Shown: piece by piece, positions 1-44,010 of the stretch
How positions within the stretch are numbered: position 1 is the stretch's first letter
Layout of the letters: each line of letters opens with the position of its first letter
Assembly: GCA_001871815.1 (NCBI GenBank)
Contig: MNVP01000077.1
Span: forward strand, 439 to 44,448
DNA length: 44,010 bases
Reading direction: 5' to 3'
Source: Candidatus Omnitrophica bacterium CG1_02_40_15
Lineage (GTDB): Bacteria > Omnitrophota > Gorgyraeia > Gorgyraeales > Gorgyraeaceae
The notes under the pieces: generated by a model
What the model was told of the DNA's origin: nothing
What the model saw: the letters and a program-made list of their open reading frames with translations, nothing else
Databases searched by the model: none
Made by a program: the position numbers and the translations under genes

Positions 1-1314
1 TTAGAAGCTAACCTTTACATCAGCCATGACTGTTGATGCTGCGCTGTCATTTACATTAGAAAATGCATCACCTGGTAAAAAGAATCCTGCTGTTAAACCA
101 AGCTTTACATCTTCTGTGTAGTCATAACCCAATGAAAGATCGACTTCCTGTCCTAAAGTTTTCTTATCTGTCATTATTATTGTGCCATTCATGGTAGACA
201 GATTTGTAAGCTTCTCAGCTAACGCAAAGTTGTAATAATCAACTGCTACTGTCAGATCCTGTATAGGATTAATTGACGCATTCGCAGTGATTATCTCGGA
301 GTTAGAATCGCCGCCTTCATTATTATCATTAAAAATCTGGTTGGCAACGATGCCGTGCGTCTGATCTTCGTACATAGTGTTCCATGCTTTATAGTCGCCC
401 GTATTACCAGCTTTGTCACCTGAACGATAAACATATCCTACGCCTACTTTTGGCGACCACTTGTAATCAATCGCATATGATGCTGCTGCATCAGCTGCCC
501 AAGCAGACCTGTCTTGTGTAGCACTAAAAGTTCCTCTCTGCGCTGCAAATTCTCCATTTAATACTAACTTGGAAATAGGCTCTAAACTGCCTCTTACGCC
601 ATATACATCAGTTGTAATTGACTTTGTTGTAGCTGATCTGGCGCGGTTTGAAACTATATAAGCTTCTGCTTCTGAATTATACTTGTCAAACTTATACGCT
701 GCATTGACTCCATACAAGTTTGTGTCGTTATTGGTGTTCCCGCTTCCAATAGTGCCGGGATTAATCACTGCCATAAAAAGATCTACCACTAAAGGATTGT
801 AATCCAACGTTGCTCTTACTGCATCGAAAGATTTTCTTGCAGAAAGATCTTGTGCTGTAATTGTTCCGCTAGCTGCAGATATCGCACTAGTATCATTGGT
901 ATCAGGATCTCCGACAACTAAACCACTGCCAAGCCTGATATTCTGCCTACCAATGGTCATTGTAAGAGGCGCGTAAAACATTTCTTTTAGCTTTACATAT
1001 GCGAGATCAAGGTCTATGTCTGTAGTAGCATTAGTTTCGACATTCCAATCTCTTTCATTTAAAAGCCTTACGCTGGTAGACACGTTGTCAGTAAGATCCG
1101 CATCAACCTGAACCCTGGTTGTTGACATAAACCATTTATCGGTATCATCACTACCGTTACCAGCGATGCCGCTACCAAGATTATAGTTGTCCCTCGTAAT
1201 CATCTTTGAATCAATATCACCGCTGACCTTTACGTTCTGGACTTCTGCGAACGCTGGGACAGCAATGAGAGCTACTATTGCTAGTATACTCATTAATTTT
1301 AAGAATCTACTCAT
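1..1314 (-). CDS. Outer-membrane beta-barrel porin-like protein
   Basis: 437-aa ORF, ATG at 1314, TAA at 1-3. Signal peptide MSRFLKLMSILAIVALIAVPAFA/EV. G/N/D/T/Y-rich alternating composition. C-terminus ...MADVKVSF ends in Phe, as in BAM-assembled OMPs. Family inferred from composition only. Confidence 0.6.
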   Translation of the reverse strand: MSRFLKLMSILAIVALIAVPAFAEVQNVKVSGDIDSKMITRDNYNLGSGIAGNGSDDTDKWFMSTTRVQVDADLTDNVSTSVRLLNERDWNVETNATTDIDLDLAYVKLKEMFYAPLTMTIGRQNIRLGSGLVVGDPDTNDTSAISAASGTITAQDLSARKSFDAVRATLDYNPLVVDLFMAVINPGTIGSGNTNNDTNLYGVNAAYKFDKYNSEAEAYIVSNRARSATTKSITTDVYGVRGSLEPISKLVLNGEFAAQRGTFSATQDRSAWAADAAASYAIDYKWSPKVGVGYVYRSGDKAGNTGDYKAWNTMYEDQTHGIVANQIFNDNNEGGDSNSEIITANASINPIQDLTVAVDYYNFALAEKLTNLSTMNGTIIMTDKKTLGQEVDLSLGYDYTEDVKLGLTAGFFLPGDAFSNVNDSAASTVMADVKVSF

Positions 1315-1339
1315 TTACTTTTCCTCCTTGGGAAATTTT

Positions 1340-1368
1340 GTACGGGACGATCACTGATCGTCCCCTAC
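1340..1368. repeat. REP-like GTAGGG..CCCTAC palindrome, copy 1 (porin 5' leader)
   Basis: gtacgggacgatca-c-tgatcgtcccctac: 14-nt arms with one mismatch. Head and tail shared with 11 further copies in the window. Confidence 0.8.
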
Positions 1369-1537
1369 GCTATATTCTAACTAGGTTTTACCTAAATAAT
1401 TACTTTTCTCTATAGATATATCGCTATATTATTTTGGCTGCTTCTGCTTTAAAGTTTCACCCCCATTCTTCGCACAGATTAAAGCTGCCTATAGCGGTAT
1501 ACGCTTACTTGTAAACGCTTTCCCTTATTAATGAAAA

Positions 1538-1566
1538 AGTATACCTTATATATATTATGTTGTCAA
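1538..1566 (-). promoter_or_regulatory. Sigma-70-type promoter candidate for porin gene
   Basis: Minus strand reads TTGACA (1566-1561), 17-nt spacer, TATACT (1543-1538). About 220 nt upstream of ATG 1314. Confidence 0.5.
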
Positions 1567-1569
1567 GTA

Positions 1570-1611
1570 TTTTCGTGCCAGGAACACCATGCTTTGTGCC
1601 TGGCACGAAAA
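1570..1611. other. 13-bp-stem hairpin between lipoprotein gene and porin promoter
   Basis: ttttcgtgccagg (1570-1582) pairs perfectly with cctggcacgaaaa (1599-1611). No U-tract follows the stem on the minus strand, so it is not a canonical intrinsic terminator. Confidence 0.5.
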
Positions 1612-1618
1612 TCAACCA

Positions 1619-2098
1619 CTACTTATACTCTTTTGAGCTCATTTTTTCAGGCTTTATAGGCCTTGATTTAGGAGAAAGCGCCACTGTTACCATGCTTTTC
1701 CCGCCTTGCGGCTGTATAGTAATTATGCAGCTTTCTTCTGAATTTTCGTAGTTCAAAACTTTCCTGTCGTATTCTATGATATTCACCAGAGACCAGTTAA
1801 ATGACGCCATTTGCGCTTTGTAAAACTCCAGGACTTTCTCAGCGTTTTGGCCGCCGTAATATTTTAATAAGGCGACTCTCGATTTATCATTCTGAAACGC
1901 AAAAGATTCTTTGTCTAAAAGTTTAAATCCTGAAGGGACAGGGATGTCTTCAAATTTAAGTAGAGACGCAACAGAAAGCGATACCTTATTTTTTCCCGCA
2001 TTGCCAGCTGATTCGCTCTGAGGAAATGTAGCGCAGCCAGCAATTAAAACAAGTAACAAGAAACAAGGTACAAAAAACAAAGGCTTTAGACTATGCAT
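1619..2098 (-). CDS. Lipoprotein of unknown function
   Basis: 159 aa. Signal peptide with lipobox LIAG/C (Cys22). No recognisable catalytic motif. TAG stop at 1619-1621. Confidence 0.6.
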   Translation of the reverse strand: MHSLKPLFFVPCFLLLVLIAGCATFPQSESAGNAGKNKVSLSVASLLKFEDIPVPSGFKLLDKESFAFQNDKSRVALLKYYGGQNAEKVLEFYKAQMASFNWSLVNIIEYDRKVLNYENSEESCIITIQPQGGKSMVTVALSPKSRPIKPEKMSSKEYK

Positions 2099-2109
2099 AC
2101 AATCCTCCT

Positions 2110-2302
2110 AATATTGTTCGAGCGAGGCCAAAATATCTTCTCGACTTCGTTCGAAGAATATTTTGGCAGAGTCGAGAACCCTTCGACTTCGCTCAGGGCA
2201 GGCTTCTCGACTCAGCCCTTCGGGCATCGCTCGCCCCGTTCCAAACCTAAGTGGATACTCTTAAAAGATTCGCGTAAGTTTGAAACTGGGCTCGAAGAAT
2301 AT
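2110..2302. repeat. TCGAG-core dispersed intergenic repeat, locus A (multiple units)
   Basis: Contains aatattgttcgagcgaggcc, cttctcgacttcgttcgaagaatatt, gagtcgagaac, cttctcgactcag and gggctcgaagaatat. The same words, AATATT(G/C)TTCGAGCG and GTCGAGAA(G/C), recur at 3822, 17176, 25580 and 27333. Confidence 0.75.
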
Positions 2303-2325
2303 GTTACTACATTACTTTACCGGTG

Positions 2326-2973
2326 TCAAGCAAGACCAGCTGCTAATTCTTCAGAATTCTTAAAAACCTGCGCGATTTCCTTTTTATCAAGCCCTGCGCC
2401 GAGAAGGACTTTTTCTGCAAAGTCTTTTGTAATCAGGTTTTCAGGCGTATGCGAATCTGTATTTAAAACAAGCTTCGCTCCTGACATCCTGGCCATCTTA
2501 ACAACATGGCCGTTACTAAGCGAATGGCCTTTACGCGCTGTGATTTCAAGGTATATATTTTTACTTGCCGCAAGCTTTGCATCTTCAAGCGTAATCAAGC
2601 CCGGATGAGTAAGGATATTAATACCTGAAAGAAGCGATTCTTTATTTGTGCCTTTTATAACCGGCTCGACTATTGTTTCTCCATGCACCAGCACCAGCTT
2701 TATGCCGATTGAGCGGACAAACTTTACTGTGCTTTTTATCAGCTCAAGAGGCATGTGCGTAATCTCAACTCCTGGAATCGCTTTTATTTTCCAGTTTTTA
2801 TTTATATCCTTGCACGCGTTTATGATCCTGGGGATTACAAAATCGACATTGGAAGAATCCACATGATCAGTTATTCCTATAACTTTATAGCCTTTTTCCT
2901 GAGCCCTCCTGGCTAATTCAGTAGGCAACAATTCCCCATCGCTCAATAACGTATGTGTATGTAAGTCAATCAT
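2326..2973 (-). CDS. PHP-domain metal-dependent phosphoesterase
   Basis: MIDLHTHTLLSDGE... N-terminal HxH motif typical of PHP/histidinol-phosphatase-like hydrolases; further His/Asp motifs (ITDHVD, LVHGE, NTDSHTPE). ATG 2973 is preceded by GGGAGAG. An in-frame ATG at 2985 is an alternative start. TGA stop. Confidence 0.8.
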   Translation of the reverse strand: MIDLHTHTLLSDGELLPTELARRAQEKGYKVIGITDHVDSSNVDFVIPRIINACKDINKNWKIKAIPGVEITHMPLELIKSTVKFVRSIGIKLVLVHGETIVEPVIKGTNKESLLSGINILTHPGLITLEDAKLAASKNIYLEITARKGHSLSNGHVVKMARMSGAKLVLNTDSHTPENLITKDFAEKVLLGAGLDKKEIAQVFKNSEELAAGLA

Positions 2974-2985
2974 TTTCTCTCCCAT

Positions 2986-3030
2986 CCAACAACTTTACAT
3001 TTCAACAATGTTAAAGTGTCAAGTTGTTTT
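2986..3030. repeat. Imperfect palindrome family CAACTTTACA..AACAATGTTA, copy a
   Basis: ccaacaactttacatttcaaca-at-gttaaagtgtcaagttgtt. Shares CAACTTTACA(C/T)TT(T/C)AACAATGTTA with 9853-9893. Lies just upstream of the PHP start. Confidence 0.6.
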
Positions 3031-3038
3031 GACTTTAA

Positions 3039-3115
3039 TGGCGTCCCAGGGGCGATTCGAACGCCCGACCCCAGGTTTAGGAAACCTGTGCTCTATCCAT
3101 CTGAGCTACTGGGAC
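3039..3115 (-). tRNA. tRNA-Arg (anticodon CCU), CCA encoded
   Basis: Minus strand: GTCCCAG TA GCTC AGATGGATA GAGC A CAGGT TTCCTAA ACCTG GGGTC GGGCG TTCGAAT CGCCC CTGGGAC G CCA. All four stems are perfect Watson-Crick. T-loop TTCGAAT. 77 nt. Confidence 0.95.
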
Positions 3116-3251
3116 ATGTAAGCCGGTTTAGGACATCATCCCGTGAGCTAACGTCAGGATGATGCCGCGCCGAACAAACACTATTTATTTACAAACAACA
3201 TAAAATCTTCTATCCAAATCTATTACCAAACTATCGAATCAGTGGAGGCGC

Positions 3252-3286
3252 GAAACCTGTGCTCTATCCATCTGAGCTATAGGGAC
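3252..3286 (-). pseudogene. Degenerate duplicate of the tRNA-Arg 5' half (positions 1-34)
   Basis: GTCCCTATAGCTCAGATGGATAGAGCACAGGTTTC matches tRNA positions 1-34 with 2 mismatches. It starts 1 nt after the apt stop. No matching anticodon-stem 3' strand, T-arm or acceptor 3' strand follows. A second fragment, TCCTAAACCGG (about 3123-3133), lies just before the intact tRNA. Confidence 0.6.
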
Positions 3287-3287
3287 A

Positions 3288-3803
3288 TCAATATTGAATC
3301 ATGGAATAGACCGGGAAATCGCTTAATTTGGAACGGCCCTTTAAATCTTCTAATTCTATTATAAAGGCAAGCTCTATGATTTCGCCTTTTAGTTTTTTTA
3401 CAAGGCCTACTACTGCGCCAAGCGTCCCGCCTGTCGCAAGCAAATCATCTATCAATAAAACCCTCTCTCCCGGCTTTATCGCATCCTGATGTATCTCAAG
3501 CGTATCTTCTCCATATTCCAGGGAATAAGTTGCCCTATATGTCTTATGCGGAAGTTTTCCTTTTTTTCTAACAGGGACGAAACTAGCTCCTAACTTATAA
3601 GCCAGGGCTCCGCCAAAGATAAAACCGCGGGATTCCACGGCAAGGACTGCGTCTATTTTCTTGCCAGCATATCTTTTTGCCAGCGTATCAATGACCTCTC
3701 TGAATTTTTCTTTGTTGCCGATAAGCGTGGTAATATCCCGAAAGAGAATCCCTTTCTTCGGAAAATCCGGGATGTTGCGAATATATTTTTTTAAATCGCA
3801 CAT
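3288..3803 (-). CDS. apt: Adenine phosphoribosyltransferase
   Basis: 171 aa. IRNIPDFPKKGILFRDITTL and the PRPP-binding loop VLLIDDLLATGGT are textbook Apt motifs. TGA stop. Confidence 0.95.
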   Translation of the reverse strand: MCDLKKYIRNIPDFPKKGILFRDITTLIGNKEKFREVIDTLAKRYAGKKIDAVLAVESRGFIFGGALAYKLGASFVPVRKKGKLPHKTYRATYSLEYGEDTLEIHQDAIKPGERVLLIDDLLATGGTLGAVVGLVKKLKGEIIELAFIIELEDLKGRSKLSDFPVYSMIQY

Positions 3804-3821
3804 AATATCTCCCTATGTTAA

Positions 3822-3918
3822 CTTCTCGACTCTGCTCTCATGATATGCTTTCGTGATCGCTCGAAGAATATTGTTCGAGTGAACCATGCAAGCTCTAAGC
3901 CTGAGCCCAATCGAGAAC
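3822..3918. repeat. TCGAG-core dispersed intergenic repeat, locus B
   Basis: cttctcgactctgctctcatgatatgctttcgtgatcgctcgaagaatattgttcgagtg...caatcgagaac. Fills the sigma-apt spacer. Confidence 0.8.
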
Positions 3919-3926
3919 TGTTATTA

Positions 3927-4748
3927 TTAGTATTCTCCCATCTCGCCGGTTTGCTGCATTATAAACATCCGCAATTTTTCCAGCGCTACGCTTTCTATCT
4001 GCCTGACCCTTTCTCTTGTGATACCGAACACCTTTGCTGTTTCGCCTAAAGTACGAGTGGCGCCGTCGCTCAATCCAAACCTAAGATCCAAGATCTTTTT
4101 TTCGCGCTCATTCATGTGATCCAGCAATTGAACAATTCTTTCGCGGCGAAGGCTGTCAGTAATATTATCCGTGGGAGACAGGTTGGTATTATCCTCAATA
4201 AGGTCTATAAACTGCCCTGTGCTTTCGTCGCCGATAGGCGCATCAAGAGAAGATATCCTTGTAGCTGCTTCGCTTATCTCCCGTATCTTCCTCATAGGAA
4301 GTTTCATCAGCTTAGCGACTTCTTTTACCTTGGGCTTCCTGCCGTATTTCTGAGTCAACTGTTCAGTTATTCTTTTCCATCTGTTGATTATCTCTGTCAT
4401 ATAAACAGGTATCCTTATGGTCTTACCCTGGTTCGCAATGGCTCTTGTGATGTATTGTTTAATCCACCAAGCTGCGTAAGTAGAAAACCTGTAGCCTTTG
4501 TAAGGGTTATATTTCTTAACTGCCTTCATAAGGCCGAGATTCCCTTCCTCTATAAGGTCCATTATTGGGACGCCTAATTTCGCATACCTCTTGGCAATGC
4601 TCACCACAAGCCTCAGATTAGACTGTATCATTCTTTTCTGGGCGTGAACATTGCCAGCCCTTATCTTTTTCGCAAGGGATATCTCTTCGCCAGCGCTCAA
4701 AAGAGGCGTGTCTTTTATTGCTCTGAGGTATAATTTTATAGTGTCCAT
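3927..4748 (-). CDS. RNA polymerase sigma factor, sigma-70 family (RpoD/RpoS-like, no region 1.1)
   Basis: 273 aa. Region 2 EEGNLGLMKAVKKYNPYKGYRFSTYAAWWIKQYITRAI, region 3.0 TIRIPVYM, region 4.2 TLGETAKVFGITRERVRQIESVALEKLR. Confidence 0.88.
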   Translation of the reverse strand: MDTIKLYLRAIKDTPLLSAGEEISLAKKIRAGNVHAQKRMIQSNLRLVVSIAKRYAKLGVPIMDLIEEGNLGLMKAVKKYNPYKGYRFSTYAAWWIKQYITRAIANQGKTIRIPVYMTEIINRWKRITEQLTQKYGRKPKVKEVAKLMKLPMRKIREISEAATRISSLDAPIGDESTGQFIDLIEDNTNLSPTDNITDSLRRERIVQLLDHMNEREKKILDLRFGLSDGATRTLGETAKVFGITRERVRQIESVALEKLRMFIMQQTGEMGEY

Positions 4749-4773
4749 TTTTAAACCTGCTTATAGCAATGTC

Positions 4774-4832
4774 GGTTAAAGGTTTAAAGTGAAAGGTGTT
4801 TTCCTTAAACCTCACACCTTTAACCTTTCACC
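4774..4832. repeat. Heptamer-periodic hairpin, AGGT/ACCT type, copy a
   Basis: ggttaaa ggtttaa agtgaaa ggtgttt tccttaa acctcac accttta acctttc acc. The 17-mer ggtttaaagtgaaaggt recurs inverted at 36452-36468. Confidence 0.7.
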
Positions 4833-4846
4833 AACATCGCTGTTTT

Positions 4847-7567
4847 CTATTTTCTTACCGCCGCCTGAGCCGCCGCAAGCCTGGCAATCGGAACCCTGAA
4901 AGGCGAACAGCTTACATAGTTCATCCCAACCCTGTGGCAAAACTCGACTGATTTAGGCTCTCCGCCATGCTCTCCGCATATGCCTATCTTTAAATCTTTT
5001 CTGGTTTTTCTTCCGCGTTCAATAGCTATCTTTATAAGTTCTCCGACTCCATCCTGGTCAATTGTCTGGAATGGATCGACAGGCAGGATATTCTTCTCAA
5101 GATAATCCGTCAAGAATCCGCCCATGTCATCCCTTGAGAAACCAAAACTCATCTGCGTGAGGTCGTTAGTGCCGAAAGAAAAAAATTCAGCCTCTTCGGC
5201 AATGCGTCCAGCCATAAGAGCCGCCCTGGGGATTTCAATCATTGTGCCGAACATGTAAGGTATCTTCTTTACTTTATATTTGGCGACTACCTCTTCATAA
5301 ACCTGCTCTACGATTTTTCTCTGATTTACAAGTTCCGCTTTATCGCACACAACAGGGATCATTATCTCAGGATAAATCTTTTTGCCTGATTGGATGAGTT
5401 CGCACGCTGATTCAAGTATCGCGCGGACCTGCATCTCTGTCACTTCAGGATAAGTGACCCCAAGCCTGACTCCGCGATGCCCCATCATTGGATTTGATTC
5501 GCGTAAGTTCGCTGCCCTTTTCTCCAATTCCTCCATTGAGATATTCAGGCTCTCTGCAAGTTCTTTTAATTTTGATTCTTCGTGCGGCGCAAACTCATGA
5601 AGAGGCGGATCCAGGAGCCTTATGGTTACGGGATATCCGTCCATTGCCTCAAGGGTACCTTTTATGTCGCTCTTTACGTGCACAAATAGTTCAGCTAAAG
5701 CTGCCTTTCTTTCTTCCGCCGTTTTGGAAACTATCATCTTCCTTAATTTAAAAAGTGGCTCCTCTGAACCCTTGCCGTAAAACATATGTTCTGTCCTGAA
5801 AAGGCCTATGCCTTCTGCCCCGAACATGCGCGCCTTTTTCGCGTCGCTAGGCGTTTCAGCGTTGGTCCTGATTTTCAATTTTCTGACAGAGTCGCATATT
5901 TTAAGGAATTTATTAAACATCTCGTTTTCTTCCGTCGCATCCATCATCGGAAGTTTTCCTTCATACACATAGCCTTTTGTGCCGTTAAGCGTAACCCAGT
6001 CGCCTTCCTTGAAAGTTTTTCCTCCGGCGGAAAATTGTTTTGCCGCTGAATTGATTGTTATGCCGCCACATCCTACGATGCAGCATTTTCCCCAGCCGCG
6101 CGCTACAAGAGCTGCGTGAGATGTCATGCCCCCTCTCACTGTAAGTATCGCCTCAGAAGCCCTCATGCCTTCAACGTCTTCGGGATTTGTTTCTTCGCGG
6201 ATAAGGATCGTAGGTTTACTTTCCTTTTTCCACTTCACAGATTCTTCTGCCGTGAAAACTATCTGGCCGGCCGCGCCTCCGGGGCCCGCGGGCAAACCCT
6301 TGGCAACAGGCTTAACCAACTTCTCTGTCTTAGGGTCGATTATAGGATGCAATAATTCATCCAGCTGATCCGGAGTGACTCTCATGACAGCGATTTTCGC
6401 GTCTATAAGCTTTTCTTTCACCATATCCACTGCCATTCTTACAGCAGCAGGGCCGTTTCTTTTGCCTGAACGGCACTGAAGCATGTAAAGCTTTCCTTTT
6501 TCAATAGTGAATTCAATGTCCTGCATGTCTTTGTAATGTTTCTCCAGCCTCTCCCTTATATCGCAAATTTCCTTATAAATTACCGGCATGAATTTTTCGA
6601 GCGTTATAAGTTCTTTATTGTGCTCGCTCATTGAATATGAATTTATAGGGGCTGGCGTCCTGATGCCAGCCACAACGTCTTCGCCCTGAGCATTTACAAG
6701 GTACTCGCCGTAAAAACCATTTTCTCCATTGCCTGGATTTCTTGTAAACGCAACGCCTGTTGCAGAGTCATTGCCCATATTCCCGAAGACCATTGTCTGC
6801 ACATTCACGGCAGTGCCCCACTCATCCGGAATATTTTCAATCTTCCTGTAAGAAATAGCTCTTTTGCCGTTCCACGACGCAAATACAGCGCTTATCCCTC
6901 CCCAGAGCTGTTCGTAAGGATCGTCCGGAAACTCTTTCTTGAGCGCCTCTTTTATTTTTTTCTTAAACTCCGCGCAAAGCTTCTTCAAATCCTCAGCGCT
7001 CAGATCAGTGTCGCTCTTCGCGCCATTTTTATTTTTTACGCCGCTCATGATTTTTTCAAGCTGCTTGCGTATGCCCATGTCGCCTTCAGGCTCGATACCG
7101 GCTGCCTTTTCCATCACAACGTCGGAATACATCATTATGAGGCGCCTGTAAGCATCATAAACAAATCTCTCGTTTTTAGTCTGATTTATAAGGCCCTGGA
7201 TTGTTTTTTCAGTAAGGCCCACGTTTAAAACCGTTTCCATCATGCCAGGCATGGATTTGCGCGCGCCTGAACGGACAGAAACCAGAAGCGGGTTCTGGAC
7301 ATCGCCAAAACCTTTTTCCATCAGCTTCTCGACCTTTGCCAGATTCTTCTGAACATCTTCCTTGAGAATTTTTGGGTATTTGCCTTTATTCTCATAATAG
7401 TACGCGCAAACTTCTGTTGTTATCGTAAATCCAGGAGGTACAGGCAGCCTCAGATCCTTGTGCCCTGCCATTTCCGCTAAATTCGCGCCCTTGCCTCCTA
7501 AAAGATTTTTCATGCCTTCATTTCCGTCTGCTTTTCCGCCGCCAAAGAAGTAAACCATTTTGTTCAT
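4847..7567 (-). CDS. ppdK: Pyruvate, phosphate dikinase
   Basis: 906 aa. N-terminus VYFFGGGKADGNEGMKNLLGGKGANLAEM, phospho-His region GGMTSHAALVARGWGK, C-terminal PEP/pyruvate domain FFSFGTNDLTQ...CGEHGG. Confidence 0.97.
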   Translation of the reverse strand: MNKMVYFFGGGKADGNEGMKNLLGGKGANLAEMAGHKDLRLPVPPGFTITTEVCAYYYENKGKYPKILKEDVQKNLAKVEKLMEKGFGDVQNPLLVSVRSGARKSMPGMMETVLNVGLTEKTIQGLINQTKNERFVYDAYRRLIMMYSDVVMEKAAGIEPEGDMGIRKQLEKIMSGVKNKNGAKSDTDLSAEDLKKLCAEFKKKIKEALKKEFPDDPYEQLWGGISAVFASWNGKRAISYRKIENIPDEWGTAVNVQTMVFGNMGNDSATGVAFTRNPGNGENGFYGEYLVNAQGEDVVAGIRTPAPINSYSMSEHNKELITLEKFMPVIYKEICDIRERLEKHYKDMQDIEFTIEKGKLYMLQCRSGKRNGPAAVRMAVDMVKEKLIDAKIAVMRVTPDQLDELLHPIIDPKTEKLVKPVAKGLPAGPGGAAGQIVFTAEESVKWKKESKPTILIREETNPEDVEGMRASEAILTVRGGMTSHAALVARGWGKCCIVGCGGITINSAAKQFSAGGKTFKEGDWVTLNGTKGYVYEGKLPMMDATEENEMFNKFLKICDSVRKLKIRTNAETPSDAKKARMFGAEGIGLFRTEHMFYGKGSEEPLFKLRKMIVSKTAEERKAALAELFVHVKSDIKGTLEAMDGYPVTIRLLDPPLHEFAPHEESKLKELAESLNISMEELEKRAANLRESNPMMGHRGVRLGVTYPEVTEMQVRAILESACELIQSGKKIYPEIMIPVVCDKAELVNQRKIVEQVYEEVVAKYKVKKIPYMFGTMIEIPRAALMAGRIAEEAEFFSFGTNDLTQMSFGFSRDDMGGFLTDYLEKNILPVDPFQTIDQDGVGELIKIAIERGRKTRKDLKIGICGEHGGEPKSVEFCHRVGMNYVSCSPFRVPIARLAAAQAAVRK

Positions 7568-7589
7568 CTTTAAAAGACCCCTTTCTAGT

Positions 7590-7756
7590 ATCGCTGAACC
7601 ACGCGGGAGCAGTTGCTCGTTTCACTCGCAATTGACGCAGAACTACGCTGAAACTAAATTCTAACTTCCGCGTTTTTCCGCGCGTGCCCAGTACCCTTGT
7701 GGTACTGGGTCTGTTCCGAACAAAGTGAGGAACAGCTTCCGCGTAGTCCCGCGATT
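7590..7756. repeat. CGCGGAA decamer-periodic long hairpin element, copy a
   Basis: Forward strand: CGCTGAA-cca-CGCGGGA (7592-7608), CGCAGAA-cta-CGCTGAA (7636-7652), TTCCGCG-ttt-TTCCGCG (7666-7682), inner hairpins, then TTCCGCG-tag-TCCCGCG (7737-7753). Fills the glyS-ppdK spacer. Confidence 0.8.
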
Positions 7757-9836
7757 ACCTAATAATTATTTGTGGTAATAAAGCTAGATCCGCTACATCA
7801 TTTGTGTAGAGTTTATTAATGGCCTGCATCATTGCAAGCCTATTCCCGCGGAGAGCGCTGTCTTCTGTATTCACAAGCACGTTATCGAAAAACCTATGCA
7901 AGGCCTCAAAAAACGCCTCTCCGTATGCCTTAGTAGCCTCTTTGTATCTCTCTTCCTTTATCAAATTCTTTATTGCAACGTTATTGGCTGTGTACGCCAT
8001 CCAAACCTCTTTTTCCAGATCTTCCTTAAATAATTCCTCTTTGACGTCATTTATCTGTAGGGGGCGATCATTGATCGCCCCTACAGCGCCTTTTAAAATA
8101 TTAGAAGTCCTTTCGCAAACCTTGGCTGCTTTTAAAAAATATTTCTCAGCGCTTATTTCAGATAAAGCCTCTACCCTTTTGAATACGCTTACTATATCAT
8201 TACAGCCGGATTTAAGAACCGCCTGCTTCAACTCTATAGGCCTGGTGTCAGGTGCCAGAAACTCAAGCCTTTCCTTTATATAATTAAGTACCTTTTTTTC
8301 CAATTCTTCCTGCGATATTTTAAGTTTACCTTTATATACCTCTATCGCTTTTTTAATCAGGCCGGAAAGTTCCAATCTGATGGACTTATGGTTTAAAATC
8401 TGGATCAGGCCCTGGGAATTCCTTCTGATGCCAAACGGGTCAAAACTTCCTTTTGGCTCTATCCCGCTGCCTAAAAAGCCGACTATATTATCAACCCTGT
8501 CGCTTATCGCAAGTATTGCGCCTTCTATTGTTTCAGGGAGGCTATCATCCATGCCTTTGGGAAGATAATGCTCTTTTATGGCTATTGCTACAGATTTCTT
8601 TTCTCCGCTTTTAAGGGCGTATTCCATTCCCATTACGCCCTGCAGGCTTGGAAATTCTCCCACCATTTGCGTGACAAGGTCTGATTTGCATAAATACGCC
8701 GCTCTTTTTATGTCTTCCTTATTCGCAGTGTCTATACCTATCCTTTCAGAGATAAACGACGAGAGCTCTTCCAGCCTTTGAATTTTTTCGAACATATTAC
8801 CTAAATCTTTTTGAAAAATCAAGTCTTTTAATTTAGGGGTTTGGTCTGAAAGCGGCTTCTTTATGTCCTCGTTATAGAAAAACAGGCTGTCCTTAAGCCT
8901 GGCTTCTAAAATATTAGCGTATTGCTTCTTCATCTTCGCCATACTTCTGCCTTTACCGTCAATTACAGCGATAAATTTATTGATCAATTTGTTGTTTTTG
9001 GAAAGCGTGAATACCCTCTGATGTTTGGACATGCTGGCAGCTAAAACATCCTTCGGGATCGCTAAATATTTCTTGTCGAAATCCCCTATTATTAATACCG
9101 GAGACTTGACCAGAAAATTTGTTTCCTCAAGAAGATTTTTGTCGGCATATTCATCCAGGCCGAGTTTCTTTTGGACAGCTTTAATCATATGCTCTATTTC
9201 TATTTTTCTCTTATCCTGGTCCAGCATATATGCGTTTTCAAGTTTTTTAAGATATGCGCCTGCTGACGCGCCTTTAATAAATTTGGCTGGCACGTTTCCC
9301 AGTTTAATCTTCACATTTTCCTTATCCAATAAAACCGCAATAGATTCTATCGGCCTTGCGAATCTCACGCCAGAATCATCCCATTTCATTGTCTTCGGAA
9401 AACCAATTGATTTTACAATTTCAGGCATCAGGCCTCGAAGAACCTCTTTTGCAGGCTTTGACTTTATTTTCTTAACAATAAATACATATTCGCCTTTTGG
9501 CATTTGTTTTATCTTTAAATCCTTAATATCTACTCCCTGATTCTTTGCAAAGCCTATGCCCTGAGGAGTAGGATTGCCATTTTCATCAAATGCTATTTTC
9601 TTAGGCGGGCCTATTATCTCCTGAGAAAGTTCTTTTTGTCTTAATTGCATGTCTTTTACATAACATAAAAGAGTTGCGGCTGTCCCAAACACTCTGACCT
9701 CTCCATGCTCTATGCGCTCTCTGCTAAGCTTCTCAATAAATGCTTCCTTCAATTGAGCCAAAGCAGGCCTCACATAGCTAGCCGGCAACTCTTCAACATT
9801 GATCTCTAACAAAAAATCGCTGACATTTCTCTTCAT
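7755..9836 (-). CDS. glyS: Glycine--tRNA ligase beta subunit
   Basis: 693 aa. N-terminus FLLEINVEELPASY is typical of GlyS. Sits immediately downstream of glyQ. Confidence 0.95.
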   Translation of the reverse strand: MKRNVSDFLLEINVEELPASYVRPALAQLKEAFIEKLSRERIEHGEVRVFGTAATLLCYVKDMQLRQKELSQEIIGPPKKIAFDENGNPTPQGIGFAKNQGVDIKDLKIKQMPKGEYVFIVKKIKSKPAKEVLRGLMPEIVKSIGFPKTMKWDDSGVRFARPIESIAVLLDKENVKIKLGNVPAKFIKGASAGAYLKKLENAYMLDQDKRKIEIEHMIKAVQKKLGLDEYADKNLLEETNFLVKSPVLIIGDFDKKYLAIPKDVLAASMSKHQRVFTLSKNNKLINKFIAVIDGKGRSMAKMKKQYANILEARLKDSLFFYNEDIKKPLSDQTPKLKDLIFQKDLGNMFEKIQRLEELSSFISERIGIDTANKEDIKRAAYLCKSDLVTQMVGEFPSLQGVMGMEYALKSGEKKSVAIAIKEHYLPKGMDDSLPETIEGAILAISDRVDNIVGFLGSGIEPKGSFDPFGIRRNSQGLIQILNHKSIRLELSGLIKKAIEVYKGKLKISQEELEKKVLNYIKERLEFLAPDTRPIELKQAVLKSGCNDIVSVFKRVEALSEISAEKYFLKAAKVCERTSNILKGAVGAINDRPLQINDVKEELFKEDLEKEVWMAYTANNVAIKNLIKEERYKEATKAYGEAFFEALHRFFDNVLVNTEDSALRGNRLAMMQAINKLYTNDVADLALLPQIIIR
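8057..8084. repeat. REP-like GTAGGG..CCCTAC palindrome, copy 2 (in frame inside glyS)
   Basis: gtagggggcgatcattgatcgcccctac. Translated on the minus strand as VGAINDRPL within ...LKGAVGAINDRPLQIND.... Confidence 0.8.
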
Positions 9837-9852
9837 AATCCTATTTGTCCCT

Positions 9853-9893
9853 GAACAACTTTACACTTTAACAATGTTAGTTTGTAAAGTTGC
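9853..9893. repeat. Imperfect palindrome family CAACTTTACA..AACAATGTTA, copy b
   Basis: gaacaactttacactttaaca-at-gttagtttgtaaagttgct. Spans the glyQ stop (9877-9879) and the last glyQ codons. Lies upstream of the glyS ATG. Confidence 0.6.
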
Positions 9894-10740
9894 TGGGGGC
9901 GGTTAAATAGAGTTCGGCGCAACGTTTGGCAAGGCCGCGGACCCTGGCTATATAGCGGGGCCTCTCGTTCTGGCTTATTGCGCCCCTCGCGTCCAGAACA
10001 TTGAACGCGTGAGATGCCTTCAAGACAAAGCTATACGCAGGATACACAAGGCCCAAATCTACCAATCTATTTGCCTCTTTTTCAAAATATTCAAACATCT
10101 TTGAATACATCTCTATGCTGGCTTCTTCAAAATTATACTTTGAATATTCTATCTCATGCTGCTTGTGAATATCTCCGTAAGTAACGCCATTATGCCATTC
10201 CAGGTCAAACAAATTAAATCTTTCCTGGATAAACATGCATATACGCTCAAGGCCATATGTAATTTCGCACGGCACAAGATCCAGTTCTATGCCTGCCACC
10301 TGCTGGAAATATGTAAACTGTGTAATCTCTAAGCTGTCCAGCCATACTTCCCAGCCAAGGCCTGACGCCCCCAGAGTAGGAGATTCCCAGTCATCTTCCA
10401 CAAACCTCGCTTCGTGGGCTTTCAAATCTATGCCGAGCGCCTTAAGGCTATCAAGATAAATCTTTCTTATATCAGGCGCTGTTGGTTTTATGATCACCTG
10501 ATACTGGTAATAATGCTGAAGCCTGAGAGGATTATCCGCATATCTTCCGTCACAAGGCCGCCTTGAAGGCTGGATATAAGCCGCGCGCCATTTCTCTTTT
10601 CCAAGCGATTTAAAAAATGTGGCTGGATGAAAAGTGCCTGCGCCAACCTCTATATCAAGCGGCGCTACGATAAGGCATCCTTTGTCAGACCAGAACTTGT
10701 TCAACTTCTCAACGACTTCCTGAAACGATAGCTTTCTCAT
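9877..10740 (-). CDS. glyQ: Glycine--tRNA ligase alpha subunit
   Basis: 287 aa. [17 protein letters not shown]...[15 protein letters not shown]...[10 protein letters not shown] are highly conserved GlyQ blocks. Confidence 0.96.
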
Positions 10741-10743
10741 CTT

Positions 10744-10814
10744 TTAGCGTTTAGCGTATAGCGTTTAGCGTATAGTTTTTGTATCCGCTATACGCTCTAC
10801 GCTATGCGCTAAGC
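10744..10814. repeat. Heptamer-periodic hairpin, AGCG type
   Basis: agcgttt agcgtat agcgttt agcgtat agttttt gtatcc gctatac gctctac gctatgc gctaagc. About 27 bp of imperfect stem. Fills the recO-glyQ spacer. Confidence 0.75.
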
Positions 10815-10824
10815 TTTAGTTTTT

Positions 10825-11469
10825 TTAATTATTATTTAAAAACCTAACCGTTTTTAATGGCCTGTCCAAATTCTCTTCTATTATTTTAGCCGTGATCCCC
10901 TTTATCTCGCTATCCACATCTTTTGTTAATTTCATATTAGAAGCGGCCTTCCAAGATTCTTTTTCAAGATGCATTACGCTGGACATTGCGCCTTTTGTGA
11001 GTTTGAAATACCCAGCGCCAGGCCAAAAGCCCAGAGCCATCAATAATTTTATTTCAAAAAATCTGGTTATGCTTTTAGCCTCTTTGCCGCTATCCAGAGA
11101 CTTGAAACTATTATAGAGGTTCTCGAATACCTCTTCTGATTTTCCTTCAGGCTCAGTAAACACATCCGTCAGTTCCAGCATGTAATAGGCTGACGAAGCC
11201 CTGCCCCATTCCTTGAGTATATTAAGGAATACCTCCTGCGCCTCGCACTGCGATATTATAGAAACGCCTCCGGTTCTTTTTTCGTAAAAAACTATCTGGT
11301 CCAGGCTGAAAAATATAGGGTTTGCGTCGCTCCTCGGCCTCGAACCCCTGGCGCCTTTTATGATGCCGTTTATTTTTCCGAATCCTTTTGTAAAAAAAGT
11401 CAGGATAAGGCTAGTTTCCCTGAAATCCTTCTTTCTTAAAAGTATCGCTTCTGTTTTCTGTATTGCCAT
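10825..11469 (-). CDS. recO: DNA repair protein RecO
   Basis: 214 aa. N-terminal OB-fold signature TEAILLRKKDFRETSLILTFFTKGFGKINGIIKGARG. Size fits RecO. Confidence 0.85.
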   Translation of the reverse strand: MAIQKTEAILLRKKDFRETSLILTFFTKGFGKINGIIKGARGSRPRSDANPIFFSLDQIVFYEKRTGGVSIISQCEAQEVFLNILKEWGRASSAYYMLELTDVFTEPEGKSEEVFENLYNSFKSLDSGKEAKSITRFFEIKLLMALGFWPGAGYFKLTKGAMSSVMHLEKESWKAASNMKLTKDVDSEIKGITAKIIEENLDRPLKTVRFLNNN

Positions 11470-12091
11470 GATCGGCTTTTGGCGGCGTAACCATCCCGCC
11501 TGAAATAATCATTTTCATGCCGTCTGCCACAGACATATCCAGATAAATTATATCTTCCTGCGGCACAAGCACCAGCATGCCTGAAGTAGGATTCGGCGTA
11601 GTGGGCACAAAAACATTTATGACGTTTTCTTTTGTCTTTTCCTGCGCCTCGCCCCTAGCTTCTGAAGTAATAAATCCTATAGCATAAACCCCATTCTTAG
11701 GATATTGCACTAAAACAACTTTTTTAAAAATAGATTCCTGATTAGATAAAAAAGCGGCTGACATCTCTTTCAGGCCTTTGTAAATAGTGCTGATCATCGG
11801 AACCTTATACAAAACATTTTCCCCGAAACCAAATATATTCCTAAACAGTATAATCTTTGCGGCAAACCCGGTCAGCGTCAGAAGCGCCAGTAAAATAAAA
11901 AATATCGCGAGTTTCGTAAAAAATTCTACAGATGCCCTATCCGGCAGCCATATCTGAAATATTTTCATTATAGGCTCTAATAATAAAAGATTAAGCCTGC
12001 TTATAATGAAATATAACACCCAAAAGGTTAGCGCTACAGGTATTATTATCAACAACCCTGTAAAAAAATTAGACCTGATTTTATGCCGCAT
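11411..12091 (-). CDS. DUF502-family membrane protein
   Basis: MRHKIRSNFFTGLLIIIPVALTFWVL... followed by a second TM segment and a conserved C-terminal half (YPKNGVYAIGFIT...VFVPTTPNPTSG). ATG 12091 chosen. The track start at 12148 is a TTG lying inside the 12111-12157 inverted repeat. Overlaps the recO start by 59 nt. Confidence 0.7.
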   Translation of the reverse strand: MRHKIRSNFFTGLLIIIPVALTFWVLYFIISRLNLLLLEPIMKIFQIWLPDRASVEFFTKLAIFFILLALLTLTGFAAKIILFRNIFGFGENVLYKVPMISTIYKGLKEMSAAFLSNQESIFKKVVLVQYPKNGVYAIGFITSEARGEAQEKTKENVINVFVPTTPNPTSGMLVLVPQEDIIYLDMSVADGMKMIISGGMVTPPKADHGNTENRSDTFKKEGFQGN

Positions 12092-12110
12092 AGACTGATT
12101 CCTTAACCAT

Positions 12111-12157
12111 CCCGCCCTTTTGATAATCACGCTTAAATATATTTTCAAAAGGGCGGG
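12111..12157. repeat. CCCGCCCTTTTGA / TCAAAAGGGCGGG inverted repeat
   Basis: Perfect 13-nt arms (12111-12123 and 12145-12157) with a 21-nt loop, directly after the TGA of the DgkA-PAP2 gene. Related CCCGCC..GGCGGG hairpins occur at 15047-15074 and 35202-35250. Confidence 0.75.
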
Positions 12158-12158
12158 G

Positions 12159-12863
12159 TCAACGGTGATTATACATCTGAAAAATAAACACTGTCACTAT
12201 AACTCCGACCAAAGCGCCTATAAAAACTTCCATAAGATTATGGACATTGGCGCTTATCCTGCTTCTGGCTACAAGAAGCGCCAGCACGAACACGAGGAAT
12301 ATAACCAAGCTGCTCGGATAAAGAAGCGAGATTATGGCCCATATCGAAAAGGCTATCGCGGCGTGGCCGCTCGGCATGCCTCCTCTTAAAGGAGTGCCCT
12401 TTTGCAAAATAAGTTTGCTCAAAACCACTATAACAAGAATAATAATCAATATTATTAATGTTATATTCCAGCTGGATCCCCTTATTTTTGCAATATTATC
12501 TTCTATCCTGATCCCCGCCCTGCTGGCAAATAAAATATAACCGACTACTGCGGCAGTTATTGCGCTTAATAAAACTGCTCCCGCGCCTATATCCTTCACT
12601 ATCCTCGCGAGAGGATGGTATTCCTGGCTCACCATATCCACTGTGTACTCAACAGCTGTATTAAACATTTCCGAAAAAAGGACAAATGCTATTATAATGC
12701 ACAGCGCAATTAATTCCATATAAGTGAAATTCAGGAGTATGCCCAGAAAGATGGCGAAGAGCCCCATTAAAAAATGAAGCCTCATGTTGCGCTGGCTCTT
12801 AAAAACATACACAAAACCTTCTATGGCTGCATTAAAACTTTCTACTAAACTCTGCTGTTTCAT
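12159..12863 (-). CDS. Diacylglycerol/undecaprenol kinase (DgkA) fused to a PAP2 lipid phosphatase
   Basis: The N-terminal half, SFNAAIEGFVYVFKSQRNMRLHF...SEMFNTAVEYTVD, is prokaryotic DgkA-like. The C-terminal half carries PAP2 motifs PSGHAA and SR(x5)H(x3)E (ARSRISANVHNLMEV). ATG 12863 chosen; the track start at 12899 is a GTG inside a REP-like palindrome. Confidence 0.75.
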   Translation of the reverse strand: MKQQSLVESFNAAIEGFVYVFKSQRNMRLHFLMGLFAIFLGILLNFTYMELIALCIIIAFVLFSEMFNTAVEYTVDMVSQEYHPLARIVKDIGAGAVLLSAITAAVVGYILFASRAGIRIEDNIAKIRGSSWNITLIILIIILVIVVLSKLILQKGTPLRGGMPSGHAAIAFSIWAIISLLYPSSLVIFLVFVLALLVARSRISANVHNLMEVFIGALVGVIVTVFIFQMYNHR

Positions 12864-12886
12864 AAAATGTGGTTTATGGCGCTTCG

Positions 12887-12915
12887 GTAGGGACAGCACA
12901 ATGTGCTGTCCCTAC
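12887..12915. repeat. REP-like GTAGGG..CCCTAC palindrome, copy 3 (intergenic)
   Basis: gtagggacagcaca-a-tgtgctgtccctac, perfect 14-nt arms. Confidence 0.85.
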
Positions 12916-12921
12916 AAAAAC

Positions 12922-13356
12922 TTATTCTAGGCCTTTAAGTAATTTTAATATTTCCTGTTCTTTCGCTTTCATCTTTTTTCTCGCCCTTGGCTTTTCGTCG
13001 CCATAACCTAATAAATGCAGGATGCCATGCACAAAGTAAAGGTTAAATTCCTCTTGAAAATTCTTTTTTCGCTTCTTGGCTTCCCTCTTAGCTGTTTCCA
13101 CGGATATCACTACATCTCCAAGTATAGAACCTGAAAGCCTTCTGGAGTCGCGCATGGGAAATGCCAGGACATCCGTAGCAAAATCCTTTTGCCTATATTT
13201 CCAATTCAGGTTCCTGATATACATGTCATTTACAAGAACCAGGCTCAACTCAGCGTCATCCTCAGCCATTGCTTTCAATGCATGCCTCGCACACTCTATT
13301 ATTTTATTTTTATCAATCTTTTCTATATTCTGTAAATTCTGTATGTCTATTTTCAT
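12922..13356 (-). CDS. ybeY: Endoribonuclease YbeY (rRNA maturation)
   Basis: 144 aa. Zinc motif HGILHLLGYGDE (H-x3-H-x5-H context). Sits in a PgpH-like/ybeY/dgkA neighbourhood. Confidence 0.9.
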   Translation of the reverse strand: MKIDIQNLQNIEKIDKNKIIECARHALKAMAEDDAELSLVLVNDMYIRNLNWKYRQKDFATDVLAFPMRDSRRLSGSILGDVVISVETAKREAKKRKKNFQEEFNLYFVHGILHLLGYGDEKPRARKKMKAKEQEILKLLKGLE

Positions 13357-13360
13357 ATAA

Positions 13361-13420
13361 CAGCTGTAAGCTTTAAGTTATAAGTTTTAAGCTTAAAGCT
13401 TATGGCTTATAACTTAAAAC
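13361..13420. repeat. Heptamer-periodic hairpin, AGCT type, copy a
   Basis: c agctgta agcttta agttata agtttta agcttaa agcttat ggcttat aacttaa aac. Fills the spacer between the PgpH-like gene and ybeY. Confidence 0.75.
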
Positions 13421-13428
13421 TAAATTTT

Positions 13429-15030
13429 TTATTTCTTTTTTCCTGTATCCTCGGGGTACTCGACACGGCTATGATAAGTACCAGTAAGGATATGCGTAAA
13501 AACCTCTGCTATTCTTTCGAGATCTTTAAGGGTTAATTCGCATTCGTCCAGTTGAGCGTCTATAAATTTATTATTTATAACTTTCTTCACAAGGCCTTGT
13601 ATACTAGAAAGCGTTGGATCATCGAGCGCGCGCGAAGCAGCCTCCACTGAATCAGCCAGAAGCACGCACGCAGCCTCCTTTGTCTGAGGCCTTGGGCCAG
13701 GGTATCTGAAACCCTCTTCGAACACTTCCTCATCCTCTGTCTTTTCAAGCGCCCTTTTAAAGAAATAAAAAACAAGGCCTGTGCCGTGATGCTGCCTTAT
13801 TATATCCACTATCTTTTTATTTAAACCATACCGCTCGGCCAGCTCAACGCCGTTTTTAACATGGTTGGTGATTATAAGGCTGCTCATTGTCGGAGAAAGT
13901 TTGTCGTGCATTGATCCGCCAGTCTGATTTTCGCTGAAATACTCTGCCTTCTCAATCTTTCCTATGTCATGAAAATATGCGCTCACGCGAGCCAGAAGAG
14001 CGTTTGCGCCTATTGTCTCGCACGCCGTCTCTGCAAGGTTCCCGACCACAAGGCTGTGATGATATGTGCCAGGCGCTTTTATAACCATTTCCTTTAAAAT
14101 AGGATGATTTAAATCAGCTATTTCCAGAAGGCTTATATTTGTGATTGTTTTAGATGCTATTTCAAAAATAGGCAAAACTCCTGTGACTATTATTGCTGAC
14201 ATCACTCCGTTGGCAAGCCCTATAAACGCCTCAATTATATAGGTGTGAAAATCCAATGAATTTATAAGGCCTATCCCTATAAAATATGCCATGTTGGCAA
14301 GCCCTACTACAAATCCTGCTGTTATAAGCTGCGATCTTCTTCTCGCATCTCTAACTGCAAAAATCCCAACCATTCCGCCCACAACAGATGCTGCCGCTAT
14401 ATCCAGCCTGCCTCCTGAAATCATGCCTATAATTATGCTTAAAAAACACGTGGTTATTATCGCCAGCCTGTTATTCAACAATAGCGCTATAAGCATTGAA
14501 GCAGCTGACGCAGGGATCAGACTGCTGGGCCAGGGAGATATTACAATAAACTTTGCCGCAATAGTCATAAGAATGCATATTGAAGCCAGAAGTATGAGTT
14601 CTTTATTGCCCACTATCAAATCAGGCTCATAGAATTCAATATAAATGACAAGGAGCAGCATGAATAAGGCTATTATTAAAGCAATGCCGAAAAATGCCAC
14701 TACTTTAAGCGGATACGGCTCGCGCTGTTCAATTGCTTCAAGTTTTGCCATGTGGCCTTTTGATACGCGCTCTCCTTTATTAAGTATCAACTCATTCTTC
14801 TTAACCTCTATTATATTATTTATGCCGTCCTTTATTTTAAAATCAAAAGGCGCGTATATTGATTTAAGCACTATGTCGCCTTCGTGGAATTCTGTCTTAA
14901 AGAGGCTGGTATCCCATTCCGCTGCTGCCACCATGATCAAACACGTAACAATAGCTATAAAAATATGGGGTATCTTATTATGAACTTCGTTAATCCTCTG
15001 CTTTTTATTTAGAGTTTTTTTCAGATGCAT
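13429..15030 (-). CDS. 7TM-HD membrane phosphohydrolase (PgpH/YqfF-like)
   Basis: Multi-TM central region followed by an HD domain (HSLVVGNLA...FHDIGK...HH). ATG 15030 is preceded by AAGGTGA. The track start at 15057 is a GTG inside the 15047-15074 hairpin. Confidence 0.82.
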   Translation of the reverse strand: MHLKKTLNKKQRINEVHNKIPHIFIAIVTCLIMVAAAEWDTSLFKTEFHEGDIVLKSIYAPFDFKIKDGINNIIEVKKNELILNKGERVSKGHMAKLEAIEQREPYPLKVVAFFGIALIIALFMLLLVIYIEFYEPDLIVGNKELILLASICILMTIAAKFIVISPWPSSLIPASAASMLIALLLNNRLAIITTCFLSIIIGMISGGRLDIAAASVVGGMVGIFAVRDARRRSQLITAGFVVGLANMAYFIGIGLINSLDFHTYIIEAFIGLANGVMSAIIVTGVLPIFEIASKTITNISLLEIADLNHPILKEMVIKAPGTYHHSLVVGNLAETACETIGANALLARVSAYFHDIGKIEKAEYFSENQTGGSMHDKLSPTMSSLIITNHVKNGVELAERYGLNKKIVDIIRQHHGTGLVFYFFKRALEKTEDEEVFEEGFRYPGPRPQTKEAACVLLADSVEAASRALDDPTLSSIQGLVKKVINNKFIDAQLDECELTLKDLERIAEVFTHILTGTYHSRVEYPEDTGKKK

Positions 15031-15046
15031 AGTCACCTTTGAATTT

Positions 15047-15074
15047 ACACCCGCCACAGAACTTTGGCGGGTGT
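15047..15074. other. GC-rich hairpin downstream of LysM gene
   Basis: acacccgcc-acagaacttt-ggcgggtgt, 9-bp stem. No U-tract on the minus strand. Confidence 0.5.
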
Positions 15075-15096
15075 AAATTAGCTAAGGAATTTATGA

Positions 15097-15717
15097 TCAC
15101 TCTTTTGGTATCGCCAATTTCTGGCCTGGCCTTATCCTGTCAGGGCTCTTGAGAACATGCTTATTTGCGTCGTATATGCTCTTCCATTTCTGAGTAGTTC
15201 CAAAAAACTTTTCAGATATCTTTTGAAGCGTGTCGCCTTTTTGAACAACATAATATTGCTTCTCGTTTCCGTTGCCGGAAGACAAAGCCTCGGTTCCTAT
15301 ATTACTGGAAGGCTCGCTATAAACTATCTGCGGCATTCTCACAGAGCCTGATCCGCTGCTAATCCTTGCAGTGGAAACCTGTTCTTTTCCGCTTCTAGAC
15401 ACATAAATCTCTTTCTCGGGAACCATACTTCCCTGCATATACCCTCTATTTCCATACAGATCTTTGTCTTTATTTTTAGTTTTTTCTTCTGTTGACGCCC
15501 TATAAGCTGAAGGGACCTCTACCTCTACATTATAAATTGTCCTTGTCTTTCTTGCCTGCTCTCTGTCTTCAATTGCAGGAGGGGCCCCCATAATAACGCC
15601 TCTGTTGCCGTATATCTCCTGATCAACCCTGTCCATTTCAGTAGTATAAGTTCTGACTACACAGCCGGACGCAAAAAACATAACTAACAATAAACAACAA
15701 ATTATAAGCTTATTCAT
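15097..15717 (-). CDS. LysM-domain lipoprotein
   Basis: MNKLIICCLLLVMFFASG/C lipobox. C-terminal LysM: YYVVQKGDTLQKISEKFFGTTQKWKSIYDANKHVLKSPDRIRPGQKLAIP. ATG 15717 avoids overlap with aspS. Confidence 0.78.
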   Translation of the reverse strand: MNKLIICCLLLVMFFASGCVVRTYTTEMDRVDQEIYGNRGVIMGAPPAIEDREQARKTRTIYNVEVEVPSAYRASTEEKTKNKDKDLYGNRGYMQGSMVPEKEIYVSRSGKEQVSTARISSGSGSVRMPQIVYSEPSSNIGTEALSSGNGNEKQYYVVQKGDTLQKISEKFFGTTQKWKSIYDANKHVLKSPDRIRPGQKLAIPKE

Positions 15718-15720
15718 AAA

Positions 15721-15761
15721 CCCTCCCAAATTTTGTGAAACAAAATTTGATCCCGAGCAGC
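15721..15761 (-). promoter_or_regulatory. Conserved SD-adjacent leader hairpin (shared with gap)
   Basis: Minus strand: GCTGCTCGGGATCAAATTTTG-TTTCA-CAAAATTTGGGAGGG then TTT ATG. CAAATTTTG and CAAAATTTG are exact complements. The 3' arm abuts the SD. Confidence 0.5.
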
Positions 15762-15763
15762 CA

Positions 15764-17152
15764 TTATTTTTCATCGGACTGCGAGGGACCTTTATTTTTT
15801 ATCATTATCCCAAGTTCCTTCAACTGTTTCTCATCTACTGACGATGGCGCTCCTGTCAATGGGCAAACTGCCTTTTGTGTTTTTGGAAAAGCTATCACGT
15901 CTCTTATCGTATCTGTGCCTGCCATCAATGCTATGAGCCTATCCAAGCCAAGCGCAATGCCTCCGTGCGGAGGCGCGCCATATTCAAACGCCTCCAGTAA
16001 AAATCCAAAACGCTCTTTTGCCTCGTCTATGCTCAGGCCTATGCGGTTGAATATCTTTTCCTGCAAATCTCTTTTGTGAATCCTTATACTGCCCGAGGCT
16101 ATTTCAACGCCGTTTATAACAAGGTCGTAAGCCCTGGATCTGACCTTAGCAGGATCTTTTTCTATTAGATCAATATCTTCCAGCAAAGGATAAGTAAAAG
16201 GGTGATGCTCCATATCCCATTTTTTCTCTTCTTTGCTATATTTAAATAATGGAAAACTCGTGACCCATAAGAACTGAAACCCGATCTTATGTTCTCTTAT
16301 ATCAGGTTTATCTGAATTGTATTTTCCCATTGCTTCTTTATAGGACATCCTTGGAAACGGGATCTTTAGCTCCAGGCCTATGGATTCCTTGAATACATAT
16401 TTAAGCAGACGCTCTATTGTTCCAAATATCTCTTCTTCATCTGTAAAAGAAAGCTCCATATCAAGCTGGGTAAATTCAGGCTGCCTGTCTGAGCGCAAGT
16501 CTTCATCCCTGAAACACTTGGCTATCTGAAAATATTTCTCCAGCCCTGAAACCATTAATAGTTGCTTGAATAACTGCGGGGATTGCGGAAGCGCAAAAAA
16601 TTTTCCATTATTCAGCCTGGATGGAACCAGAAAATCCCTGGCTCCCTCAGGGGTGGATTTTGTAAGCACAGGCGTTTCCACTTCTACAAAGCCTTTTTTA
16701 TCCAAAAAATCCCTTATTGATTTTATTATCCTATGCCGCAAAATGAGTTTCTTTTGGACTTCAGGCCTTCTCAAATCAATATACCTGTATCTAAGCCTTA
16801 CATCTTCTGAAATTTCATTCACGTTGTCTAGTTCAAAAGGGGGTGTTAAGGATGGGTTTATTATTTCCAGTTCAGCAGCGCTGAGTTCAATCTGGCCTGT
16901 GGGGATATCCGAATTTTCTGTGCCTTTTGGCCTTTGCTGCACAATACCTCTTACTGCTATAACATATTCGCTGCGAAGCTCTTCAGCTTCTTTCATTTTG
17001 AAAAATACTACCTGCGTTATGCCATATCTATCGCGTATATCTATAAAAACTAATTTGCCGTGATCCCGCCTTTTATGCACCCAGCCCATAAGCGCCGCTT
17101 TCTTGCCTATATCCCCGATTGTCAATTCTCCGCATGTGTGCGTCCGTTTCAT
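15764..17152 (-). CDS. aspS: Aspartate--tRNA ligase, bacterial-type but lacking the GAD insertion domain
   Basis: 462 aa. N-terminal OB domain THTCGELTIGDIGKKAALMGWVHKRRDHGKLVFIDIRD. Motif 2 FRDEDLRSDRQPEFTQLDMELSF. SDKPDIR is followed after only 7 residues by FLWVTSFPLF...HHPFT. Motif 3 GGIALGLDRL. Confidence 0.9.
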   Translation of the reverse strand: MKRTHTCGELTIGDIGKKAALMGWVHKRRDHGKLVFIDIRDRYGITQVVFFKMKEAEELRSEYVIAVRGIVQQRPKGTENSDIPTGQIELSAAELEIINPSLTPPFELDNVNEISEDVRLRYRYIDLRRPEVQKKLILRHRIIKSIRDFLDKKGFVEVETPVLTKSTPEGARDFLVPSRLNNGKFFALPQSPQLFKQLLMVSGLEKYFQIAKCFRDEDLRSDRQPEFTQLDMELSFTDEEEIFGTIERLLKYVFKESIGLELKIPFPRMSYKEAMGKYNSDKPDIREHKIGFQFLWVTSFPLFKYSKEEKKWDMEHHPFTYPLLEDIDLIEKDPAKVRSRAYDLVINGVEIASGSIRIHKRDLQEKIFNRIGLSIDEAKERFGFLLEAFEYGAPPHGGIALGLDRLIALMAGTDTIRDVIAFPKTQKAVCPLTGAPSSVDEKQLKELGIMIKNKGPSQSDEK

Positions 17153-17175
17153 TTGCTTATCCTCTTTTGCAATTA

Positions 17176-17277
17176 CTTCTCGACTCTGCTCCTTAGATAC
17201 GCTTTCGTGACCGCTCGAAGAATATTTGGGAACTTTATTAATATTGTTCGAGCGAGGCCGAAGGCCAAGTCGAGAAC
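17176..17277. repeat. TCGAG-core dispersed intergenic repeat, locus C
   Basis: cttctcgactctgctccttagatacgctttcgtgaccgctcgaagaatatt...aatattgttcgagcgaggccgaaggccaagtcgagaac. Fills the hisS-aspS spacer. Confidence 0.8.
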
Positions 17278-17281
17278 TATC

Positions 17282-18526
17282 TCAGCATAGTTCCGCGATT
17301 AAATTAACTAGTTCCACTTCTTTCTGGCTGCTGTTCTCCATATCCCTAATAACGACTCTTTTATTTTTGAACTCTTCCTCTCCAAGAATAACAACAAATT
17401 TAGCGCCCAGCTTTTCCGCCTTTCTCATCTGCGCTTTTAAACTTTTTGTATCATAATCTATTTCGCCTGAAATTCCAGCGTTACGCAGAGAATCTAATAA
17501 TTTAAATGCTTCATTATAAAGCATATCTCCCGCAATCGCCACAAAAACATCAACCCTTGAACTTTTAACCTTAAACTTTAAACCGTCACCGAGAGCCAGT
17601 ACCAACCTCTCCATCCCAAACGCAAATCCTATCGCGGGCGTATCTTTTCCTCCCAGCTCTTTGACCAGGTTATTATATCTTCCGCCTGCGCATATAGCGT
17701 CTTTTGCGCCAAGAGATTCCTGCGTTATTTCAAATACAGTCCTGGTGTAATAGTCAAGGCCCCTGACTATTTTATTATCCATTGTATATTCAACTCCTAT
17801 GGCGTTCAGGCCGACTTTAACTTTCTCAAAATGCTCGGCGCAATCGCTGCATAATGCGCTTTCAACCTTAACGTTCTGCGCAATAGCTTTACAGGAATCT
17901 TCTTTGCAATCAAATATCCTGAGCACATTTTTATCAAAGCGATTTTTGCAAGTCTCGCATAATTTTTCAAGATAAGGCCTGAAACTCTCTTTGTGTTTTT
18001 CCATAATTCTAATCTTATCTTTCTGGCAGCCCAGGCTGTTCAATTTTACATGAAATTTTTCAACGCCCAGTCGCTCGAGAAATCTGGCGCTAAGCGCAAT
18101 GACCTCTGCGTCAATAAACGGATTATCCGAACCTATCGCCTCAACCCCTATCTGATAAAACTGCCTCTGCCTGCCCTGCTGAGGCCTTTCGCTCCTGAAC
18201 ATCGGGCCTATATAAAATAATTTAGCAACCCCTCCGGCCTGAAACAAAGAGTTTTCTATATACGCGCGCGCAATAGAGGCTGTGGCCTCTGGCCTGAGAG
18301 CGATTATCCTGTTGCCTCTGTCAGAAAAAATATACATCTCTTTCTGGACAATATCAGTTGCATCGCCTATGCTTCTTATAAATAAAGACGCCTCTTCTAT
18401 TATAGGCGTCCTTATCTCTTTATATCCATATATATTAAATATATCCCTGCCAATAACTTCTATACGCTGCCATAAGCTTATTTCATCAGGCAGGATATCT
18501 TTTGTACCGCGGAGAGCTTTTATCAT
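17282..18526 (-). CDS. hisS: Histidine--tRNA ligase
   Basis: MIKALRGTKDILPDE... class II motifs (FRSERPQQGRQRQFYQ, GGGRYNNL). ATG 18526 is preceded by TAGGAG. The track start at 18556 is a TTG. Confidence 0.95.
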   Translation of the reverse strand: MIKALRGTKDILPDEISLWQRIEVIGRDIFNIYGYKEIRTPIIEEASLFIRSIGDATDIVQKEMYIFSDRGNRIIALRPEATASIARAYIENSLFQAGGVAKLFYIGPMFRSERPQQGRQRQFYQIGVEAIGSDNPFIDAEVIALSARFLERLGVEKFHVKLNSLGCQKDKIRIMEKHKESFRPYLEKLCETCKNRFDKNVLRIFDCKEDSCKAIAQNVKVESALCSDCAEHFEKVKVGLNAIGVEYTMDNKIVRGLDYYTRTVFEITQESLGAKDAICAGGRYNNLVKELGGKDTPAIGFAFGMERLVLALGDGLKFKVKSSRVDVFVAIAGDMLYNEAFKLLDSLRNAGISGEIDYDTKSLKAQMRKAEKLGAKFVVILGEEEFKNKRVVIRDMENSSQKEVELVNLIAELC

Positions 18527-18574
18527 ATAAACTCCTAAAACCGGCATCCGAAACAATCACTCACACCTCTTCTG

Positions 18575-18859
18575 TCATTTTACCTTTGCTTTCATTACCA
18601 AGCCTGGTTTAAATACAGCTACTCTTTTAGGCTGGACAGGCACCTGCGCGCCTGTCCTTGGGTTGCGGCCCATGCGGCCTTTTCTTGATTTTGTTTTAAA
18701 CACCCCAAAATTCCTGAGTTCTATTTTTTCGCCTCTAGCCAAGGTGTCAATTATAACATCGAATATCATCTGCACAACTTTTTTAACATCTATCTGCTTG
18801 ATATTGGTGTCAGTTGCAATCTTTATTACAATGTCTTTTTTGGTCATGCTTTTAGCCAT
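18575..18859 (-). CDS. HU/IHF-family DNA-bending protein
   Basis: 94 aa. ...IELRNFGVFKTKSRKGRMGRNPRTGAQVPVQPKRVAVFKPG is the HU/IHF beta-arm signature. Confidence 0.88.
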   Translation of the reverse strand: MAKSMTKKDIVIKIATDTNIKQIDVKKVVQMIFDVIIDTLARGEKIELRNFGVFKTKSRKGRMGRNPRTGAQVPVQPKRVAVFKPGLVMKAKVK

Positions 18860-18905
18860 GCCTAACCCCCTTTTTTTTGTTATAATATTTCACTCATGGA
18901 AAGTG

Positions 18906-18934
18906 GTAAGGAACGGTTTCAAACCGTTCCTTAC
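18906..18934. repeat. REP-like palindrome, copy 4 (GTAAGG variant, IHF/HU 5' leader)
   Basis: gtaaggaacggttt-c-aaaccgttccttac, perfect 14-nt arms. Confidence 0.8.
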
Positions 18935-18988
18935 ATTATGCAACTTTAGGCAACATCCATGATGTAACCCCTTATAAATACAATGGGT

Positions 18989-19017
18989 AGTGTAACAGGT
19001 TGAACTGCTATTGTCAA
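18989..19017 (-). promoter_or_regulatory. Sigma-70-type promoter candidate for IHF/HU gene
   Basis: Minus strand: TTGACA (19017-19012), 17-nt spacer, TACACT (18994-18989). Lies just downstream of the terminator at 19035-19070. Confidence 0.55.
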
Positions 19018-19034
19018 ATGAATTCCAACAACTC

Positions 19035-19070
19035 AAGAAAAATCTGCCCGCTAAAGAACACAGCGGGCAG
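19035..19070 (-). terminator. Rho-independent terminator after the GH57 (681 aa) gene
   Basis: Minus strand: CTGCCCGCT-gtgttcttt-AGCGGGCAG followed by ATTTTTCTT. Starts 5 nt after the TAA at 19076-19078. Confidence 0.8.
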
Positions 19071-19075
19071 AAACT

Positions 19076-21121
19076 TTAACAGATTTTCCGCAAAAATGAC
19101 CAGATTATGCTAAAACTGACTTGTTTACAGCTAGGAATCTTGGCATTCCACCTTGGCAAGATACAGGACGATTGGTAGTTAAGTTCGTAGGCCCTTTCAG
19201 ACTGAGATACTGTCTTGACGGGAAAATACCATATGTTTTCCGGCTTTTTAGAAAATGTAAAATCGATATCTAATTCCTTGCCTGAATCCTTTATTGAGAA
19301 TGAGCTAGTTTCGGAAACCGAACCTTTTTCATTGAGGTTGCTTAGGATCTTATCGCCCGTAGAATAATTATATCTGTCTGAATTTAAATAAGGCATTGTC
19401 AGGTTAAATTCCACTCCAAAAATCGCATCAATCGTGCCCTTGCTTAAATTTTTTAAACTATACTCGATTTCTATCTGCGACTTACCTTTTAATTTTATCC
19501 CCTTAATAATAGCTATAGTTTTACCGCCCACTTTGCCTTTTCTTGTAAGCGTAATCTTATCCAATTCTATTTTAGCTTTATAACTGGCATTTACAAAATC
19601 GCCAAGCTCTTCATATTTCAAATCTATAAAATCGTCTATTGTAACGTTTTCGGAAATAAAATGATCTACAAGGCACCCTTTTATATATTTATCGTACACA
19701 AATTTGTCTTTTAATCCAGGATCAACAGCCTTTATGTCTTCATGGATTGTGCGTACAACATTAGGATCGCTTGACTGGCCCATCTTTGCGAGTATTTTCT
19801 TATGATATTCCTCTTCATGCCTTGCAAGGCTATTAACCAGATTAATGGATAATGGTTTATAATCTAATTCTCTTATAATTCCGCCTCTTTGGGGATCGAT
19901 ATAAATTGAAAAATTATTGCTTTCAATAATAAAAGACTTGGTCTTATCTTTATATAAATCAACCTTTTTTATATCTTCCCAATCTTTTTTATCTTTATGC
20001 AGCATTTCGTCTGCTATTTTGTCAGCATTTATAAGATGTTCGTAAATCGCTTTTCTAAGATGGTAAAGATAAAGCCCGCCGAATACGCCGTGCCAGTAAG
20101 CGCAGTTGCACTGGCCTTTGTATAATTCGCGTAGAGCTAACTTTTTACGCTCTATGCTCCATGCTCCATGCTCTATGCCATTAATTTTTTCGCTCACATA
20201 ATGCATTTTACTCGCCATATGATTGGTTTCCGGGTATTTCTTAAGAAAATTCATCCAGGATCCGTGCGACCACTCCATCATCTCCTGGTATGACGCCTCT
20301 GGAATCTTTATTTTTTTTGTAGGGACAGAACAATGTTCTGTCCCTACAAGATAATCTGAGAACTTAATTGTTTCCAACCAGTCCTTATTCTTCATGAGCT
20401 CTTCAAAAAACTTATTAAGCCAGCCTTGTTTATAAACCCAATCATGAGTAAAAGGCCACTCCCCGAATTTTTCGGCATCATCGCCATATGTAAGTAGGGG
20501 GCGGTCATTGACCGCTCCTACTTGCTTGAAATAATTTATTAACTCATGAGGCATCTTAAAAGGTATCATATAACGAAGTTTTTTGCTGGAAGGGAATATA
20601 GCTATTTCCTTTCCTTTCTCTCCTGTTGTAAAATATCCAAACAGCTCATCTTCTTTTAAACCGGCCATTATAAAATGTTCATCATCCAGTATTGAATATT
20701 TCATGCCGGCCCTATTAAAATCTTTGCTGAGCTCAGGCGACCAGACCCTTTCAGGGGTCCACATGCCCTGAACTTTTTGCTTGAATCTTTTTTTAATATA
20801 CTCTGTCATCATCTTTATCTGGCCAGCTCTATCTTTCTCCGGTATGCTTATAAAAATAGGCTCGTAATACCCTCCGCCTATAATCTCCACCTGGCCTCTA
20901 TCTACCATCGCTTTAACCCTGTCTAAAAAATCAGGGTGATTGTCTTCGAAATAATCCAGAAGGCATCCGGAAAAATGAAACGCCATTTTTATATCTGGAT
21001 ATCTTTCGAATACGTCCAGGAAACTTTTGTAGCAATTTTGATAAGCCCTTTCTACAATGTTATCAAAATTACCTATAGGCTGGTGAAAATGTAGACACAT
21101 CCCAAAATATATTTTATTCAT
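19076..21121 (-). CDS. GH57 alpha-amylase / 4-alpha-glucanotransferase-type enzyme
   Basis: 681 aa. All five GH57 conserved regions are present: HFHQP, GQVEIIGGGYYEP, WTPERVW (Glu nucleophile), GDDAEKFG (Asp acid/base), CNCAYWHGVFGG. Confidence 0.88.
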   Translation of the reverse strand: MNKIYFGMCLHFHQPIGNFDNIVERAYQNCYKSFLDVFERYPDIKMAFHFSGCLLDYFEDNHPDFLDRVKAMVDRGQVEIIGGGYYEPIFISIPEKDRAGQIKMMTEYIKKRFKQKVQGMWTPERVWSPELSKDFNRAGMKYSILDDEHFIMAGLKEDELFGYFTTGEKGKEIAIFPSSKKLRYMIPFKMPHELINYFKQVGAVNDRPLLTYGDDAEKFGEWPFTHDWVYKQGWLNKFFEELMKNKDWLETIKFSDYLVGTEHCSVPTKKIKIPEASYQEMMEWSHGSWMNFLKKYPETNHMASKMHYVSEKINGIEHGAWSIERKKLALRELYKGQCNCAYWHGVFGGLYLYHLRKAIYEHLINADKIADEMLHKDKKDWEDIKKVDLYKDKTKSFIIESNNFSIYIDPQRGGIIRELDYKPLSINLVNSLARHEEEYHKKILAKMGQSSDPNVVRTIHEDIKAVDPGLKDKFVYDKYIKGCLVDHFISENVTIDDFIDLKYEELGDFVNASYKAKIELDKITLTRKGKVGGKTIAIIKGIKLKGKSQIEIEYSLKNLSKGTIDAIFGVEFNLTMPYLNSDRYNYSTGDKILSNLNEKGSVSETSSFSIKDSGKELDIDFTFSKKPENIWYFPVKTVSQSERAYELNYQSSCILPRWNAKIPSCKQVSFSIIWSFLRKIC
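20319..20347. repeat. REP-like palindrome, copy 5 (in frame inside GH57-681)
   Basis: gtagggacagaaca-a-tgttctgtccctac. Translated as VGTEHCSVPT. Differs from copy 3 by a compensated pair (C/G to A/T). Confidence 0.85.
20494..20521. repeat. REP-like palindrome, copy 6 (in frame inside GH57-681)
   Basis: gtagggggcggtcattgaccgctcctac. Translated as VGAVNDRPL, directly N-terminal to the GDDAEKFG catalytic region. Confidence 0.8.
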
Positions 21122-21148
21122 ATTGCTATCTACCTTTATCGCGTTACT

Positions 21149-21257
21149 AATCGCGGAAACACGCGGAACATAACGCAGAACTACGCAGAAATTAAACTCT
21201 AATTTCCGCGTTTTTCCGCGTCTGGCCGAAAGCCAGCTTCCGCGTAGTTCCGCGATT
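21149..21257. repeat. CGCGGAA decamer-periodic long hairpin element, copy b
   Basis: Forward strand: CGCGGAA-aca-CGCGGAA (21152-21168), CGCAGAA-cta-CGCAGAA (21174-21190), TTCCGCG-ttt-TTCCGCG (21204-21220), side hairpin tctggccgaaagccag, TTCCGCG-tag-TTCCGCG (21238-21254). Outer and inner pairs are mutually complementary. Confidence 0.85.
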
Positions 21258-21259
21258 CT

Positions 21260-22690
21260 TCACAGGTTTTTATATAACTTCAGATATTGTTCTGCTGATG
21301 ATTCCCATGAATAATCGCAAGATACGCAGTTTTTAAGGAGCGTGTTCCAGAGTCTTTTATTCTTAAACACAGCCACTGCTTCTTTAATGGCGCTTAGAAA
21401 CGCCTCATTGGTAGCATCTTTAAATTTAAACCCATTCCCTTTTTTAGTAGCAGGATTGAAATTCTGAATCGTATCGTCCATGCCTCCTACGGCCCTTACT
21501 ACAGGAACTGTAGCATATTTAAGGCTATACATCTGGTTTAATCCGCACGGCTCATATCTGGAAGGCATTAAAAACATATCAGCGCCTGCTTCTATCTTAT
21601 GAGACAGCGCGTTATCAAATTTTATGCTCACGCCGACTTTGCCTTTATATTCTTTAGCCAGGCCCTGAAATATATTATTATATTTCTCATCGCCAAATCC
21701 AAGTATAACAAAATCGCTATCCTTTAAAATATCCTTCATTATATTTACAACCAGGTCTATGCCCTTTTGCTCTGCAAGCCTTGTTATCATAGCTATAATA
21801 GGCCTTTTGGCGCTATATTTTATTTCAAATGCCTTGGCCAGGTCTTTTTTGCATTCAATCTTGCCGCTAAGGTCATTTTCATCAAATTTTTTAGCTATAA
21901 ATTTATCATTAGCCGGGTTCCACACAGAATAATCCACCCCGTTTATTATTCCATAAAGATTTTTTTCTTTTACCCTTAATAACCCATCCAAACCGCATCC
22001 AAACTCAGGAGTAAGTATTTCCCTGCTATAGCCTTTACTCACAGTGCTTATAGCGTCCGAAAAAACTATACCTGATTTCATAAAACTCAATTTATCCCAG
22101 AATTCAACTCCGGATGTGGTAAATAAATCCCAGGAAATATCCAAATACGGCACTACATCTTTAACGAAAAGCCCCTGGTAAACCATGTTATGTATTGTAA
22201 AAAGAATCTTTGTCTTATTGAACATGGCGTCATTCTGATGATGGGTTTTAATATATAGAGGCACTAGGCCTGACTGCCAGTCATTACAATGCAATACATC
22301 CTGCTTGCCTATATAAGGTATGGATGCCAGTATTGCTTTTGCGTAAAAACTAAACCTGAATGCATTATCCTGATAATCTGCTTGAGGCGTGCCGTATAAA
22401 AATTCCCTGTCATAATATTCATTTTTCTCTATAAAATATACATCCACTCCATTATGCTTTAACAAAAGAAGATTAAAAAGCTCTTCTCTATTATTTATCC
22501 TTAAAGATATATTCTTTTTAAACACAGCCGGCTTAAAGCCGTTTTTCTTGACTAACTGATAATAAGGAAGAATAGCGCTCGCCTTATGGCCTTTTCTAGC
22601 GATTGCTTCAGGCAAAGCTCCCGCTACGTCTGCCAGCCCGCCTGTTTTAGCAAAAGGAAAAACCTCCGGGGAAACAAATAAAATATTCAT
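21260..22690 (-). CDS. glgA: Glycogen synthase (GT5, GlgA-type)
   Basis: 476 aa. N-terminus MNILFVSPEVFPFAKTGGLADVAGALP carries the KTGGL motif. C-terminal PSRYEPCGLNQM. Confidence 0.92.
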   Translation of the reverse strand: MNILFVSPEVFPFAKTGGLADVAGALPEAIARKGHKASAILPYYQLVKKNGFKPAVFKKNISLRINNREELFNLLLLKHNGVDVYFIEKNEYYDREFLYGTPQADYQDNAFRFSFYAKAILASIPYIGKQDVLHCNDWQSGLVPLYIKTHHQNDAMFNKTKILFTIHNMVYQGLFVKDVVPYLDISWDLFTTSGVEFWDKLSFMKSGIVFSDAISTVSKGYSREILTPEFGCGLDGLLRVKEKNLYGIINGVDYSVWNPANDKFIAKKFDENDLSGKIECKKDLAKAFEIKYSAKRPIIAMITRLAEQKGIDLVVNIMKDILKDSDFVILGFGDEKYNNIFQGLAKEYKGKVGVSIKFDNALSHKIEAGADMFLMPSRYEPCGLNQMYSLKYATVPVVRAVGGMDDTIQNFNPATKKGNGFKFKDATNEAFLSAIKEAVAVFKNKRLWNTLLKNCVSCDYSWESSAEQYLKLYKNL

Positions 22691-22708
22691 ATCTATCCTT
22701 TCATAAAT

Positions 22709-22775
22709 AGCTGTAAGTTTTAAGCTGTAAGCTATAAGTTTTTCTTACAGCTTATGGCTTATAGCTTAAAGCTGT
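22709..22775. repeat. Heptamer-periodic hairpin, AGCT type, copy b
   Basis: agctgta agtttta agctgta agctata agttttt cttac agcttat ggcttat agcttaa agctgt. Fills the spacer between the GH57 (403 aa) gene and glgA. Confidence 0.78.
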
Positions 22776-22789
22776 CTTTTTATTGAGTT

Positions 22790-24001
22790 TTAAGTTAATA
22801 TCTCGTCTCTAATCTTCCCCGCAATATACCTTGCCGCAATCACTTTTTTGTAGAGCTTTTTCTTTTCGGAATCTCTGCAGCCTGAACTGGCTACTGCAAG
22901 ATATGCGTTCAATATTGCTTCTTCCTGTAAAATAAGGCCTTTATTTATAAGATTTTCGTTCCACATCTTGCCTTTATTAGCCCACCAGAACTGGCAGCTG
23001 TGTAAAGCCATATCCAATGTCTCACGGCCTGTATTAAAAAAGGCTTCGCTTTTTTCACTATCTTTTTTATTCTGCGCCTGTTGTAATATTTCAAAACATA
23101 TATCTATATGCTCCCATTGCAATCTATGAATATTATTATGAGGCGTATTCCATAATGGATAATAATTTCCTGCCATGATTTCTTCGTTAGTGGTGCTCCA
23201 GGAAGAAGGTTTAGGAGGCTTTGTCTTTACTGAAGGAAACCTTTCCAGTAGATAACTGATATTTACCGCCTTTATATCGTCAGAATCCTTTATAATCTCA
23301 TAAAGAGCTGCCAGAAATATATTTTCCCAGCCATGTATATGATGGCCAAATGTCTCCGCGTCCATTGCTGTTACTATATAACTATCTTCTTTTCCCTTAG
23401 CAAGCTCTTTAATCCTTGATGCAAATCCCATGGCATCAATATTCTTAAAACTGACCATATTGCTGATTATATCGTCTCTGAAAAATGTCTTCATGGAGGC
23501 TGAGCCGAGTTTAAAAGTTGGCGCATAATCCATAGGCCATTTACCCTGGCATGCAATACCACTCACTATAACCCATTCATAACCCATGCCTCTTACAATA
23601 GAGGCTGTTTCATCAGAGTAACACATCTCTGGCAGAAAAAATCCTTTTGGCCTATAACTATCTTTAAAAAAATAGAGGTTTGTCTCTTTATTTAATTCTA
23701 TCTGACGCCTGGCTTCTTTTTTAGGTATCAAAGGCAGTATTGCGTGGAATTTTGCAGATTCAACAAACTCAACCTGGCCTCGCTCTCCAAGCTCTCTGAG
23801 GCCCGTTACAATATCCCCATAACCATGGATACTCAGCATTTCAGTAAGCACCCCGCACATATTTACAGTAACTCTGGATTCAGGATGCTCTTCAAATACC
23901 TTTACTAACGGCCTATAGGATTCTTCGCAAATCTTTCTAAGGACATTATGGGACTGCGTCGGAGGCTGGTAAAAATGTAGAAGCGGCGCCCAGTATATCA
24001 T
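22790..24001 (-). CDS. GH57-family glycoside hydrolase (403-aa paralogue)
   Basis: HFYQPP, GQVEFVES, FLPEMCY, MDAETFGHH and HSCQFWW correspond to GH57 regions I-V, with Glu and Asp retained. Confidence 0.8.
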   Translation of the reverse strand: MIYWAPLLHFYQPPTQSHNVLRKICEESYRPLVKVFEEHPESRVTVNMCGVLTEMLSIHGYGDIVTGLRELGERGQVEFVESAKFHAILPLIPKKEARRQIELNKETNLYFFKDSYRPKGFFLPEMCYSDETASIVRGMGYEWVIVSGIACQGKWPMDYAPTFKLGSASMKTFFRDDIISNMVSFKNIDAMGFASRIKELAKGKEDSYIVTAMDAETFGHHIHGWENIFLAALYEIIKDSDDIKAVNISYLLERFPSVKTKPPKPSSWSTTNEEIMAGNYYPLWNTPHNNIHRLQWEHIDICFEILQQAQNKKDSEKSEAFFNTGRETLDMALHSCQFWWANKGKMWNENLINKGLILQEEAILNAYLAVASSGCRDSEKKKLYKKVIAARYIAGKIRDEILT

Positions 24002-24189
24002 TTTACTCCAAGATCTTCCTTTACTAACCTTTCAGCATTAAGCCAGTCTTCCAGGTCATTGCCAGATTGACATCCTCTTTTTTCATAAATTTCGTACGCC
24101 TTTTTCTGGACAAGCTGCATAAATTCTTCGCGGCTGGCACGATTTTCATTATTATCCAGCGATAAGACTTTCTTCAGTTTCTTTATCAT
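23998..24189 (-). CDS. DUF2934-like small protein
   Basis: 63 aa. ...KKAYEIYEKRGCQSGNDLEDWLNAERLV matches the DUF2934 A-x-Y-x-RG-x(n)-DW-x-AE pattern. ATGA overlap with the downstream GH57 gene. Confidence 0.6.
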   Translation of the reverse strand: MIKKLKKVLSLDNNENRASREEFMQLVQKKAYEIYEKRGCQSGNDLEDWLNAERLVKEDLGVK

Positions 24190-24206
24190 CTTTCCTCCTT
24201 GTGTTT

Positions 24207-24235
24207 GTAGGGGGCGGTTTCAAACCGTCCCCTAC
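24207..24235. repeat. REP-like palindrome, copy 7 (contains the TAG stop of GH57-444)
   Basis: gtagggggcggttt-c-aaaccgtcccctac. The CTA at 24232-24234 is the stop codon of the upstream gene. Confidence 0.85.
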
Positions 24236-25566
24236 CCATTTATTATTTCCATCCCCCTGCGGCAGATCTCTTTTGCGTAATCTGTCCATACGCCAGCGCC
24301 CCAATAACGGAAACAGCTAGTCTCGGACAACAATAAATAAAAAAGCGCTTTTTTGTATGTAGGGGCGGCCAGTGACCGCCCCCTACTCAATTCATCATCA
24401 AATTTCTTATGAAATGCTGCGCTAAACTTGGTTATAGGGTCCATTATATCTTCGTAACCCTTTACCCAATCCTTATCATTTGTCCATGATGCCTTTTCTA
24501 GGCTGAAACCTGGGTATTTTTGTTTCACTTTTTCAATAGCCCTGTCAGCTGCGCCATGAGAATATTCCTTTAAAAATTCCCAGATCTTACTCTGAGAAAC
24601 AGGTTCTACAGGCATAAATGATTTTTCGTCCAAGCCAGCTTGCTTTACTAACTTAAGATACTCTGTTCCATTCATGCCGACTGTGCCATCACAGCCTGTT
24701 TCTCGAAAAGCCTTCTTATACGCTTCTGGAAATTCATTCATCATTACTCCGCCGTTTTCCCCGTCTCCTATTTGAGCTACAAAACTCGGGATGTCCAGCC
24801 CGCAGTATTTCTCATGGCCTAAAGTCTTGGCTTCGTAATATGGCTGCATCTGGCCAATGAGTTTATTATCAGACCCTTGAGTCTTTATAATAACTGTTAT
24901 CTCAGCCTTTTCTCCCAGAGAATTTTTAGCGACTAATTTATGCGGGAAATGCGGCCTTCTTATAGAGCTCCCGTCCATGTTTTCTATTGTGTGCTCCTGT
25001 ACCATCAGCCACCTGTACCCGCGCTCTTTCAAAACCTTTACATACTCAAAACACACATCAGGATGTATGGGGAGATGCATCTCGGGGCTAGAAAACCCTT
25101 TAACATTTTTAAGGGCTTTTTGGCCAAATATTGACGCAAAATAATCCTGCCATTCTTTTATATGAAGTTTTATATCTGGAACAGGTGTAGAACTAACTAC
25201 AGAATGCGACCACATTGTCCCGAGCCATTCCACATATCCAGAATATTTTTTATCACAGGTAACGAGCTTGAGATTATCCAAAACCCTTTCTTCGCCCATA
25301 TCCTTAAGGCCCCAGAGAAGATTCCCGGAATAATCCAGCATGATCCTTGGATTTTTACCTTCGCCTGAAAGTTCTCTTACGAAATCAGCTATCCTTGAAT
25401 AACAATTCAAAAATACAGGCGCATTGTGATTGTCTCCGACATTCTGATGCTCCATCATATACTGCAAATTAGAAATCAGCTTCGCTGTCCTAATATCAGA
25501 GCCGCCTGCTGGAATTATTGGCTGATGCATATGAAGCGCTATACCAAAACATGACTTTATTTTCAT
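24232..25566 (-). CDS. GH57-like glycoside hydrolase (444-aa divergent paralogue)
   Basis: HMHQP (region I), SSPEMH (candidate nucleophile Glu), GDGENGG (region IV-like), SCFRYWG (region V-like). More divergent than the other three paralogues. Confidence 0.7.
   Translation of the reverse strand: MKIKSCFGIALHMHQPIIPAGGSDIRTAKLISNLQYMMEHQNVGDNHNAPVFLNCYSRIADFVRELSGEGKNPRIMLDYSGNLLWGLKDMGEERVLDNLKLVTCDKKYSGYVEWLGTMWSHSVVSSTPVPDIKLHIKEWQDYFASIFGQKALKNVKGFSSPEMHLPIHPDVCFEYVKVLKERGYRWLMVQEHTIENMDGSSIRRPHFPHKLVAKNSLGEKAEITVIIKTQGSDNKLIGQMQPYYEAKTLGHEKYCGLDIPSFVAQIGDGENGGVMMNEFPEAYKKAFRETGCDGTVGMNGTEYLKLVKQAGLDEKSFMPVEPVSQSKIWEFLKEYSHGAADRAIEKVKQKYPGFSLEKASWTNDKDWVKGYEDIMDPITKFSAAFHKKFDDELSRGRSLAAPTYKKALFYLLLSETSCFRYWGAGVWTDYAKEICRRGMEIING
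24359..24386. repeat. REP-like palindrome, copy 8 (in frame inside GH57-444)
   Basis: gtaggggcggccagtgaccgccccctac. Translated as RGRSLAAPT. Confidence 0.8.
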
Positions 25567-25579
25567 TTTAGTTCACTTT

Positions 25580-25710
25580 CTTCTCGACGCTGCTCTTATG
25601 GCATACTCTCGTGTCCGCCCGAAGAATATTGCAGATGACTTCTTATATCTCCTATCTTTAATATTGTTCGAGCAGACAACTCGACTATACACATAAGCTC
25701 AGTCGAGAAC
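25580..25710. repeat. TCGAG-core dispersed repeat, locus D (overlaps 3' end of the GH57 branching-enzyme gene)
   Basis: cttctcgacgctgctcttatggcatactctcgtgtccgcccgaagaatatt...aatattgttcgagcagacaactcgactatacacataagctcagtcgagaac. The last 8 codons (SSRLSLCV) and the TAG of the 25685-27304 gene lie inside it. Confidence 0.8.
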
Positions 25711-27304
25711 TATAATATTTAGCGCAATCCATATCAGAAAAAATATTATCCCTTGATTCAACCTCTTTAAGCCATTCTTTATCAATAGAACCGTTCAGCA
25801 TATCCTTGTAAATATGCGTAAATCTATTTATATGAAGCTTCACCCTTTTATTAGCATATTCTACCATTGTGCCTGTTTTCATTATAAATGGCCAATCGCT
25901 TGCCTGCGCAAGGAGAAGCTCTCTCGCAGCCTGATTCAATGCAAGCGCCGCCAGGCCAAATTTGTCTTTCTCTATGCAATTAGAAAACTTTTCAGCCAAT
26001 TCTTTCATCCTTTCGCCTGCGGCATGCAGATGCCTGTAGATCCAGTCATTGCTTCCTTCCAGCCAGACCTCATTATAACCTTTATAACCCCATGTAGATG
26101 TTGAGGGGACAGACATCTGGTTAACAGGATATTCCCTTAGATAATCTGACGGTGTAGCAAGCTTTACTGTTTTTTGGTCATACGCAATTTTACGTATCAA
26201 AAAATCAATCCACATCGGGCCTTCAAACCACCAGTGCCCGAACAATTCCGCGTCATAAGGAGAAATAATCATAGGCTTTCTATCCATATGATACGCAACA
26301 TGCTCTATCTGTTTTTCGCGGTTAAACATAAAGTTCCCTGCGTGCGTAGCCGCTTTTTCCTTTGCCCATTCAGGCACATACGGCTCCTTATGATCGGTAT
26401 CCCCTGTTATCCTCCAGTATTTAAGCCCTGTATTTATCCTGAATCCGATTGGATGAATATACGGTTTTATATACTCATACTCCAATTCATGGCCTATATC
26501 CTTATAATATTCCCTATAATCAGGGTCTCCGGGATAACCTTCTTTTGAGCTCCAGACCTGCTTGGAAGATTCCCAGTCTCTTCCGAATGCAGCAACTCCT
26601 GTTGGGCAGTATAAAGGCGCGTATACGCTATACTTTGGCGCTGGATCTGCGTTTACAATTCCATGCGAATCTACAAAGAAATATTTAATCCCAGAGTCTG
26701 CTAAAAGATTGTCAATGCCTGGGGCATATCCGCATTCAGGAAGCCAGAACCCAACAGGATCCCTGCCGAATGTTTTTCTGTAATGGCCCACGCCAATTTT
26801 TACCTGGGCATCCGCATCAGTTGGATTTACGCTTAATATAGGAAGGAACCCGTGAGTGGCGCATGAAGCAAGTATCTCAACGCATCCAATATCCTGGAAT
26901 CTTTTAAATGCGGATACCAGGTCTTTTTTGCATCTATCTACAAATATCTCTTTTGCCTCCACGAACTTCCTGTAATACATCAGGGCTAAACCGTGAAATT
27001 TAGGGTCATAGCCTGTGCGCTGCACCTCTTTGTCAGCAAGTTCTATTAATTTATCAATATGCCTTATATATCTATTTTGAAGGAGTTCGTCCTGAAGCAT
27101 AGACGCCAAGGTAGGCGTCAGAGACATTGTTATGCGGAAATCCACATGGTCTTCGATTAATTTTTCAAAAACCTGTATAAAAGGTATATAAGTTTCTGTT
27201 ATGGCTTCATAGAGCCAGTTCTCCTCAAGAAAATCCTCCTCTTCAGGATGCCTGACAAATGGAAGATGCGCATGTAACACTAAACAAAGATAACCTTTAT
27301 GCAT
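25685..27304 (-). CDS. GH57-type 1,4-alpha-glucan branching enzyme
   Basis: 539 aa. LVLHAHLPFVRHPE, WLPECGYAPG (Glu), YDAELFGHWWFEG (Asp) and AQASDWPF. Size and motifs resemble Thermus/Thermococcus-type GH57 branching enzymes. Confidence 0.87.
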   Translation of the reverse strand: MHKGYLCLVLHAHLPFVRHPEEEDFLEENWLYEAITETYIPFIQVFEKLIEDHVDFRITMSLTPTLASMLQDELLQNRYIRHIDKLIELADKEVQRTGYDPKFHGLALMYYRKFVEAKEIFVDRCKKDLVSAFKRFQDIGCVEILASCATHGFLPILSVNPTDADAQVKIGVGHYRKTFGRDPVGFWLPECGYAPGIDNLLADSGIKYFFVDSHGIVNADPAPKYSVYAPLYCPTGVAAFGRDWESSKQVWSSKEGYPGDPDYREYYKDIGHELEYEYIKPYIHPIGFRINTGLKYWRITGDTDHKEPYVPEWAKEKAATHAGNFMFNREKQIEHVAYHMDRKPMIISPYDAELFGHWWFEGPMWIDFLIRKIAYDQKTVKLATPSDYLREYPVNQMSVPSTSTWGYKGYNEVWLEGSNDWIYRHLHAAGERMKELAEKFSNCIEKDKFGLAALALNQAARELLLAQASDWPFIMKTGTMVEYANKRVKLHINRFTHIYKDMLNGSIDKEWLKEVESRDNIFSDMDCAKYYSSRLSLCV

Positions 27305-27332
27305 AATAAGTATCCTAACAAAGTCCTATCCT

Positions 27333-27456
27333 AATATTCTTCGAGCGATCATGATACTATATCATGAGAGCACAGTCGAGAAGCCTACCCTGAGCTTGTC
27401 GAAAGGTTCTCGACTCTGCTCTCATATTTGGTTCCCATGTCCGCTCGAACAATATT
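27333..27456. repeat. TCGAG-core dispersed repeat, locus E (two units in inverted orientation)
   Basis: aatattcttcgagcgatcatgatactatatcatgagagcacagtcgagaag - 22 nt - gttctcgactctgctctcatatttggttcccatgtccgctcgaacaatatt. The whole element is a 124-nt imperfect palindrome. Confidence 0.85.
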
Positions 27457-27463
27457 GTATGGG

Positions 27464-28708
27464 TTATTTTGGAACTGTATTGCGCTCGACTTTTGTTGTT
27501 ATTCTCTTTGTTTCTACTTTATCATTCGAAGTTGCAGTAAAAGGCAGATCTATTTTCCCATCAGGAAGCGCAAGCCTCATGCTGAAAGTTCCGTCCGGCC
27601 TGAGATCTACTTTTTTATCCCCAAGCCTCACCTCTGCATCAGGCTCTGTGCGGCCATAAACAATAAGTTCTGCCCCTATTTCAAAAAAGAATTTGCGTTT
27701 TTTATCCGGCTGGATAAATTCGCTTGCGCCGCCTTGAAGATTTTCGCTTCCACCTAGATATGTAAATTCAGAGGCGCCAATCATAACTTTCCTGCCAAAT
27801 TTAGCTCCTTCGAGCCTCTTAAAATAAAGCAGGCCTTTCCATTCGCTTTCTGACATCCTGGAATACAAATATTTATATATGCGTTTTCTGGAAATACGCG
27901 AAAATAACCTATTTCTTAATAAAGGAGAAAATTTACTGTAATACGCTCTTAAATCTGCCTGGCTAAGATAAATCTTTCTTCTTCTGGATACAGTAGGGAA
28001 CGGCCGCGGCCGTTCCCTACTAAACCTGCCTGCTGTATCATATTGAACAGCGTTTTCGCCTCTATTGAATGTAGGGGACGGCCGCGACCGTCCCCTACCT
28101 GCTTTTTCAATAGCAATCTCATCGCTAATATCCATCCATATCTCTTCAAATCTGTTTGACGAACTGGAGCGGGGGGTATGCACAAAGTTAGACCTGGCCA
28201 TTGGAAAAAATCTTCCGGAAGTATGGACTATGCCTATCTCTCCGCAATACGACACATTGTCATTCCAAAGGCTTATATACCAATTATTGGAATAACGGCC
28301 TACTTCTATATCAAACCAATGATTGGCATTAAAACCATTAAAATCTTTATATGTTATATCATACATGCGCACGATAAATTTGGCGCCGTCCAGGTTGCCG
28401 CCCAATTGTTTCTTCACATTTTCTATTGAACTCTCGGCAATTTCCCAGTAAGCGTATATCCAGAAAGGATCCTTTGGTATCAACGTAATCCTTGTTATAG
28501 TATCGTAAGAAGGAAGTTCGTATTCATTTATCGTTATATTTGGCGCGCTTTTATATTCTTTTATTGCGCAGGATGGCTCTATCACGGCAACAGAAAGCTT
28601 TCTACGGACTGCTTTTCTTTTTACAGCCTTTACAATAGCCTCTCTTCCATCTTTATAAATGCGCTCTATGGAATTTCTTTTTTTAATTTTTGGTTTTTTA
28701 ACGGCCAT
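27464..28708 (-). CDS. DUF4912-like protein of unknown function
   Basis: 414 aa. The block ITLIPKDPFWIYAYWEI...IVRMYDIT resembles DUF4912. A basic, probably disordered middle carries two REP-like insertions. C-terminal beta-rich region. Confidence 0.65.
   Translation of the reverse strand: MAVKKPKIKKRNSIERIYKDGREAIVKAVKRKAVRRKLSVAVIEPSCAIKEYKSAPNITINEYELPSYDTITRITLIPKDPFWIYAYWEIAESSIENVKKQLGGNLDGAKFIVRMYDITYKDFNGFNANHWFDIEVGRYSNNWYISLWNDNVSYCGEIGIVHTSGRFFPMARSNFVHTPRSSSSNRFEEIWMDISDEIAIEKAGRGRSRPSPTFNRGENAVQYDTAGRFSRERPRPFPTVSRRRKIYLSQADLRAYYSKFSPLLRNRLFSRISRKRIYKYLYSRMSESEWKGLLYFKRLEGAKFGRKVMIGASEFTYLGGSENLQGGASEFIQPDKKRKFFFEIGAELIVYGRTEPDAEVRLGDKKVDLRPDGTFSMRLALPDGKIDLPFTATSNDKVETKRITTKVERNTVPK
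27993..28020. repeat. REP-like palindrome, copy 9 (in frame inside DUF4912 gene)
   Basis: gtagggaacggccgcggccgttccctac, perfect. Translated as RERPRPFPT. Confidence 0.85.
28071..28098. repeat. REP-like palindrome, copy 10 (in frame inside DUF4912 gene)
   Basis: gtaggggacggccgcgaccgtcccctac. Translated as RGRSRPSPT. Confidence 0.85.
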
Positions 28709-29858
28709 AAATGTCCAGTACCTGGTCAGCTACAACATCCCATGAAAAAGCGGTTTCAACTGCGATCCTGCCGTTAGCGCCCATCCATCTGGCGTGGTCA
28801 AAATCTGAAAATGCAGCGCCTATGCCCCATGCTATTGATTCAGGATTTGGATAAACCTTTAAACCTGTTATGTCATGCCATATTATTTCTCCTGGCCCGC
28901 CGTTTGAAGTAGCTATCACAGGTTTTCCAGCGCTCCATGCTTCTAATAAAACTATCCCAAAAGGTTCGTTTCTCGAAGGTATACACACAACGTCTGTTGC
29001 CTTGTAAAGATCAGAAAGCTTCCATCCATTATTAAAGCCTATAAACCTTGTAGCGTGATGAACACCAATCTCTTTTGCCCTATCCTCCACGCCCCAGCGC
29101 ATCTCTCCGTCTCCCACAAAAACAAACTTTGCGTTATTGTAATATTTAAGTATGTGCGGGATAGCCTCTATTAAAAGGTCCGGGCCTTTTTGATAAACAA
29201 TCCTGCCGACAAAAAGCGCCATTGGGTCCATTGGCCCTATTCCATAATAACGCCGGACTGCTCCAGCGTCTATCCACCCGTCAAAATTTCTGTAATTGAC
29301 TCCATTATATACTACGTCCGCTTTCCAATCAGGCACATTATACATCCACTGTATTTCCCCTTTAAGGGCCCGGGATACAGCTATTACATGGTCAGCGCAG
29401 TATGTGCCATGCCTTTCATGGTCCCTTATCCTGGCGGAATTGCCATTATGAAAATTATTCCCGCACCTGCCATATTCAGTTGAGTGCATGGTAAGAACAG
29501 CCTTGCTTGGCCTGGCCTGTTTTATCCAAACCATTGCGTTTGAGGTCAGCCAGTCATGGCTATGAATCACGTCAAAAGGGCCCGTGACGCTTTCTGTCTG
29601 GAAAAATGCATCCACAAAAGAGCGGCACATATTATTTATTTCTTCTACAAAATCCGGGCTCTGGTGAAAATGGCACCTATGATAATGCACACCGTCAATG
29701 CGTTCATACCATGCCTGATTGGGGTTACCAGCTCGCGTAAAAACATGGACCTCATTGCCCTTGCGCTCAAGGCCGCATGCAAGTTCTGTAACATGCACGC
29801 CTACCCCGCCCACGCAAATAGAATGCATGGATTCCCACGAAAATATGGCTATCCGCAT
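28698..29858 (-). CDS. GT4-family glycosyltransferase, glycogen-synthase-like
   Basis: 386 aa. MRIAIFSWESMHSICVGGVGVHVTEL... N-terminus. C-terminal PSRNEPFGIVLLEAWSAGKPV (E-x7-E context). 11-nt overlap with the DUF4912 gene. Confidence 0.8.
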   Translation of the reverse strand: MRIAIFSWESMHSICVGGVGVHVTELACGLERKGNEVHVFTRAGNPNQAWYERIDGVHYHRCHFHQSPDFVEEINNMCRSFVDAFFQTESVTGPFDVIHSHDWLTSNAMVWIKQARPSKAVLTMHSTEYGRCGNNFHNGNSARIRDHERHGTYCADHVIAVSRALKGEIQWMYNVPDWKADVVYNGVNYRNFDGWIDAGAVRRYYGIGPMDPMALFVGRIVYQKGPDLLIEAIPHILKYYNNAKFVFVGDGEMRWGVEDRAKEIGVHHATRFIGFNNGWKLSDLYKATDVVCIPSRNEPFGIVLLEAWSAGKPVIATSNGGPGEIIWHDITGLKVYPNPESIAWGIGAAFSDFDHARWMGANGRIAVETAFSWDVVADQVLDIYGR

Positions 29859-29865
29859 ATTTTTT

Positions 29866-29933
29866 CAGCTTTAAGCTATAAGCTTTAAGCTATAAGCTTT
29901 TTCTTACAGCTTACAGCTTAAAACTTACAGCTG
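29866..29933. repeat. Heptamer-periodic hairpin, AGCT type, copy c
   Basis: c agcttta agctata agcttta agctata agctttt tcttac agcttac agcttaa aacttac agctg. Fills the CBM48-GT4 spacer. Confidence 0.8.
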
Positions 29934-29943
29934 AATTTGTGTT

Positions 29944-30219
29944 TTATAATTCTATTACTGAATTTTCTGAGCCGAAAGTGTTTACTGTGAAAAGATTATT
30001 TAAAGGGTCTCTCTGCCATTGGCCGTCAATCAAATATTTATACTCATAACGTCCAGGATTAAGAGTCAAATCTCTTGCCCATACTCCATCTTTAGATTTC
30101 TTAAGACTGCTGCTGGACGCATCCCATGAATTGAAATCTCCTGCCAGGCGCACATCATTTGCAGTTGGCGCGCTTATCTTAAAAACCACCCTTTTTTTTG
30201 AACATTTCTTAATAGCCAT
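29944..30219 (-). CDS. Stand-alone CBM48 / AMPK-beta-like glycogen-binding domain protein
   Basis: 91 aa. VVFKISAPTANDVRLAGDFNSWD...KDGVWARDLTLNPGRYEYKYLIDGQWQRDPLN is the CBM48 pattern. SD AGGAGGGGG upstream. Confidence 0.78.
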   Translation of the reverse strand: MAIKKCSKKRVVFKISAPTANDVRLAGDFNSWDASSSSLKKSKDGVWARDLTLNPGRYEYKYLIDGQWQRDPLNNLFTVNTFGSENSVIEL

Positions 30220-30309
30220 TTCCCCCTCCTTTTTTTATCGCGTGACACCAATCACGTGAACCCAAATGATACCAGAAAGCCCAGCATTTGTAAATAGGTA
30301 TAAGTACCT

Positions 30310-30337
30310 ATTTTAGGGAACTTTTTTCCCTACACAA
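30310..30337 (-). promoter_or_regulatory. Promoter candidate for CBM48/glycogen operon, overlapping a minimal GTAGGGAA..TTCCCTA palindrome
   Basis: Minus strand: TTGTGT (30337-30332), 16-nt spacer, TAAAAT (30315-30310). The spacer AGGGAAAAAAGTTCCC is the core of a 20-nt mini version of the REP-like element (30314-30333). Confidence 0.35.
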
Positions 30338-30350
30338 GATATAGTGGTTA

Positions 30351-31001
30351 TTATATAGTAGTTATACCTTCTTTGAGCGCGTATCTAATGAGGTCTGCCT
30401 GGCGGTGTATTCCAAGTTTCTGCATTATATTATTTCTGTGGGCAAGCGCGGTCTTTAAAGAAATCTTAAGCTGTGCCGCAACTTCCTTATTTATATAGCC
30501 TTCTGCTATAAGCTGGAGAACTTCTCTTTCTCTCCCAGTAAGACTGACTATCTTTTTTTCTCCTATCTTCTGGCCTCTTGAATCAATGTAATCCTGTATT
30601 ACAAATGTGGATATTCTGGGACTAAGAAAATATTCATTCTTGTAAACTGCTCGTATGGCCTGAATGATCTCATCAGCTGCTGAATCTTTTAACACATACC
30701 CTTTTATCCCCAAGCTTAAAGCCCTTTCTATAAATGCCCTGTTATCATGCATGCTTAGTATAATCACCTTATTCCTTGGGTTAATCTGCATTATCTGGCT
30801 GGATGCCTCAAGGCCATTTAATATAGGCATGGTTATATCAATTATAAATATATCCGCTGAATCATTCTTTGCGATATCCACAACCTCTTTACCATTTGAC
30901 GCCTCTTTGATAACCTTTATATCTTGTTCCTGAGATATCACAGCGCTTAAACCCTGCCTTACTATCGCATGGTCATCCGCTAAAACCACATCTATAGCCA
31001 T
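30351..31001 (-). CDS. Response regulator, NarL/FixJ family (REC + LuxR-type HTH)
   Basis: 216 aa. Acidic pocket VVLADDHAIV and phospho-acceptor IFIIDITMP. C-terminal LTGREREVLQLIAEGYINKEVAAQLKISLKTALAHRNNIMQKLG. Confidence 0.92.
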   Translation of the reverse strand: MAIDVVLADDHAIVRQGLSAVISQEQDIKVIKEASNGKEVVDIAKNDSADIFIIDITMPILNGLEASSQIMQINPRNKVIILSMHDNRAFIERALSLGIKGYVLKDSAADEIIQAIRAVYKNEYFLSPRISTFVIQDYIDSRGQKIGEKKIVSLTGREREVLQLIAEGYINKEVAAQLKISLKTALAHRNNIMQKLGIHRQADLIRYALKEGITTI

Positions 31002-31019
31002 AATTATTCCTTTGCCATT

Positions 31020-31047
31020 GTAGGGAACGGTCGCGACCGTTCCCTAC
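31020..31047. repeat. REP-like palindrome, copy 11 (contains the TAG stop of the histidine kinase)
   Basis: gtagggaacggtcgcgaccgttccctac, perfect. The CTA at 31044-31046 is the kinase stop. Differs from copy 9 by a compensated C/G to T/A pair. Confidence 0.85.
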
Positions 31048-31721
31048 GCTTCTTCAATAATTTGGAAAGTTGCATTTATCTTTGTCCCGTTTTTAGATTT
31101 AGACTGCAGTAAAAACTTTCCATTCAATAAATCCACCCGCTCTCTCATCCCGCGTAAACCAAGCTTATCCGCATTTACCTCTTTGAAAAATGCCTCTGCG
31201 TCAAACCCTATTCCATCGTCTTCTATTGTAAAACTTATTTCTCCTTCTTTAAGCAACAAATCTATCTTTACATTTTTTGCCTTTGCGTGCTTTACAATAT
31301 TATTAAATGCCTCTTGTATGACCCTGTACAGGGTAATCGCCACCTCTTCTTTTATATGAATATCGCCTATATTTTCCTTGAATTTTATATTTAAAGGATA
31401 CGACTTTGTGTAATGCGAGAAAAGTTCGCGCAAGACTGACGGAAGGCCAAGCATGCCTAACTCTGCAGGCCTCAGGTCTATAAAAAGCGCTCTGATTTTA
31501 TCTGCCGTATTAGCTAAGATTATCTTTGCGTCTTTTATTACGTGGAGGGCTCTATCGAGATTATGTTTCGTTATCTCTTTTTCAATTATGCTCAATGCTG
31601 AGCCAAGAGATACTGAAAACTGGCCTATCTCGTCATGAAGATCCCGGGATATCCTGTGCCTTTCCTCTTCCTGGATAGCTAGTATCTTCTTTGAAAATTC
31701 CCTTGCCTCAGCATCTTCCAT
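31044..31721 (-). CDS. Sensor-less histidine kinase (HisKA_3 + HATPase_c only)
   Basis: 225 aa. H-box EEERHRISRDLHDEIGQ begins at about residue 18. N-box EAFNNIVKHA. DDGIGF and GLRGMRERV. No TM or sensor domain. Confidence 0.87.
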   Translation of the reverse strand: MEDAEAREFSKKILAIQEEERHRISRDLHDEIGQFSVSLGSALSIIEKEITKHNLDRALHVIKDAKIILANTADKIRALFIDLRPAELGMLGLPSVLRELFSHYTKSYPLNIKFKENIGDIHIKEEVAITLYRVIQEAFNNIVKHAKAKNVKIDLLLKEGEISFTIEDDGIGFDAEAFFKEVNADKLGLRGMRERVDLLNGKFLLQSKSKNGTKINATFQIIEEA

Positions 31722-31730
31722 AAAATTTAT

Positions 31731-31904
31731 TTAACAAGGTCCAGCAGGATTAGGGCATCCGCCAGCAGTGCATGCTGGGCACAGATAATCAGGGGACTGT
31801 GCATATGCTGGAACATCGCCTTTAAACTTATCATTTAAAACTTCGCTTTTAACAATTGGCTTCACATAACGCTTCTTGGCTTGTTTTTCTATCTTCCTTG
31901 TCAT
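31731..31904 (-). CDS. Candidate RiPP precursor peptide (57 aa, Cys/Pro/Gly-rich C-terminus); absent from ORF track
   Basis: Minus strand: AGGAGG-cgcaaa-ATG... encodes MTRKIEKQAKKRYVKPIVKSEVLNDKFKGDVPAYAQSPDYLCPACTAGGCPNPAGPC, TAA at 31731-31733. Directly downstream of the radical SAM/SPASM gene. Confidence 0.6.
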   Translation of the reverse strand: MTRKIEKQAKKRYVKPIVKSEVLNDKFKGDVPAYAQSPDYLCPACTAGGCPNPAGPC

Positions 31905-32971
31905 TTTGCGCCTCCTTTCTTGTTTTGAAAATCAAATCAGATTTATTTTCATTTATATATTTATCTGTAAAATATGATGATTCGCACATAGCTTTTACTG
32001 GTTTAAGAGCCCTGTTTTCAAGGAGCTGGGCAGCCGGGCATATTGAACATACTGCTATCAGCTTACATTTATTACACTTATAAATATCCTTGAGTTTAAT
32101 TTCCCGCCATTGTTTTAACACGCTTGAATTATGCCACAAATCTTTAAAAGAAGCCTTAAGTAAACTGCCTGCGCTTACCTGAGATAAGATACAAGGCATT
32201 AGCTCGCCATACGGGTTTATTCCAAAAGTATTATGCGCGGCGCTGCAAGCGCTTAGTTCAAGCATGTCACCTTTGCCTCTGGCAAATTTATTATTTTTCA
32301 TTTTCGTAAACGCGCCATCTTTGTTCATAAACGCCATATAATTAGAAAAATCTTTCCCGGAGATACTCATATGTCTATTTTTTTTACTTCCATCTCTCAT
32401 AGGAATTATTATATGGCCAAAAAAACAATTCGTTACATCAAGCCCTTCTGCGAGTTTTTGTATCTCTCTATAAAAATTGAAAGTATCTTTAAAAAGGGTT
32501 ACCTTAAGAATAACCGGGATCTTATAACTGCGTAAAAATCGTATAGCGTTAATCAAGGCGTTAAAAGACCCTTTTACGCCTGTAATTTTATCATGCAGAT
32601 CAGGGGTGGGGCCGTAAATACTCATATCTACGCTTCTTATATTATACCTTTTCAGCCTTTTTGCCGTTTGTGAATACTGATATGAGAAATTTTTCACGAT
32701 GGCTAGCCTCAAAAATATCAAATATATCCCGGCGCATAAACATTTCTCCGCCTGTAAAAGATATAACAAAAGTTCCGTTATGGGCGATATCTTTCAAAAT
32801 ATTTTTTATTTGTCCGGCATTAAGAGGCTGGGAACAATGATCAGCATTAAAACAGTGGCGGCATCGCAAATTGCACTTATATGTCAGCTCAAATATGCAT
32901 CTTATCGGGAAATTCTGCTTGTCGCATTTTTCCATCAAACTTCTATATATAGTGTCCGGCGCGTTTCTCAT
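31849..32971 (-). pseudogene. Radical SAM / SPASM-domain peptide maturase, split by a +1/-1 frameshift
   Basis: Two overlapping ORFs (32642-32971 and 31849-32769). The N-terminal part has CNLRCRHC (CxxxCxxC), FTGGE and VFTNG. The C-terminal part has VDMSIYG..., C-x12-G-x4-C (CSAAHNTFGINPYGELMPC) and C-x2-C-x5-C-x2-C (CNKCKLIAVCSIC). The frames switch at the T5 run 32658-32662. Confidence 0.8.
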
Positions 32972-32972
32972 A

Positions 32973-33245
32973 TTATTTTATGAATAACAGTTTGGCATTG
33001 CTCATTTCTTTTATAAAAGATTCCATATCCCTTTTCACTATTGAGCGTTCTATCTTATAATCTCTATAAACAGATGATAAAATACTCTCTATTGAAACTC
33101 ATCTGGCGCAGCTCTTCCAAATCAGCGCAGCGGTTTCATTTAAATGGTGAAACCTGTCATCAAAACTAGAATAGATAAAACATTCCCCATCTAAACTCCT
33201 GAATGGGACAGATGAATTCCGCTTGATAAGTGTTTTATGCTCCAT
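32973..33245 (-). pseudogene. PqqD-like RiPP recognition element with in-frame TGA; absent from ORF track
   Basis: MEHKTLIKRNSSVPFRSLDGECFIYSSFDDRFHHLNETAALIWKSCAR*VSIESILSSVYRDYKIERSIVKRDMESFIKEMSNAKLLFIK. The ATG (33243-33245) overlaps the upstream stop. The TAA (32973-32975) is 1 nt from the rSAM ATG. TGA at 33099-33101. Confidence 0.65.
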
Positions 33246-34071
33246 GCGTGCATATCCTGTCTAAATACAATGTTTTATTTTTTGAAAACCCCAGGATAAA
33301 ACTTGGAATTGTCTTAGCAATCCCGCAACAGTTCTTGAATATTTCGTTTCTATTTGGGTGAGGATATCCTATGCCTAATCCATGCGCATTCTGTATTAAT
33401 TTTTTCAAAGCCATTTGCATGGGCGCTGGATTGATTGTATTGTTGAAACGATTTTTTCTAAGAGAGAATATATTTTCAGCCCGGACCTTCACGTTGCAAT
33501 TTAATCCTTGATAAAAAGGCGGCCGTAAAGGCGCGCTGTAAAGGCAGTAATTGGCCCCGCCATCCTGCCTTAATAAAGCCAAATCATCATGTAAAATTGT
33601 ATAAGCCGGCGGAAGGACCTTCACTACTGTTGATTTTCCATCGCCAGATGAGCCTATGAATAATATGCCCTTATCTTTGAACATAACGCTTGAGGCATGT
33701 ATAGCAATGCCATTATAGAACGGCAAAATAAATTTATAAATTTCTCTTAGCGAAAAATGAATAAAATTAACCATCTTTTTACCGCCGCTATTTAAAAAAA
33801 TACAGCCTGTTTTAACCCTCATGTCAAAAAAACATTCCCCTTTCAATCCTACATTTGAATAATATAACGAAGTTGCGTTGCTACAGTGCGCGCTTTTATC
33901 CCGCGTTAATTTCTTTTTTGTCTGGCTAATATTAAGGTATATAACGTCTTTACGTAAATTAGAATCGCAAAATCCTTCAAAATGCGTTTTCAGTCTTTGA
34001 AATATGCCATATTTTTCGCAGGTTATAACGCAGGATATCTCCGCTATATTCAAAGAAAATTTAAGCTTCAT
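33235..34071 (-). CDS. HPr-kinase-C-terminal-like P-loop protein (HprK-related kinase)
   Basis: 278 aa. KGILFIGSSGDGKSTVVKVLPPAYTILHDDLALL matches the HprK C-domain pattern G-x-SG-x-GKS(T/E)...DD. No N-terminal HprK domain. Confidence 0.6.
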   Translation of the reverse strand: MKLKFSLNIAEISCVITCEKYGIFQRLKTHFEGFCDSNLRKDVIYLNISQTKKKLTRDKSAHCSNATSLYYSNVGLKGECFFDMRVKTGCIFLNSGGKKMVNFIHFSLREIYKFILPFYNGIAIHASSVMFKDKGILFIGSSGDGKSTVVKVLPPAYTILHDDLALLRQDGGANYCLYSAPLRPPFYQGLNCNVKVRAENIFSLRKNRFNNTINPAPMQMALKKLIQNAHGLGIGYPHPNRNEIFKNCCGIAKTIPSFILGFSKNKTLYLDRICTHGA

Positions 34072-34163
34072 AATGCCAAGTCGTCCTGTTTTTCTTAGAA
34101 TGATGCACTTCTTATATATAGTTTATCATAAAAATACAGCGAAAGAAATATATTTCTTAGTAA

Positions 34164-35342
<1,179 letters not shown>

Positions 35343-35374
35343 TTATTTTCTCTACTCTTAATGTAAATGACACT

Positions 35375-36379
35375 TTACTTTGTTGCGCACGCTTCTCTTA
35401 AGCACTTACCAGTTATTTCAGGCGATGTAGGATTTATATAGAGGCCTGAACCCCATTCAAAACCAGCTATATTTGTCAATTTAGGCATTATCTCAAGATG
35501 CCAGTGAAATTCTTCATAAACCCCGTCTCTAATAGGCGCAGTGTGAATTATAAAATTATACGCCGGGTCATTTAGCCTTGATTTCAACCTCGCAAGGATT
35601 TCTTTTAATGCGCCTGCCATATCATAAATCGCGGAATCATCTATTGATTTAAATTCAGGACTATGAGATTTTGGCAATAACCATACCTCGAATGGAAAGC
35701 GAGACACAAAAGGGCAAAATGCGATAAAATATTTATTTTCAAATACTATCCTCTCCTTTTCCTGCTGCTCCTGAGCCAGCATATCGCAGAAAACGCATCT
35801 CTCCCTGTATTTAAAATAATTCTGGGCGCCTTTTAGCTCTTCTTTAACCCTCTTTGGCACAATCGGTAGTGCCACAAGCTGAGTATGCGAATGTTCAAGC
35901 GACGCGCCCGCAGATTCCCCGTGATTTTTAAAAAGTAAAATATACCTGAATCTTGTGTCATTTTCCAGATCTATGGTCCTGGATTTATACTTTAATATTA
36001 CATTCCTTATCTCATCCTGCGTCAGGTCAGATAAGTTTTTATAATGATCTGGATTTTCAATTATTACCTCGTGCGCGCCAATACCATTTGACATGTCATA
36101 CATACCTATGCCGCGCTTGTCCAATTCGCCCTCTATCTTTAATGCAGGAAATTTATTAGAAACAACTCTGACTGTCCAGCCTGAGGTGTCGGGCTTTGTC
36201 TTAGAGTCTCTAATAACCTCTATCTCAGGAGGCGTCATCTTTTCGTTTCCCGGACAAAAAGGACATGTTCCGCCTTTTTTAGTCTGCGGCTTTATATCAA
36301 ATTCATCGCATCTTTTTGGATGCGAGACAGCTATTTCCACCCATCTTCCTGTTACTGGATCGCGTCTTAATTGAGACAT
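35375..36379 (-). CDS. GalT-like HIT-family nucleotidyltransferase (hexose-1-P uridylyltransferase / NDP-glucose phosphorylase type), catalytic motif intact
   Basis: MSQLRRDPVTGRWVEI..., zinc knuckle CPFCPGNE, GAHEVIIE, active-site HSHTQ (H-x-H-x-Q) at 35879-35893. ATG 36379 chosen. Confidence 0.85.
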   Translation of the reverse strand: MSQLRRDPVTGRWVEIAVSHPKRCDEFDIKPQTKKGGTCPFCPGNEKMTPPEIEVIRDSKTKPDTSGWTVRVVSNKFPALKIEGELDKRGIGMYDMSNGIGAHEVIIENPDHYKNLSDLTQDEIRNVILKYKSRTIDLENDTRFRYILLFKNHGESAGASLEHSHTQLVALPIVPKRVKEELKGAQNYFKYRERCVFCDMLAQEQQEKERIVFENKYFIAFCPFVSRFPFEVWLLPKSHSPEFKSIDDSAIYDMAGALKEILARLKSRLNDPAYNFIIHTAPIRDGVYEEFHWHLEIMPKLTNIAGFEWGSGLYINPTSPEITGKCLREACATK

Positions 36380-36408
36380 GTTATAATCCTTTGAAAAAAA
36401 TATTTGTC

Positions 36409-36475
36409 GGTGAAAAGTTAAAGGTTGAAGGTTTAGAACAAAAAATCTTATACCTTTCACTTTAAACCTTTCACC
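36409..36475. repeat. Heptamer-periodic hairpin, AGGT/ACCT type, copy b
   Basis: ggtgaaa agttaaa ggttgaa ggtttag aacaaaaaatcttat acctttc actttaa acctttc acc. Lies between the two GalT-like genes. Confidence 0.72.
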
Positions 36476-36492
36476 AAATTATATACTAATCT

Positions 36493-37521
36493 TTATATGC
36501 TGACCTCTTGTAAATATTTCGTCGCTTCTTCCGGAGGAGTAGGATTTATATAAAATCCTGAACCCCACTCAAAACCAGCCACCTGAGTAACTCTAGGCAT
36601 AACCTCTATATGCCAGTGATAATCTTCTTCTATTGTATGCCAGTAACCTGGCCTCTTTGTCCGCCTGAAAGGGGCTGTATGCAGCATATAATTATACGGC
36701 GGATCATTCAATACCCTTGAAAGCTTGGCAAATACTGTCTTTAAAACATTTGCCAGATCTTTTATTTCATCACCCTGTATATTCATAAAATCTGTCCTGT
36801 GGATTTTAGGCATTATCCATATCTCAAAAGGAAACCTTGAGGCAAAAGGCGCGATTGCCACAATGGTTTTTGTCTCCATTATGATCCTTGCGCCTGTTTC
36901 TATTTCCTGGCGTATAATGTCGCAGAAAATACACCTTTCTTTATATTCGAAATAAAACATGGAACCCCTGAGTTCCTCTTTGACTCTTGTAGGCGTAACA
37001 GGCGTTGCGATAAGCTGAGACCTCATGTGTTTTGTTTTGCGGCTGCCGCCTGCCTTTAACCCATGATTCTTAAATAAAAGGCAATATTTAAAACGAATGT
37101 CTTTTTCGAGTTCGCTGATGCGGTAGATAGAAGCATTAATTACATCTTGTATTTCAAGCTCTGATAACTGATATATATCAGTAAGGTGATTAGGGGACTC
37201 TACCAGCACTTCATGGGCGCCTATATTGTTCATAACATCATACATCCCGACTCCGCGCCTCTCAAGCTCCCCTTCTATCTTGAATTTCGGAGCTATGCTG
37301 GGAACAACCCTCACGCTCCAACCTGGAGTATCTTTTTTTGTGCCTGGTTTTCTTATTGCAAATATTTCCGTAGGCGTCTTCTTCTCATGGCCTTCGCAAA
37401 AAGGGCATTCCATCTCAGGCTCATCCGCATGCTTGATATTAAAATCGTTCGGCCTTTTAGCCCTCTCAGTAGATATTATAACCCATCTTCCTATTACAGG
37501 ATCTCGTCTTAATTCTGGCAT
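36493..37521 (-). CDS. GalT-like HIT-family paralogue with the nucleophilic His replaced (H-M-R-S-Q)
   Basis: MPELRRDPVIGRWVII..., CPFCEGHE, GAHEVLVE. The active-site position reads KHMRSQ (codons 37015-37029; Arg167 = AGG at 37021-23) where the paralogue has HSHTQ. Confidence 0.8.
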   Translation of the reverse strand: MPELRRDPVIGRWVIISTERAKRPNDFNIKHADEPEMECPFCEGHEKKTPTEIFAIRKPGTKKDTPGWSVRVVPSIAPKFKIEGELERRGVGMYDVMNNIGAHEVLVESPNHLTDIYQLSELEIQDVINASIYRISELEKDIRFKYCLLFKNHGLKAGGSRKTKHMRSQLIATPVTPTRVKEELRGSMFYFEYKERCIFCDIIRQEIETGARIIMETKTIVAIAPFASRFPFEIWIMPKIHRTDFMNIQGDEIKDLANVLKTVFAKLSRVLNDPPYNYMLHTAPFRRTKRPGYWHTIEEDYHWHIEVMPRVTQVAGFEWGSGFYINPTPPEEATKYLQEVSI

Positions 37522-37536
37522 ATGGGATGAATTATA

Positions 37537-38496
37537 TCATAAAAAATTATCCACGCAAGGAAAATTTTTGTGCCCAACTATAAATTCTTTCGTAGTCATT
37601 CTTCGCGAACCCTCTAATTGAAGCTCTTCTATTTTTAAAGCCCCTTTTCCTGTTTTAACCAGTATGCCATTTTTATTAATTTCCAATATGGCGCCGGGCT
37701 CACTTTTGGCCCACCTGTCAGGTGAACCAGATGGCTCATCTGACAGGTGGACAGGTATTGCCTTATATATTTTAAGTATTTTTTTATCCAAATGCGTAAA
37801 ACACCCCGGCCATGGCGCAAAAGCCCTGATTCTATTGCAAATTTCATCAGCGCTATTAGCCCAGTTAATCAGGCCATCTTCTTTTTTTAATTTAGGCGCA
37901 TAAGTTGCCTTATTATGATCCTGCACTATAAATTTAACCTCATTGTCCCTTATTAACCTTATGGCATCCAATAAAATATTTGCGCCTTTTATGGAAAGTT
38001 TTTCCGATAATGTAACAGCATTATCCTGTTCACTTACAGGCAATATTTTTTTAAGAATGACATCCCCTTCATCCAGTTTTTCATTCATGCGCATAATGGT
38101 TACGCCTGTCTCTTTTTCTCCGTTCGCAATAGCCCAGTTTATAGGGGCTGCCCCTCTATATTTTGGTAGAAGCGAGGCATGGATATTCAGGCAATATAAT
38201 TTTGGTAAACTCAATACTGGTTTCGAAAGCATCTGGCCAAAGCTTACTACGATAAATAAATCCGCGTTAAACTTTTTCAGGAATTCTATGGATTCCTTAG
38301 AATTTACTTTGACAGGTTGAAATATCTTAATCCCGAGTTCTCCGGCTTTTAATTTTACCGCTGTAGGCGCTATTTTAAGAGACCTGCCCTTTTGCCTGTC
38401 TGGCTGTGTAATAACCAGAACAATATTCTCGTTCTTAGCAAGTTCCCCTAATATAGGTACAGCAAAATTTGAGCTGCCGAAAAATACTATTTTCAT
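37537..38496 (-). CDS. fmt: Methionyl-tRNA formyltransferase
   Basis: 319 aa. MKIVFFGSSNFAVPIL..., NIHASLLPKYRGAAPINWAI (SLLP motif). Follows def. Confidence 0.95.
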   Translation of the reverse strand: MKIVFFGSSNFAVPILGELAKNENIVLVITQPDRQKGRSLKIAPTAVKLKAGELGIKIFQPVKVNSKESIEFLKKFNADLFIVVSFGQMLSKPVLSLPKLYCLNIHASLLPKYRGAAPINWAIANGEKETGVTIMRMNEKLDEGDVILKKILPVSEQDNAVTLSEKLSIKGANILLDAIRLIRDNEVKFIVQDHNKATYAPKLKKEDGLINWANSADEICNRIRAFAPWPGCFTHLDKKILKIYKAIPVHLSDEPSGSPDRWAKSEPGAILEINKNGILVKTGKGALKIEELQLEGSRRMTTKEFIVGHKNFPCVDNFL

Positions 38497-38501
38497 AATT
38501 T

Positions 38502-38580
38502 AGCTATAAGTTATAAGCTTTAAGTTTTAAGCATTTAACATCCATAAATCTTACAGCTTATAGCTTAAAGCTTACAGCTG
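38502..38580. repeat. Heptamer-periodic hairpin, AGCT type, copy d
   Basis: agctata agttata agcttta agtttta agcattt aacatcc ataaatc ttac agcttat agcttaa agcttac agctg. Fills the def-fmt spacer. Confidence 0.78.
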
Positions 38581-38582
38581 TA

Positions 38583-39086
38583 TTACAACTCCATGCAGAC
38601 CTTTGCGCCAAACTGCTTGATAATCTTCTTGCGCCTCAAGAATCCAATTCTATCTATAAAAAGTATTCCGTCCAGATGATCCGTTTCGTGCTGTATTATC
38701 CTGGCAAGAAGGCCTTCTGCGTTTATCTTAAACATATCTCCGTCAAGATTAAGCGCCTCTACTGTAATAAACTCAGGCCTTACAACATCGCTGGAAACGC
38801 CTGGCAAACTCAAACAGCCTTCGCAAAACTTTACCTTTCCTTTTTTCTGGGTTATCTTAGGATTAATTAAGGTCAGGGCAATCTTATTGTCTCCAACCAT
38901 ATCTTCTACGACTATAATGCGCTTACTAATGCCTACCTGAGGAGCTGCCAGGCCAACCCCACTAGCAGAGCGCATTGTCTCTATCATATCATAAGCGAGC
39001 TTGCGCTCATCATTGCCTGCTTTTTCCGCCTGCCTGGCTTTTTTCCGCAACACCGGATCTGGATATATTTTTATTTCTAATAGCAT
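38583..39086 (-). CDS. def: Peptide deformylase
   Basis: 167 aa. GVGLAAPQVG, EGCLSLPG and HETDHLDG are the three deformylase motifs. Confidence 0.96.
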   Translation of the reverse strand: MLLEIKIYPDPVLRKKARQAEKAGNDERKLAYDMIETMRSASGVGLAAPQVGISKRIIVVEDMVGDNKIALTLINPKITQKKGKVKFCEGCLSLPGVSSDVVRPEFITVEALNLDGDMFKINAEGLLARIIQHETDHLDGILFIDRIGFLRRKKIIKQFGAKVCMEL

Positions 39087-39206
39087 AGAAATTATTTTAG
39101 CATATATCTCATATTTTAATCTATAAGAAAATTAAATAACTATCTATACAAGATCTTTCGTCGCTCCACTCCTCAAGATCAATAAAATCTACTTCAGCAG
39201 ATTTTA

Positions 39207-39235
39207 TTGACAATCATATAACCTTAATGTAGAAT
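39207..39235 (+). promoter_or_regulatory. Sigma-70-type promoter for the TPR gene (very short or absent leader)
   Basis: TTGACA (39207-39212), 17-nt spacer, TAGAAT (39230-39235). Only 8 nt (tatatcat) separate it from ATG 39244, with no SD. Confidence 0.55.
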
Positions 39236-39243
39236 TATATCAT

Positions 39244-39816
39244 ATGGATGAAAAAGAATTAAAAGAATACTATGCTAAGGGTATGCTGGCATTTGAAAAA
39301 GAGAATTACGATTATGCCATTGAGATATTTTCTCAGATGATATCAGCCCAATACGACAACATGGAAGCCAGGCACTATCTGCACCTTTCGCTTCAAAAAA
39401 AAGCGAAAGGCTCCAAGCTTTCTATCGCCAGTTCAGTAAATAAATTTTTTATTTCAATGCAGGCTAAAGGCATGTTGAAAAAAGGCAACATACCAGGGTG
39501 CCTTGAGTTACTTGAAAAGATAATAGCGTCTAACCCCAACGATTTTGAAACATTAAAAAATATCGCTGATATATTTTATAAAAAAGGGATGCTGCTCCAC
39601 GCAATAAATAATCTGGAAGAGGCGAAATTGGCGAATCCAAAAGATATGGACACACTTAAAAAACTTGGAGAGCTATACGTGAAAAAAGAAGACTATCGCA
39701 ATGCTAAAGCAACTTACGAATCAGCGCTTAAAATAAACCCCAACGACACAGAAGTCCTGAAATCTTTCAAGAACCTTGATGCCCTCGGAACTCTCAAACG
39801 CGAATTCGGAAGCTAA
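39244..39816 (+). CDS. TPR-repeat protein
   Basis: 190 aa. Repeated 34-residue A/Y/L/N-P patterns (e.g. YDYAIEIFSQMI, LELLEKIIASNPND, NAKATYESALKINPND). The only plus-strand gene. Its stop overlaps the priA stop convergently. Confidence 0.75.
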   Translation: MDEKELKEYYAKGMLAFEKENYDYAIEIFSQMISAQYDNMEARHYLHLSLQKKAKGSKLSIASSVNKFFISMQAKGMLKKGNIPGCLELLEKIIASNPNDFETLKNIADIFYKKGMLLHAINNLEEAKLANPKDMDTLKKLGELYVKKEDYRNAKATYESALKINPNDTEVLKSFKNLDALGTLKREFGS

Positions 39817-41858
39817 GACGGGTCCACATCCACTGTTATAATAATCCCTGAGCTTTTATTTTTATTCAGCGCTTTCTTCAAAATAGAAGTAATAGCCTCT
39901 GATGTTTCTGACCTTAAAAATATGCTCCACCTGTACATGCCTTTCATCTTTGAAATCGGAGCAGGCGCAGGCCCTAGGATTTCTATATTTTTAGCTTTAC
40001 TTTCTTTTTCAAGGTTATTTTTTAAATTATCGCTTGCCTTAAAAACCCTTTCTTCCTTCCTGCCTCTGAGGGTCAAGCTGACCATATGACAGAATGGCGG
40101 AAGATATAACTCTTTTCGGAGCGATATTTCCTTGTCGTAAAACGTATTGTAATCATGTGTCTTTGCAGCCTGGATTGAATAATGCTGAGGCGTATAGCTT
40201 TGCATTATAACTCTTCCTCCCAGATCGCTCCTTCCAGCGCGGCCCGCGACTTGCGTCAATAAATTAAATGTGCGCTCAGCTGACCTGAAATCAGGAAGAT
40301 TTAAAGCTGTGTCAGCCGATATAACTCCGACAAGCGTAACCTTTGGAAAATCCAGGCCTTTGGCTATCATCTGAGTGCCTATTAGAATATCTAGATGAGC
40401 GTCTTTAAACTTTGAAAGTATCTTATTGTGCGCGCCGCGCTTATGGGTAGCATCAGTATCCATGCGCGCTATAGAAGCTTGCGGGAAAAGCCTGTGGGCT
40501 TCGCTTTCAACCTTTTCTGTGCCAAGGCCCCAATATTTCAAATAGCTAGCGTTACATTCAGGACAGATTTCAGGAGGAGCCATATTAAAATTACAATGGT
40601 GGCACACAAGTTTTTTCTTATCAAAATGATATGTAAGAGTGACGCTGCAGCGTTTGCATTTAATGACATAACCGCAACGCCTACAATTTATAAATGTTGA
40701 AAAACCGCGCCTGTTTAAAAAAAGTATGACCTGTTTTTTTTCAGCTATATCCTTTTCTATCCATTCTCTTAGTTTCTGTGAAAATATAGGGATCTTTTTG
40801 GCTCTTGTCATCTCCTCCCGCATATCTACTATATCTACTGCCGGTAAAAGCCTGGAATCTACCCTTTCAGGGAGTTCTATAAGAATATATTTTCCATTTT
40901 TAGCTGCATAAAAAGATTCTAATGACGGAGTAGCGCTTCCTAGTATTACAATAGCCTTTGAAAGCTCTGCTCTTTTTATTGCCACGTCCCTTGCATTATA
41001 CCTGGGCACATCCTCCTGCTTATAAGATGCCTCGTGTTCCTCGTCTACAACTATCAGCCCTAAATTTTTAAGAGGCGCAAATACAGCTGAGCGCGCGCCT
41101 ATAACGATCTGTGCCGCGCCTGAATTTATCCTACGCCATTCAGAGATACGTTTTGACCCAAGAAGCCTTGAATGCAGCACTGCTATTTTATCCCCGAATC
41201 TTGCTTTGAAACGCGCTACGGTCTGCGGCGTAAGCGAAATCTCAGGGACAAGTATTATGCTGGAAAGCCCGAGCTCTAAGGCGCGGGCTATTGATTGAAG
41301 ATAAACCTCTGTTTTTCCGCTTCCTGTTACGCCATGTAGAAGAAAAACCCTGTGAATCCTGGCATTTATTGAATCCATTATGCAATCGAGCGCAAGCTTT
41401 TGTTTTTCGTTAGGCGTAAGATGTTTATCAGAGCCATCTATAAATTCAAACTCCTTTTCTTCTTCATCGCGCTTTTCTTTTCTTTGTCCCGCTCTTTCTT
41501 TGGAAAGGGCGGGGCTTTGTCTTTTCCCAGAAGCGCCTTTTTTAAGAACGCCGGGAATAGCTGCTGAGATCGCCTCTCCCCAAGAAGAATAATAATACGT
41601 TGAAATCCATTTTGTAAGCTCCAGCATCTTGGAATCTACGCACAGGGTTTTATCAACAATACTATTTATAGGCTTAATTTTTTCTATGCCACATTTATCA
41701 GAAAGCCCCACCACATAACCCGTAACTACCTTGTTTCCAAAAGGCGCCTCTACTATACTCCCTATCTTAATATCTTCTTTGAGAGATTCCGGGATAGAAT
41801 ATGTAAAAGGCCTTTCTATTGGCCGGTTAATAACTATATCTGCGAATTTATATACCAT
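39813..41858 (-). CDS. priA: Primosomal protein N' (replication restart helicase PriA)
   Basis: 681 aa. Walker A HGVTGSGKTEVY, DEEH box VVDEEHE, Cys-rich zinc region CRRCGYVIKCKRCSVTLTYH...CHHCNF...CPEC. Confidence 0.95.
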   Translation of the reverse strand: MVYKFADIVINRPIERPFTYSIPESLKEDIKIGSIVEAPFGNKVVTGYVVGLSDKCGIEKIKPINSIVDKTLCVDSKMLELTKWISTYYYSSWGEAISAAIPGVLKKGASGKRQSPALSKERAGQRKEKRDEEEKEFEFIDGSDKHLTPNEKQKLALDCIMDSINARIHRVFLLHGVTGSGKTEVYLQSIARALELGLSSIILVPEISLTPQTVARFKARFGDKIAVLHSRLLGSKRISEWRRINSGAAQIVIGARSAVFAPLKNLGLIVVDEEHEASYKQEDVPRYNARDVAIKRAELSKAIVILGSATPSLESFYAAKNGKYILIELPERVDSRLLPAVDIVDMREEMTRAKKIPIFSQKLREWIEKDIAEKKQVILFLNRRGFSTFINCRRCGYVIKCKRCSVTLTYHFDKKKLVCHHCNFNMAPPEICPECNASYLKYWGLGTEKVESEAHRLFPQASIARMDTDATHKRGAHNKILSKFKDAHLDILIGTQMIAKGLDFPKVTLVGVISADTALNLPDFRSAERTFNLLTQVAGRAGRSDLGGRVIMQSYTPQHYSIQAAKTHDYNTFYDKEISLRKELYLPPFCHMVSLTLRGRKEERVFKASDNLKNNLEKESKAKNIEILGPAPAPISKMKGMYRWSIFLRSETSEAITSILKKALNKNKSSGIIITVDVDPS

Positions 41859-41866
41859 GATATTTT

Positions 41867-41891
41867 GGGCGGCATAATATGCCGCCCCTAC
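41867..41891. repeat. Partial REP-like element (GGGCGGCAT-AATATGCCGCCC-CTAC)
   Basis: gggcggcataatatgccgcccctac: a palindromic core with the CTAC tail but no GTAG head. Adjacent to copy 12. Confidence 0.55.
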
Positions 41892-41898
41892 ATTATTT

Positions 41899-41926
41899 GT
41901 AGGGGCCGATTATTAATCGGCCCTAT
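41899..41926. repeat. REP-like palindrome, copy 12 (supplies the last codons and stop of udg)
   Basis: gtaggggccgattattaatcggccctat. On the minus strand, ATA TAT AGG GCC GAT TAA encodes ...IYRAD*. Confidence 0.75.
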
Positions 41927-42554
41927 ATATTTCCATTATCTTTTTCATGTCTTGCCACACCAACTTCTTATCCCCAGGATTACGCAGAAGATATGCGGGG
42001 TGATACGTAGGCATGAATTTTATTCCTCTATATTCGCGCCAGTTGCCTCTGAGCTTACTTATAGGCGCCTCTGTCCTGAGAAGGGCCTGGCTGGCAAATT
42101 TTCCAAGCCCGCATATTATCTTTGGCTTTATCATGTCTATCTGAGCGTAAAGATAATCTATGCATACAGAGATTTCTTCTGGCAATGGATTTCTATTTTG
42201 CGGCGGCCGGCATTTTAAAATATTACAAATATAAACATCGTCTCTTTTAATGCCCATTGCCTCTATTATTTTTGTGAGAAGCATACCGGCCTCTCCTACA
42301 AAAGGCATACCTTGTATATCTTCGTCACGGCCAGGCGCCTCTCCGACAAATACGAGCTTTGCGTTTATATTGCCTGAACCAAATACACTATTTGTCCGCA
42401 TCTTTCCCAACGGACATTTCTGGCAATTCGATACCTGGTTTTTAACCAAAGACAGCTGGACATCCTTTGGCTTGGATGAAAAAAGGTATTCGGATATACC
42501 GCTTTCCCTTTCCATCTCAAAATAGCTTCGTATGGATTTTAAGATATTCTGCAT
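41913..42554 (-). CDS. Uracil-DNA glycosylase, family 4 (Fe-S type)
   Basis: 213 aa. CQKCPL...VFGSGNINAKLVFVGEAPGRDED and ...HPAYLLRNP are family-4 UDG motifs. Confidence 0.9.
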   Translation of the reverse strand: MQNILKSIRSYFEMERESGISEYLFSSKPKDVQLSLVKNQVSNCQKCPLGKMRTNSVFGSGNINAKLVFVGEAPGRDEDIQGMPFVGEAGMLLTKIIEAMGIKRDDVYICNILKCRPPQNRNPLPEEISVCIDYLYAQIDMIKPKIICGLGKFASQALLRTEAPISKLRGNWREYRGIKFMPTYHPAYLLRNPGDKKLVWQDMKKIMEIYRAD

Positions 42555-42562
42555 ATTACTTC

Positions 42563-42583
42563 GTTCCGCGTAGTTCCGCGATT
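42563..42583. repeat. Solo arm of the CGCGGAA element (copy c)
   Basis: gttccgcgtagttccgcgatt, identical over 19 nt to the right arm of copy b. Sits 1 nt after the xerC/D TGA. Confidence 0.75.
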
Positions 42584-42584
42584 A

Positions 42585-43472
42585 TCATGGCCTTGGATGA
42601 TACTTCTGATGAATCGATTTTAACCTGTCTTTACTCACATGCGTATAGATCTGCGTTGTAGAAATATCAGCATGCCCGAGCATCTCCTGCACTATTCTCA
42701 GGTCAGCGCCTCTCTCAAGTATATGCGTTGCAAAAGAATGCCTTAAACTATGAGGTGTAACCTTTTTTTTAATCCTGGCTGCCTTTGTATATCTTTTTAT
42801 AATCTTCCAGAATGTCTGGCGCGACATAGGCTTAGATAACCTGGTTAAAAATAAATAATTTGAAATACTCCTTTTTAAAAATTGCGGCCTGGATTTTTCC
42901 AGATACCTCTCTAAACTTTCTTTTGCCTTTTTGCCAAAGGGCACTATTCTTTCCTTTGAGCCTTTTCCAAAGCATTTTGCAAAACCAACCCCCATATTAA
43001 TATCATCCATTTTAAGGTTTACAAGCTCTGAAACTCTCATCCCTGTAGCATAAATGAGCTCCATGCAAGCCTTATCTCTCATCTCCATAATATCCCTGAC
43101 ATTCGGGGCATTCAACAAAGCCTCAACCTCGTTCACGCTCAGGGTAAATGGAAGCCTTTTCCATAATTTAGGGGACTCTATAATAGTTACTGTATTTTCT
43201 TTGATTATATTTTCCTTTAAAAGAAATTTAAAAAAACTCTTTATACACGCAAGTTCTCTTGAAATAGAATTAGAACCAAGCCCTCTATCCTTTTCTACCA
43301 TCATAAATGAATTTACCATTTGCCTTTGGACTTTATCTATGGAATCTATCTTTTTTGATTTTAAATAATCAACGAATTTACAAAGATCCCTTTTATAGGA
43401 ACTGACCGTATTATTCGCCATTCCCCTTTCAACAGATATATAGCTTAGGAACTGTTCGATTAATTCTCTCAT
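42585..43472 (-). CDS. Tyrosine recombinase, XerC/XerD family
   Basis: 295 aa. ...ATGMRVSEL..., HSLRHSFATHILERGADLRIVQEMLGHADISTTQIYTHV has the R-H-R-Y catalytic pattern and Xer-like length. Confidence 0.88.
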   Translation of the reverse strand: MRELIEQFLSYISVERGMANNTVSSYKRDLCKFVDYLKSKKIDSIDKVQRQMVNSFMMVEKDRGLGSNSISRELACIKSFFKFLLKENIIKENTVTIIESPKLWKRLPFTLSVNEVEALLNAPNVRDIMEMRDKACMELIYATGMRVSELVNLKMDDINMGVGFAKCFGKGSKERIVPFGKKAKESLERYLEKSRPQFLKRSISNYLFLTRLSKPMSRQTFWKIIKRYTKAARIKKKVTPHSLRHSFATHILERGADLRIVQEMLGHADISTTQIYTHVSKDRLKSIHQKYHPRP

Positions 43473-44010
43473 ATAATAAATGGGTTATTTTGCTTCTCAT
43501 TTCCTATCGTTGAACTCGGCCCGTGTCCGGGATAAATAACGCAATCATCTCCCAGCGTGAATAATTTTTCTTTTATAGAGCTTGCTATATCTTCCTCTGA
43601 GCCATACGCAAAATCAGTCCTGCCTATACCCTGGCAAAAAAGTGTATCTCCCGTGAAAATAACCTCGGCAGCTTTCAAGCAAATAGAGCCTGGTGTATGC
43701 CCAGGGGTATGAATAACCTCAAGGCTATATTTACCTATATTTAGCATATCTCCATCTTCTAATAATCTGGAAGCAGTTTTTGTTTTAAGAAAAAATCCAA
43801 ATGCGCCTGACAGGTTTTTGGAAGGGTCTGTTAAAAAATCTGCATCTAAGCGATGTATCCATACAGGAATATTGAATTCCTTATTTGCTCCTATGTGATC
43901 TCCGTGGCCATGAGTATTGATAACAGCCTTTGGTTTCAAGCTATATTTATCTATAACGCTTTTTATAGATTTATAATCTCCGCCCGGGTCTATTATAAAA
44001 ATCTCTTTTG
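43469..44010 (-). CDS. MBL-fold metallo-hydrolase (glyoxalase II-like), 5' end outside window
   Basis: The reading frame stays open to the window edge (...KEIFIIDPGGDYKSIKSVIDKYSLKPKAVINTHGHGDHIGAN...HTPGHTPGS...). HxHxDH motif. ATGA overlap with the xer gene. Confidence 0.82.
   Translation of the reverse strand, partial: KEIFIIDPGGDYKSIKSVIDKYSLKPKAVINTHGHGDHIGANKEFNIPVWIHRLDADFLTDPSKNLSGAFGFFLKTKTASRLLEDGDMLNIGKYSLEVIHTPGHTPGSICLKAAEVIFTGDTLFCQGIGRTDFAYGSEEDIASSIKEKLFTLGDDCVIYPGHGPSSTIGNEKQNNPFII

Follow-up and report, generated by a model that had tools for sequence, protein, structure and literature searches.

The closest described relatives of the palindromes reported here are the REPs of RAYT/TnpA_REP subclass 2.4, which corresponds to Bertels group 4. 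Quentin, Siguier, Chandler and Fichant (2018; PMC6006769) characterized subclass 2.4 REPs as long elements with three G-C pairs at the base of the stem, described 'double foot' REPs with a 5' GT[AG]G and a 3' C[TC]AC, and found REPs in frame within the tnpA_REP gene. Their sample consisted of finished genomes, mainly of Cyanobacteria and Bacteroidetes, and Omnitrophota are unreported there. Di Nocera, De Gregorio and Rocco (2013; PMC3733652) described GTAG REPs within unrelated ORFs, including tRNA synthetase genes, REP ends that donate TAG stop codons, subfamilies with complementary stem changes, and two Xanthomonas species that carry different REPs at about the same site in recB; the families are richest in Opitutus terrae, of the PVC group. 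The REPINs of Pseudomonas and Enterobacteria (Bertels and Rainey) are inverted REP doublets of about 50–100 nt, extragenic and associated with RAYT groups 2 and 3. Rickettsia palindromic elements are a further case of palindromic DNA within genes; RPE-1 is approximately 100–150 bp long, specific to Rickettsia, and has neither GTAG…CTAC feet nor an associated RAYT, and RPE-4 and RPE-6 are of the CGTC type according to Di Nocera et al. (PMC3733652). Biochemically, RAYTs bind the folded single-stranded REP and require its GTAG foot, through which the CT (or CA) dinucleotides for cleavage and rejoining are chosen (PMC8266576). The activity reported is in vitro cleavage and strand transfer; transposition has never been directly shown, and REP dissemination is still an open problem (PMC8266576). 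In the literature searched, we found no paper that ties Omnitrophota to RAYTs.

We here analyzed a 44-kb stretch of DNA (the window) from Candidatus Omnitrophica bacterium CG1_02_40_15, a member of the Omnitrophota from a groundwater metagenome. The corresponding ENA contig, ERZ909571 k127_103627, is 49,281 nt long. The window has a G+C content of 40.7% and a coding density of approximately 92%, and its minus strand bears nearly all genes. The exact pattern GTAGGG-N14-20-CCCTAC is found eight times, compared with 0.01 matches expected from 100 dinucleotide-preserving shuffles, none of which contained eight. Relaxing the ends added two copies, at 18906 (GTAAGG..CCTTAC) and 20494 (..CTCCTAC), and a palindrome scan added three more, at 1340 (GTACGG), at 41899 (..CCCTAT) and a single-foot copy at 41866–41892. 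A preliminary description of this DNA had recognized the family and counted twelve palindromes; the family stands and the number is corrected to 13 copies, typically 28–29 nt long and including an inverted doublet (41866–41892 and 41899–41926). One further copy is present in the 5 kb of the contig that lie outside the window. The copies in the window are:

1340–1368: REP of 29 nt with the variant foot GTACGG…CCCTAC, intergenic between ORF 1619–2098 and a porin-like ORF (1–1314), dG −10.9
8057–8084: REP of 28 nt with a one-base bulge, in frame in the minus-strand glyS gene as VGAINDRPL, in a DALR-proximal linker
12887–12915: perfect REP of 29 nt, 7 nt 3' of the stop codon of a ybeY-like gene
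18906–18934: REP of 29 nt with the compensated foot variant GTAAGG…CCTTAC, intergenic between GH57-681 and the HU gene
20319–20347: REP of 29 nt, in frame in GH57-681 as VGTEHCSVPT, replacing ancestral NSNSPV (net +12 nt)
20494–20521: REP of 28 nt, in frame in GH57-681 as VGAVNDRPL, replacing 28 nt with the length unchanged
24207–24235: REP of 29 nt whose foot provides the TAG stop codon of GH57-444 (24234–24232)
24359–24386: REP of 28 nt, in frame in GH57-444 as RGRSLAAPT (net +9 nt relative to the syntenic locus L002)
27993–28020: perfect REP of 28 nt, in frame in the DUF4912 gene as RERPRPFPT (net +18 nt)
28071–28098: REP of 28 nt, in frame in the DUF4912 gene as RGRSRPSPT
31020–31047: perfect REP of 28 nt, providing the TAG stop codon (31046–31044) of a HisKA_3 kinase gene
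41866–41892: single-foot REP, GGGCGGCATAATATGCCGCCCCTAC, left half of the inverted doublet, the feet of which face each other
41899–41926: REP, GTAGGGGCCGATTATTAATCGGCCCTAT, right half of the doublet, overlapping the 3' end of the UDG gene

The six intragenic copies are spread over glyS, two GH57 genes and the DUF4912 gene, and five of them are 28 nt long. All six in-frame peptides listed in the preliminary description are present in the ORF translations, and Pfam confirms the host genes as the GlyS beta subunit, a GH57/4-alpha-glucanotransferase, a GH57 protein and a DUF4912 protein. The description had also noted that copies in genes use the two open frames and not the one that contains TAG. 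This holds, and copies in the TAG frame are confined to gene ends. With 6 of 13 copies fully intragenic, against the 92% expected from the coding density (binomial P = 3e-5), REPs are depleted in genes, though far from excluded. Gene ends are affected in further ways: the UDG gene has its TAA stop inside the loop of the copy at 41899–41926, and just outside the window a degenerate GTAAGG copy supplies the TAA stop of ligA. On the level of annotation, one ORF start and several stop codons in the window lie within REPs; the copy at 12887–12915 is overlapped only by the mechanical GTG start of a DAGK/PAP2 ORF.

The anatomy is that of a double-foot element. Both a 5' GT[AG]G foot and its 3' reverse complement C[TC]AC are present in 11 of the 13 copies, foot variants being GTAAGG/CCTTAC and GTACGG, and in nearly all copies a GGG/CCC stem base directly follows the foot in a stem of 12–13 pairs. 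In an alignment of 24 copies taken from the window and from relatives, 96.7% of cells are paired and both partners vary in 11 of 13 stem pairs, a degree of covariation that none of 500 shuffles equalled. The two examples of mutually compensated centers given earlier, 12887 versus 20319 and 27993 versus 31020, are both correct. Folded as single-stranded DNA, the copies reach −9 to −14 kcal/mol, with z-scores of −4 to −8 relative to shuffles. At gathering thresholds, Rfam has no family that overlaps the palindromes, its sole match in the window being a tRNA.

Compared with the described systems, the window copies share with the REPs of TnpA_REP subclass 2.4 (PMC6006769) the feet, the three G-C pairs, a long perfect stem, in-frame coding copies, the cognate-enzyme motifs NH[IFV]H, WQ and YIxNNP, and a distribution scattered over phyla. 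The in-frame copies of that study are mainly in tnpA_REP, whereas here half of the copies are in housekeeping or glycogen-metabolism genes. With the families of Di Nocera et al. (PMC3733652) the window shares the GTAG tag, stem subfamilies, donation of TAG stops and copies within ORFs. However, those families are defined by an unpaired tag at one end only and their intragenic cases are mostly dimers that encode 20–30 aa, whereas the window units are symmetric, single and encode 9–10 aa. The REPINs are likewise non-autonomous hairpin repeats tied to a single-copy RAYT, and the doublet at 41866–41926 is arranged in a REPIN-like manner, but the window copies are mostly single 28–29-nt units and many are intragenic. 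The preliminary description had pointed to Rickettsia palindromic elements as the best-known in-frame palindromes; the common trait, selfish palindromic DNA tolerated in frame in permissive parts of proteins, is sound, but the closer precedents (PMC3733652, PMC6006769) were missed. Membership of the Rickettsia elements themselves is excluded by size (28–29 nt rather than approximately 100–150 bp), by sequence and by the host, which belongs to the Omnitrophota.

Beyond the window, we searched 185,579 species genomes for GTAGGGG-N14-15-CCCCTAC. At least 120 loci match, and those listed come from many phyla, among them Chloroflexota, Cyanobacteria, Desulfobacterota, Acidobacteriota, Gemmatimonadota, Bacteroidota, Planctomycetota, Patescibacteria and Omnitrophica. 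Among the matches listed, 124 of 129 have at least 12 of 14 pairs, 82 of 129 are perfect palindromes, and identical palindrome sequences are shared by unrelated phyla. Two of the loci listed (L062 and L046) carry genes similar to E. coli RayT. Their products match the NCBIfam model REP_Tyr_transpos with E values of 1.6e-19 and 2.9e-16, matches that fall below the curated 80-bit cut-off, and a Pfam scan of the two proteins gave no family at E 0.001. In both genes a palindrome lies in frame, after the HUH motif and before the C-terminal tyrosine motif. Nearly all of approximately 120 homologues have a REP-coded peptide in that same interval, read as RGTMHRAPT or RGTLQRAPT in frame 2 or as VGAYCNTPL, which is the same DNA as RGVLQYAPT, in frame 1. 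Across approximately 240 RAYT homologues overall, for many of which PF01797 is precomputed, such a peptide stands just after the HUH motif and is read in either frame. Since the REP inside the RAYT genes is read in either frame, it is the DNA rather than the peptide that is conserved.

The link to the window itself comes from a scan of JGI metagenomes for HGI codons followed within 8–38 nt by the window's own REP subfamily, which returned 28 loci (L135–L162). In at least 21 of these, a full-length RAYT ORF contains the exact 28-mer of 31020–31047, read in frame as VGNGRDRSL; in the window, the identical sequence supplies the stop codon of the kinase gene. The RAYTs of these loci have the motifs PNH[FLIV]HGI, WQKS[FY] and YIxxNP, and additional REPs are often present directly upstream as well as at the stop codon. 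A profile built from the metagenome RAYTs retrieved a protein annotated as 'transposase [Candidatus Omnitrophota bacterium]' (P0268), with the motifs PNHLHGI, WQKSF and YIVNNP. Its locus, in an Omnitrophota MAG (GCA_043821705.1), has the identical 28-mer of 31020 inside the RAYT gene, a degenerate REP 15 nt upstream and a 29-nt REP within the 3' end of the gene. For a RAYT of the P0268 type, GTAGGGAACGGTCGCGACCGTTCCCTAC is a candidate single-stranded REP substrate. Searches with E. coli RayT, the L062 and L046 RAYTs and P0268 detected no RAYT in the window, in the rest of the 49-kb contig or in the syntenic loci, the only matches being REP-coded decapeptides; the earlier statement that the window has no RAYT gene is thus upheld and extends to the whole contig. 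The REP/RAYT assignment proposed in the preliminary description is strongly supported, given the double-foot anatomy and the identical 28-mer in and beside RAYT genes, including one in an Omnitrophota MAG.

Taken together, the palindromes are very probably double-foot REPs, cognate to RAYT/TnpA_REP subclass 2.4, that have been spread by a RAYT encoded in another part of the genome. By analogy with the biochemistry of other RAYTs, we infer the catalytic steps for the CG1_02_40_15 enzyme and the joining at CT sites. A single-copy HUH-tyrosine enzyme would recognize the hairpin on single-stranded DNA via the GTAG foot, then cleave and rejoin at CT dinucleotides, so that a unit of approximately 28 nt would be copied or moved. 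Copies that arrive in genes would survive in three situations only: when they are read in one of the two TAG-free frames, giving VG…PL or RG…PT; when the total change in length is divisible by three and affects a loop or linker that tolerates it; or when they lie at a gene end, with the TAG frame serving as the stop codon. Selection would, on this proposal, keep only in-frame, structurally tolerated copies or those at gene ends.

To compare filled with empty sites we used a syntenic 12-kb locus from a relative that is 85% identical (L002). None of the window's seven REPs from the syntenic 12 kb is present there, so these REPs are lineage-specific. The net difference in length between the window and L002 is 0 nt at 20494 (28 nt for 28 nt), +12 nt at 20319, +9 nt at 24359, +18 nt at 27993 and, for the intergenic copy at 31020, +40 nt. 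In glyS, the nearest representatives (56–61% identical) and solved structures are without the VGAINDRPL segment, and the net gain is approximately 6 aa. The net changes at intragenic sites are therefore 0, +9, +12, +18 and +18 nt, and none is +28 or +29. At 20494 an equal-length loop is found in relatives, even in the enzyme of Thermococcus litoralis (PDB 1k1w), whereas at the other sites 3–6 aa are gained and ancestral residues have been replaced. The preliminary description had the palindromes 'inserted in frame'. That they are lineage-specific and in frame is borne out, but the DNA alignments, with replaced residues and net changes other than 28 or 29 nt, show that none is a clean insertion of 28–29 nt or 9–10 aa; 'in-frame replacement or indel of loop sequence' is the better description. 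The accompanying expectation that the segments would have no counterpart in orthologues from distant taxa also fails in part, at 20494, given the same-length loop of the distant Thermococcus enzyme.

The empty alleles have CCT or CTACT exactly beneath the 3' foot of the REP at three of four comparable sites, which fits joining at CT, and the comparisons of filled with empty sites revealed neither target-site duplications nor conserved flanking bases. In one of the syntenic loci from other Omnitrophota (L012), the ancestral loop of GH57-681 is intact, and a degenerate REP immediately upstream of it is a genuine insertion (+24 nt). Apart from this degenerate copy, the net lengths match neither a 28–29-nt nor a 24-nt insertion, which counts against the RAYT explanation. 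We also considered a mobile unit of 24 nt that is joined to a pre-existing GTAG/CTAC, which is contradicted by the sites with net changes of 0, +9, +12 and +18 nt. The observations in favor of such a unit are the +24 nt in L012, the empty site of 27993 in L002, which reads AG|CTAC|T, and the 28-nt length of five of the six intragenic copies.

Structurally, the copies had been expected in surface loops, and the AlphaFold model of GH57-681 (mean pLDDT 82.9) agrees with this only partly. The VGTEHCSVPT peptide (20319) is placed in a low-confidence loop, whereas the peptide at residues 201–209 (20494) is modeled with confidence and spans a helix end, a short turn and the first part of the strand running into GDDAEKFG. 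That this copy lies directly N-terminal to the GDDAEKFG region was correctly noted before, and the distance is four residues.

Across syntenic loci from other Omnitrophota (L002, L004 and L009–L012), the same loops are occupied repeatedly. REPs with different centers are found at the residue-201 site of GH57-681 in the window, L009, L010 and L011, and at both the residue-394 site and the stop codon of GH57-444 in the window and L010, where the stop is likewise supplied by the REP as it is at 24207. At the linker site of the DUF4912 gene (28071), the REP of L012 has a different center and reads RWQACLPPT. In a neighbor-joining tree of GH57-681 with the REP columns masked, REP-bearing sequences are scattered among REP-less sisters, and the REP-less sisters and outgroups keep an ancestral S-x-x-x-x-P-L-F loop. 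At the residue-201 site the Val and Pro-Leu codons of the REP coincide with the ancestral V/I and P-L, and the flanks of the window are nearest to those of the REP-less L002 and L004. Together with the gene tree, this points to independent gain of the residue-201 REP in several lineages, each time with no change in length. Recombinational import of REP-bearing alleles is rejected on the basis of the flanks, for this site only; at the GH57-444 and DUF4912 sites such import may account for the shared positions.

Recurrent, length-neutral re-occupation of the same loops is the sole aspect that goes beyond the literature examined, and it sets the window apart from the cases in PMC6006769. There are three candidate explanations for the repeated sites and the net lengths: strong filtering for loop tolerance combined with later in-frame indels, a real target preference for foot-like sequence, or a reaction of the replacement type. 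A specific form of the last, which we regard as tentative and rather unlikely, is that REP integration into genes is a site-directed, replacement-type reaction and not random insertion followed by selection. In such a reaction, the RAYT would put a REP in place of a stretch of single-stranded target that lies between foot-like sequences (GT… …CCT/CTAC). If true, this would account for the repeated overwriting of the same loops in independent lineages, for the zero length change at residues 201–209 of GH57-681 and for the ancestral Val and Pro-Leu codons under the REP feet. Excision would then be harmful once the ancestral loop is gone, and the element would be locked in, in a ratchet-like manner.

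The REP/RAYT reading has to be weighed against alternatives in which no RAYT takes part. Host cis-elements such as mRNA stabilizers, attenuators or nucleoid-protein sites, kept in place, non-mobile and unrelated to a transposase, could be expected to form stable hairpins, as those of the window are, and several copies do lie at gene ends, as do classical REPs that act at the RNA level; for E. coli, such REP functions are documented (PMC3733652, PMC8266576). We nevertheless consider this very unlikely, because genes for conserved enzymes carry copies at positions where the 85%-identical relative has none, the same sequences are present in unrelated phyla and RAYT genes have an identical 28-mer both within and around them. 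A mobile origin would, moreover, be compatible with a host function.

Mobility through another system, with the palindromes as miniature derivatives moved by an IS200/IS605 TnpA or as MITE-type elements moved by a DDE transposase, is highly improbable, even though IS200/IS605 ends also have hairpins and the enzymes are related (PMC6006769). The genes that carry the same palindrome have the NH[IFV]H, WQ and YIxNNP motifs and match the RAYT model, no IS200-type gene is present in any syntenic locus, and the lack of target-site duplications and of conserved flanks argues against both variants. For MITEs, 28–29 nt is far under the usual size, and the whole unit is one hairpin without a TIR-bounded non-palindromic core. 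Formation of the palindromes in place, by template-switch 'correction' of quasi-palindromes during replication and without copying, is scarcely tenable: the length-neutral replacement at 20494 and the perfect symmetry of the arms are what snap-back synthesis would give, but at no site does either arm resemble the ancestral sequence, the feet do not vary, and unlinked loci and other phyla share whole sequences that are identical. Independent assemblies from different samples share the copies, which rules out an assembly artefact, and a CRISPR array is ruled out by the irregular spacing (50 nt to 10 kb), the dissimilar centers and the many copies within genes.

These REPs are genuine and fall into a class that has been published, for which the Omnitrophota are a new host lineage of the RAYT subclass-2.4/REP system. 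It explains the recurrent VG…PL and RG…PT peptides in predicted proteins of uncultivated bacteria, and such REP-coded peptides can distort alignments, domain boundaries and gene calls. Translated selfish DNA is tolerated here by an essential aminoacyl-tRNA synthetase and also by a glycoside hydrolase, in the latter four residues before a conserved motif. The syntenic GH57 cluster of related Omnitrophota is a natural set of filled and empty sites with recurrent occupancy, which could help to work out how REPs integrate.

Identical 28-29-nt REP sequences occur in unrelated phyla, both among the matches listed from the genome scan (L013-L132) and in the JGI metagenome loci (L135-L162). Among the matches listed, GTAGGGGCGCACGGCCGTGCGCCCCTAC is common to Chloroflexota and Omnitrophica, and contigs with GTAGGGAACGGTCGCGACCGTTCCCTAC span 32-54% G+C, with the accompanying RAYT transposases bearing names from Omnitrophota, Patescibacteria, Bacteroidota and Cloacimonadota. 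This points to either horizontal spread of RAYT/REP pairs or strong constraint by the enzyme. Within the RAYT genes themselves, the REP-coded region is often expanded into tandem partial REP copies (P0135, P0136, P0178, P0199 and L147:2361-3026, the last with RDCDRFPRDCDRSL in repeated copies), which makes it a hypervariable in-frame segment lying between the HUH and Tyr motifs.

At two syntenic loci of other Omnitrophota, short peptides resemble the REP feet without the centre: KEEGRGSPAYKK in the GH57-444 orthologue of L009 (GRG…SPA) and SGAPTPC in the DUF4912 orthologue of L002 (G-APT). Both may have been left behind by the collapse of earlier REPs at the very sites where the window carries REPs. 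Other insertions were seen in homologous proteins: P0015, an Omnitrophota homologue of GH57-681, has the in-frame insertion IPRLRSGQAS (columns 410-425 of the alignment with GH57-681 homologues, A1), which is of a type other than GTAGGG, and P0020 has a private insertion of 35 aa.

Beside the REPs, the window holds a second repeat family of tandem TAAGCTN heptamers, in which 2-4 direct units are followed, after a short A/T spacer, by 2-3 inverted ones, giving imperfect hairpins of approximately 50-75 nt. Allowing at most one mismatch, TAAGCTATAAG has 23 matches vs 1.9 expected. All four hairpins lie 10-40 nt upstream of a minus-strand gene start, and the family is reminiscent of cyanobacterial heptameric STRR repeats. 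Two other hairpins, long and near-perfect, lie where genes end; they have no relation to the REP family and are probably terminator-like structures.

Hairpins outside the REP family in the window
13367-13416, TAAGCTN hairpin upstream of a ybeY-like gene (minus strand)
22721-22768, TAAGCTN hairpin upstream of glgA (minus strand)
29872-29920, TAAGCTN hairpin upstream of a GT4 gene (minus strand)
38500-38574, TAAGCTN hairpin upstream of ORF 37537-38496 (minus strand)
1569-1612, near-perfect hairpin of 44 nt at a gene end
15042-15079, near-perfect hairpin of 38 nt at a gene end

For the DAGK/PAP2 gene, the longest ORF (12159-12899) opens with a GTG that is part of the REP at 12887-12915. Translation probably starts further downstream, and start-codon calls can therefore be misled by REPs. 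In the same way, GH57-444 was cut to 432 aa by the gene caller.

Follow-up and report, generated by a model that had tools for sequence, protein, structure and literature searches.

Heptamer-armed hairpins at gene junctions of an uncultured Omnitrophota bacterium are probably gene-less counterparts of IVS-type PF05635 cassettes

The protein-coding intervening sequences (IVSs) found in the 23S rRNA of Coxiella burnetii, Leptospira and other bacteria consist of a PF05635 gene enclosed in a long stem of terminal inverted repeats. In Coxiella, the IVS is 428 nt long, lies in the 23S rRNA, carries an S23p ORF and is closed by a terminal stem of 28 bp; its tandem GACAGAT heptamers (three plus a degenerate one) differ in number from strain to strain, and it is at the first of them that RNase III cleaves the stem (PMC4990558). 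The structure of S23p from X. campestris (Lin et al., 2006, as described in PMC4990558) is a homopentameric toroid of four-helix bundles, and 2GSC, taken as a representative structure of PF05635, is homologous to Avd, an accessory protein of DGRs (PMC10053308). IVSs are distributed sporadically and are thought to be horizontally transferred, and 23S_rRNA_IVP ORFs have also been described in rRNA insertions of CPR bacteria (bioRxiv 10.1101/2024.02.27.582315).

Tandem heptamers have also been described as dispersed repeats. In Xanthomonas, there are about 185 GGGAATC heptamer arrays, which include 70-75 convergent inverted pairs per genome, and 89-93% of these arrays are intergenic, mostly between co-directional genes and near the end of the upstream gene (Rehm et al., 2015, PMC4692102). 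Like the elements that we describe here, the GGGAATC pairs of X. campestris and X. axonopodis are made of tandem heptamers (around four units), can form stem-loops as inverted pairs and are not conserved at the same genes between species (PMC4692102). They differ by their G-rich word, which has been studied as a quadruplex former, and PMC4692102 draws no link between them and a gene cassette. The cyanobacterial STRR heptamers (Mazel et al., 1990, cited in PMC4692102) are dispersed and intergenic. They and the TAACTGA repeats of Beggiatoaceae (PMC4679880) resemble our elements in being intergenic tandem heptamers, with several words per genome and a patchy distribution that points to horizontal spread. 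The TAACTGA repeats differ in that nearly all of them are direct (one inverted in 170) and are located just upstream of start codons (PMC4679880). In the literature searched, we found no paper linking PF05635 cassettes with dispersed heptamer hairpins.

The hairpins studied here also recall other palindromes of bacterial genomes. The Rickettsia palindromic elements (RPE) are selfish palindromes located in frame within protein genes. REP/BIME elements with their RAYTs, Correia elements and ERIC-type MITEs are, like our hairpins, short and imperfect intergenic palindromes, co-transcribed with operons, present in both orientations and in tens to hundreds of copies per genome. Our elements are distinguished from REP/BIME by the absence of a RAYT association, by the 7-nt periodicity of their arms and by a partner gene that encodes a four-helix-bundle protein rather than a transposase.

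The window, meaning the whole stretch of 44,010 nt that was analysed, is G000:C69:439-44448, where G000 is the source genome, Candidatus Omnitrophica bacterium CG1_02_40_15 (assembly of 1.17 Mb in 92 contigs, about 80% complete, 40% G+C). Genes of G000 were called by longest-ORF heuristics, and 41 related genomes were searched by pattern. A cyanobacterial host (HIP1/STRR) was considered and rejected, as GCGATCGC occurs once and the relatives of fmt are all Candidatus Omnitrophota MAGs.

A sequence-only reading of the window had proposed that seven spacers between co-directional genes are filled by hairpins with arms of tandem 7-mers, and these hairpins (Table 1) are real. The lag-7 identity of their arms is 0.57-0.81, as compared to 0.24-0.32 on average and 0.50-0.68 at most in mononucleotide shuffles, and their sense strands fold at -21 to -36 kcal/mol (z = -4.4 to -9.8 vs shuffles), with stems of about 25-35 bp and loops of 1-20 nt. 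All seven lie between co-directional minus-strand ORFs, as had been claimed. For the focal element (29866-29933), Tandem Repeats Finder delimited period-7 arrays at 29867-29898 and 29903-29932, and the sense strand has a dG of -36.4 kcal/mol (z = -9.8). Across the window, the same program reported period-7 (and 14) arrays at 10743-10811, 13362-13418, 22709-22773, 29867-29932 and 38502-38579, and a period-14 array at 36448-36474; the element at 4774-4832 has lag-7 identities of 0.73/0.57 and a dG of -22.7 (z = -5.9). The three alphabets that had been distinguished (AGCTNTA, AGCGNNT and AGGT/ACCT) are correct, and further families exist (ACGAACG, AAAAGTN). We also agree that these are not canonical terminators: on the sense strand no U-tract follows the stem at any of the seven sites (at most four T in the following 8 nt), and neither the terminator scan nor the promoter scan gave a call at any of the elements. 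No Rfam family matches them, the sole match in the window being a tRNA.

Table 1. Heptamer-armed elements of the window and the PF05635 gene of the same genome (window positions unless a contig is given)
Feature	Position	Strand	Context
Focal hairpin, A-family (AGCTNTA / TAAGCTN)	29866-29933		between CBM48-domain gene (29944-30219, -) and GT4 glycosyltransferase gene (28698-29858, -)
A-family hairpin	22709-22775		between GH57 gene (22790-24001, -) and glgA (21260-22690, -)
A-family hairpin, 19-nt loop, 79 nt	38502-38580		between def (38583-39086, -) and fmt (37537-38496, -)
A-family short palindromic variant, arms joining at AAGCTT	13361-13420		between 7TM-HD gene (13429-15057, -) and ybeY (12922-13356, -)
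B-family (TAGCGNN) hairpin	10744-10814		between ORFs 10825-11469 (-) and 9877-10740 (-)
C-family (AAAGGTN) hairpin	4774-4832		between ORFs 4847-7567 (-) and 3927-4748 (-)
C-family hairpin	36409-36475		between 342-aa ORF (36493-37521, -) and next gene (about 35375-36400, -)
Single C-type heptamer arm, in frame (peptide LKFKVKSSRV)	17552-17584	-	inside ORF 17282-18556
PF05635 ORF, 118 aa	G000:C68:28737-29093		full cassette copy 28695-29116

A genome-wide scan put period 7 far above the other periods and the simulation: G000 has 117 period-7 runs, vs 1-7 for periods 5, 6 and 8-12 and two in an order-3 Markov simulation. There are 100-123 heptamer-armed loci in the 1.17 Mb, and their main word families are five: A, TAAGCTN (AGCTNTA); B, TAGCGNN; C, AAAGGTN; D, ACGAACG; and E, AAAAGTN. 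The last forms outer arms round some short A-type palindromes. The element at 13361-13420 belongs to a "loop -13" subgroup, other G000 copies of which have such outer AAAAGTN arms. The elements are 60-100 nt long, and their arms are inverted arrays of three to six tandem heptamers. The polarity of these arms is nearly invariant among the parsed hairpins (55 F-to-R pairs vs one R-to-F), meaning that on either strand the 5' arm is the stop-containing, purine-rich array in 55 hairpins and is reversed in one. Like the arrays of Xanthomonas and STRR, those of G000 are dispersed, mainly intergenic and convergent, and their words differ from GGGAATC and from STRR1-3.

Almost all intergenic hairpins (49/52) lie between co-directional genes, a context that is only mildly informative since 86% of all G000 gene pairs have it anyway. 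The stronger feature is the tight fit to the junction: the median gap is 3 nt on the stop-codon side and 10 nt on the start-codon side. Of 19 B copies, 10 even provide, with the TAG of their first unit, the stop codon of the upstream gene, and the 5' arms of the A, B and C families carry a stop triplet in each unit. Supplying stops in three frames was rejected as a purpose, as neither the D arms nor the Xanthomonas GGGAATC word carries a stop triplet; we therefore treat the stop triplets as a filter on where the words survive. In the dense operons of contigs C87, C70 and C40, successive junctions are filled.

The same words are found inside at least 18 different genes. The abundant D family lies mostly within genes: of 18 D arrays, 17 are in coding regions, in the orientation that reads RTTNDER (RSSFVVR on the opposite strand), and the C arrays in genes read KGLRFKV; an insert built from tandem 7-mers thus gives a peptide with a 7-residue period. 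In ValRS, two D arrays (RTTNDERRTTN and ITNDERQTTND) are inserts, neither of which is present in the congener G005. G011 and G002 are without the D insert at the second site, and G008 has there a different repeat-derived peptide, KSKVKSQKSK, which fits AAAAGTN units. As with RPE, heptamer arrays of G000 are thus in frame in conserved proteins, with no insert or a different one in congeners. They differ from RPE in that the inserts are made of tandem 7-mers, of which only stop-free words or variants survive in genes. An RPE-like in-frame insert absent from orthologues describes the D and C arrays, not the seven intergenic sites.

At the focal CBM48/GT4 junction, where the closest congeners have 88-94% protein identity, G005 (94%) reads TAAAAGGGGAGCATG and G007 and G008 are likewise empty; five congeners (G011, G009, G003, G006 and G010) have other hairpins, of GTTxACA type, G004 has another palindrome, and the A element occurs only in G000 among the genus genomes compared. 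The def-fmt junction is TAATATG in three relatives (L004, L006, L007) and is occupied by unrelated GTTGACA-type hairpins in five (L001, L002, L003, L005, L011). The junction orthologous to 36409-36475 is an overlapping TAATG in L001, L006 and L007. At GH57/glgA, no heptamer hairpin was found in G005, G001, G009, G002 and others, and different elements are present in G008, G007, G012, G006 and G004. These comparisons show that the elements are insertions, which the stop/start junctions tolerate. Target-site duplications were looked for and none was clean, the def-fmt junction being the one that fits a duplication of TA. Transcript punctuation designed by the host, which had been offered as one function, becomes hard to hold when the same junctions are empty or carry unrelated hairpins in the closest congeners. 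The sequence-only reading had set against itself elements that are absent from syntenic spacers and randomly placed with respect to genes: the absence was found, the random placement was not.

Within a family, the copies are related by descent. Oriented alignment of the short-loop copies gave a master for the B family, TTAGCG-TAG-AGCG-xxT-AGCG-TTT-AGCG-TAT-AG / TTTTTC / TATCCGC-TATACGC-TCTACGC-TATCCGC-TAA, and one for the A family, ..AGCTGTAAGTTATAAG / TTTTTC / TTACAGCTTACGGCTTATAACTTAAAGCTGA. The short-loop copies have in common the loop TTTTTC, the termini and the arms, their indels are whole 7-nt units, and the arm-to-arm mismatches recur in most aligned copies of a family. The window element at 10744-10814 aligns to the B master (TTAGCG..TATAG-TTTTT-(C/G)TATCCGC..CGCTAA), which is common to 14 short-loop copies; C copies of the genome other than 4774-4832 have the termini TGTTGGT...ACCAACA. 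Every word family goes back to an imperfect master copy. The view that simple descent is less likely therefore fails within families, given the common loop, termini and mismatches on a conserved master, and the view that one architecture in several alphabets reflects a common origin or mechanism, not chance, holds. Both arms draw on one small set of unit variants, each on its own 5'-3' strand, with no mutual compensation. A sense-strand G:U asymmetry was looked for and none was found: the variant units are symmetric on each arm's own strand, so that what is a wobble on one strand is balanced by the opposite strand.

The arms of the A family are shared with a gene-bearing element. G000 has a single PF05635 match (23S_rRNA_IVP/S23p, Avd-like), at C68:28752-29066 (E = 3e-40), and its protein matches PDB 2gsc (X. 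campestris XCC0516; E = 2e-16). The gene is flanked by four TAAGYTN units and their complement, and the cassette fills a stop/start junction exactly as the hairpins do, in the order upstream TAG, CTATAAGTTTTAAGCTGTAAGTTATAAGCTA, PF05635 gene, AAGCTTAAAGCTTAAAGCTTATAACTTAAAGCTGAAAA and the ATG of the next gene. Its left arm is identical to that of an A hairpin at 32 of 34 positions, and its right arm to the sense-strand 3' arm of the focal element at 38 of 40. The layout is the same as in the protein-coding 23S IVSs. The window elements differ from 23S IVSs in being gene-less, in lying between or inside protein genes, in their number (about 100 copies per genome) and in their several word families. 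There is no PF05635 or S23p ORF in the loops of any of the seven, which makes them gene-less derivatives at best and not full IVS-type members. They lie at junctions of protein genes and are not insertions in helix 25 or 45 of 23S rRNA, the gene of which is absent from the G000 assembly. We found no PF05635 gene with B-, C- or D-type arms in this assembly, which is 80% complete, so the link to the cassette is direct only for the A family.

Heptamer arms around PF05635 genes are not peculiar to G000, since in relatives and in other phyla most of these genes sit between inverted heptamer arrays. PF05635 genes are present in 22 of the 41 related genomes, and strict lag-7 arrays were detected on both flanks at 15 of 28 PF05635 loci in these relatives and at 16 of 37 in a cross-phylum set made of 37 homologues of the G000 protein, as compared to 1.8% of all G000 genes passing the same test. 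Most of the remaining loci among the 28 have arrays that are visible on inspection, some of them built of units of 6, 8 or 9 nt. Each locus in the relatives has its own word, such as CGTGAAT, ACGAGAT, GACAGNN, GTGTCAA, AAAAGKC, GGTTAAG or TAAGTTG. The GACAGNN-type arms (G017, G020 and G033) have the same type of word as the arm of the Coxiella IVS (GACAGAT), C-like arms are found at PF05635 loci of G036 and G016, and in a Nitrospira MAG the right arm after a PF05635 gene is B-like. In the cross-phylum set, A-type arms are present on both sides in 14 of the 16 homologues with at least 57% identity, vs none of the 21 more distant ones. The two exceptions among the close homologues have AAGTGGT/CAGTGGT, a neighbouring word, and L304 lies in between; this points to a gradual drift of the word. 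At the level of sequence, then, the clade of the PF05635 protein tracks the arm word.

The distribution of the words is patchy. The B word is abundant in G000 (89 matches), G022, G024, G030 and G039, and the pattern search did not find it in 10 of 12 congeners. The A word follows a different patchy pattern, with G000, G017, G018 and a small number of further genomes having it. Elsewhere in the class, genomes of other families carry hairpins built like those of B, and each has a unit-variant profile peculiar to it. PF05635 has no match in 10 of the 12 congeners, including all eight that are without any A or B match. The correspondence is looser elsewhere: G018 and G024 (81-90% complete) have A or B hairpins and no PF05635 match, and several genomes have PF05635 genes without A or B words, those being the words that the scan covered. 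TAGCGNN arrays are present in many phyla, with an inverted partner array downstream in 27 of 127 sampled arrays. B-type hairpins near-identical to those of G000 are found on contigs of Elusimicrobia/Endomicrobiales MAGs, and contigs of Atribacteria have single arms of B type; these cross-phylum occurrences rest on MAG bins in which some contigs are short and thus possibly mis-binned.

Based on our results, we consider it likely that the seven hairpins are MITE-like non-coding palindromes, the gene-less counterparts of a widespread IVS-type cassette in which inverted heptamer arrays flank a PF05635 gene of about 120 aa. The short hairpins would have arisen from full cassettes through loss of the gene, although a gene may instead have landed in the loop of hairpins. 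Once inserted at a junction and co-transcribed, the elements would fold in the operon mRNA into stems of 25-35 bp, and RNase III, the gene of which is encoded in G000, may cut these stems as it does in the 23S IVSs. Such cleavage could punctuate or destabilise the polycistronic mRNA, as a side effect and not by host design. The number of units would shift by slippage, and the 7-nt register would reflect recognition by the cassette's own protein or by the mobilising machinery. A protein that reads a 7-nt register was among the proposals of the sequence-only reading, and full-length copies offer a concrete candidate for it. Their PF05635 product is a candidate reader of this register because its clade tracks the word, because the units are conserved one by one without compensation between arms, and because the four to five units per arm can be set against the pentamer. 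To our knowledge, PF05635 proteins have no known nuclease or recombinase activity and are not known transposases, so nothing in the cassette explains mobility. Compared with a MITE of an insertion sequence, the only gene-bearing partner that we found encodes PF05635.

The heptamers could instead be DNA-level binding arrays, that is, iterated operator- or centromere-like heptads for a small oligomeric DNA-binding protein, in the way that the omega repressor of plasmid pSM19035 binds 7-bp heptads. The use of the same unit variants by both arms on their own strands, with no pairing co-variation, fits recognition of each unit by a protein, and the PF05635 clade tracks the arm word. As a host regulon, however, such arrays would amount to about 100 sites with at least four words in 1.2 Mb, some of them inside genes and absent from orthologous junctions, and we regard this explanation as unlikely. 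It overlaps our preferred one if the binding protein is the PF05635 product of the cassette.

Equally improbable, in our opinion, is that the hairpins are RNA stem-loops selected by the host for stabilising the upstream cistrons, for coupling translation or uncoupling it, or as sites of processing. Their precise stop/start fit, the stability of their stems (z = -4 to -10) and their density on the three contigs named above would suit such a role. Against this, there is no bias towards the sense strand, either in folding (30 elements fold better on the sense strand and 18 on the antisense strand; Wilcoxon p = 0.36) or in orientation (6 sense and 7 antisense among oriented B copies), so the caution against taking an RNA role in the sense transcript as established was justified. 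The variable positions are uncompensated, and chimeric hairpins with arms swapped between copies fold better than the native elements; that native arms pair worse is probably due to the conserved asymmetric mismatches together with the mixing of both copy orientations, rather than to selection against pairing. The compared junctions are empty in the closest relatives, and arrays also occur in coding regions. Finally, a Shine-Dalgarno sequence lies beside 16 of 49 hairpins, which equals the genome background of 30%. Bridging of a Shine-Dalgarno sequence by the folded hairpin was likewise rejected, as it fits only 4 of 49 cases and the use of such sequences is low genome-wide.

A third possibility is that the arrays are independent simple sequence repeats (SSRs), arising in place by slippage that favours 7-nt units, with inverted pairs produced by local duplication and without any mobile element. 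According to PMC4679880 and PMC4692102, no class of long SSR is reported to be as over-represented in many bacteria as the heptamers, and slippage is the explanation given. The copies in G000 do differ by whole 7-nt units, and Vibrio, Acinetobacter and Methylotuvimicrobium have TAGCGNN arrays that are both long and perfect. Yet independent slippage would have to arrive again and again, at dozens of unrelated junctions, at identical words, unit variants, loops and termini, as well as at the same arm mismatches conserved across copies and at identical words in at least 18 genes; moreover, the families are common to distant genomes and not to congeners, and the arms match a gene-bearing cassette. 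We find this origin quite unlikely, and slippage probably explains the changes in unit number but not the origin of the elements.

Mobilisation of the hairpins as REP/REPIN elements by the Y1 (RAYT) transposases of G000 is very unlikely, even though 37 of 41 related genomes have Y1_Tnp genes (G000 has two) and the genome is rich in REP-type palindromes, because the two RAYT genes of G000 have on their flanks REPs of their own (ACTGTGCTCAAGACC.. and GTAGGGACAG..), different from heptamer arrays, because none of 14 RAYT loci in A-/B-rich genomes (six relatives) is flanked by A- or B-type arrays, other palindromes or none being found there, and because these 60-100 nt elements do not have the common RAYT-REP 5' tetranucleotide in their conserved termini.

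The derivation of the hairpins from PF05635 cassettes thus remains our preferred explanation, and it can be extended to a broader, tentative hypothesis. Heptamer-armed palindromes might constitute a distinct mobile class that spans phyla and whose full form would be a heptamer array, the gene of an Avd-like PF05635 pentamer and an inverted array, and in it the PF05635 pentamer would read the 7-nt units of its own element, in clade-specific words, and aid mobility or maintenance without a canonical transposase. We hold this to be possible rather than likely. If true, the cyanobacterial STRR, the Xanthomonas heptamer repeats and the 23S intervening sequences would be one phenomenon. Dispersed heptamer repeats have been catalogued since 1990 (STRR), then in Xanthomonas and Beggiatoaceae, without an origin or a function, and this link may explain them. 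The 23S intervening sequences with an S23p gene have for their part been called selfish, and the sharing of arms between hairpins and cassette ties both puzzles together in one genome, while giving a concrete candidate for what reads the 7-nt register.

Our findings also matter for the annotation of streamlined uncultured bacteria, as about 100 elements reshape the operon junctions of this genome. They supply stop codons, displace ribosome-binding sites and add peptides to essential proteins such as ValRS. If their stems are RNase III substrates, polycistronic mRNAs would be fragmented genome-wide.

Heptamer arrays occur within coding regions as well as in spacers. In Candidatus Omnitrophica bacterium CG1_02_40_15 (G000), in-frame arrays are found in conserved genes, including the valyl-tRNA synthetase (ValRS) gene outside the window, which carries two arrays of the D word, ACGAACG (peptides RTTNDERRTTN and ITNDERQTTND), and likewise one TAGCG arm. 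The corresponding sites in congeners either lack an insert or hold a different repeat-derived one, and the D array lies in its hydrophilic-peptide orientation in 17 of 18 coding cases. A further array, (GCTCCAT)x4.3, lies inside an open reading frame of the window and falls outside all main families.

Features discussed, with their positions (C, contigs of G000) or the sequences and genomes that carry them (L, loci from relatives or other phyla; G, related genomes)
Feature	Location
ValRS gene with in-frame arrays	G000:C32:3324-6203
In-frame array in the window	17552-17584
(GCTCCAT)x4.3 array; its ORF	20149-20178; 19076-21121
D array-palindrome composites	G000:C48:11233-11300, C48:14466-14530, C52:4640-4710, C32:3960-4016
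A-in-E composites	G000:C10:14591-14700, C50:3900-4060, C71:14791-14930, C40:9750-9880; congener G008 (L236)
Y1 (RAYT-type) transposase genes	G000:C3:73-654, C63:2353-2892
Second REP type in the window (example)	20312-20354
Long TAGCGNN-type arrays	L124 Vibrio, L147 Acinetobacter, L142 Methylotuvimicrobium, L117 Bacteroidia, L136/L172 Mesorhizobium, L126 Pseudaminobacter
GT4 spacer in the window	29858-29944
GTTGACA/GTTTACA hairpins, def-fmt junction	L001, L002, L003, L005, L011
GTTGACA/GTTTACA hairpins, GT4 junction	G011, G009, G003, G006, G010

D arrays are also fused to another short palindrome (GTCCCGAGCGAAGTCGAGGG / CCCTCGGCTTCGCTCGGGAC), and one and the same composite is inserted into several genes, its recurrence suggesting a nesting of different small elements. 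A short A-type (TAAGCTN) palindrome is itself nested inside an outer pair of arms that belong to the fifth family, E (AAAAGTN / NACTTTT), whose word also flanks PF05635 genes in congeners G002 and G008. The genome further encodes two Y1 transposases, each gene flanked by its own REP family (ACTGTGCTCAAGACCAGGTCTTGAGCACAGT and GTAGGGACAGCACAATGTGCTGTCCCTAC), the second of which is found in the window too.

In cultured bacteria of several phyla, there are long, near-perfect TAGCGNN-type arrays (up to >20 units) that begin at a stop codon or directly after it; L117, L126 and L136 share a common TGAGCGA.TAGCGA junction at the array start, and the rhizobial arrays L126 and L136 have an inverted partner array.

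At the GT4 glycosyltransferase junction, relatives G005, G007 and G008 have a clear Shine-Dalgarno sequence (GGGGAG / AGGGAA) directly behind the upstream stop codon. In G000 the hairpin and an A-rich linker, AAAAAAT, stand in place of this stretch and no Shine-Dalgarno sequence is left; only ~30% of G000 genes have a Shine-Dalgarno 4-mer. Congeners without heptamer hairpins carry a non-heptamer family (GTTGACA/GTTTACA ... TGTCAAC/TGTAAAC) at the identical stop/start junctions. Because a different hairpin family occupies the same positions, these junctions have repeatedly received insertions of palindromic elements unrelated to one another.

Follow-up and report, generated by a model that had tools for sequence, protein, structure and literature searches.

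The window analyzed here, a 44,010-nucleotide stretch of contig MNVP01000077.1 from Candidatus Omnitrophica bacterium CG1_02_40_15, very probably contains a recently inactivated four-gene RiPP cassette belonging to a widespread family that is experimentally uncharacterized. The cassette brings together a ScmC-family P-loop protein, a discrete PqqD-type RRE, a radical SAM (rSAM)/SPASM maturase and a Cys-containing precursor peptide. A RiPP-type cassette of this composition, with the P-loop protein described as HprK-like, had been proposed in a preliminary description, and it is now matched by both profiles and conservation. We delimited the family in the present analysis as ScmC-PqqD-rSAM/SPASM together with precursors bearing a K-K-x-Y-x-K-P leader, and homologues of the four components are adjacent in the window and in its relatives. 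The combination of a PEPCK/HPr-kinase fold, an rSAM/SPASM enzyme and a discrete RRE had earlier been flagged by comparative genomics alone, with no reported precursor or product. This enzyme set is now tied to a clearly delimited family of some 150 precursor peptides from uncultivated phyla, which makes its chemistry directly testable by heterologous expression.

Layout, distribution and operon context

The positions previously given for the four minus-strand features were confirmed (Table 1). The ScmC and PqqD frames overlap by 11 nt and the PqqD stop is separated from the rSAM ATG by 1 nt, as stated before. The claim of four translationally coupled genes is an overstatement because two of the four genes are pseudogenes.

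Table 1. Features of the cassette and of the adjoining two-component pair (positions in the window)
Feature	Position	Strand	Remarks
ScmC-family P-loop protein	33235..34071	-	278 aa, intact; contains GSSGDGKST and LHDD
PqqD-type RRE, discrete	32973..33245	-	90 codons; pseudogene
Nonsense codon TGA in PqqD	33099..33101	-	Codon 49; TGG (Trp) in relatives
Radical SAM/SPASM maturase	31849..32971	-	Pseudogene; frames 32642-32971 (109 aa) and 31849-32769
23-bp deletion junction in rSAM gene	32662..32669	-	Single AAACGGCA left
Precursor peptide	31731..31904	-	57 aa, intact; MTRKIEKQAKKRYVKPIVKSEVLNDKFKGDVPAYAQSPDYLCPACTAGGCPNPAGPC
Sensor-less histidine kinase	31044..31721	-	225 aa; HisKA_3 and HATPase_c alone (Pfam)
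NarL/LuxR-type response regulator, partner of the kinase	30351..31001	-	Response_reg 88.9 bits, GerE 68.4 bits (Pfam)

Profile searches matched the PqqD, SPASM and Radical_SAM models, as well as ScmC and HprK_rel_A below their cut-offs. The neighborhood comparison found the gene set, small ORF included, kept in related and distant genomes, and the arrangement is not due to chance because relatives show these four genes again. A main-type precursor is encoded in 54 species genomes, mostly of Elusimicrobiota; the family occurs in Elusimicrobiota, Planctomycetota, Omnitrophota and Acidobacteriota. In 39 of the 54, the ScmC, PqqD and rSAM genes all lie within 5 kb, and most of the remaining loci end at contig ends. 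The order ScmC-PqqD-rSAM-precursor is found in three relatives of the window (L002, L003 and L004), and the same gene set occurs in other orders, in some cases with an S24-like peptidase, in L008, L009/L010, L011, L012, L016 and L017. Moreover, the rSAM (E 1e-51 to 1e-63) and PqqD (E 1e-8 to 1e-13) proteins of distant cassettes are homologous over their full length to their counterparts in the window's clade, with 29-35% identity between the rSAM proteins along that length.

The neighboring genes within about 4 kb are gap, two GalT-like genes, fmt, the histidine kinase, the response regulator, a CBM48 protein and a glycosyltransferase. The histidine kinase starts 9 nt past the precursor stop, at a junction that is the same in L003 and L004, and it is probably part of the cassette operon; its functional tie to the cassette is one that we infer. 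Promoter and terminator scans of positions 29800-35500 performed no better than on shuffled sequence, and a hairpin suggested by the 36-nt insertion ahead of the ribosome-binding site of the precursor was not significant (z 0.51).

The preliminary description had argued from the lack of a protease or exporter for a product resembling an intracellular cofactor or signal and not for a secreted bacteriocin. It is true that the whole window contains neither an S24-like peptidase nor an ABC transporter, nor a second precursor, and the close kinase junction shared with L003 and L004 and a histidine kinase devoid of an input domain would also suit an intracellular product. However, the argument is weak, given that many cassettes of the wider family carry an S24-like peptidase and one adjoins an ABC transporter. 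In addition, L002, a 42% relative, does not have the kinase/regulator pair beside its cassette, and a protease or exporter may be encoded elsewhere in the genome. As a rule, two-component systems adjoining RiPP clusters control the cluster itself or immunity. We regard an intracellular signal or cofactor as an unlikely product.

Precursor family and ScmC-family protein

The 57-aa ORF is a real gene, as had been supposed, with about 150 homologues recurring next to the same genes. It is preceded by a ribosome-binding site (AGGAGG, 6 nt upstream of the ATG), and a homologous precursor ORF stands at the same place in L002. A profile search recovered 106 related peptides, and the family comprises 154 distinct peptides; no NCBIfam model matches the precursors. 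The K-K-x-Y-x-K-P motif and two Cys residues are invariant in an eight-peptide alignment. A C-terminal Ser is present in 150 of the 154 peptides, the exceptions all belonging to the window's clade. The core of the main family carries the motif F-E-T-x-A-L-A-C-G-K, with the invariant C-terminal Ser placed 7 residues after the last Cys. The window's peptide does not have this core: it carries the leader K-K-x-Y-x-K-P-h followed by a core Y-x-C-x-x-C...C in which Cys is the last residue (peptide end GPC). It belongs to a rare, divergent Omnitrophota subclade. Among the orthologues of this clade the leader is near-identical and the core is variable, with indels in multiples of 3 nt. With three clusters at 50% identity and about seven peptides, the clade is very small, and its core consensus therefore rests on few sequences.

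The best NCBIfam match of the first gene is ScmC (TIGR04249; E 3e-9, 36.6 bits against a cut-off of 125), HprK_rel_A is matched with an E value of 3e-4, and the precomputed Pfam assignment is PF27840 (ScmC). The protein contains the motif H125...G140-S-S-G-D-G-K146-S-T148...H-D162-D163. Across 93 representatives of the ScmC family, H125 and K146 show no variation, and at least 90% of the sequences retain each of G140, G145, T148 and D162. An AF2 model built from a 16-sequence alignment reached a pLDDT of 85.9, compared with 41 from five close sequences alone, and its top Foldseek matches are ATP-PEPCK (E 1.7e-10, TM about 0.5). The family profile also matched Thermus thermophilus PEPCK (E 8e-6) over the His and P-loop region (H-A-S...G-x-S-G-x-G-K-T). 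We therefore place the ScmC protein, from profiles and model, in the HPr kinase/phosphorylase and PEPCK fold superfamily as a predicted kinase, and the HPr-kinase-C-like P-loop reported earlier is borne out by the ScmC and HprK_rel_A matches and by the PEPCK-like fold. A sequence search of the PDB with the close-clade ScmC profile gave generic ABC-type P-loop matches alone, the clade's ScmC alignment found no matches in the genome collection, and a metagenome scan added a single near-identical 1-kb contig. A natural rSAM-ScmC fusion protein (P0131) ties ScmC to the rSAM enzyme. In the window's clade, dN/dS values of 0.15-0.24 for ScmC and for the N-terminal part of the rSAM protein indicate that both genes are under selection.

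Lesions in the PqqD and radical SAM genes

The second gene matches Pfam PqqD (PF05402) with 41 bits, above the gathering score of 23.4, and its best NCBIfam match is lasso_PqqD_Bac (33 bits, cut-off 80). The PqqD identity assigned to it previously is therefore sound, but the frame is not open, since codon 49, a Trp codon in L001, L003 and L004 (DNA alignment) and in L002, is TGA here. The PqqD orthologues are intact 90-aa ORFs, and three further assemblies, L013, L014 and L015, share the TGA. The third gene scores 69 bits with Radical_SAM and 32.8 bits with SPASM (Pfam). It carries CNLRCRHC from residue 33 and the SPASM cysteines, with seven Cys for auxiliary clusters, and has no N-terminal RRE domain. 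The solved structures nearest to it by sequence are SkfB (E 8e-17), 5v1q and 5wgg, which we take to be SuiB and CteB, and PqqE. Domains and motifs are thus as first described, but what had been read as a single gene is broken into two frames. Intact orthologues measure 360, 365 and 410 aa. The alignment to L003 and L004 shows two direct copies of AAACGGCA in intact relatives, spaced by 23 bp; the 23-bp deletion between the repeats has removed about 8 codons after FTNG and shifted the rSAM frame. The junction is identical in L013 and L014, and a custom rSAM HMM breaks at positions 104/108 on the window's gene.

As read from the assembly consensus of closely related samples, the PqqD and rSAM genes are inactivated here by a W49-to-TGA change and a 23-bp slippage deletion. 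The cassette is intact in relatives about 87% identical to the window. In the preliminary description, a hint of the damage lay solely in the mention of "repaired genes". Because two genes are knocked out here, the intact relatives are the ones to study, and they are ready wild-type controls for the window's copy, itself a natural double knockout that shows the quick gain and loss of such cassettes.

It could be argued that the lesions were introduced by assembly or consensus calling, or are minority alleles of a genome that is really intact, especially as all data come from metagenome assemblies and the Logan contig L015 breaks off right at the deletion, as contigs do at assembly-graph branch points. 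Nevertheless, two separate ENA assemblies that differ by 2 SNPs, ERZ909571 and ERZ27293412, carry both lesions, and the TGA is also found in the Logan assembly. Moreover, a deletion between 7-8-bp direct repeats is typical of real slippage, and the other scanned genes of the window match full-length Pfam domains, the rest being long uninterrupted ORFs. Artefacts are quite improbable in the light of this evidence, although the end of the Logan contig at the deletion site means that the population might also contain an intact allele.

We give only a slight chance to a cassette that still works, with the TGA read through or recoded and the rSAM enzyme rescued by programmed frameshifting. The ScmC, precursor, kinase and regulator genes are indeed intact, and the junction GGC-AAA-AAG-G holds an A-run. 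However, of 36 ordinary genes of the window, 9 terminate with TGA, and relatives have TGG at that codon; recoding as Sec, Trp or Gly was rejected on these grounds. A programmed frameshift at GGC-AAA-AAG was also rejected, because the rSAM frame needs a +1 shift whereas A-AAG sites favor -1, and the rescued enzyme would still miss about 8 residues after the FTNG strand.

Proposed maturation and comparison with known systems

The top NCBIfam models for the rSAM protein are AhbD (109 bits) and NirJ-type, with ScmE (99 bits) second-best, all below their cut-offs. A non-peptide system, with an AhbD/NirJ-type cofactor enzyme and a spurious small ORF, is scarcely credible, given that the AhbD and NirJ scores fall short of the cut-offs by a factor of 4-5, that further genes for heme or d1 biosynthesis are absent from the surroundings, and that there are a PqqD-type RRE and about 150 small-ORF homologues next to ScmC, PqqD and rSAM genes. 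Because every curated-family score is far below its cut-off, no function can be transferred, and the chemistry of rSAM enzymes is not readable from sequence (PMC10288494).

For the four-gene RiPP cassette, we propose that in intact relatives the precursor would be made and its leader, K-K-x-Y-x-K-P-(I/V/L), bound by the PqqD protein. We infer this step because PqqD/RRE proteins work in this manner and the leader contains a lasso-like Y-x-x-P-x-L motif. The PqqD protein would then present the Cys-containing core to the rSAM/SPASM enzyme, which itself lacks a recognition domain, and the enzyme would modify the core at or between the residues of Y-x-C-x-x-C...C, most likely by forming a thioether or other cross-link. 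ScmC, with its intact His, Walker A Lys-Thr and Asp signature, may phosphorylate the peptide using ATP. In the main family the invariant C-terminal Ser would be the obvious kinase target, by analogy with the HPr-kinase homologues of lasso clusters, and the specific prediction is C-terminal Ser phosphorylation plus a Cys-based cross-link. In the window's clade the C-terminal Ser is absent yet the ScmC active site is kept, suggesting that the target is not the terminal Ser or has changed in this clade. In the window's genome the leader-binding and rSAM steps would be disabled, whereas ScmC, the precursor and the kinase/regulator pair are left intact. A bolder proposal would be a new RiPP class, combining ATP-dependent phosphorylation by a PEPCK/HPr-kinase fold with rSAM cross-linking, whose Omnitrophota product is an intracellular signaling peptide read directly by the sensor-less kinase; this we consider unlikely.

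The literature on SynChlorMet/ScmC, on HPr kinase together with PqqD, SPASM or RRE, and on RiPPs of Elusimicrobia and Omnitrophota held no match to this system and no characterized product, and kinases are not mentioned in RRE-Finder or the rSAM-RiPP compendium. The TIGRFAM systems named in the preliminary description (SCM proper, HprK-related kinases A/B and mycofactocin) do not account for the cassette, all scores being far below the cut-offs. The SCM cassette is defined by comparative genomics only, and its precursor has reportedly never been identified, in contrast to the cassette type of the window, for which a precursor family is identified. The two share ScmC, the best family for the first gene, adjoined by a discrete PqqD homologue (disrupted here by the nonsense codon) and an rSAM/SPASM enzyme for which ScmE is the second-best model. 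However, the ScmC score falls short of the equivalog level, leaving just the broader PF27840, and there is one rSAM here instead of two (ScmE 99 and ScmF 72 bits against 400). The HprK-related kinases A and B (TIGR04352 and TIGR04355) are more remote, at 20 and 16.8 bits against a 200-bit cut-off, and their companion model PqqD_rel_X scores 14.9 bits against 35.

Sactipeptide and ranthipeptide systems (AlbA, SkfB, CteB, PapB) likewise pair an rSAM/SPASM enzyme with a Cys-containing precursor, and from the genes alone the window has these two prerequisites. Their enzymes carry a fused N-terminal RRE, whereas here the PqqD protein is separate, the rSAM protein begins directly at CX3CX2C and there is an extra kinase-fold enzyme. 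The PQQ (PqqA/D/E) and mycofactocin (MftA/B/C) pathways also use a discrete PqqD-type chaperone, an rSAM/SPASM enzyme and a short peptide, and the MftC model aligns full length. The target of MftC in its peptide is the C-terminal residue. Nevertheless, MftC scores 84 bits against 265, the peptide ends in GPC and not GVY, and no MftD/E/F genes adjoin; PqqE scores 73 against 381, there are no PqqB/C genes, and the precursor is unrelated in sequence to those of both pathways.

Lasso clusters of the paeninodin and pseudomycoidin type differ in that the window has neither an Asn-synthetase-like cyclase (C) nor a transglutaminase-like protease (B2) among the neighbors within about 4 kb, with rSAM/SPASM instead, and in that the peptide of the window's subclade ends in Cys and not Ser. 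They have in common with the cassette an HprK/PEPCK-fold P-loop kinase beside a PqqD-type RRE, a Y-x-x-P-x-(L/V) leader and a PqqD protein best matched by the lasso model. The statement that HprK-related kinases are known only bioinformatically is true for the rSAM/SPASM context but not for lasso clusters, which have been characterized: there, HPr-kinase homologues beside PqqD-type proteins phosphorylate the C-terminal Ser of the precursor (PMC8498205), an activity known only from lasso peptides, and it is in this same residue that the main-family precursors end.

A four-gene cassette and its decay in the window

The preliminary description recognized four minus-strand genes, and all four are present, arranged head to tail between gap and a histidine kinase gene, with profile HMM matches for the first three (see table). 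The top NCBIfam match of the gene 1 product, which is 100% identical to a protein of the Candidatus Omnitrophica bacterium CG1_02_40_15 genome, is the SynChlorMet cassette protein ScmC (E 3e-9, 36.6 bits, cut-off 125); the HprK-related kinases A and B score weaker, and the Pfam family is a precomputed assignment.

Features of the cassette and its surroundings (window positions)
Feature	Position	Strand	Remarks
Gene 1, ScmC-family	33235-34071	-	278 aa, intact; best NCBIfam match ScmC; Pfam PF27840 ScmC
Gene 2, PqqD-type	32973-33245	-	Pfam PqqD 41 bits; in-frame TGA, codon 49
Gene 3, radical SAM/SPASM	31849-32971	-	Radical_SAM 69 bits, SPASM 32.8 bits; two reading frames
Gene 4, precursor ORF	31731-31904	-	57 aa; AGGAGG 6 nt 5' of ATG
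Insertion of 36 nt	31917-31952		absent in L003 and L004
gap	34164-35174		mechanical ORF 34164-35294, 376 aa from TTG
GalT/HIT-like genes, tandem	35375-36460, 36493-37521		galactose-1-phosphate uridylyltransferase family; adjoin gap
GH57	19076-21121
Glycosyltransferase	28698-29858
CBM48	29944-30219		stand-alone, 91 aa

However, a functioning cassette is not what the window contains. In a DNA alignment with three close relatives (L001, L003, and L004; 86-91% identical), PqqD codon 49 is TGA in the window versus TGG (Trp) in the relatives, and Trp is also found in the 42% relative L002. Moreover, the rSAM gene lacks 23 bp that are flanked in intact genes by two copies of (A)AACGGCA, the mark of a slippage deletion; about eight codons after the FTNG strand are lost and the frame is shifted. 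The orthologous genes are intact (PqqD 90 aa; rSAM 360, 365, and 410 aa). Recoding of the TGA was rejected because TGA is the normal terminator of 9 of the 36 ordinary window genes. Both lesions recur in the ENA assemblies ERZ909571 and ERZ27293412 (2 SNPs apart), the Logan assembly of SRR1534154 likewise has the TGA, and we regard the two as real. A contig of this independent assembly (L015) ends exactly at the deletion junction (window ~32662), which could represent an assembly-graph branch, that is, deleted and undeleted alleles side by side.

The damage looks restricted to the cassette, since the scanned genes outside it (RecO, HisRS, GH57, GalT-like, and others) give full-length Pfam domain matches and the remainder of the window consists of long ORFs without interruption. 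Clade-wide dN/dS values are 0.15-0.24 (ScmC and the N-terminal part of the rSAM), 0.26-0.60 (PqqD), and 0.08 (gap). Purifying selection thus acts on the cassette where it is intact, which makes its decay in the window recent; the window's copy is dead.

The 225-aa histidine kinase, with HisKA_3 and HATPase_c domains only, begins 9 nt past the precursor stop and is followed by a NarL-type regulator gene; this precursor-kinase junction recurs in L003 and L004 and is absent in L002. The whole window contains no peptidase, exporter, or second precursor, in line with the earlier remark on the lack of protease and exporter. This absence leaves room for the intracellular signal that had been proposed as product, but the evidence for it is weak.

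Several further features were observed. The 36-nt insertion lies directly 5' of the precursor ribosome-binding site and lengthens the rSAM frame at its 3' end; its hairpin is weak, with the stability of shuffled sequence (z 0.51). The L004 rSAM has 410 aa versus 365 aa in L003, owing to an in-frame insertion of 135 nt (45 codons; L004 ~2025-2146) that separates the radical SAM core from the SPASM domain. The gap product is 336 aa in relatives and other assemblies, and its translation probably begins at the ATG at 35174. The surroundings are rich in glycogen and sugar genes.

A conserved precursor family

Between the window, L003, and L004, the precursor leader hardly differs in DNA sequence, while the core is variable, with indels of 3, 9, and 9 nt that are all in frame. 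L002 has a homologous 54-aa ORF at the equivalent place, and small ORFs with the same leader occur in distant ScmC cassettes (L008, L009/L010, L011, and L012). A profile built from eight peptides recovered 106 database peptides, which, pooled with 53 genome loci, gave 154 distinct peptides. Conservation on this scale marks the small ORF as a genuine precursor gene, and the RiPP reading of the locus was right, with a conserved precursor family beside ScmC, PqqD, and rSAM/SPASM genes. These peptides have no match in NCBIfam.

K-K-x-Y-x-K-P and two Cys are invariant in the eight-peptide alignment of the window's clade and distant cassettes. The main-family core reads F-E-T-x-A-L-A-C-G-K-(C)...C-x6-S, with a C-terminal Ser in 150 of the 154 peptides and the last Cys 7 residues from the C-terminus in 145/149. 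The only exceptions to this ending belong to the window's clade (about seven peptides), whose core is Y-x-C-x-x-C-x(7-11)-C with Cys as the last residue.

The 45-aa main-type precursor was found in 54 species genomes, nearly all of them MAGs of Elusimicrobiota, together with one each from Ignavibacteria and Acidobacteriaceae. The gene set recurs with it: ScmC, PqqD, and rSAM/SPASM all lie within 5 kb in 39 of these genomes, and most of the remaining loci are truncated by contig ends. In the wider family an S24-like peptidase is frequently inserted, and an ABC transporter adjoins the cassette at one locus. The L003 rSAM shares 29-35% full-length identity with its counterparts in distant cassettes (E 1e-51 to 1e-63) and the PqqD proteins are homologous, so that all four parts go back to a single ancestral cassette. 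The window's ScmC clade is rare, with only three 50%-identity clusters below 1e-30 versus 3922 superfamily members below 1e-3.

In Elusimicrobiota cassettes, the slot between the precursor and rSAM genes is taken by an ORF of about 96 aa that lacks annotation, in L016 (8207-8497; no Pfam match) and in many of L019-L072; elsewhere an S24-like peptidase occupies it. L005-L007 (4541-6678) carry another kind of ScmC/PqqD system that lacks an rSAM in its vicinity, in the order 156-aa ORF, ScmC-like gene (P0160, cluster of 633 sequences), 172-aa ORF, PqqD; neither flanking ORF has a Pfam match.

Proposed maturation of the precursor

The rSAM begins straight at its CX3CX2C motif without a fused RRE (the SkfB alignment starts at SkfB residue 107), and so would have to rely on the discrete PqqD protein, like PqqE and MftC. 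It has the full seven-Cys SPASM set, and its closest solved structures are SkfB, 5v1q and 5wgg (which we take to be SuiB and CteB), and PqqE. A Cys-based thioether or other cross-link in the core would be the most likely outcome, though rSAM chemistry is not predictable from this level of similarity (PMC10288494).

The AlphaFold model of ScmC (16-sequence alignment; pLDDT 85.9, pTM 0.85) has ATP-dependent PEP carboxykinases as top structural matches (E 1.7e-10, TM about 0.5), and the family profile aligns with Thermus PEPCK across H-A-S...G-x-S-G-x-G-K-T (E 8e-6). All 93 family representatives have H125 and K146, and at least 90% have G140, G145, T148, and D162; presumably these positions represent, in terms of PEPCK and HPr kinase/phosphorylase, the metal-binding His, the Walker A Lys and Thr/Ser, and the Asp. 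Fold and conserved residues together make ScmC most likely an active ATP-dependent phosphotransferase. A functional link between both enzyme types is supported by a natural fusion (P0131, 790 aa) of a radical SAM domain (208-361, HxsC-like by NCBIfam) with a C-terminal ScmC/HprK-like domain (624-775, weak Hpr_kinase_C match).

Relation to lasso-peptide and other RiPP systems

In lasso-peptide pathways, HPr-kinase homologues phosphorylate the linear precursor at its C-terminal Ser (PMC8498205); they are the only characterised precedent for ScmC beside PqqD-type proteins. In the main family the C-terminal Ser is invariant, which fits this model well, and by analogy ScmC may phosphorylate that residue. 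In the window's clade the C-terminal tail is lost, the peptide ends in Cys, and the ScmC active site is kept; candidate targets in this clade would be the invariant Tyr and the Cys at the C-terminus.

A literature search found no paper on this ScmC-PqqD-rSAM/SPASM-precursor system. The leader Y-x-K-P-x-(I/V/L) has the same form as the lasso leader motif Y-x-x-P-x-L, and the best NCBIfam model of PqqD is the lasso PqqD chaperone, with a score under the cut-off; yet neither a lasso cyclase nor a lasso protease lies near the cassette. It also falls under the NCBIfam thresholds of SCM proper, HprK-related A/B, mycofactocin, PQQ, and every named rSAM family. The worth of the finding lies in the peptide family uncovered and its intact relatives rather than in the window's own dead locus, which is best seen as a degenerate member, within a divergent subclade, of an experimentally uncharacterised SCM-like RiPP family.

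Follow-up and report, generated by a model that had tools for sequence, protein, structure and literature searches.

The 44,010-nucleotide stretch of Candidatus Omnitrophica bacterium CG1_02_40_15 analyzed here (the window) holds on its minus strand a small open reading frame (ORF) that is wedged between a radical SAM (rSAM)/SPASM gene and a histidine kinase gene, which raises the questions of whether this ORF is a gene at all and, if it is, what its peptide is made for. A preliminary description had proposed an rSAM-linked precursor peptide of an unrecognized family, and the comparative evidence, namely homologues behind rSAM genes and the lack of any curated match, supports that proposal. 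As a whole, the locus is best explained as the precursor of a four-gene RiPP-type cassette whose pathway has recently died here, a reading to which we assign a probability of about 0.72.

Read directly from the window, the reverse complement of 31731-31920 is AGAAAGGAGGcgcaaaATG...TGTTAA, exactly as given earlier, and the ORF at 31904..31731 translates to the 57-residue peptide MTRKIEKQAKKRYVKPIVKSEVLNDKFKGDVPAYAQSPDYLCPACTAGGCPNPAGPC. Also verified were the length of the ORF, the AGGAGG sequence 6 nt from the ATG, the four Cys, four Pro and three Gly among the final 16 residues, and the 56-nt overlap with the rSAM ORF, which ends at 31849. The gap between the peptide stop and the histidine kinase ATG (31721) is 9 nt, not 10 nt. 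Two labels need qualification. The peptide was called unannotated, and it indeed carries no name and has no NCBI entry, but its exact sequence has been called by the JGI/IMG, Logan and ENA pipelines; and what was called the rSAM ORF does adjoin and overlap the peptide, but represents no more than the 3' portion of a gene that a 23-nt deletion has disrupted. The layout of the peptide gene is as follows.

31731..31904, minus strand: putative precursor-peptide gene, 57 aa plus stop, with homologues at the equivalent position and the only frame open in 7/7 loci
31797-31904, minus strand: leader, about residues 1-36
31734-31796, minus strand: core, about residues 37-57, SPDYLCPACTAGGCPNPAGPC
31911..31916, minus strand: Shine-Dalgarno sequence AGGAGG, with a 6-nt spacer to the ATG at 31904

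A scan for promoters and terminators returned sites no more common than in shuffled sequence, and a search against Rfam gave no match at the peptide ORF, the only match in the window being a single tRNA elsewhere.

The ORF is a real gene under coding constraint. A six-frame check of seven loci found the peptide frame free of stops in every one (which bears out the expectation of an open frame in orthologous loci), with at least one stop in the other five frames in every locus, and a GGAGG-type ribosome-binding site (RBS) lies upstream of the peptide in 7/7 tested loci. Insertions and deletions between the peptide genes of relatives amount to net multiples of three, so that the frame is kept. 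At conserved Cys, Ala, Gly and Pro residues, the codons vary at synonymous sites alone: the conserved Gly-Pro-Cys is written GGA CCT TGT, GGC CCC TGC or GGC CCC TGT among relatives, and Cys-x-Ala-Cys behaves likewise. The pN/pS of the gene takes moderate values of 0.32-0.66, and together with the synonymous-only changes at conserved codons this is the coding constraint that the preliminary description had asked of relatives. With the lack of an Rfam family, these observations establish the gene. Its position after an rSAM/SPASM gene is kept wherever the context is known, with an overlap of 1 to 65 nt; the ScmC-like proteins of the cassette lineages share only 39-50% identity with one another, and three divergent lineages keep the peptide overlapping the rSAM 3' end. 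Conservation downstream of homologous rSAM/SPASM genes, where it was suggested that one should look, was found in L001-L004, L006, L007/L088, L087 and L098, as well as for P0012, and these homologues uphold the picture of a small gene whose product has a basic leader and a C-terminal core that contains Cys.

There is very little room left for the reading that the ORF is not functional and owes its conservation to the overlapping rSAM 3' end, or to some regulatory or RNA element ahead of the kinase gene. It would draw on the start of the ORF, which overlaps the rSAM reading frame by 44-65 nt, and on leader DNA that is almost invariant in the window clade, synonymous sites included. Most of the ORF, however, lies beyond the rSAM stop. 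Its frame survives indels, its conserved Cys, Gly and Pro codons change synonymously only, and no other frame is open in all seven loci; every copy carries an RBS, Rfam has no match, and the protein motif is kept even where the DNA of a lineage is unrelated and no kinase gene follows.

The leader DNA (31797-31904) is about 95% identical to that of L001, L002 and L006, and the flanking genes are 82-86% identical. This near-invariance, which extends to synonymous sites in DNA only part of which overlaps the rSAM 3' end, could reflect an extra constraint at the level of RNA or of translational coupling.

A first search with the window peptide as query gave three called homologues. The family was extended through the contexts of ScmC-like proteins, a genome scan, a metagenome scan, and an HMMER search over 1.84 billion representative proteins, for a total of nine distinct peptides (the window peptide plus eight), most of them from one clade. 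A genome scan anchored on the rSAM gene returned mostly unrelated rSAM/SPASM genes of at most 33% identity, with L007 as the only orthologue. The peptides found beside that of the window are listed below.

L001 peptide, ends ...SPDYRCGACAGGSGRGPC
L002 peptide, 53 aa, ends ...SPQYNCGACAGHSGVGPC
L006 peptide, ends ...SPDYLCGACTGGSGAGPC
L004 peptide, MGKHNDFNNKKSAKKPYTKPVLKTESLDKFGNNNIMAEPYRCLRCSAAYGNRVC, missed by the gene-calling pipeline
L087 peptide, ends ...TASYNCHKCSAAYGNHPC
L098 peptide, ends ...SYNCRKCSAAYGNQPC
L007/L088 peptide, MMEKRSRVKNNKPPKKHYISPAIQSESLFDKEQFTKAAAYGSCNRCATGPAQIC, from Omnitrophota UBA10183
P0012 peptide, MKKTAKKSAKKRYIKPKLKSELLNKFGEENFLLGASYQCHKCNPASGNQPC

Alignment of the nine peptides reveals as invariant positions K-K-x-Y-x-x-P in the leader, followed by E-x-L, and three Cys. 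Summed up as a consensus, the leader reads KK-x-Y-x-x-P-x-[ILV]-x-[ST]-E-x-L and the core Y-x-C-x2-C-x3-[S/Y]-G-x3-C-COOH, in which the Tyr stands 2-3 residues before the first Cys and a Cys is always C-terminal. The Cys spacing is C-x2-C-x8-C in seven of the nine, with x7 in L007 and x11 in the window. The window core is thus the outlier of the family (C-x2-C-x11-C): it has one Cys more, and three inserted residues take the place of [S/Y]-G. The spacing C-x2-C-x4-C-x6-C, which the preliminary description had put forward for a conservation check, does not hold across relatives: only three Cys are conserved, and the third Cys of the window and the insertion are unique to this strain.

The non-Cys positions of the core vary even between near-identical strains. 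Over 3.6 kb, L087 and L098 differ at three sites, one of which is an indel in the ScmC-like gene and the other two of which are amino-acid replacements in the core (H>R and H>Q); over 1757 nt, the sole difference between the window and L003 lies in codon 2 of the peptide. A short peptide next to the enzymes, with a conserved leader and a variable core, was found across all nine members. RiPP precursors are classically recognized by just such a constant leader joined to a variable core, and the peptide shows this hallmark. Among the 1.84 billion representatives the peptide profile finds only the cluster of the window clade, P0012, and a peptide with leader-like repeats, P0015. The peptides find no counterpart among the curated models of NCBIfam and Pfam, the SCIFF, sactipeptide and ranthipeptide precursor models and the SynChlorMet (SCM) models included, in keeping with the earlier remark that the core belongs to no known family.

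P0015, from a 32.6-kb ENA contig, is a 54-residue peptide made of two repeats of EYYKPIIKSEVLQxNNQVRSIT. The repeat contains a nearly identical leader motif (YxKPIxKSEVL) and no Cys, and P0015 may be a different type of precursor that uses the same recognition motif.

The genes that travel with the peptide define a conserved cassette in which it is accompanied by an HprK-like P-loop protein (Pfam ScmC), a PqqD-type chaperone and an rSAM/SPASM enzyme, with Pfam ScmC, PqqD, and Radical_SAM plus SPASM matches in the cassette loci of relatives. On the minus strand of the window the order is GAPDH, ScmC-like gene (34071..33235), PqqD (33245..32973), rSAM/SPASM (32971..31849) and peptide, which are followed by the histidine kinase, a LuxR-type regulator, a CBM48 protein, a glycosyltransferase, a DUF4912 protein and a GH57 enzyme. 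The features next to the peptide gene are as follows.

33235..34071, minus strand: ScmC-family HprK-like P-loop protein, 278 aa, intact, Pfam PF27840 (precomputed)
32973..33245, minus strand: PqqD-family (RRE) pseudogene, with an in-frame TGA at 33101-33099 in place of TGG (Trp49)
31849..32971, minus strand: rSAM/SPASM maturase pseudogene, with a 23-nt deletion relative to the intact 365-aa L002 orthologue
31044..31721, minus strand: sensor-less HisKA_3/HATPase histidine kinase, 225 aa, a neighbor outside the conserved cassette
30351..31001, minus strand: LuxR/NarL-type response regulator, 216 aa, a neighbor

Taxonomically labeled loci of the cassette come, so far, from Omnitrophota only, and the ScmC-like subfamily forms only 7 clusters among 5.8 billion. 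The minimal cassette loci contain no conserved protease or transporter. In L087 (6575-7360) a second PqqD-family gene follows the peptide and is itself followed by a gene for a signal-peptidase-I-like (S26) protein, which scores 48 bits against TIGR02228, just under the cut-off of 51.85; the window clade has no such gene, and the protein is a candidate leader peptidase. L098 has a second PqqD gene too, inside which the contig ends. The ScmC-like gene of L098 is truncated by a single-base indel at about 1583 (229 aa called) in a sequence otherwise 99.9% identical to L087, which may represent further decay of the cassette or a sequencing error. Elsewhere in the window, two tandem paralogous galactose-1-phosphate uridylyltransferase-like genes of 361 and 342 aa lie at 35375-37521 on the minus strand (the orthologous locus L005 has the corresponding GalP_UDP_transf/DUF4921 Pfam matches), upstream of GAPDH and of a large cluster with GH57, glycogen-synthase-like, DUF4912 and CBM48 genes at about 19000-30200.

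The histidine kinase consists of DHp (HisKA_3) and ATPase domains only and has neither a sensor nor a transmembrane region, and one could imagine the peptide as its signaling partner, supplying input to the kinase and its regulator, for instance through Cys that sense redox state or metals. The conserved 9-nt junction between peptide and kinase in L001, L003, L006 and L094 would fit such a role, as would the bare DHp and catalytic domains of the kinase. This adjacency, however, is confined to the window clade: no kinase or regulator accompanies the peptide in L004, L007/L088 or L087/L098, where the peptide still sits behind the rSAM gene, and the linkage that is conserved is that to ScmC, PqqD and rSAM. 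We therefore regard a signaling role as improbable, and have rejected the kinase and response regulator as components of the conserved cassette, from which they are absent in three of four lineages.

The state of the cassette in this strain was determined by alignment to the intact orthologous locus L002, which encodes an ScmC of 278 aa, a PqqD of 90 aa, an rSAM enzyme of 365 aa and a peptide of 53 aa. The 23-nt deletion splits the rSAM gene into one ORF that retains the CX3CX2C part (32971..32642) and another that retains the SPASM part (32769..31849). Its junction lies at about 32670/32669, after the FTNG motif, where the codons for G-TLITKE are lost and the frame is shifted. The second lesion is the premature TGA of the PqqD gene, which in L002, L005 and L006 encodes an intact protein of 90 aa. 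All other large ORFs of the window look intact. An assembly artefact can be rejected for both lesions because they recur in assemblies of other sequencing runs: the same deletion junction is present in the independent assemblies L093 (ERZ27293412), L095 (SRR6240784) and L096, and the TGA is present in L092, L093 and L095. An alternative genetic code was likewise rejected as an explanation of the TGA, since 9 of 37 large ORFs stop at TGA and Trp codons elsewhere are TGG. As the lesions are independently confirmed, and as L089, a 99.1% identical contig of another sample, keeps the TGG, we infer that the inactivation is recent and specific to this strain. With a nonsense codon in PqqD, a frameshift in rSAM and an atypical core, the window peptide is most likely an unprocessed relic, and cross-linking by the neighboring rSAM enzyme is unlikely in this organism, where both the rSAM and the PqqD genes are inactivated. 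The locus nevertheless makes a clean natural case of a cassette in recent decay: it has acquired two independent lesions, and a 99.1% identical relative retains at least the PqqD codon.

The intact orthologues allow the enzymes to be characterized. In the rSAM proteins, C33, C37 and C40 (the CX3CX2C motif) are invariant, as are the seven SPASM Cys, which form two auxiliary-cluster sets: C250, C268, C307, C310, C316, C319 and C337. Both Pfam Radical_SAM and SPASM match the protein, as expected of generic rSAM/SPASM RiPP enzymes (the window copy being disrupted). Its best NCBIfam scores are AhbD 122-145, WgkB 109-116, ScmE 110, MftC 107-129 and NirJ2 107-132 bits, which leaves them far short of the respective cut-offs of 265-650 bits, and the nearest solved structures are SkfB, CteB, SuiB and PqqE. 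An RRE is represented by the PqqD genes (PF05402) of L002, L004, L005, L006 and L098, with the premature TGA setting the window copy apart. The best NCBIfam matches of PqqD are chaperones of lasso peptides and WgkC chaperones, below their cut-offs (the top match, the lasso model NF033536, reaches 43.7 bits against a cut-off of 80).

The ScmC-like protein carries the motif H125-x15-G-x2-G-x-GKS-x14-DD, and HASSVMFKDKGILFIGSSGDGKSTVVKVLPPAYTILHDD starts at residue 125 of the window protein. In the form H-x15-G-x2-G-x-GKS-x14-[DE]D the motif is also present in P0005-P0008, L087 and P0010, and L007 has H-D-E. A motif of this kind, H-x15-G-x2-G-x-GKS-x(about 15)-DD, is catalytic in the lasso peptide kinase BsfK, where mutagenesis shows that it is needed, and is common to other lasso peptide kinases; BsfK acts faster on its precursor in the presence of the PqqD-like RRE BsfB1, and the lasso leader motif is YxxPxL (PMC10368454). 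The HprK_rel_A/B and hpr-ser models match the ScmC-like protein weakly. Among PDB sequences, a profile search with it matched ABC transporters through Walker-A alone, apart from a weak match to PEPCK, and an AlphaFold2 model from a 5-sequence alignment was unusable (pLDDT 41).

These features suggest how an intact cassette would work. By analogy with lasso RREs, which bind YxxPxL, PqqD would bind the YxxPx[ILV] leader and present the core to the rSAM/SPASM enzyme, which would act on the Cys-bearing core by radical chemistry, with thioether cross-links to Cys as the most probable outcome; the main alternative would be chemistry of the MftC kind at the C-terminal Cys that all members share, or a reaction in which the invariant Tyr takes part. 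Because the top scores of the rSAM protein include AhbD and NirJ2, which do not act on peptides, and MftC, the thioether chemistry is only one option among several. As the ScmC-like protein keeps the full catalytic motif of the HPr-kinase-like lasso kinases, it may phosphorylate a hydroxyl of the precursor, for which the [S/Y]-G at C2+4 and the invariant Tyr are candidates.

A different fate for the product can be envisaged from the same RiPP-type precursor. The peptide could give rise to an intracellular redox cofactor or metal ligand, in the manner of mycofactocin or PQQ, rather than to an exported product, with the rSAM/SPASM enzyme acting at the C-terminal Cys (for example by oxidative decarboxylation), at the invariant Tyr, or at both. 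The mft and pqq systems have the same architecture of PqqD-like chaperone, rSAM/SPASM enzyme and short peptide, the minimal cassette has neither a conserved transporter nor a conserved protease, and the unvarying C-terminal Cys and the Tyr 2-3 residues before the first Cys would offer suitable sites. MftC and the oxidative decarboxylase AhbD are also among the best rSAM matches, at 107-145 bits, although all scores fall far below the curated cut-offs. The hypervariable non-Cys core, on the other hand, is easier to reconcile with a product of ecological or antagonistic function, the cassette has no linked partner oxidoreductases, and the wider group of ScmC-like cassettes has ABC transporters and S24/S26 peptidases. 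On balance a cofactor seems unlikely, although it deserves more credence than a signaling role, and we prefer the precursor of a modified RiPP-type product.

That wider group comprises distant ScmC-like cassettes (L008, L009, L078, L086 and L091) with one or two rSAM genes, S24/S26 peptidases and ABC transporters. L008, L009, L078 and L086 were considered as curated SCM members and rejected, as they are not curated members either. Small uncalled ORFs lie after rSAM genes at L008:1898-2050 and 5067-5261, at L078:5163-5312 and at about L086:6466-6675. They have [YW]-x-x-P-x-[ILV] leaders and Cys-bearing cores, one of which ends ...CQNPTPNC and so has a C-terminal Cys. The cassettes that host them, from a Slackia heliotrinireducens MAG and others, combine two rSAM/SPASM genes, PqqD, an S24/S26 peptidase and an ABC transporter, and these ORFs may be the precursors of SynChlorMet-like cassettes in general.

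It is tempting to take the argument further, and to see in the family a new RiPP class in which an HPr-kinase-like protein and an rSAM/SPASM enzyme, served by one shared PqqD, process an obligatorily Cys-ended Y-x-C-x2-C-x8-C core, and which is the precursor type of all ScmC/SynChlorMet-like cassettes. We put this forward tentatively, as the less probable outcome, and its extension to the SynChlorMet-like cassettes draws on the similar Cys-bearing small ORFs after the rSAM genes of Slackia and other MAGs. If true, it would imply undescribed chemistry, such as a phosphorylated, thioether-bridged or C-terminally decarboxylated product. The peptide would in any case give a concrete substrate to uncharacterized rSAM cassettes in which an HPr-kinase-like protein and a PqqD chaperone occur together, here from the Omnitrophota, a largely uncultured phylum. 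The interest lies less in the window locus than in the family with intact members on related contigs, as the intact orthologous cassettes (of the L002, L006, L004, L007 and L087 types) span about 2.3 kb and are small enough for synthesis and expression.

Comparison with named systems places the cassette near several of them. Sactipeptide (AlbA, SkfB, StsB) and ranthipeptide (CteB, PapB, SCIFF) systems share with it an rSAM/SPASM enzyme with seven auxiliary-cluster Cys that adjoins a short peptide with a Cys-bearing C-terminal core. The scores against PapB (67.7 bits, cut-off 340), AlbA (97, cut-off 850) and SkfB (70, cut-off 300) are nonetheless low, the RRE is here a separate PqqD protein instead of an N-terminal domain, and an HprK-like protein is present. 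Mycofactocin (MftA/MftB/MftC) and PQQ (PqqA/PqqD/PqqE) likewise rely on a short peptide, a discrete PqqD-like chaperone and an rSAM/SPASM enzyme, and by analogy the chemistry here may also center on a conserved Tyr and/or the C-terminal residue with no need of a transporter. They differ in that MftC reaches 107-129 bits against a cut-off of 265 and PqqE 83-90 against 381, in the C-terminus, which is Cys here and Gly-Val-Tyr in MftA, and in the absence here of Glu-x3-Tyr and of the other mft and pqq genes.

Lasso systems whose precursor kinases are HPr-kinase-like (BsfK, ThcoK, PadeK) and whose PqqD-like RRE (B1) is a discrete protein share the kinase motif H...GxxGxGKS...DD; the Y-x-x-P-x-[ILV] of 9/9 leaders resembles YxxPxL, and lasso chaperones are the best matches of PqqD. 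Unlike these systems, the window and the cassette loci lack the B2 transglutaminase-like peptidase and the C cyclase (asparagine-synthetase-like), an rSAM/SPASM enzyme is present, and the core does not follow the Gly1/Asp-Glu ring logic.

The nearest named relative is SCM (ScmC TIGR04249, ScmD TIGR04248, ScmE TIGR04250, ScmF TIGR04251; Pfam PF27840), which has in common with the cassette an HprK-like ScmC-family protein, a PqqD-family protein and one or more rSAM/SPASM enzymes. ScmC is the best NCBIfam match of the P-loop protein, and ScmE is in the top three of the rSAM enzyme. In contrast to SCM, there is one rSAM gene here, not two, and most members have neither a peptidase nor an ABC transporter. 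The scores also diverge: TIGR04249 gives 36.6 bits for the window and 26.8 for L004 (cut-off 125), although the broader PF27840 matches; ScmE gives 110 and ScmF 84-88 bits against cut-offs of 400 each; and TIGR04248 gives 22.5 bits for the PqqD of L004 and no match for that of L002 (cut-off 100). Our literature search found nothing on SynChlorMet/ScmC, TIGR04249-51, PF27840, or the combination of HPr kinase, PqqD and radical SAM, and only general BGC surveys for Omnitrophota and RiPPs; to our knowledge, the precursor of the SCM cassette has never been identified. Judged by these scores and gene contents, the cassette is outside curated SynChlorMet, ranthipeptide, sactipeptide, mycofactocin and PQQ systems, and lasso B2 and C are absent. 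Since the peptide has no match among the curated models and all curated cut-offs lie far above the scores of the enzymes, we infer that the peptide is a new precursor family within the rSAM/SPASM plus RRE class of RiPP-type systems.
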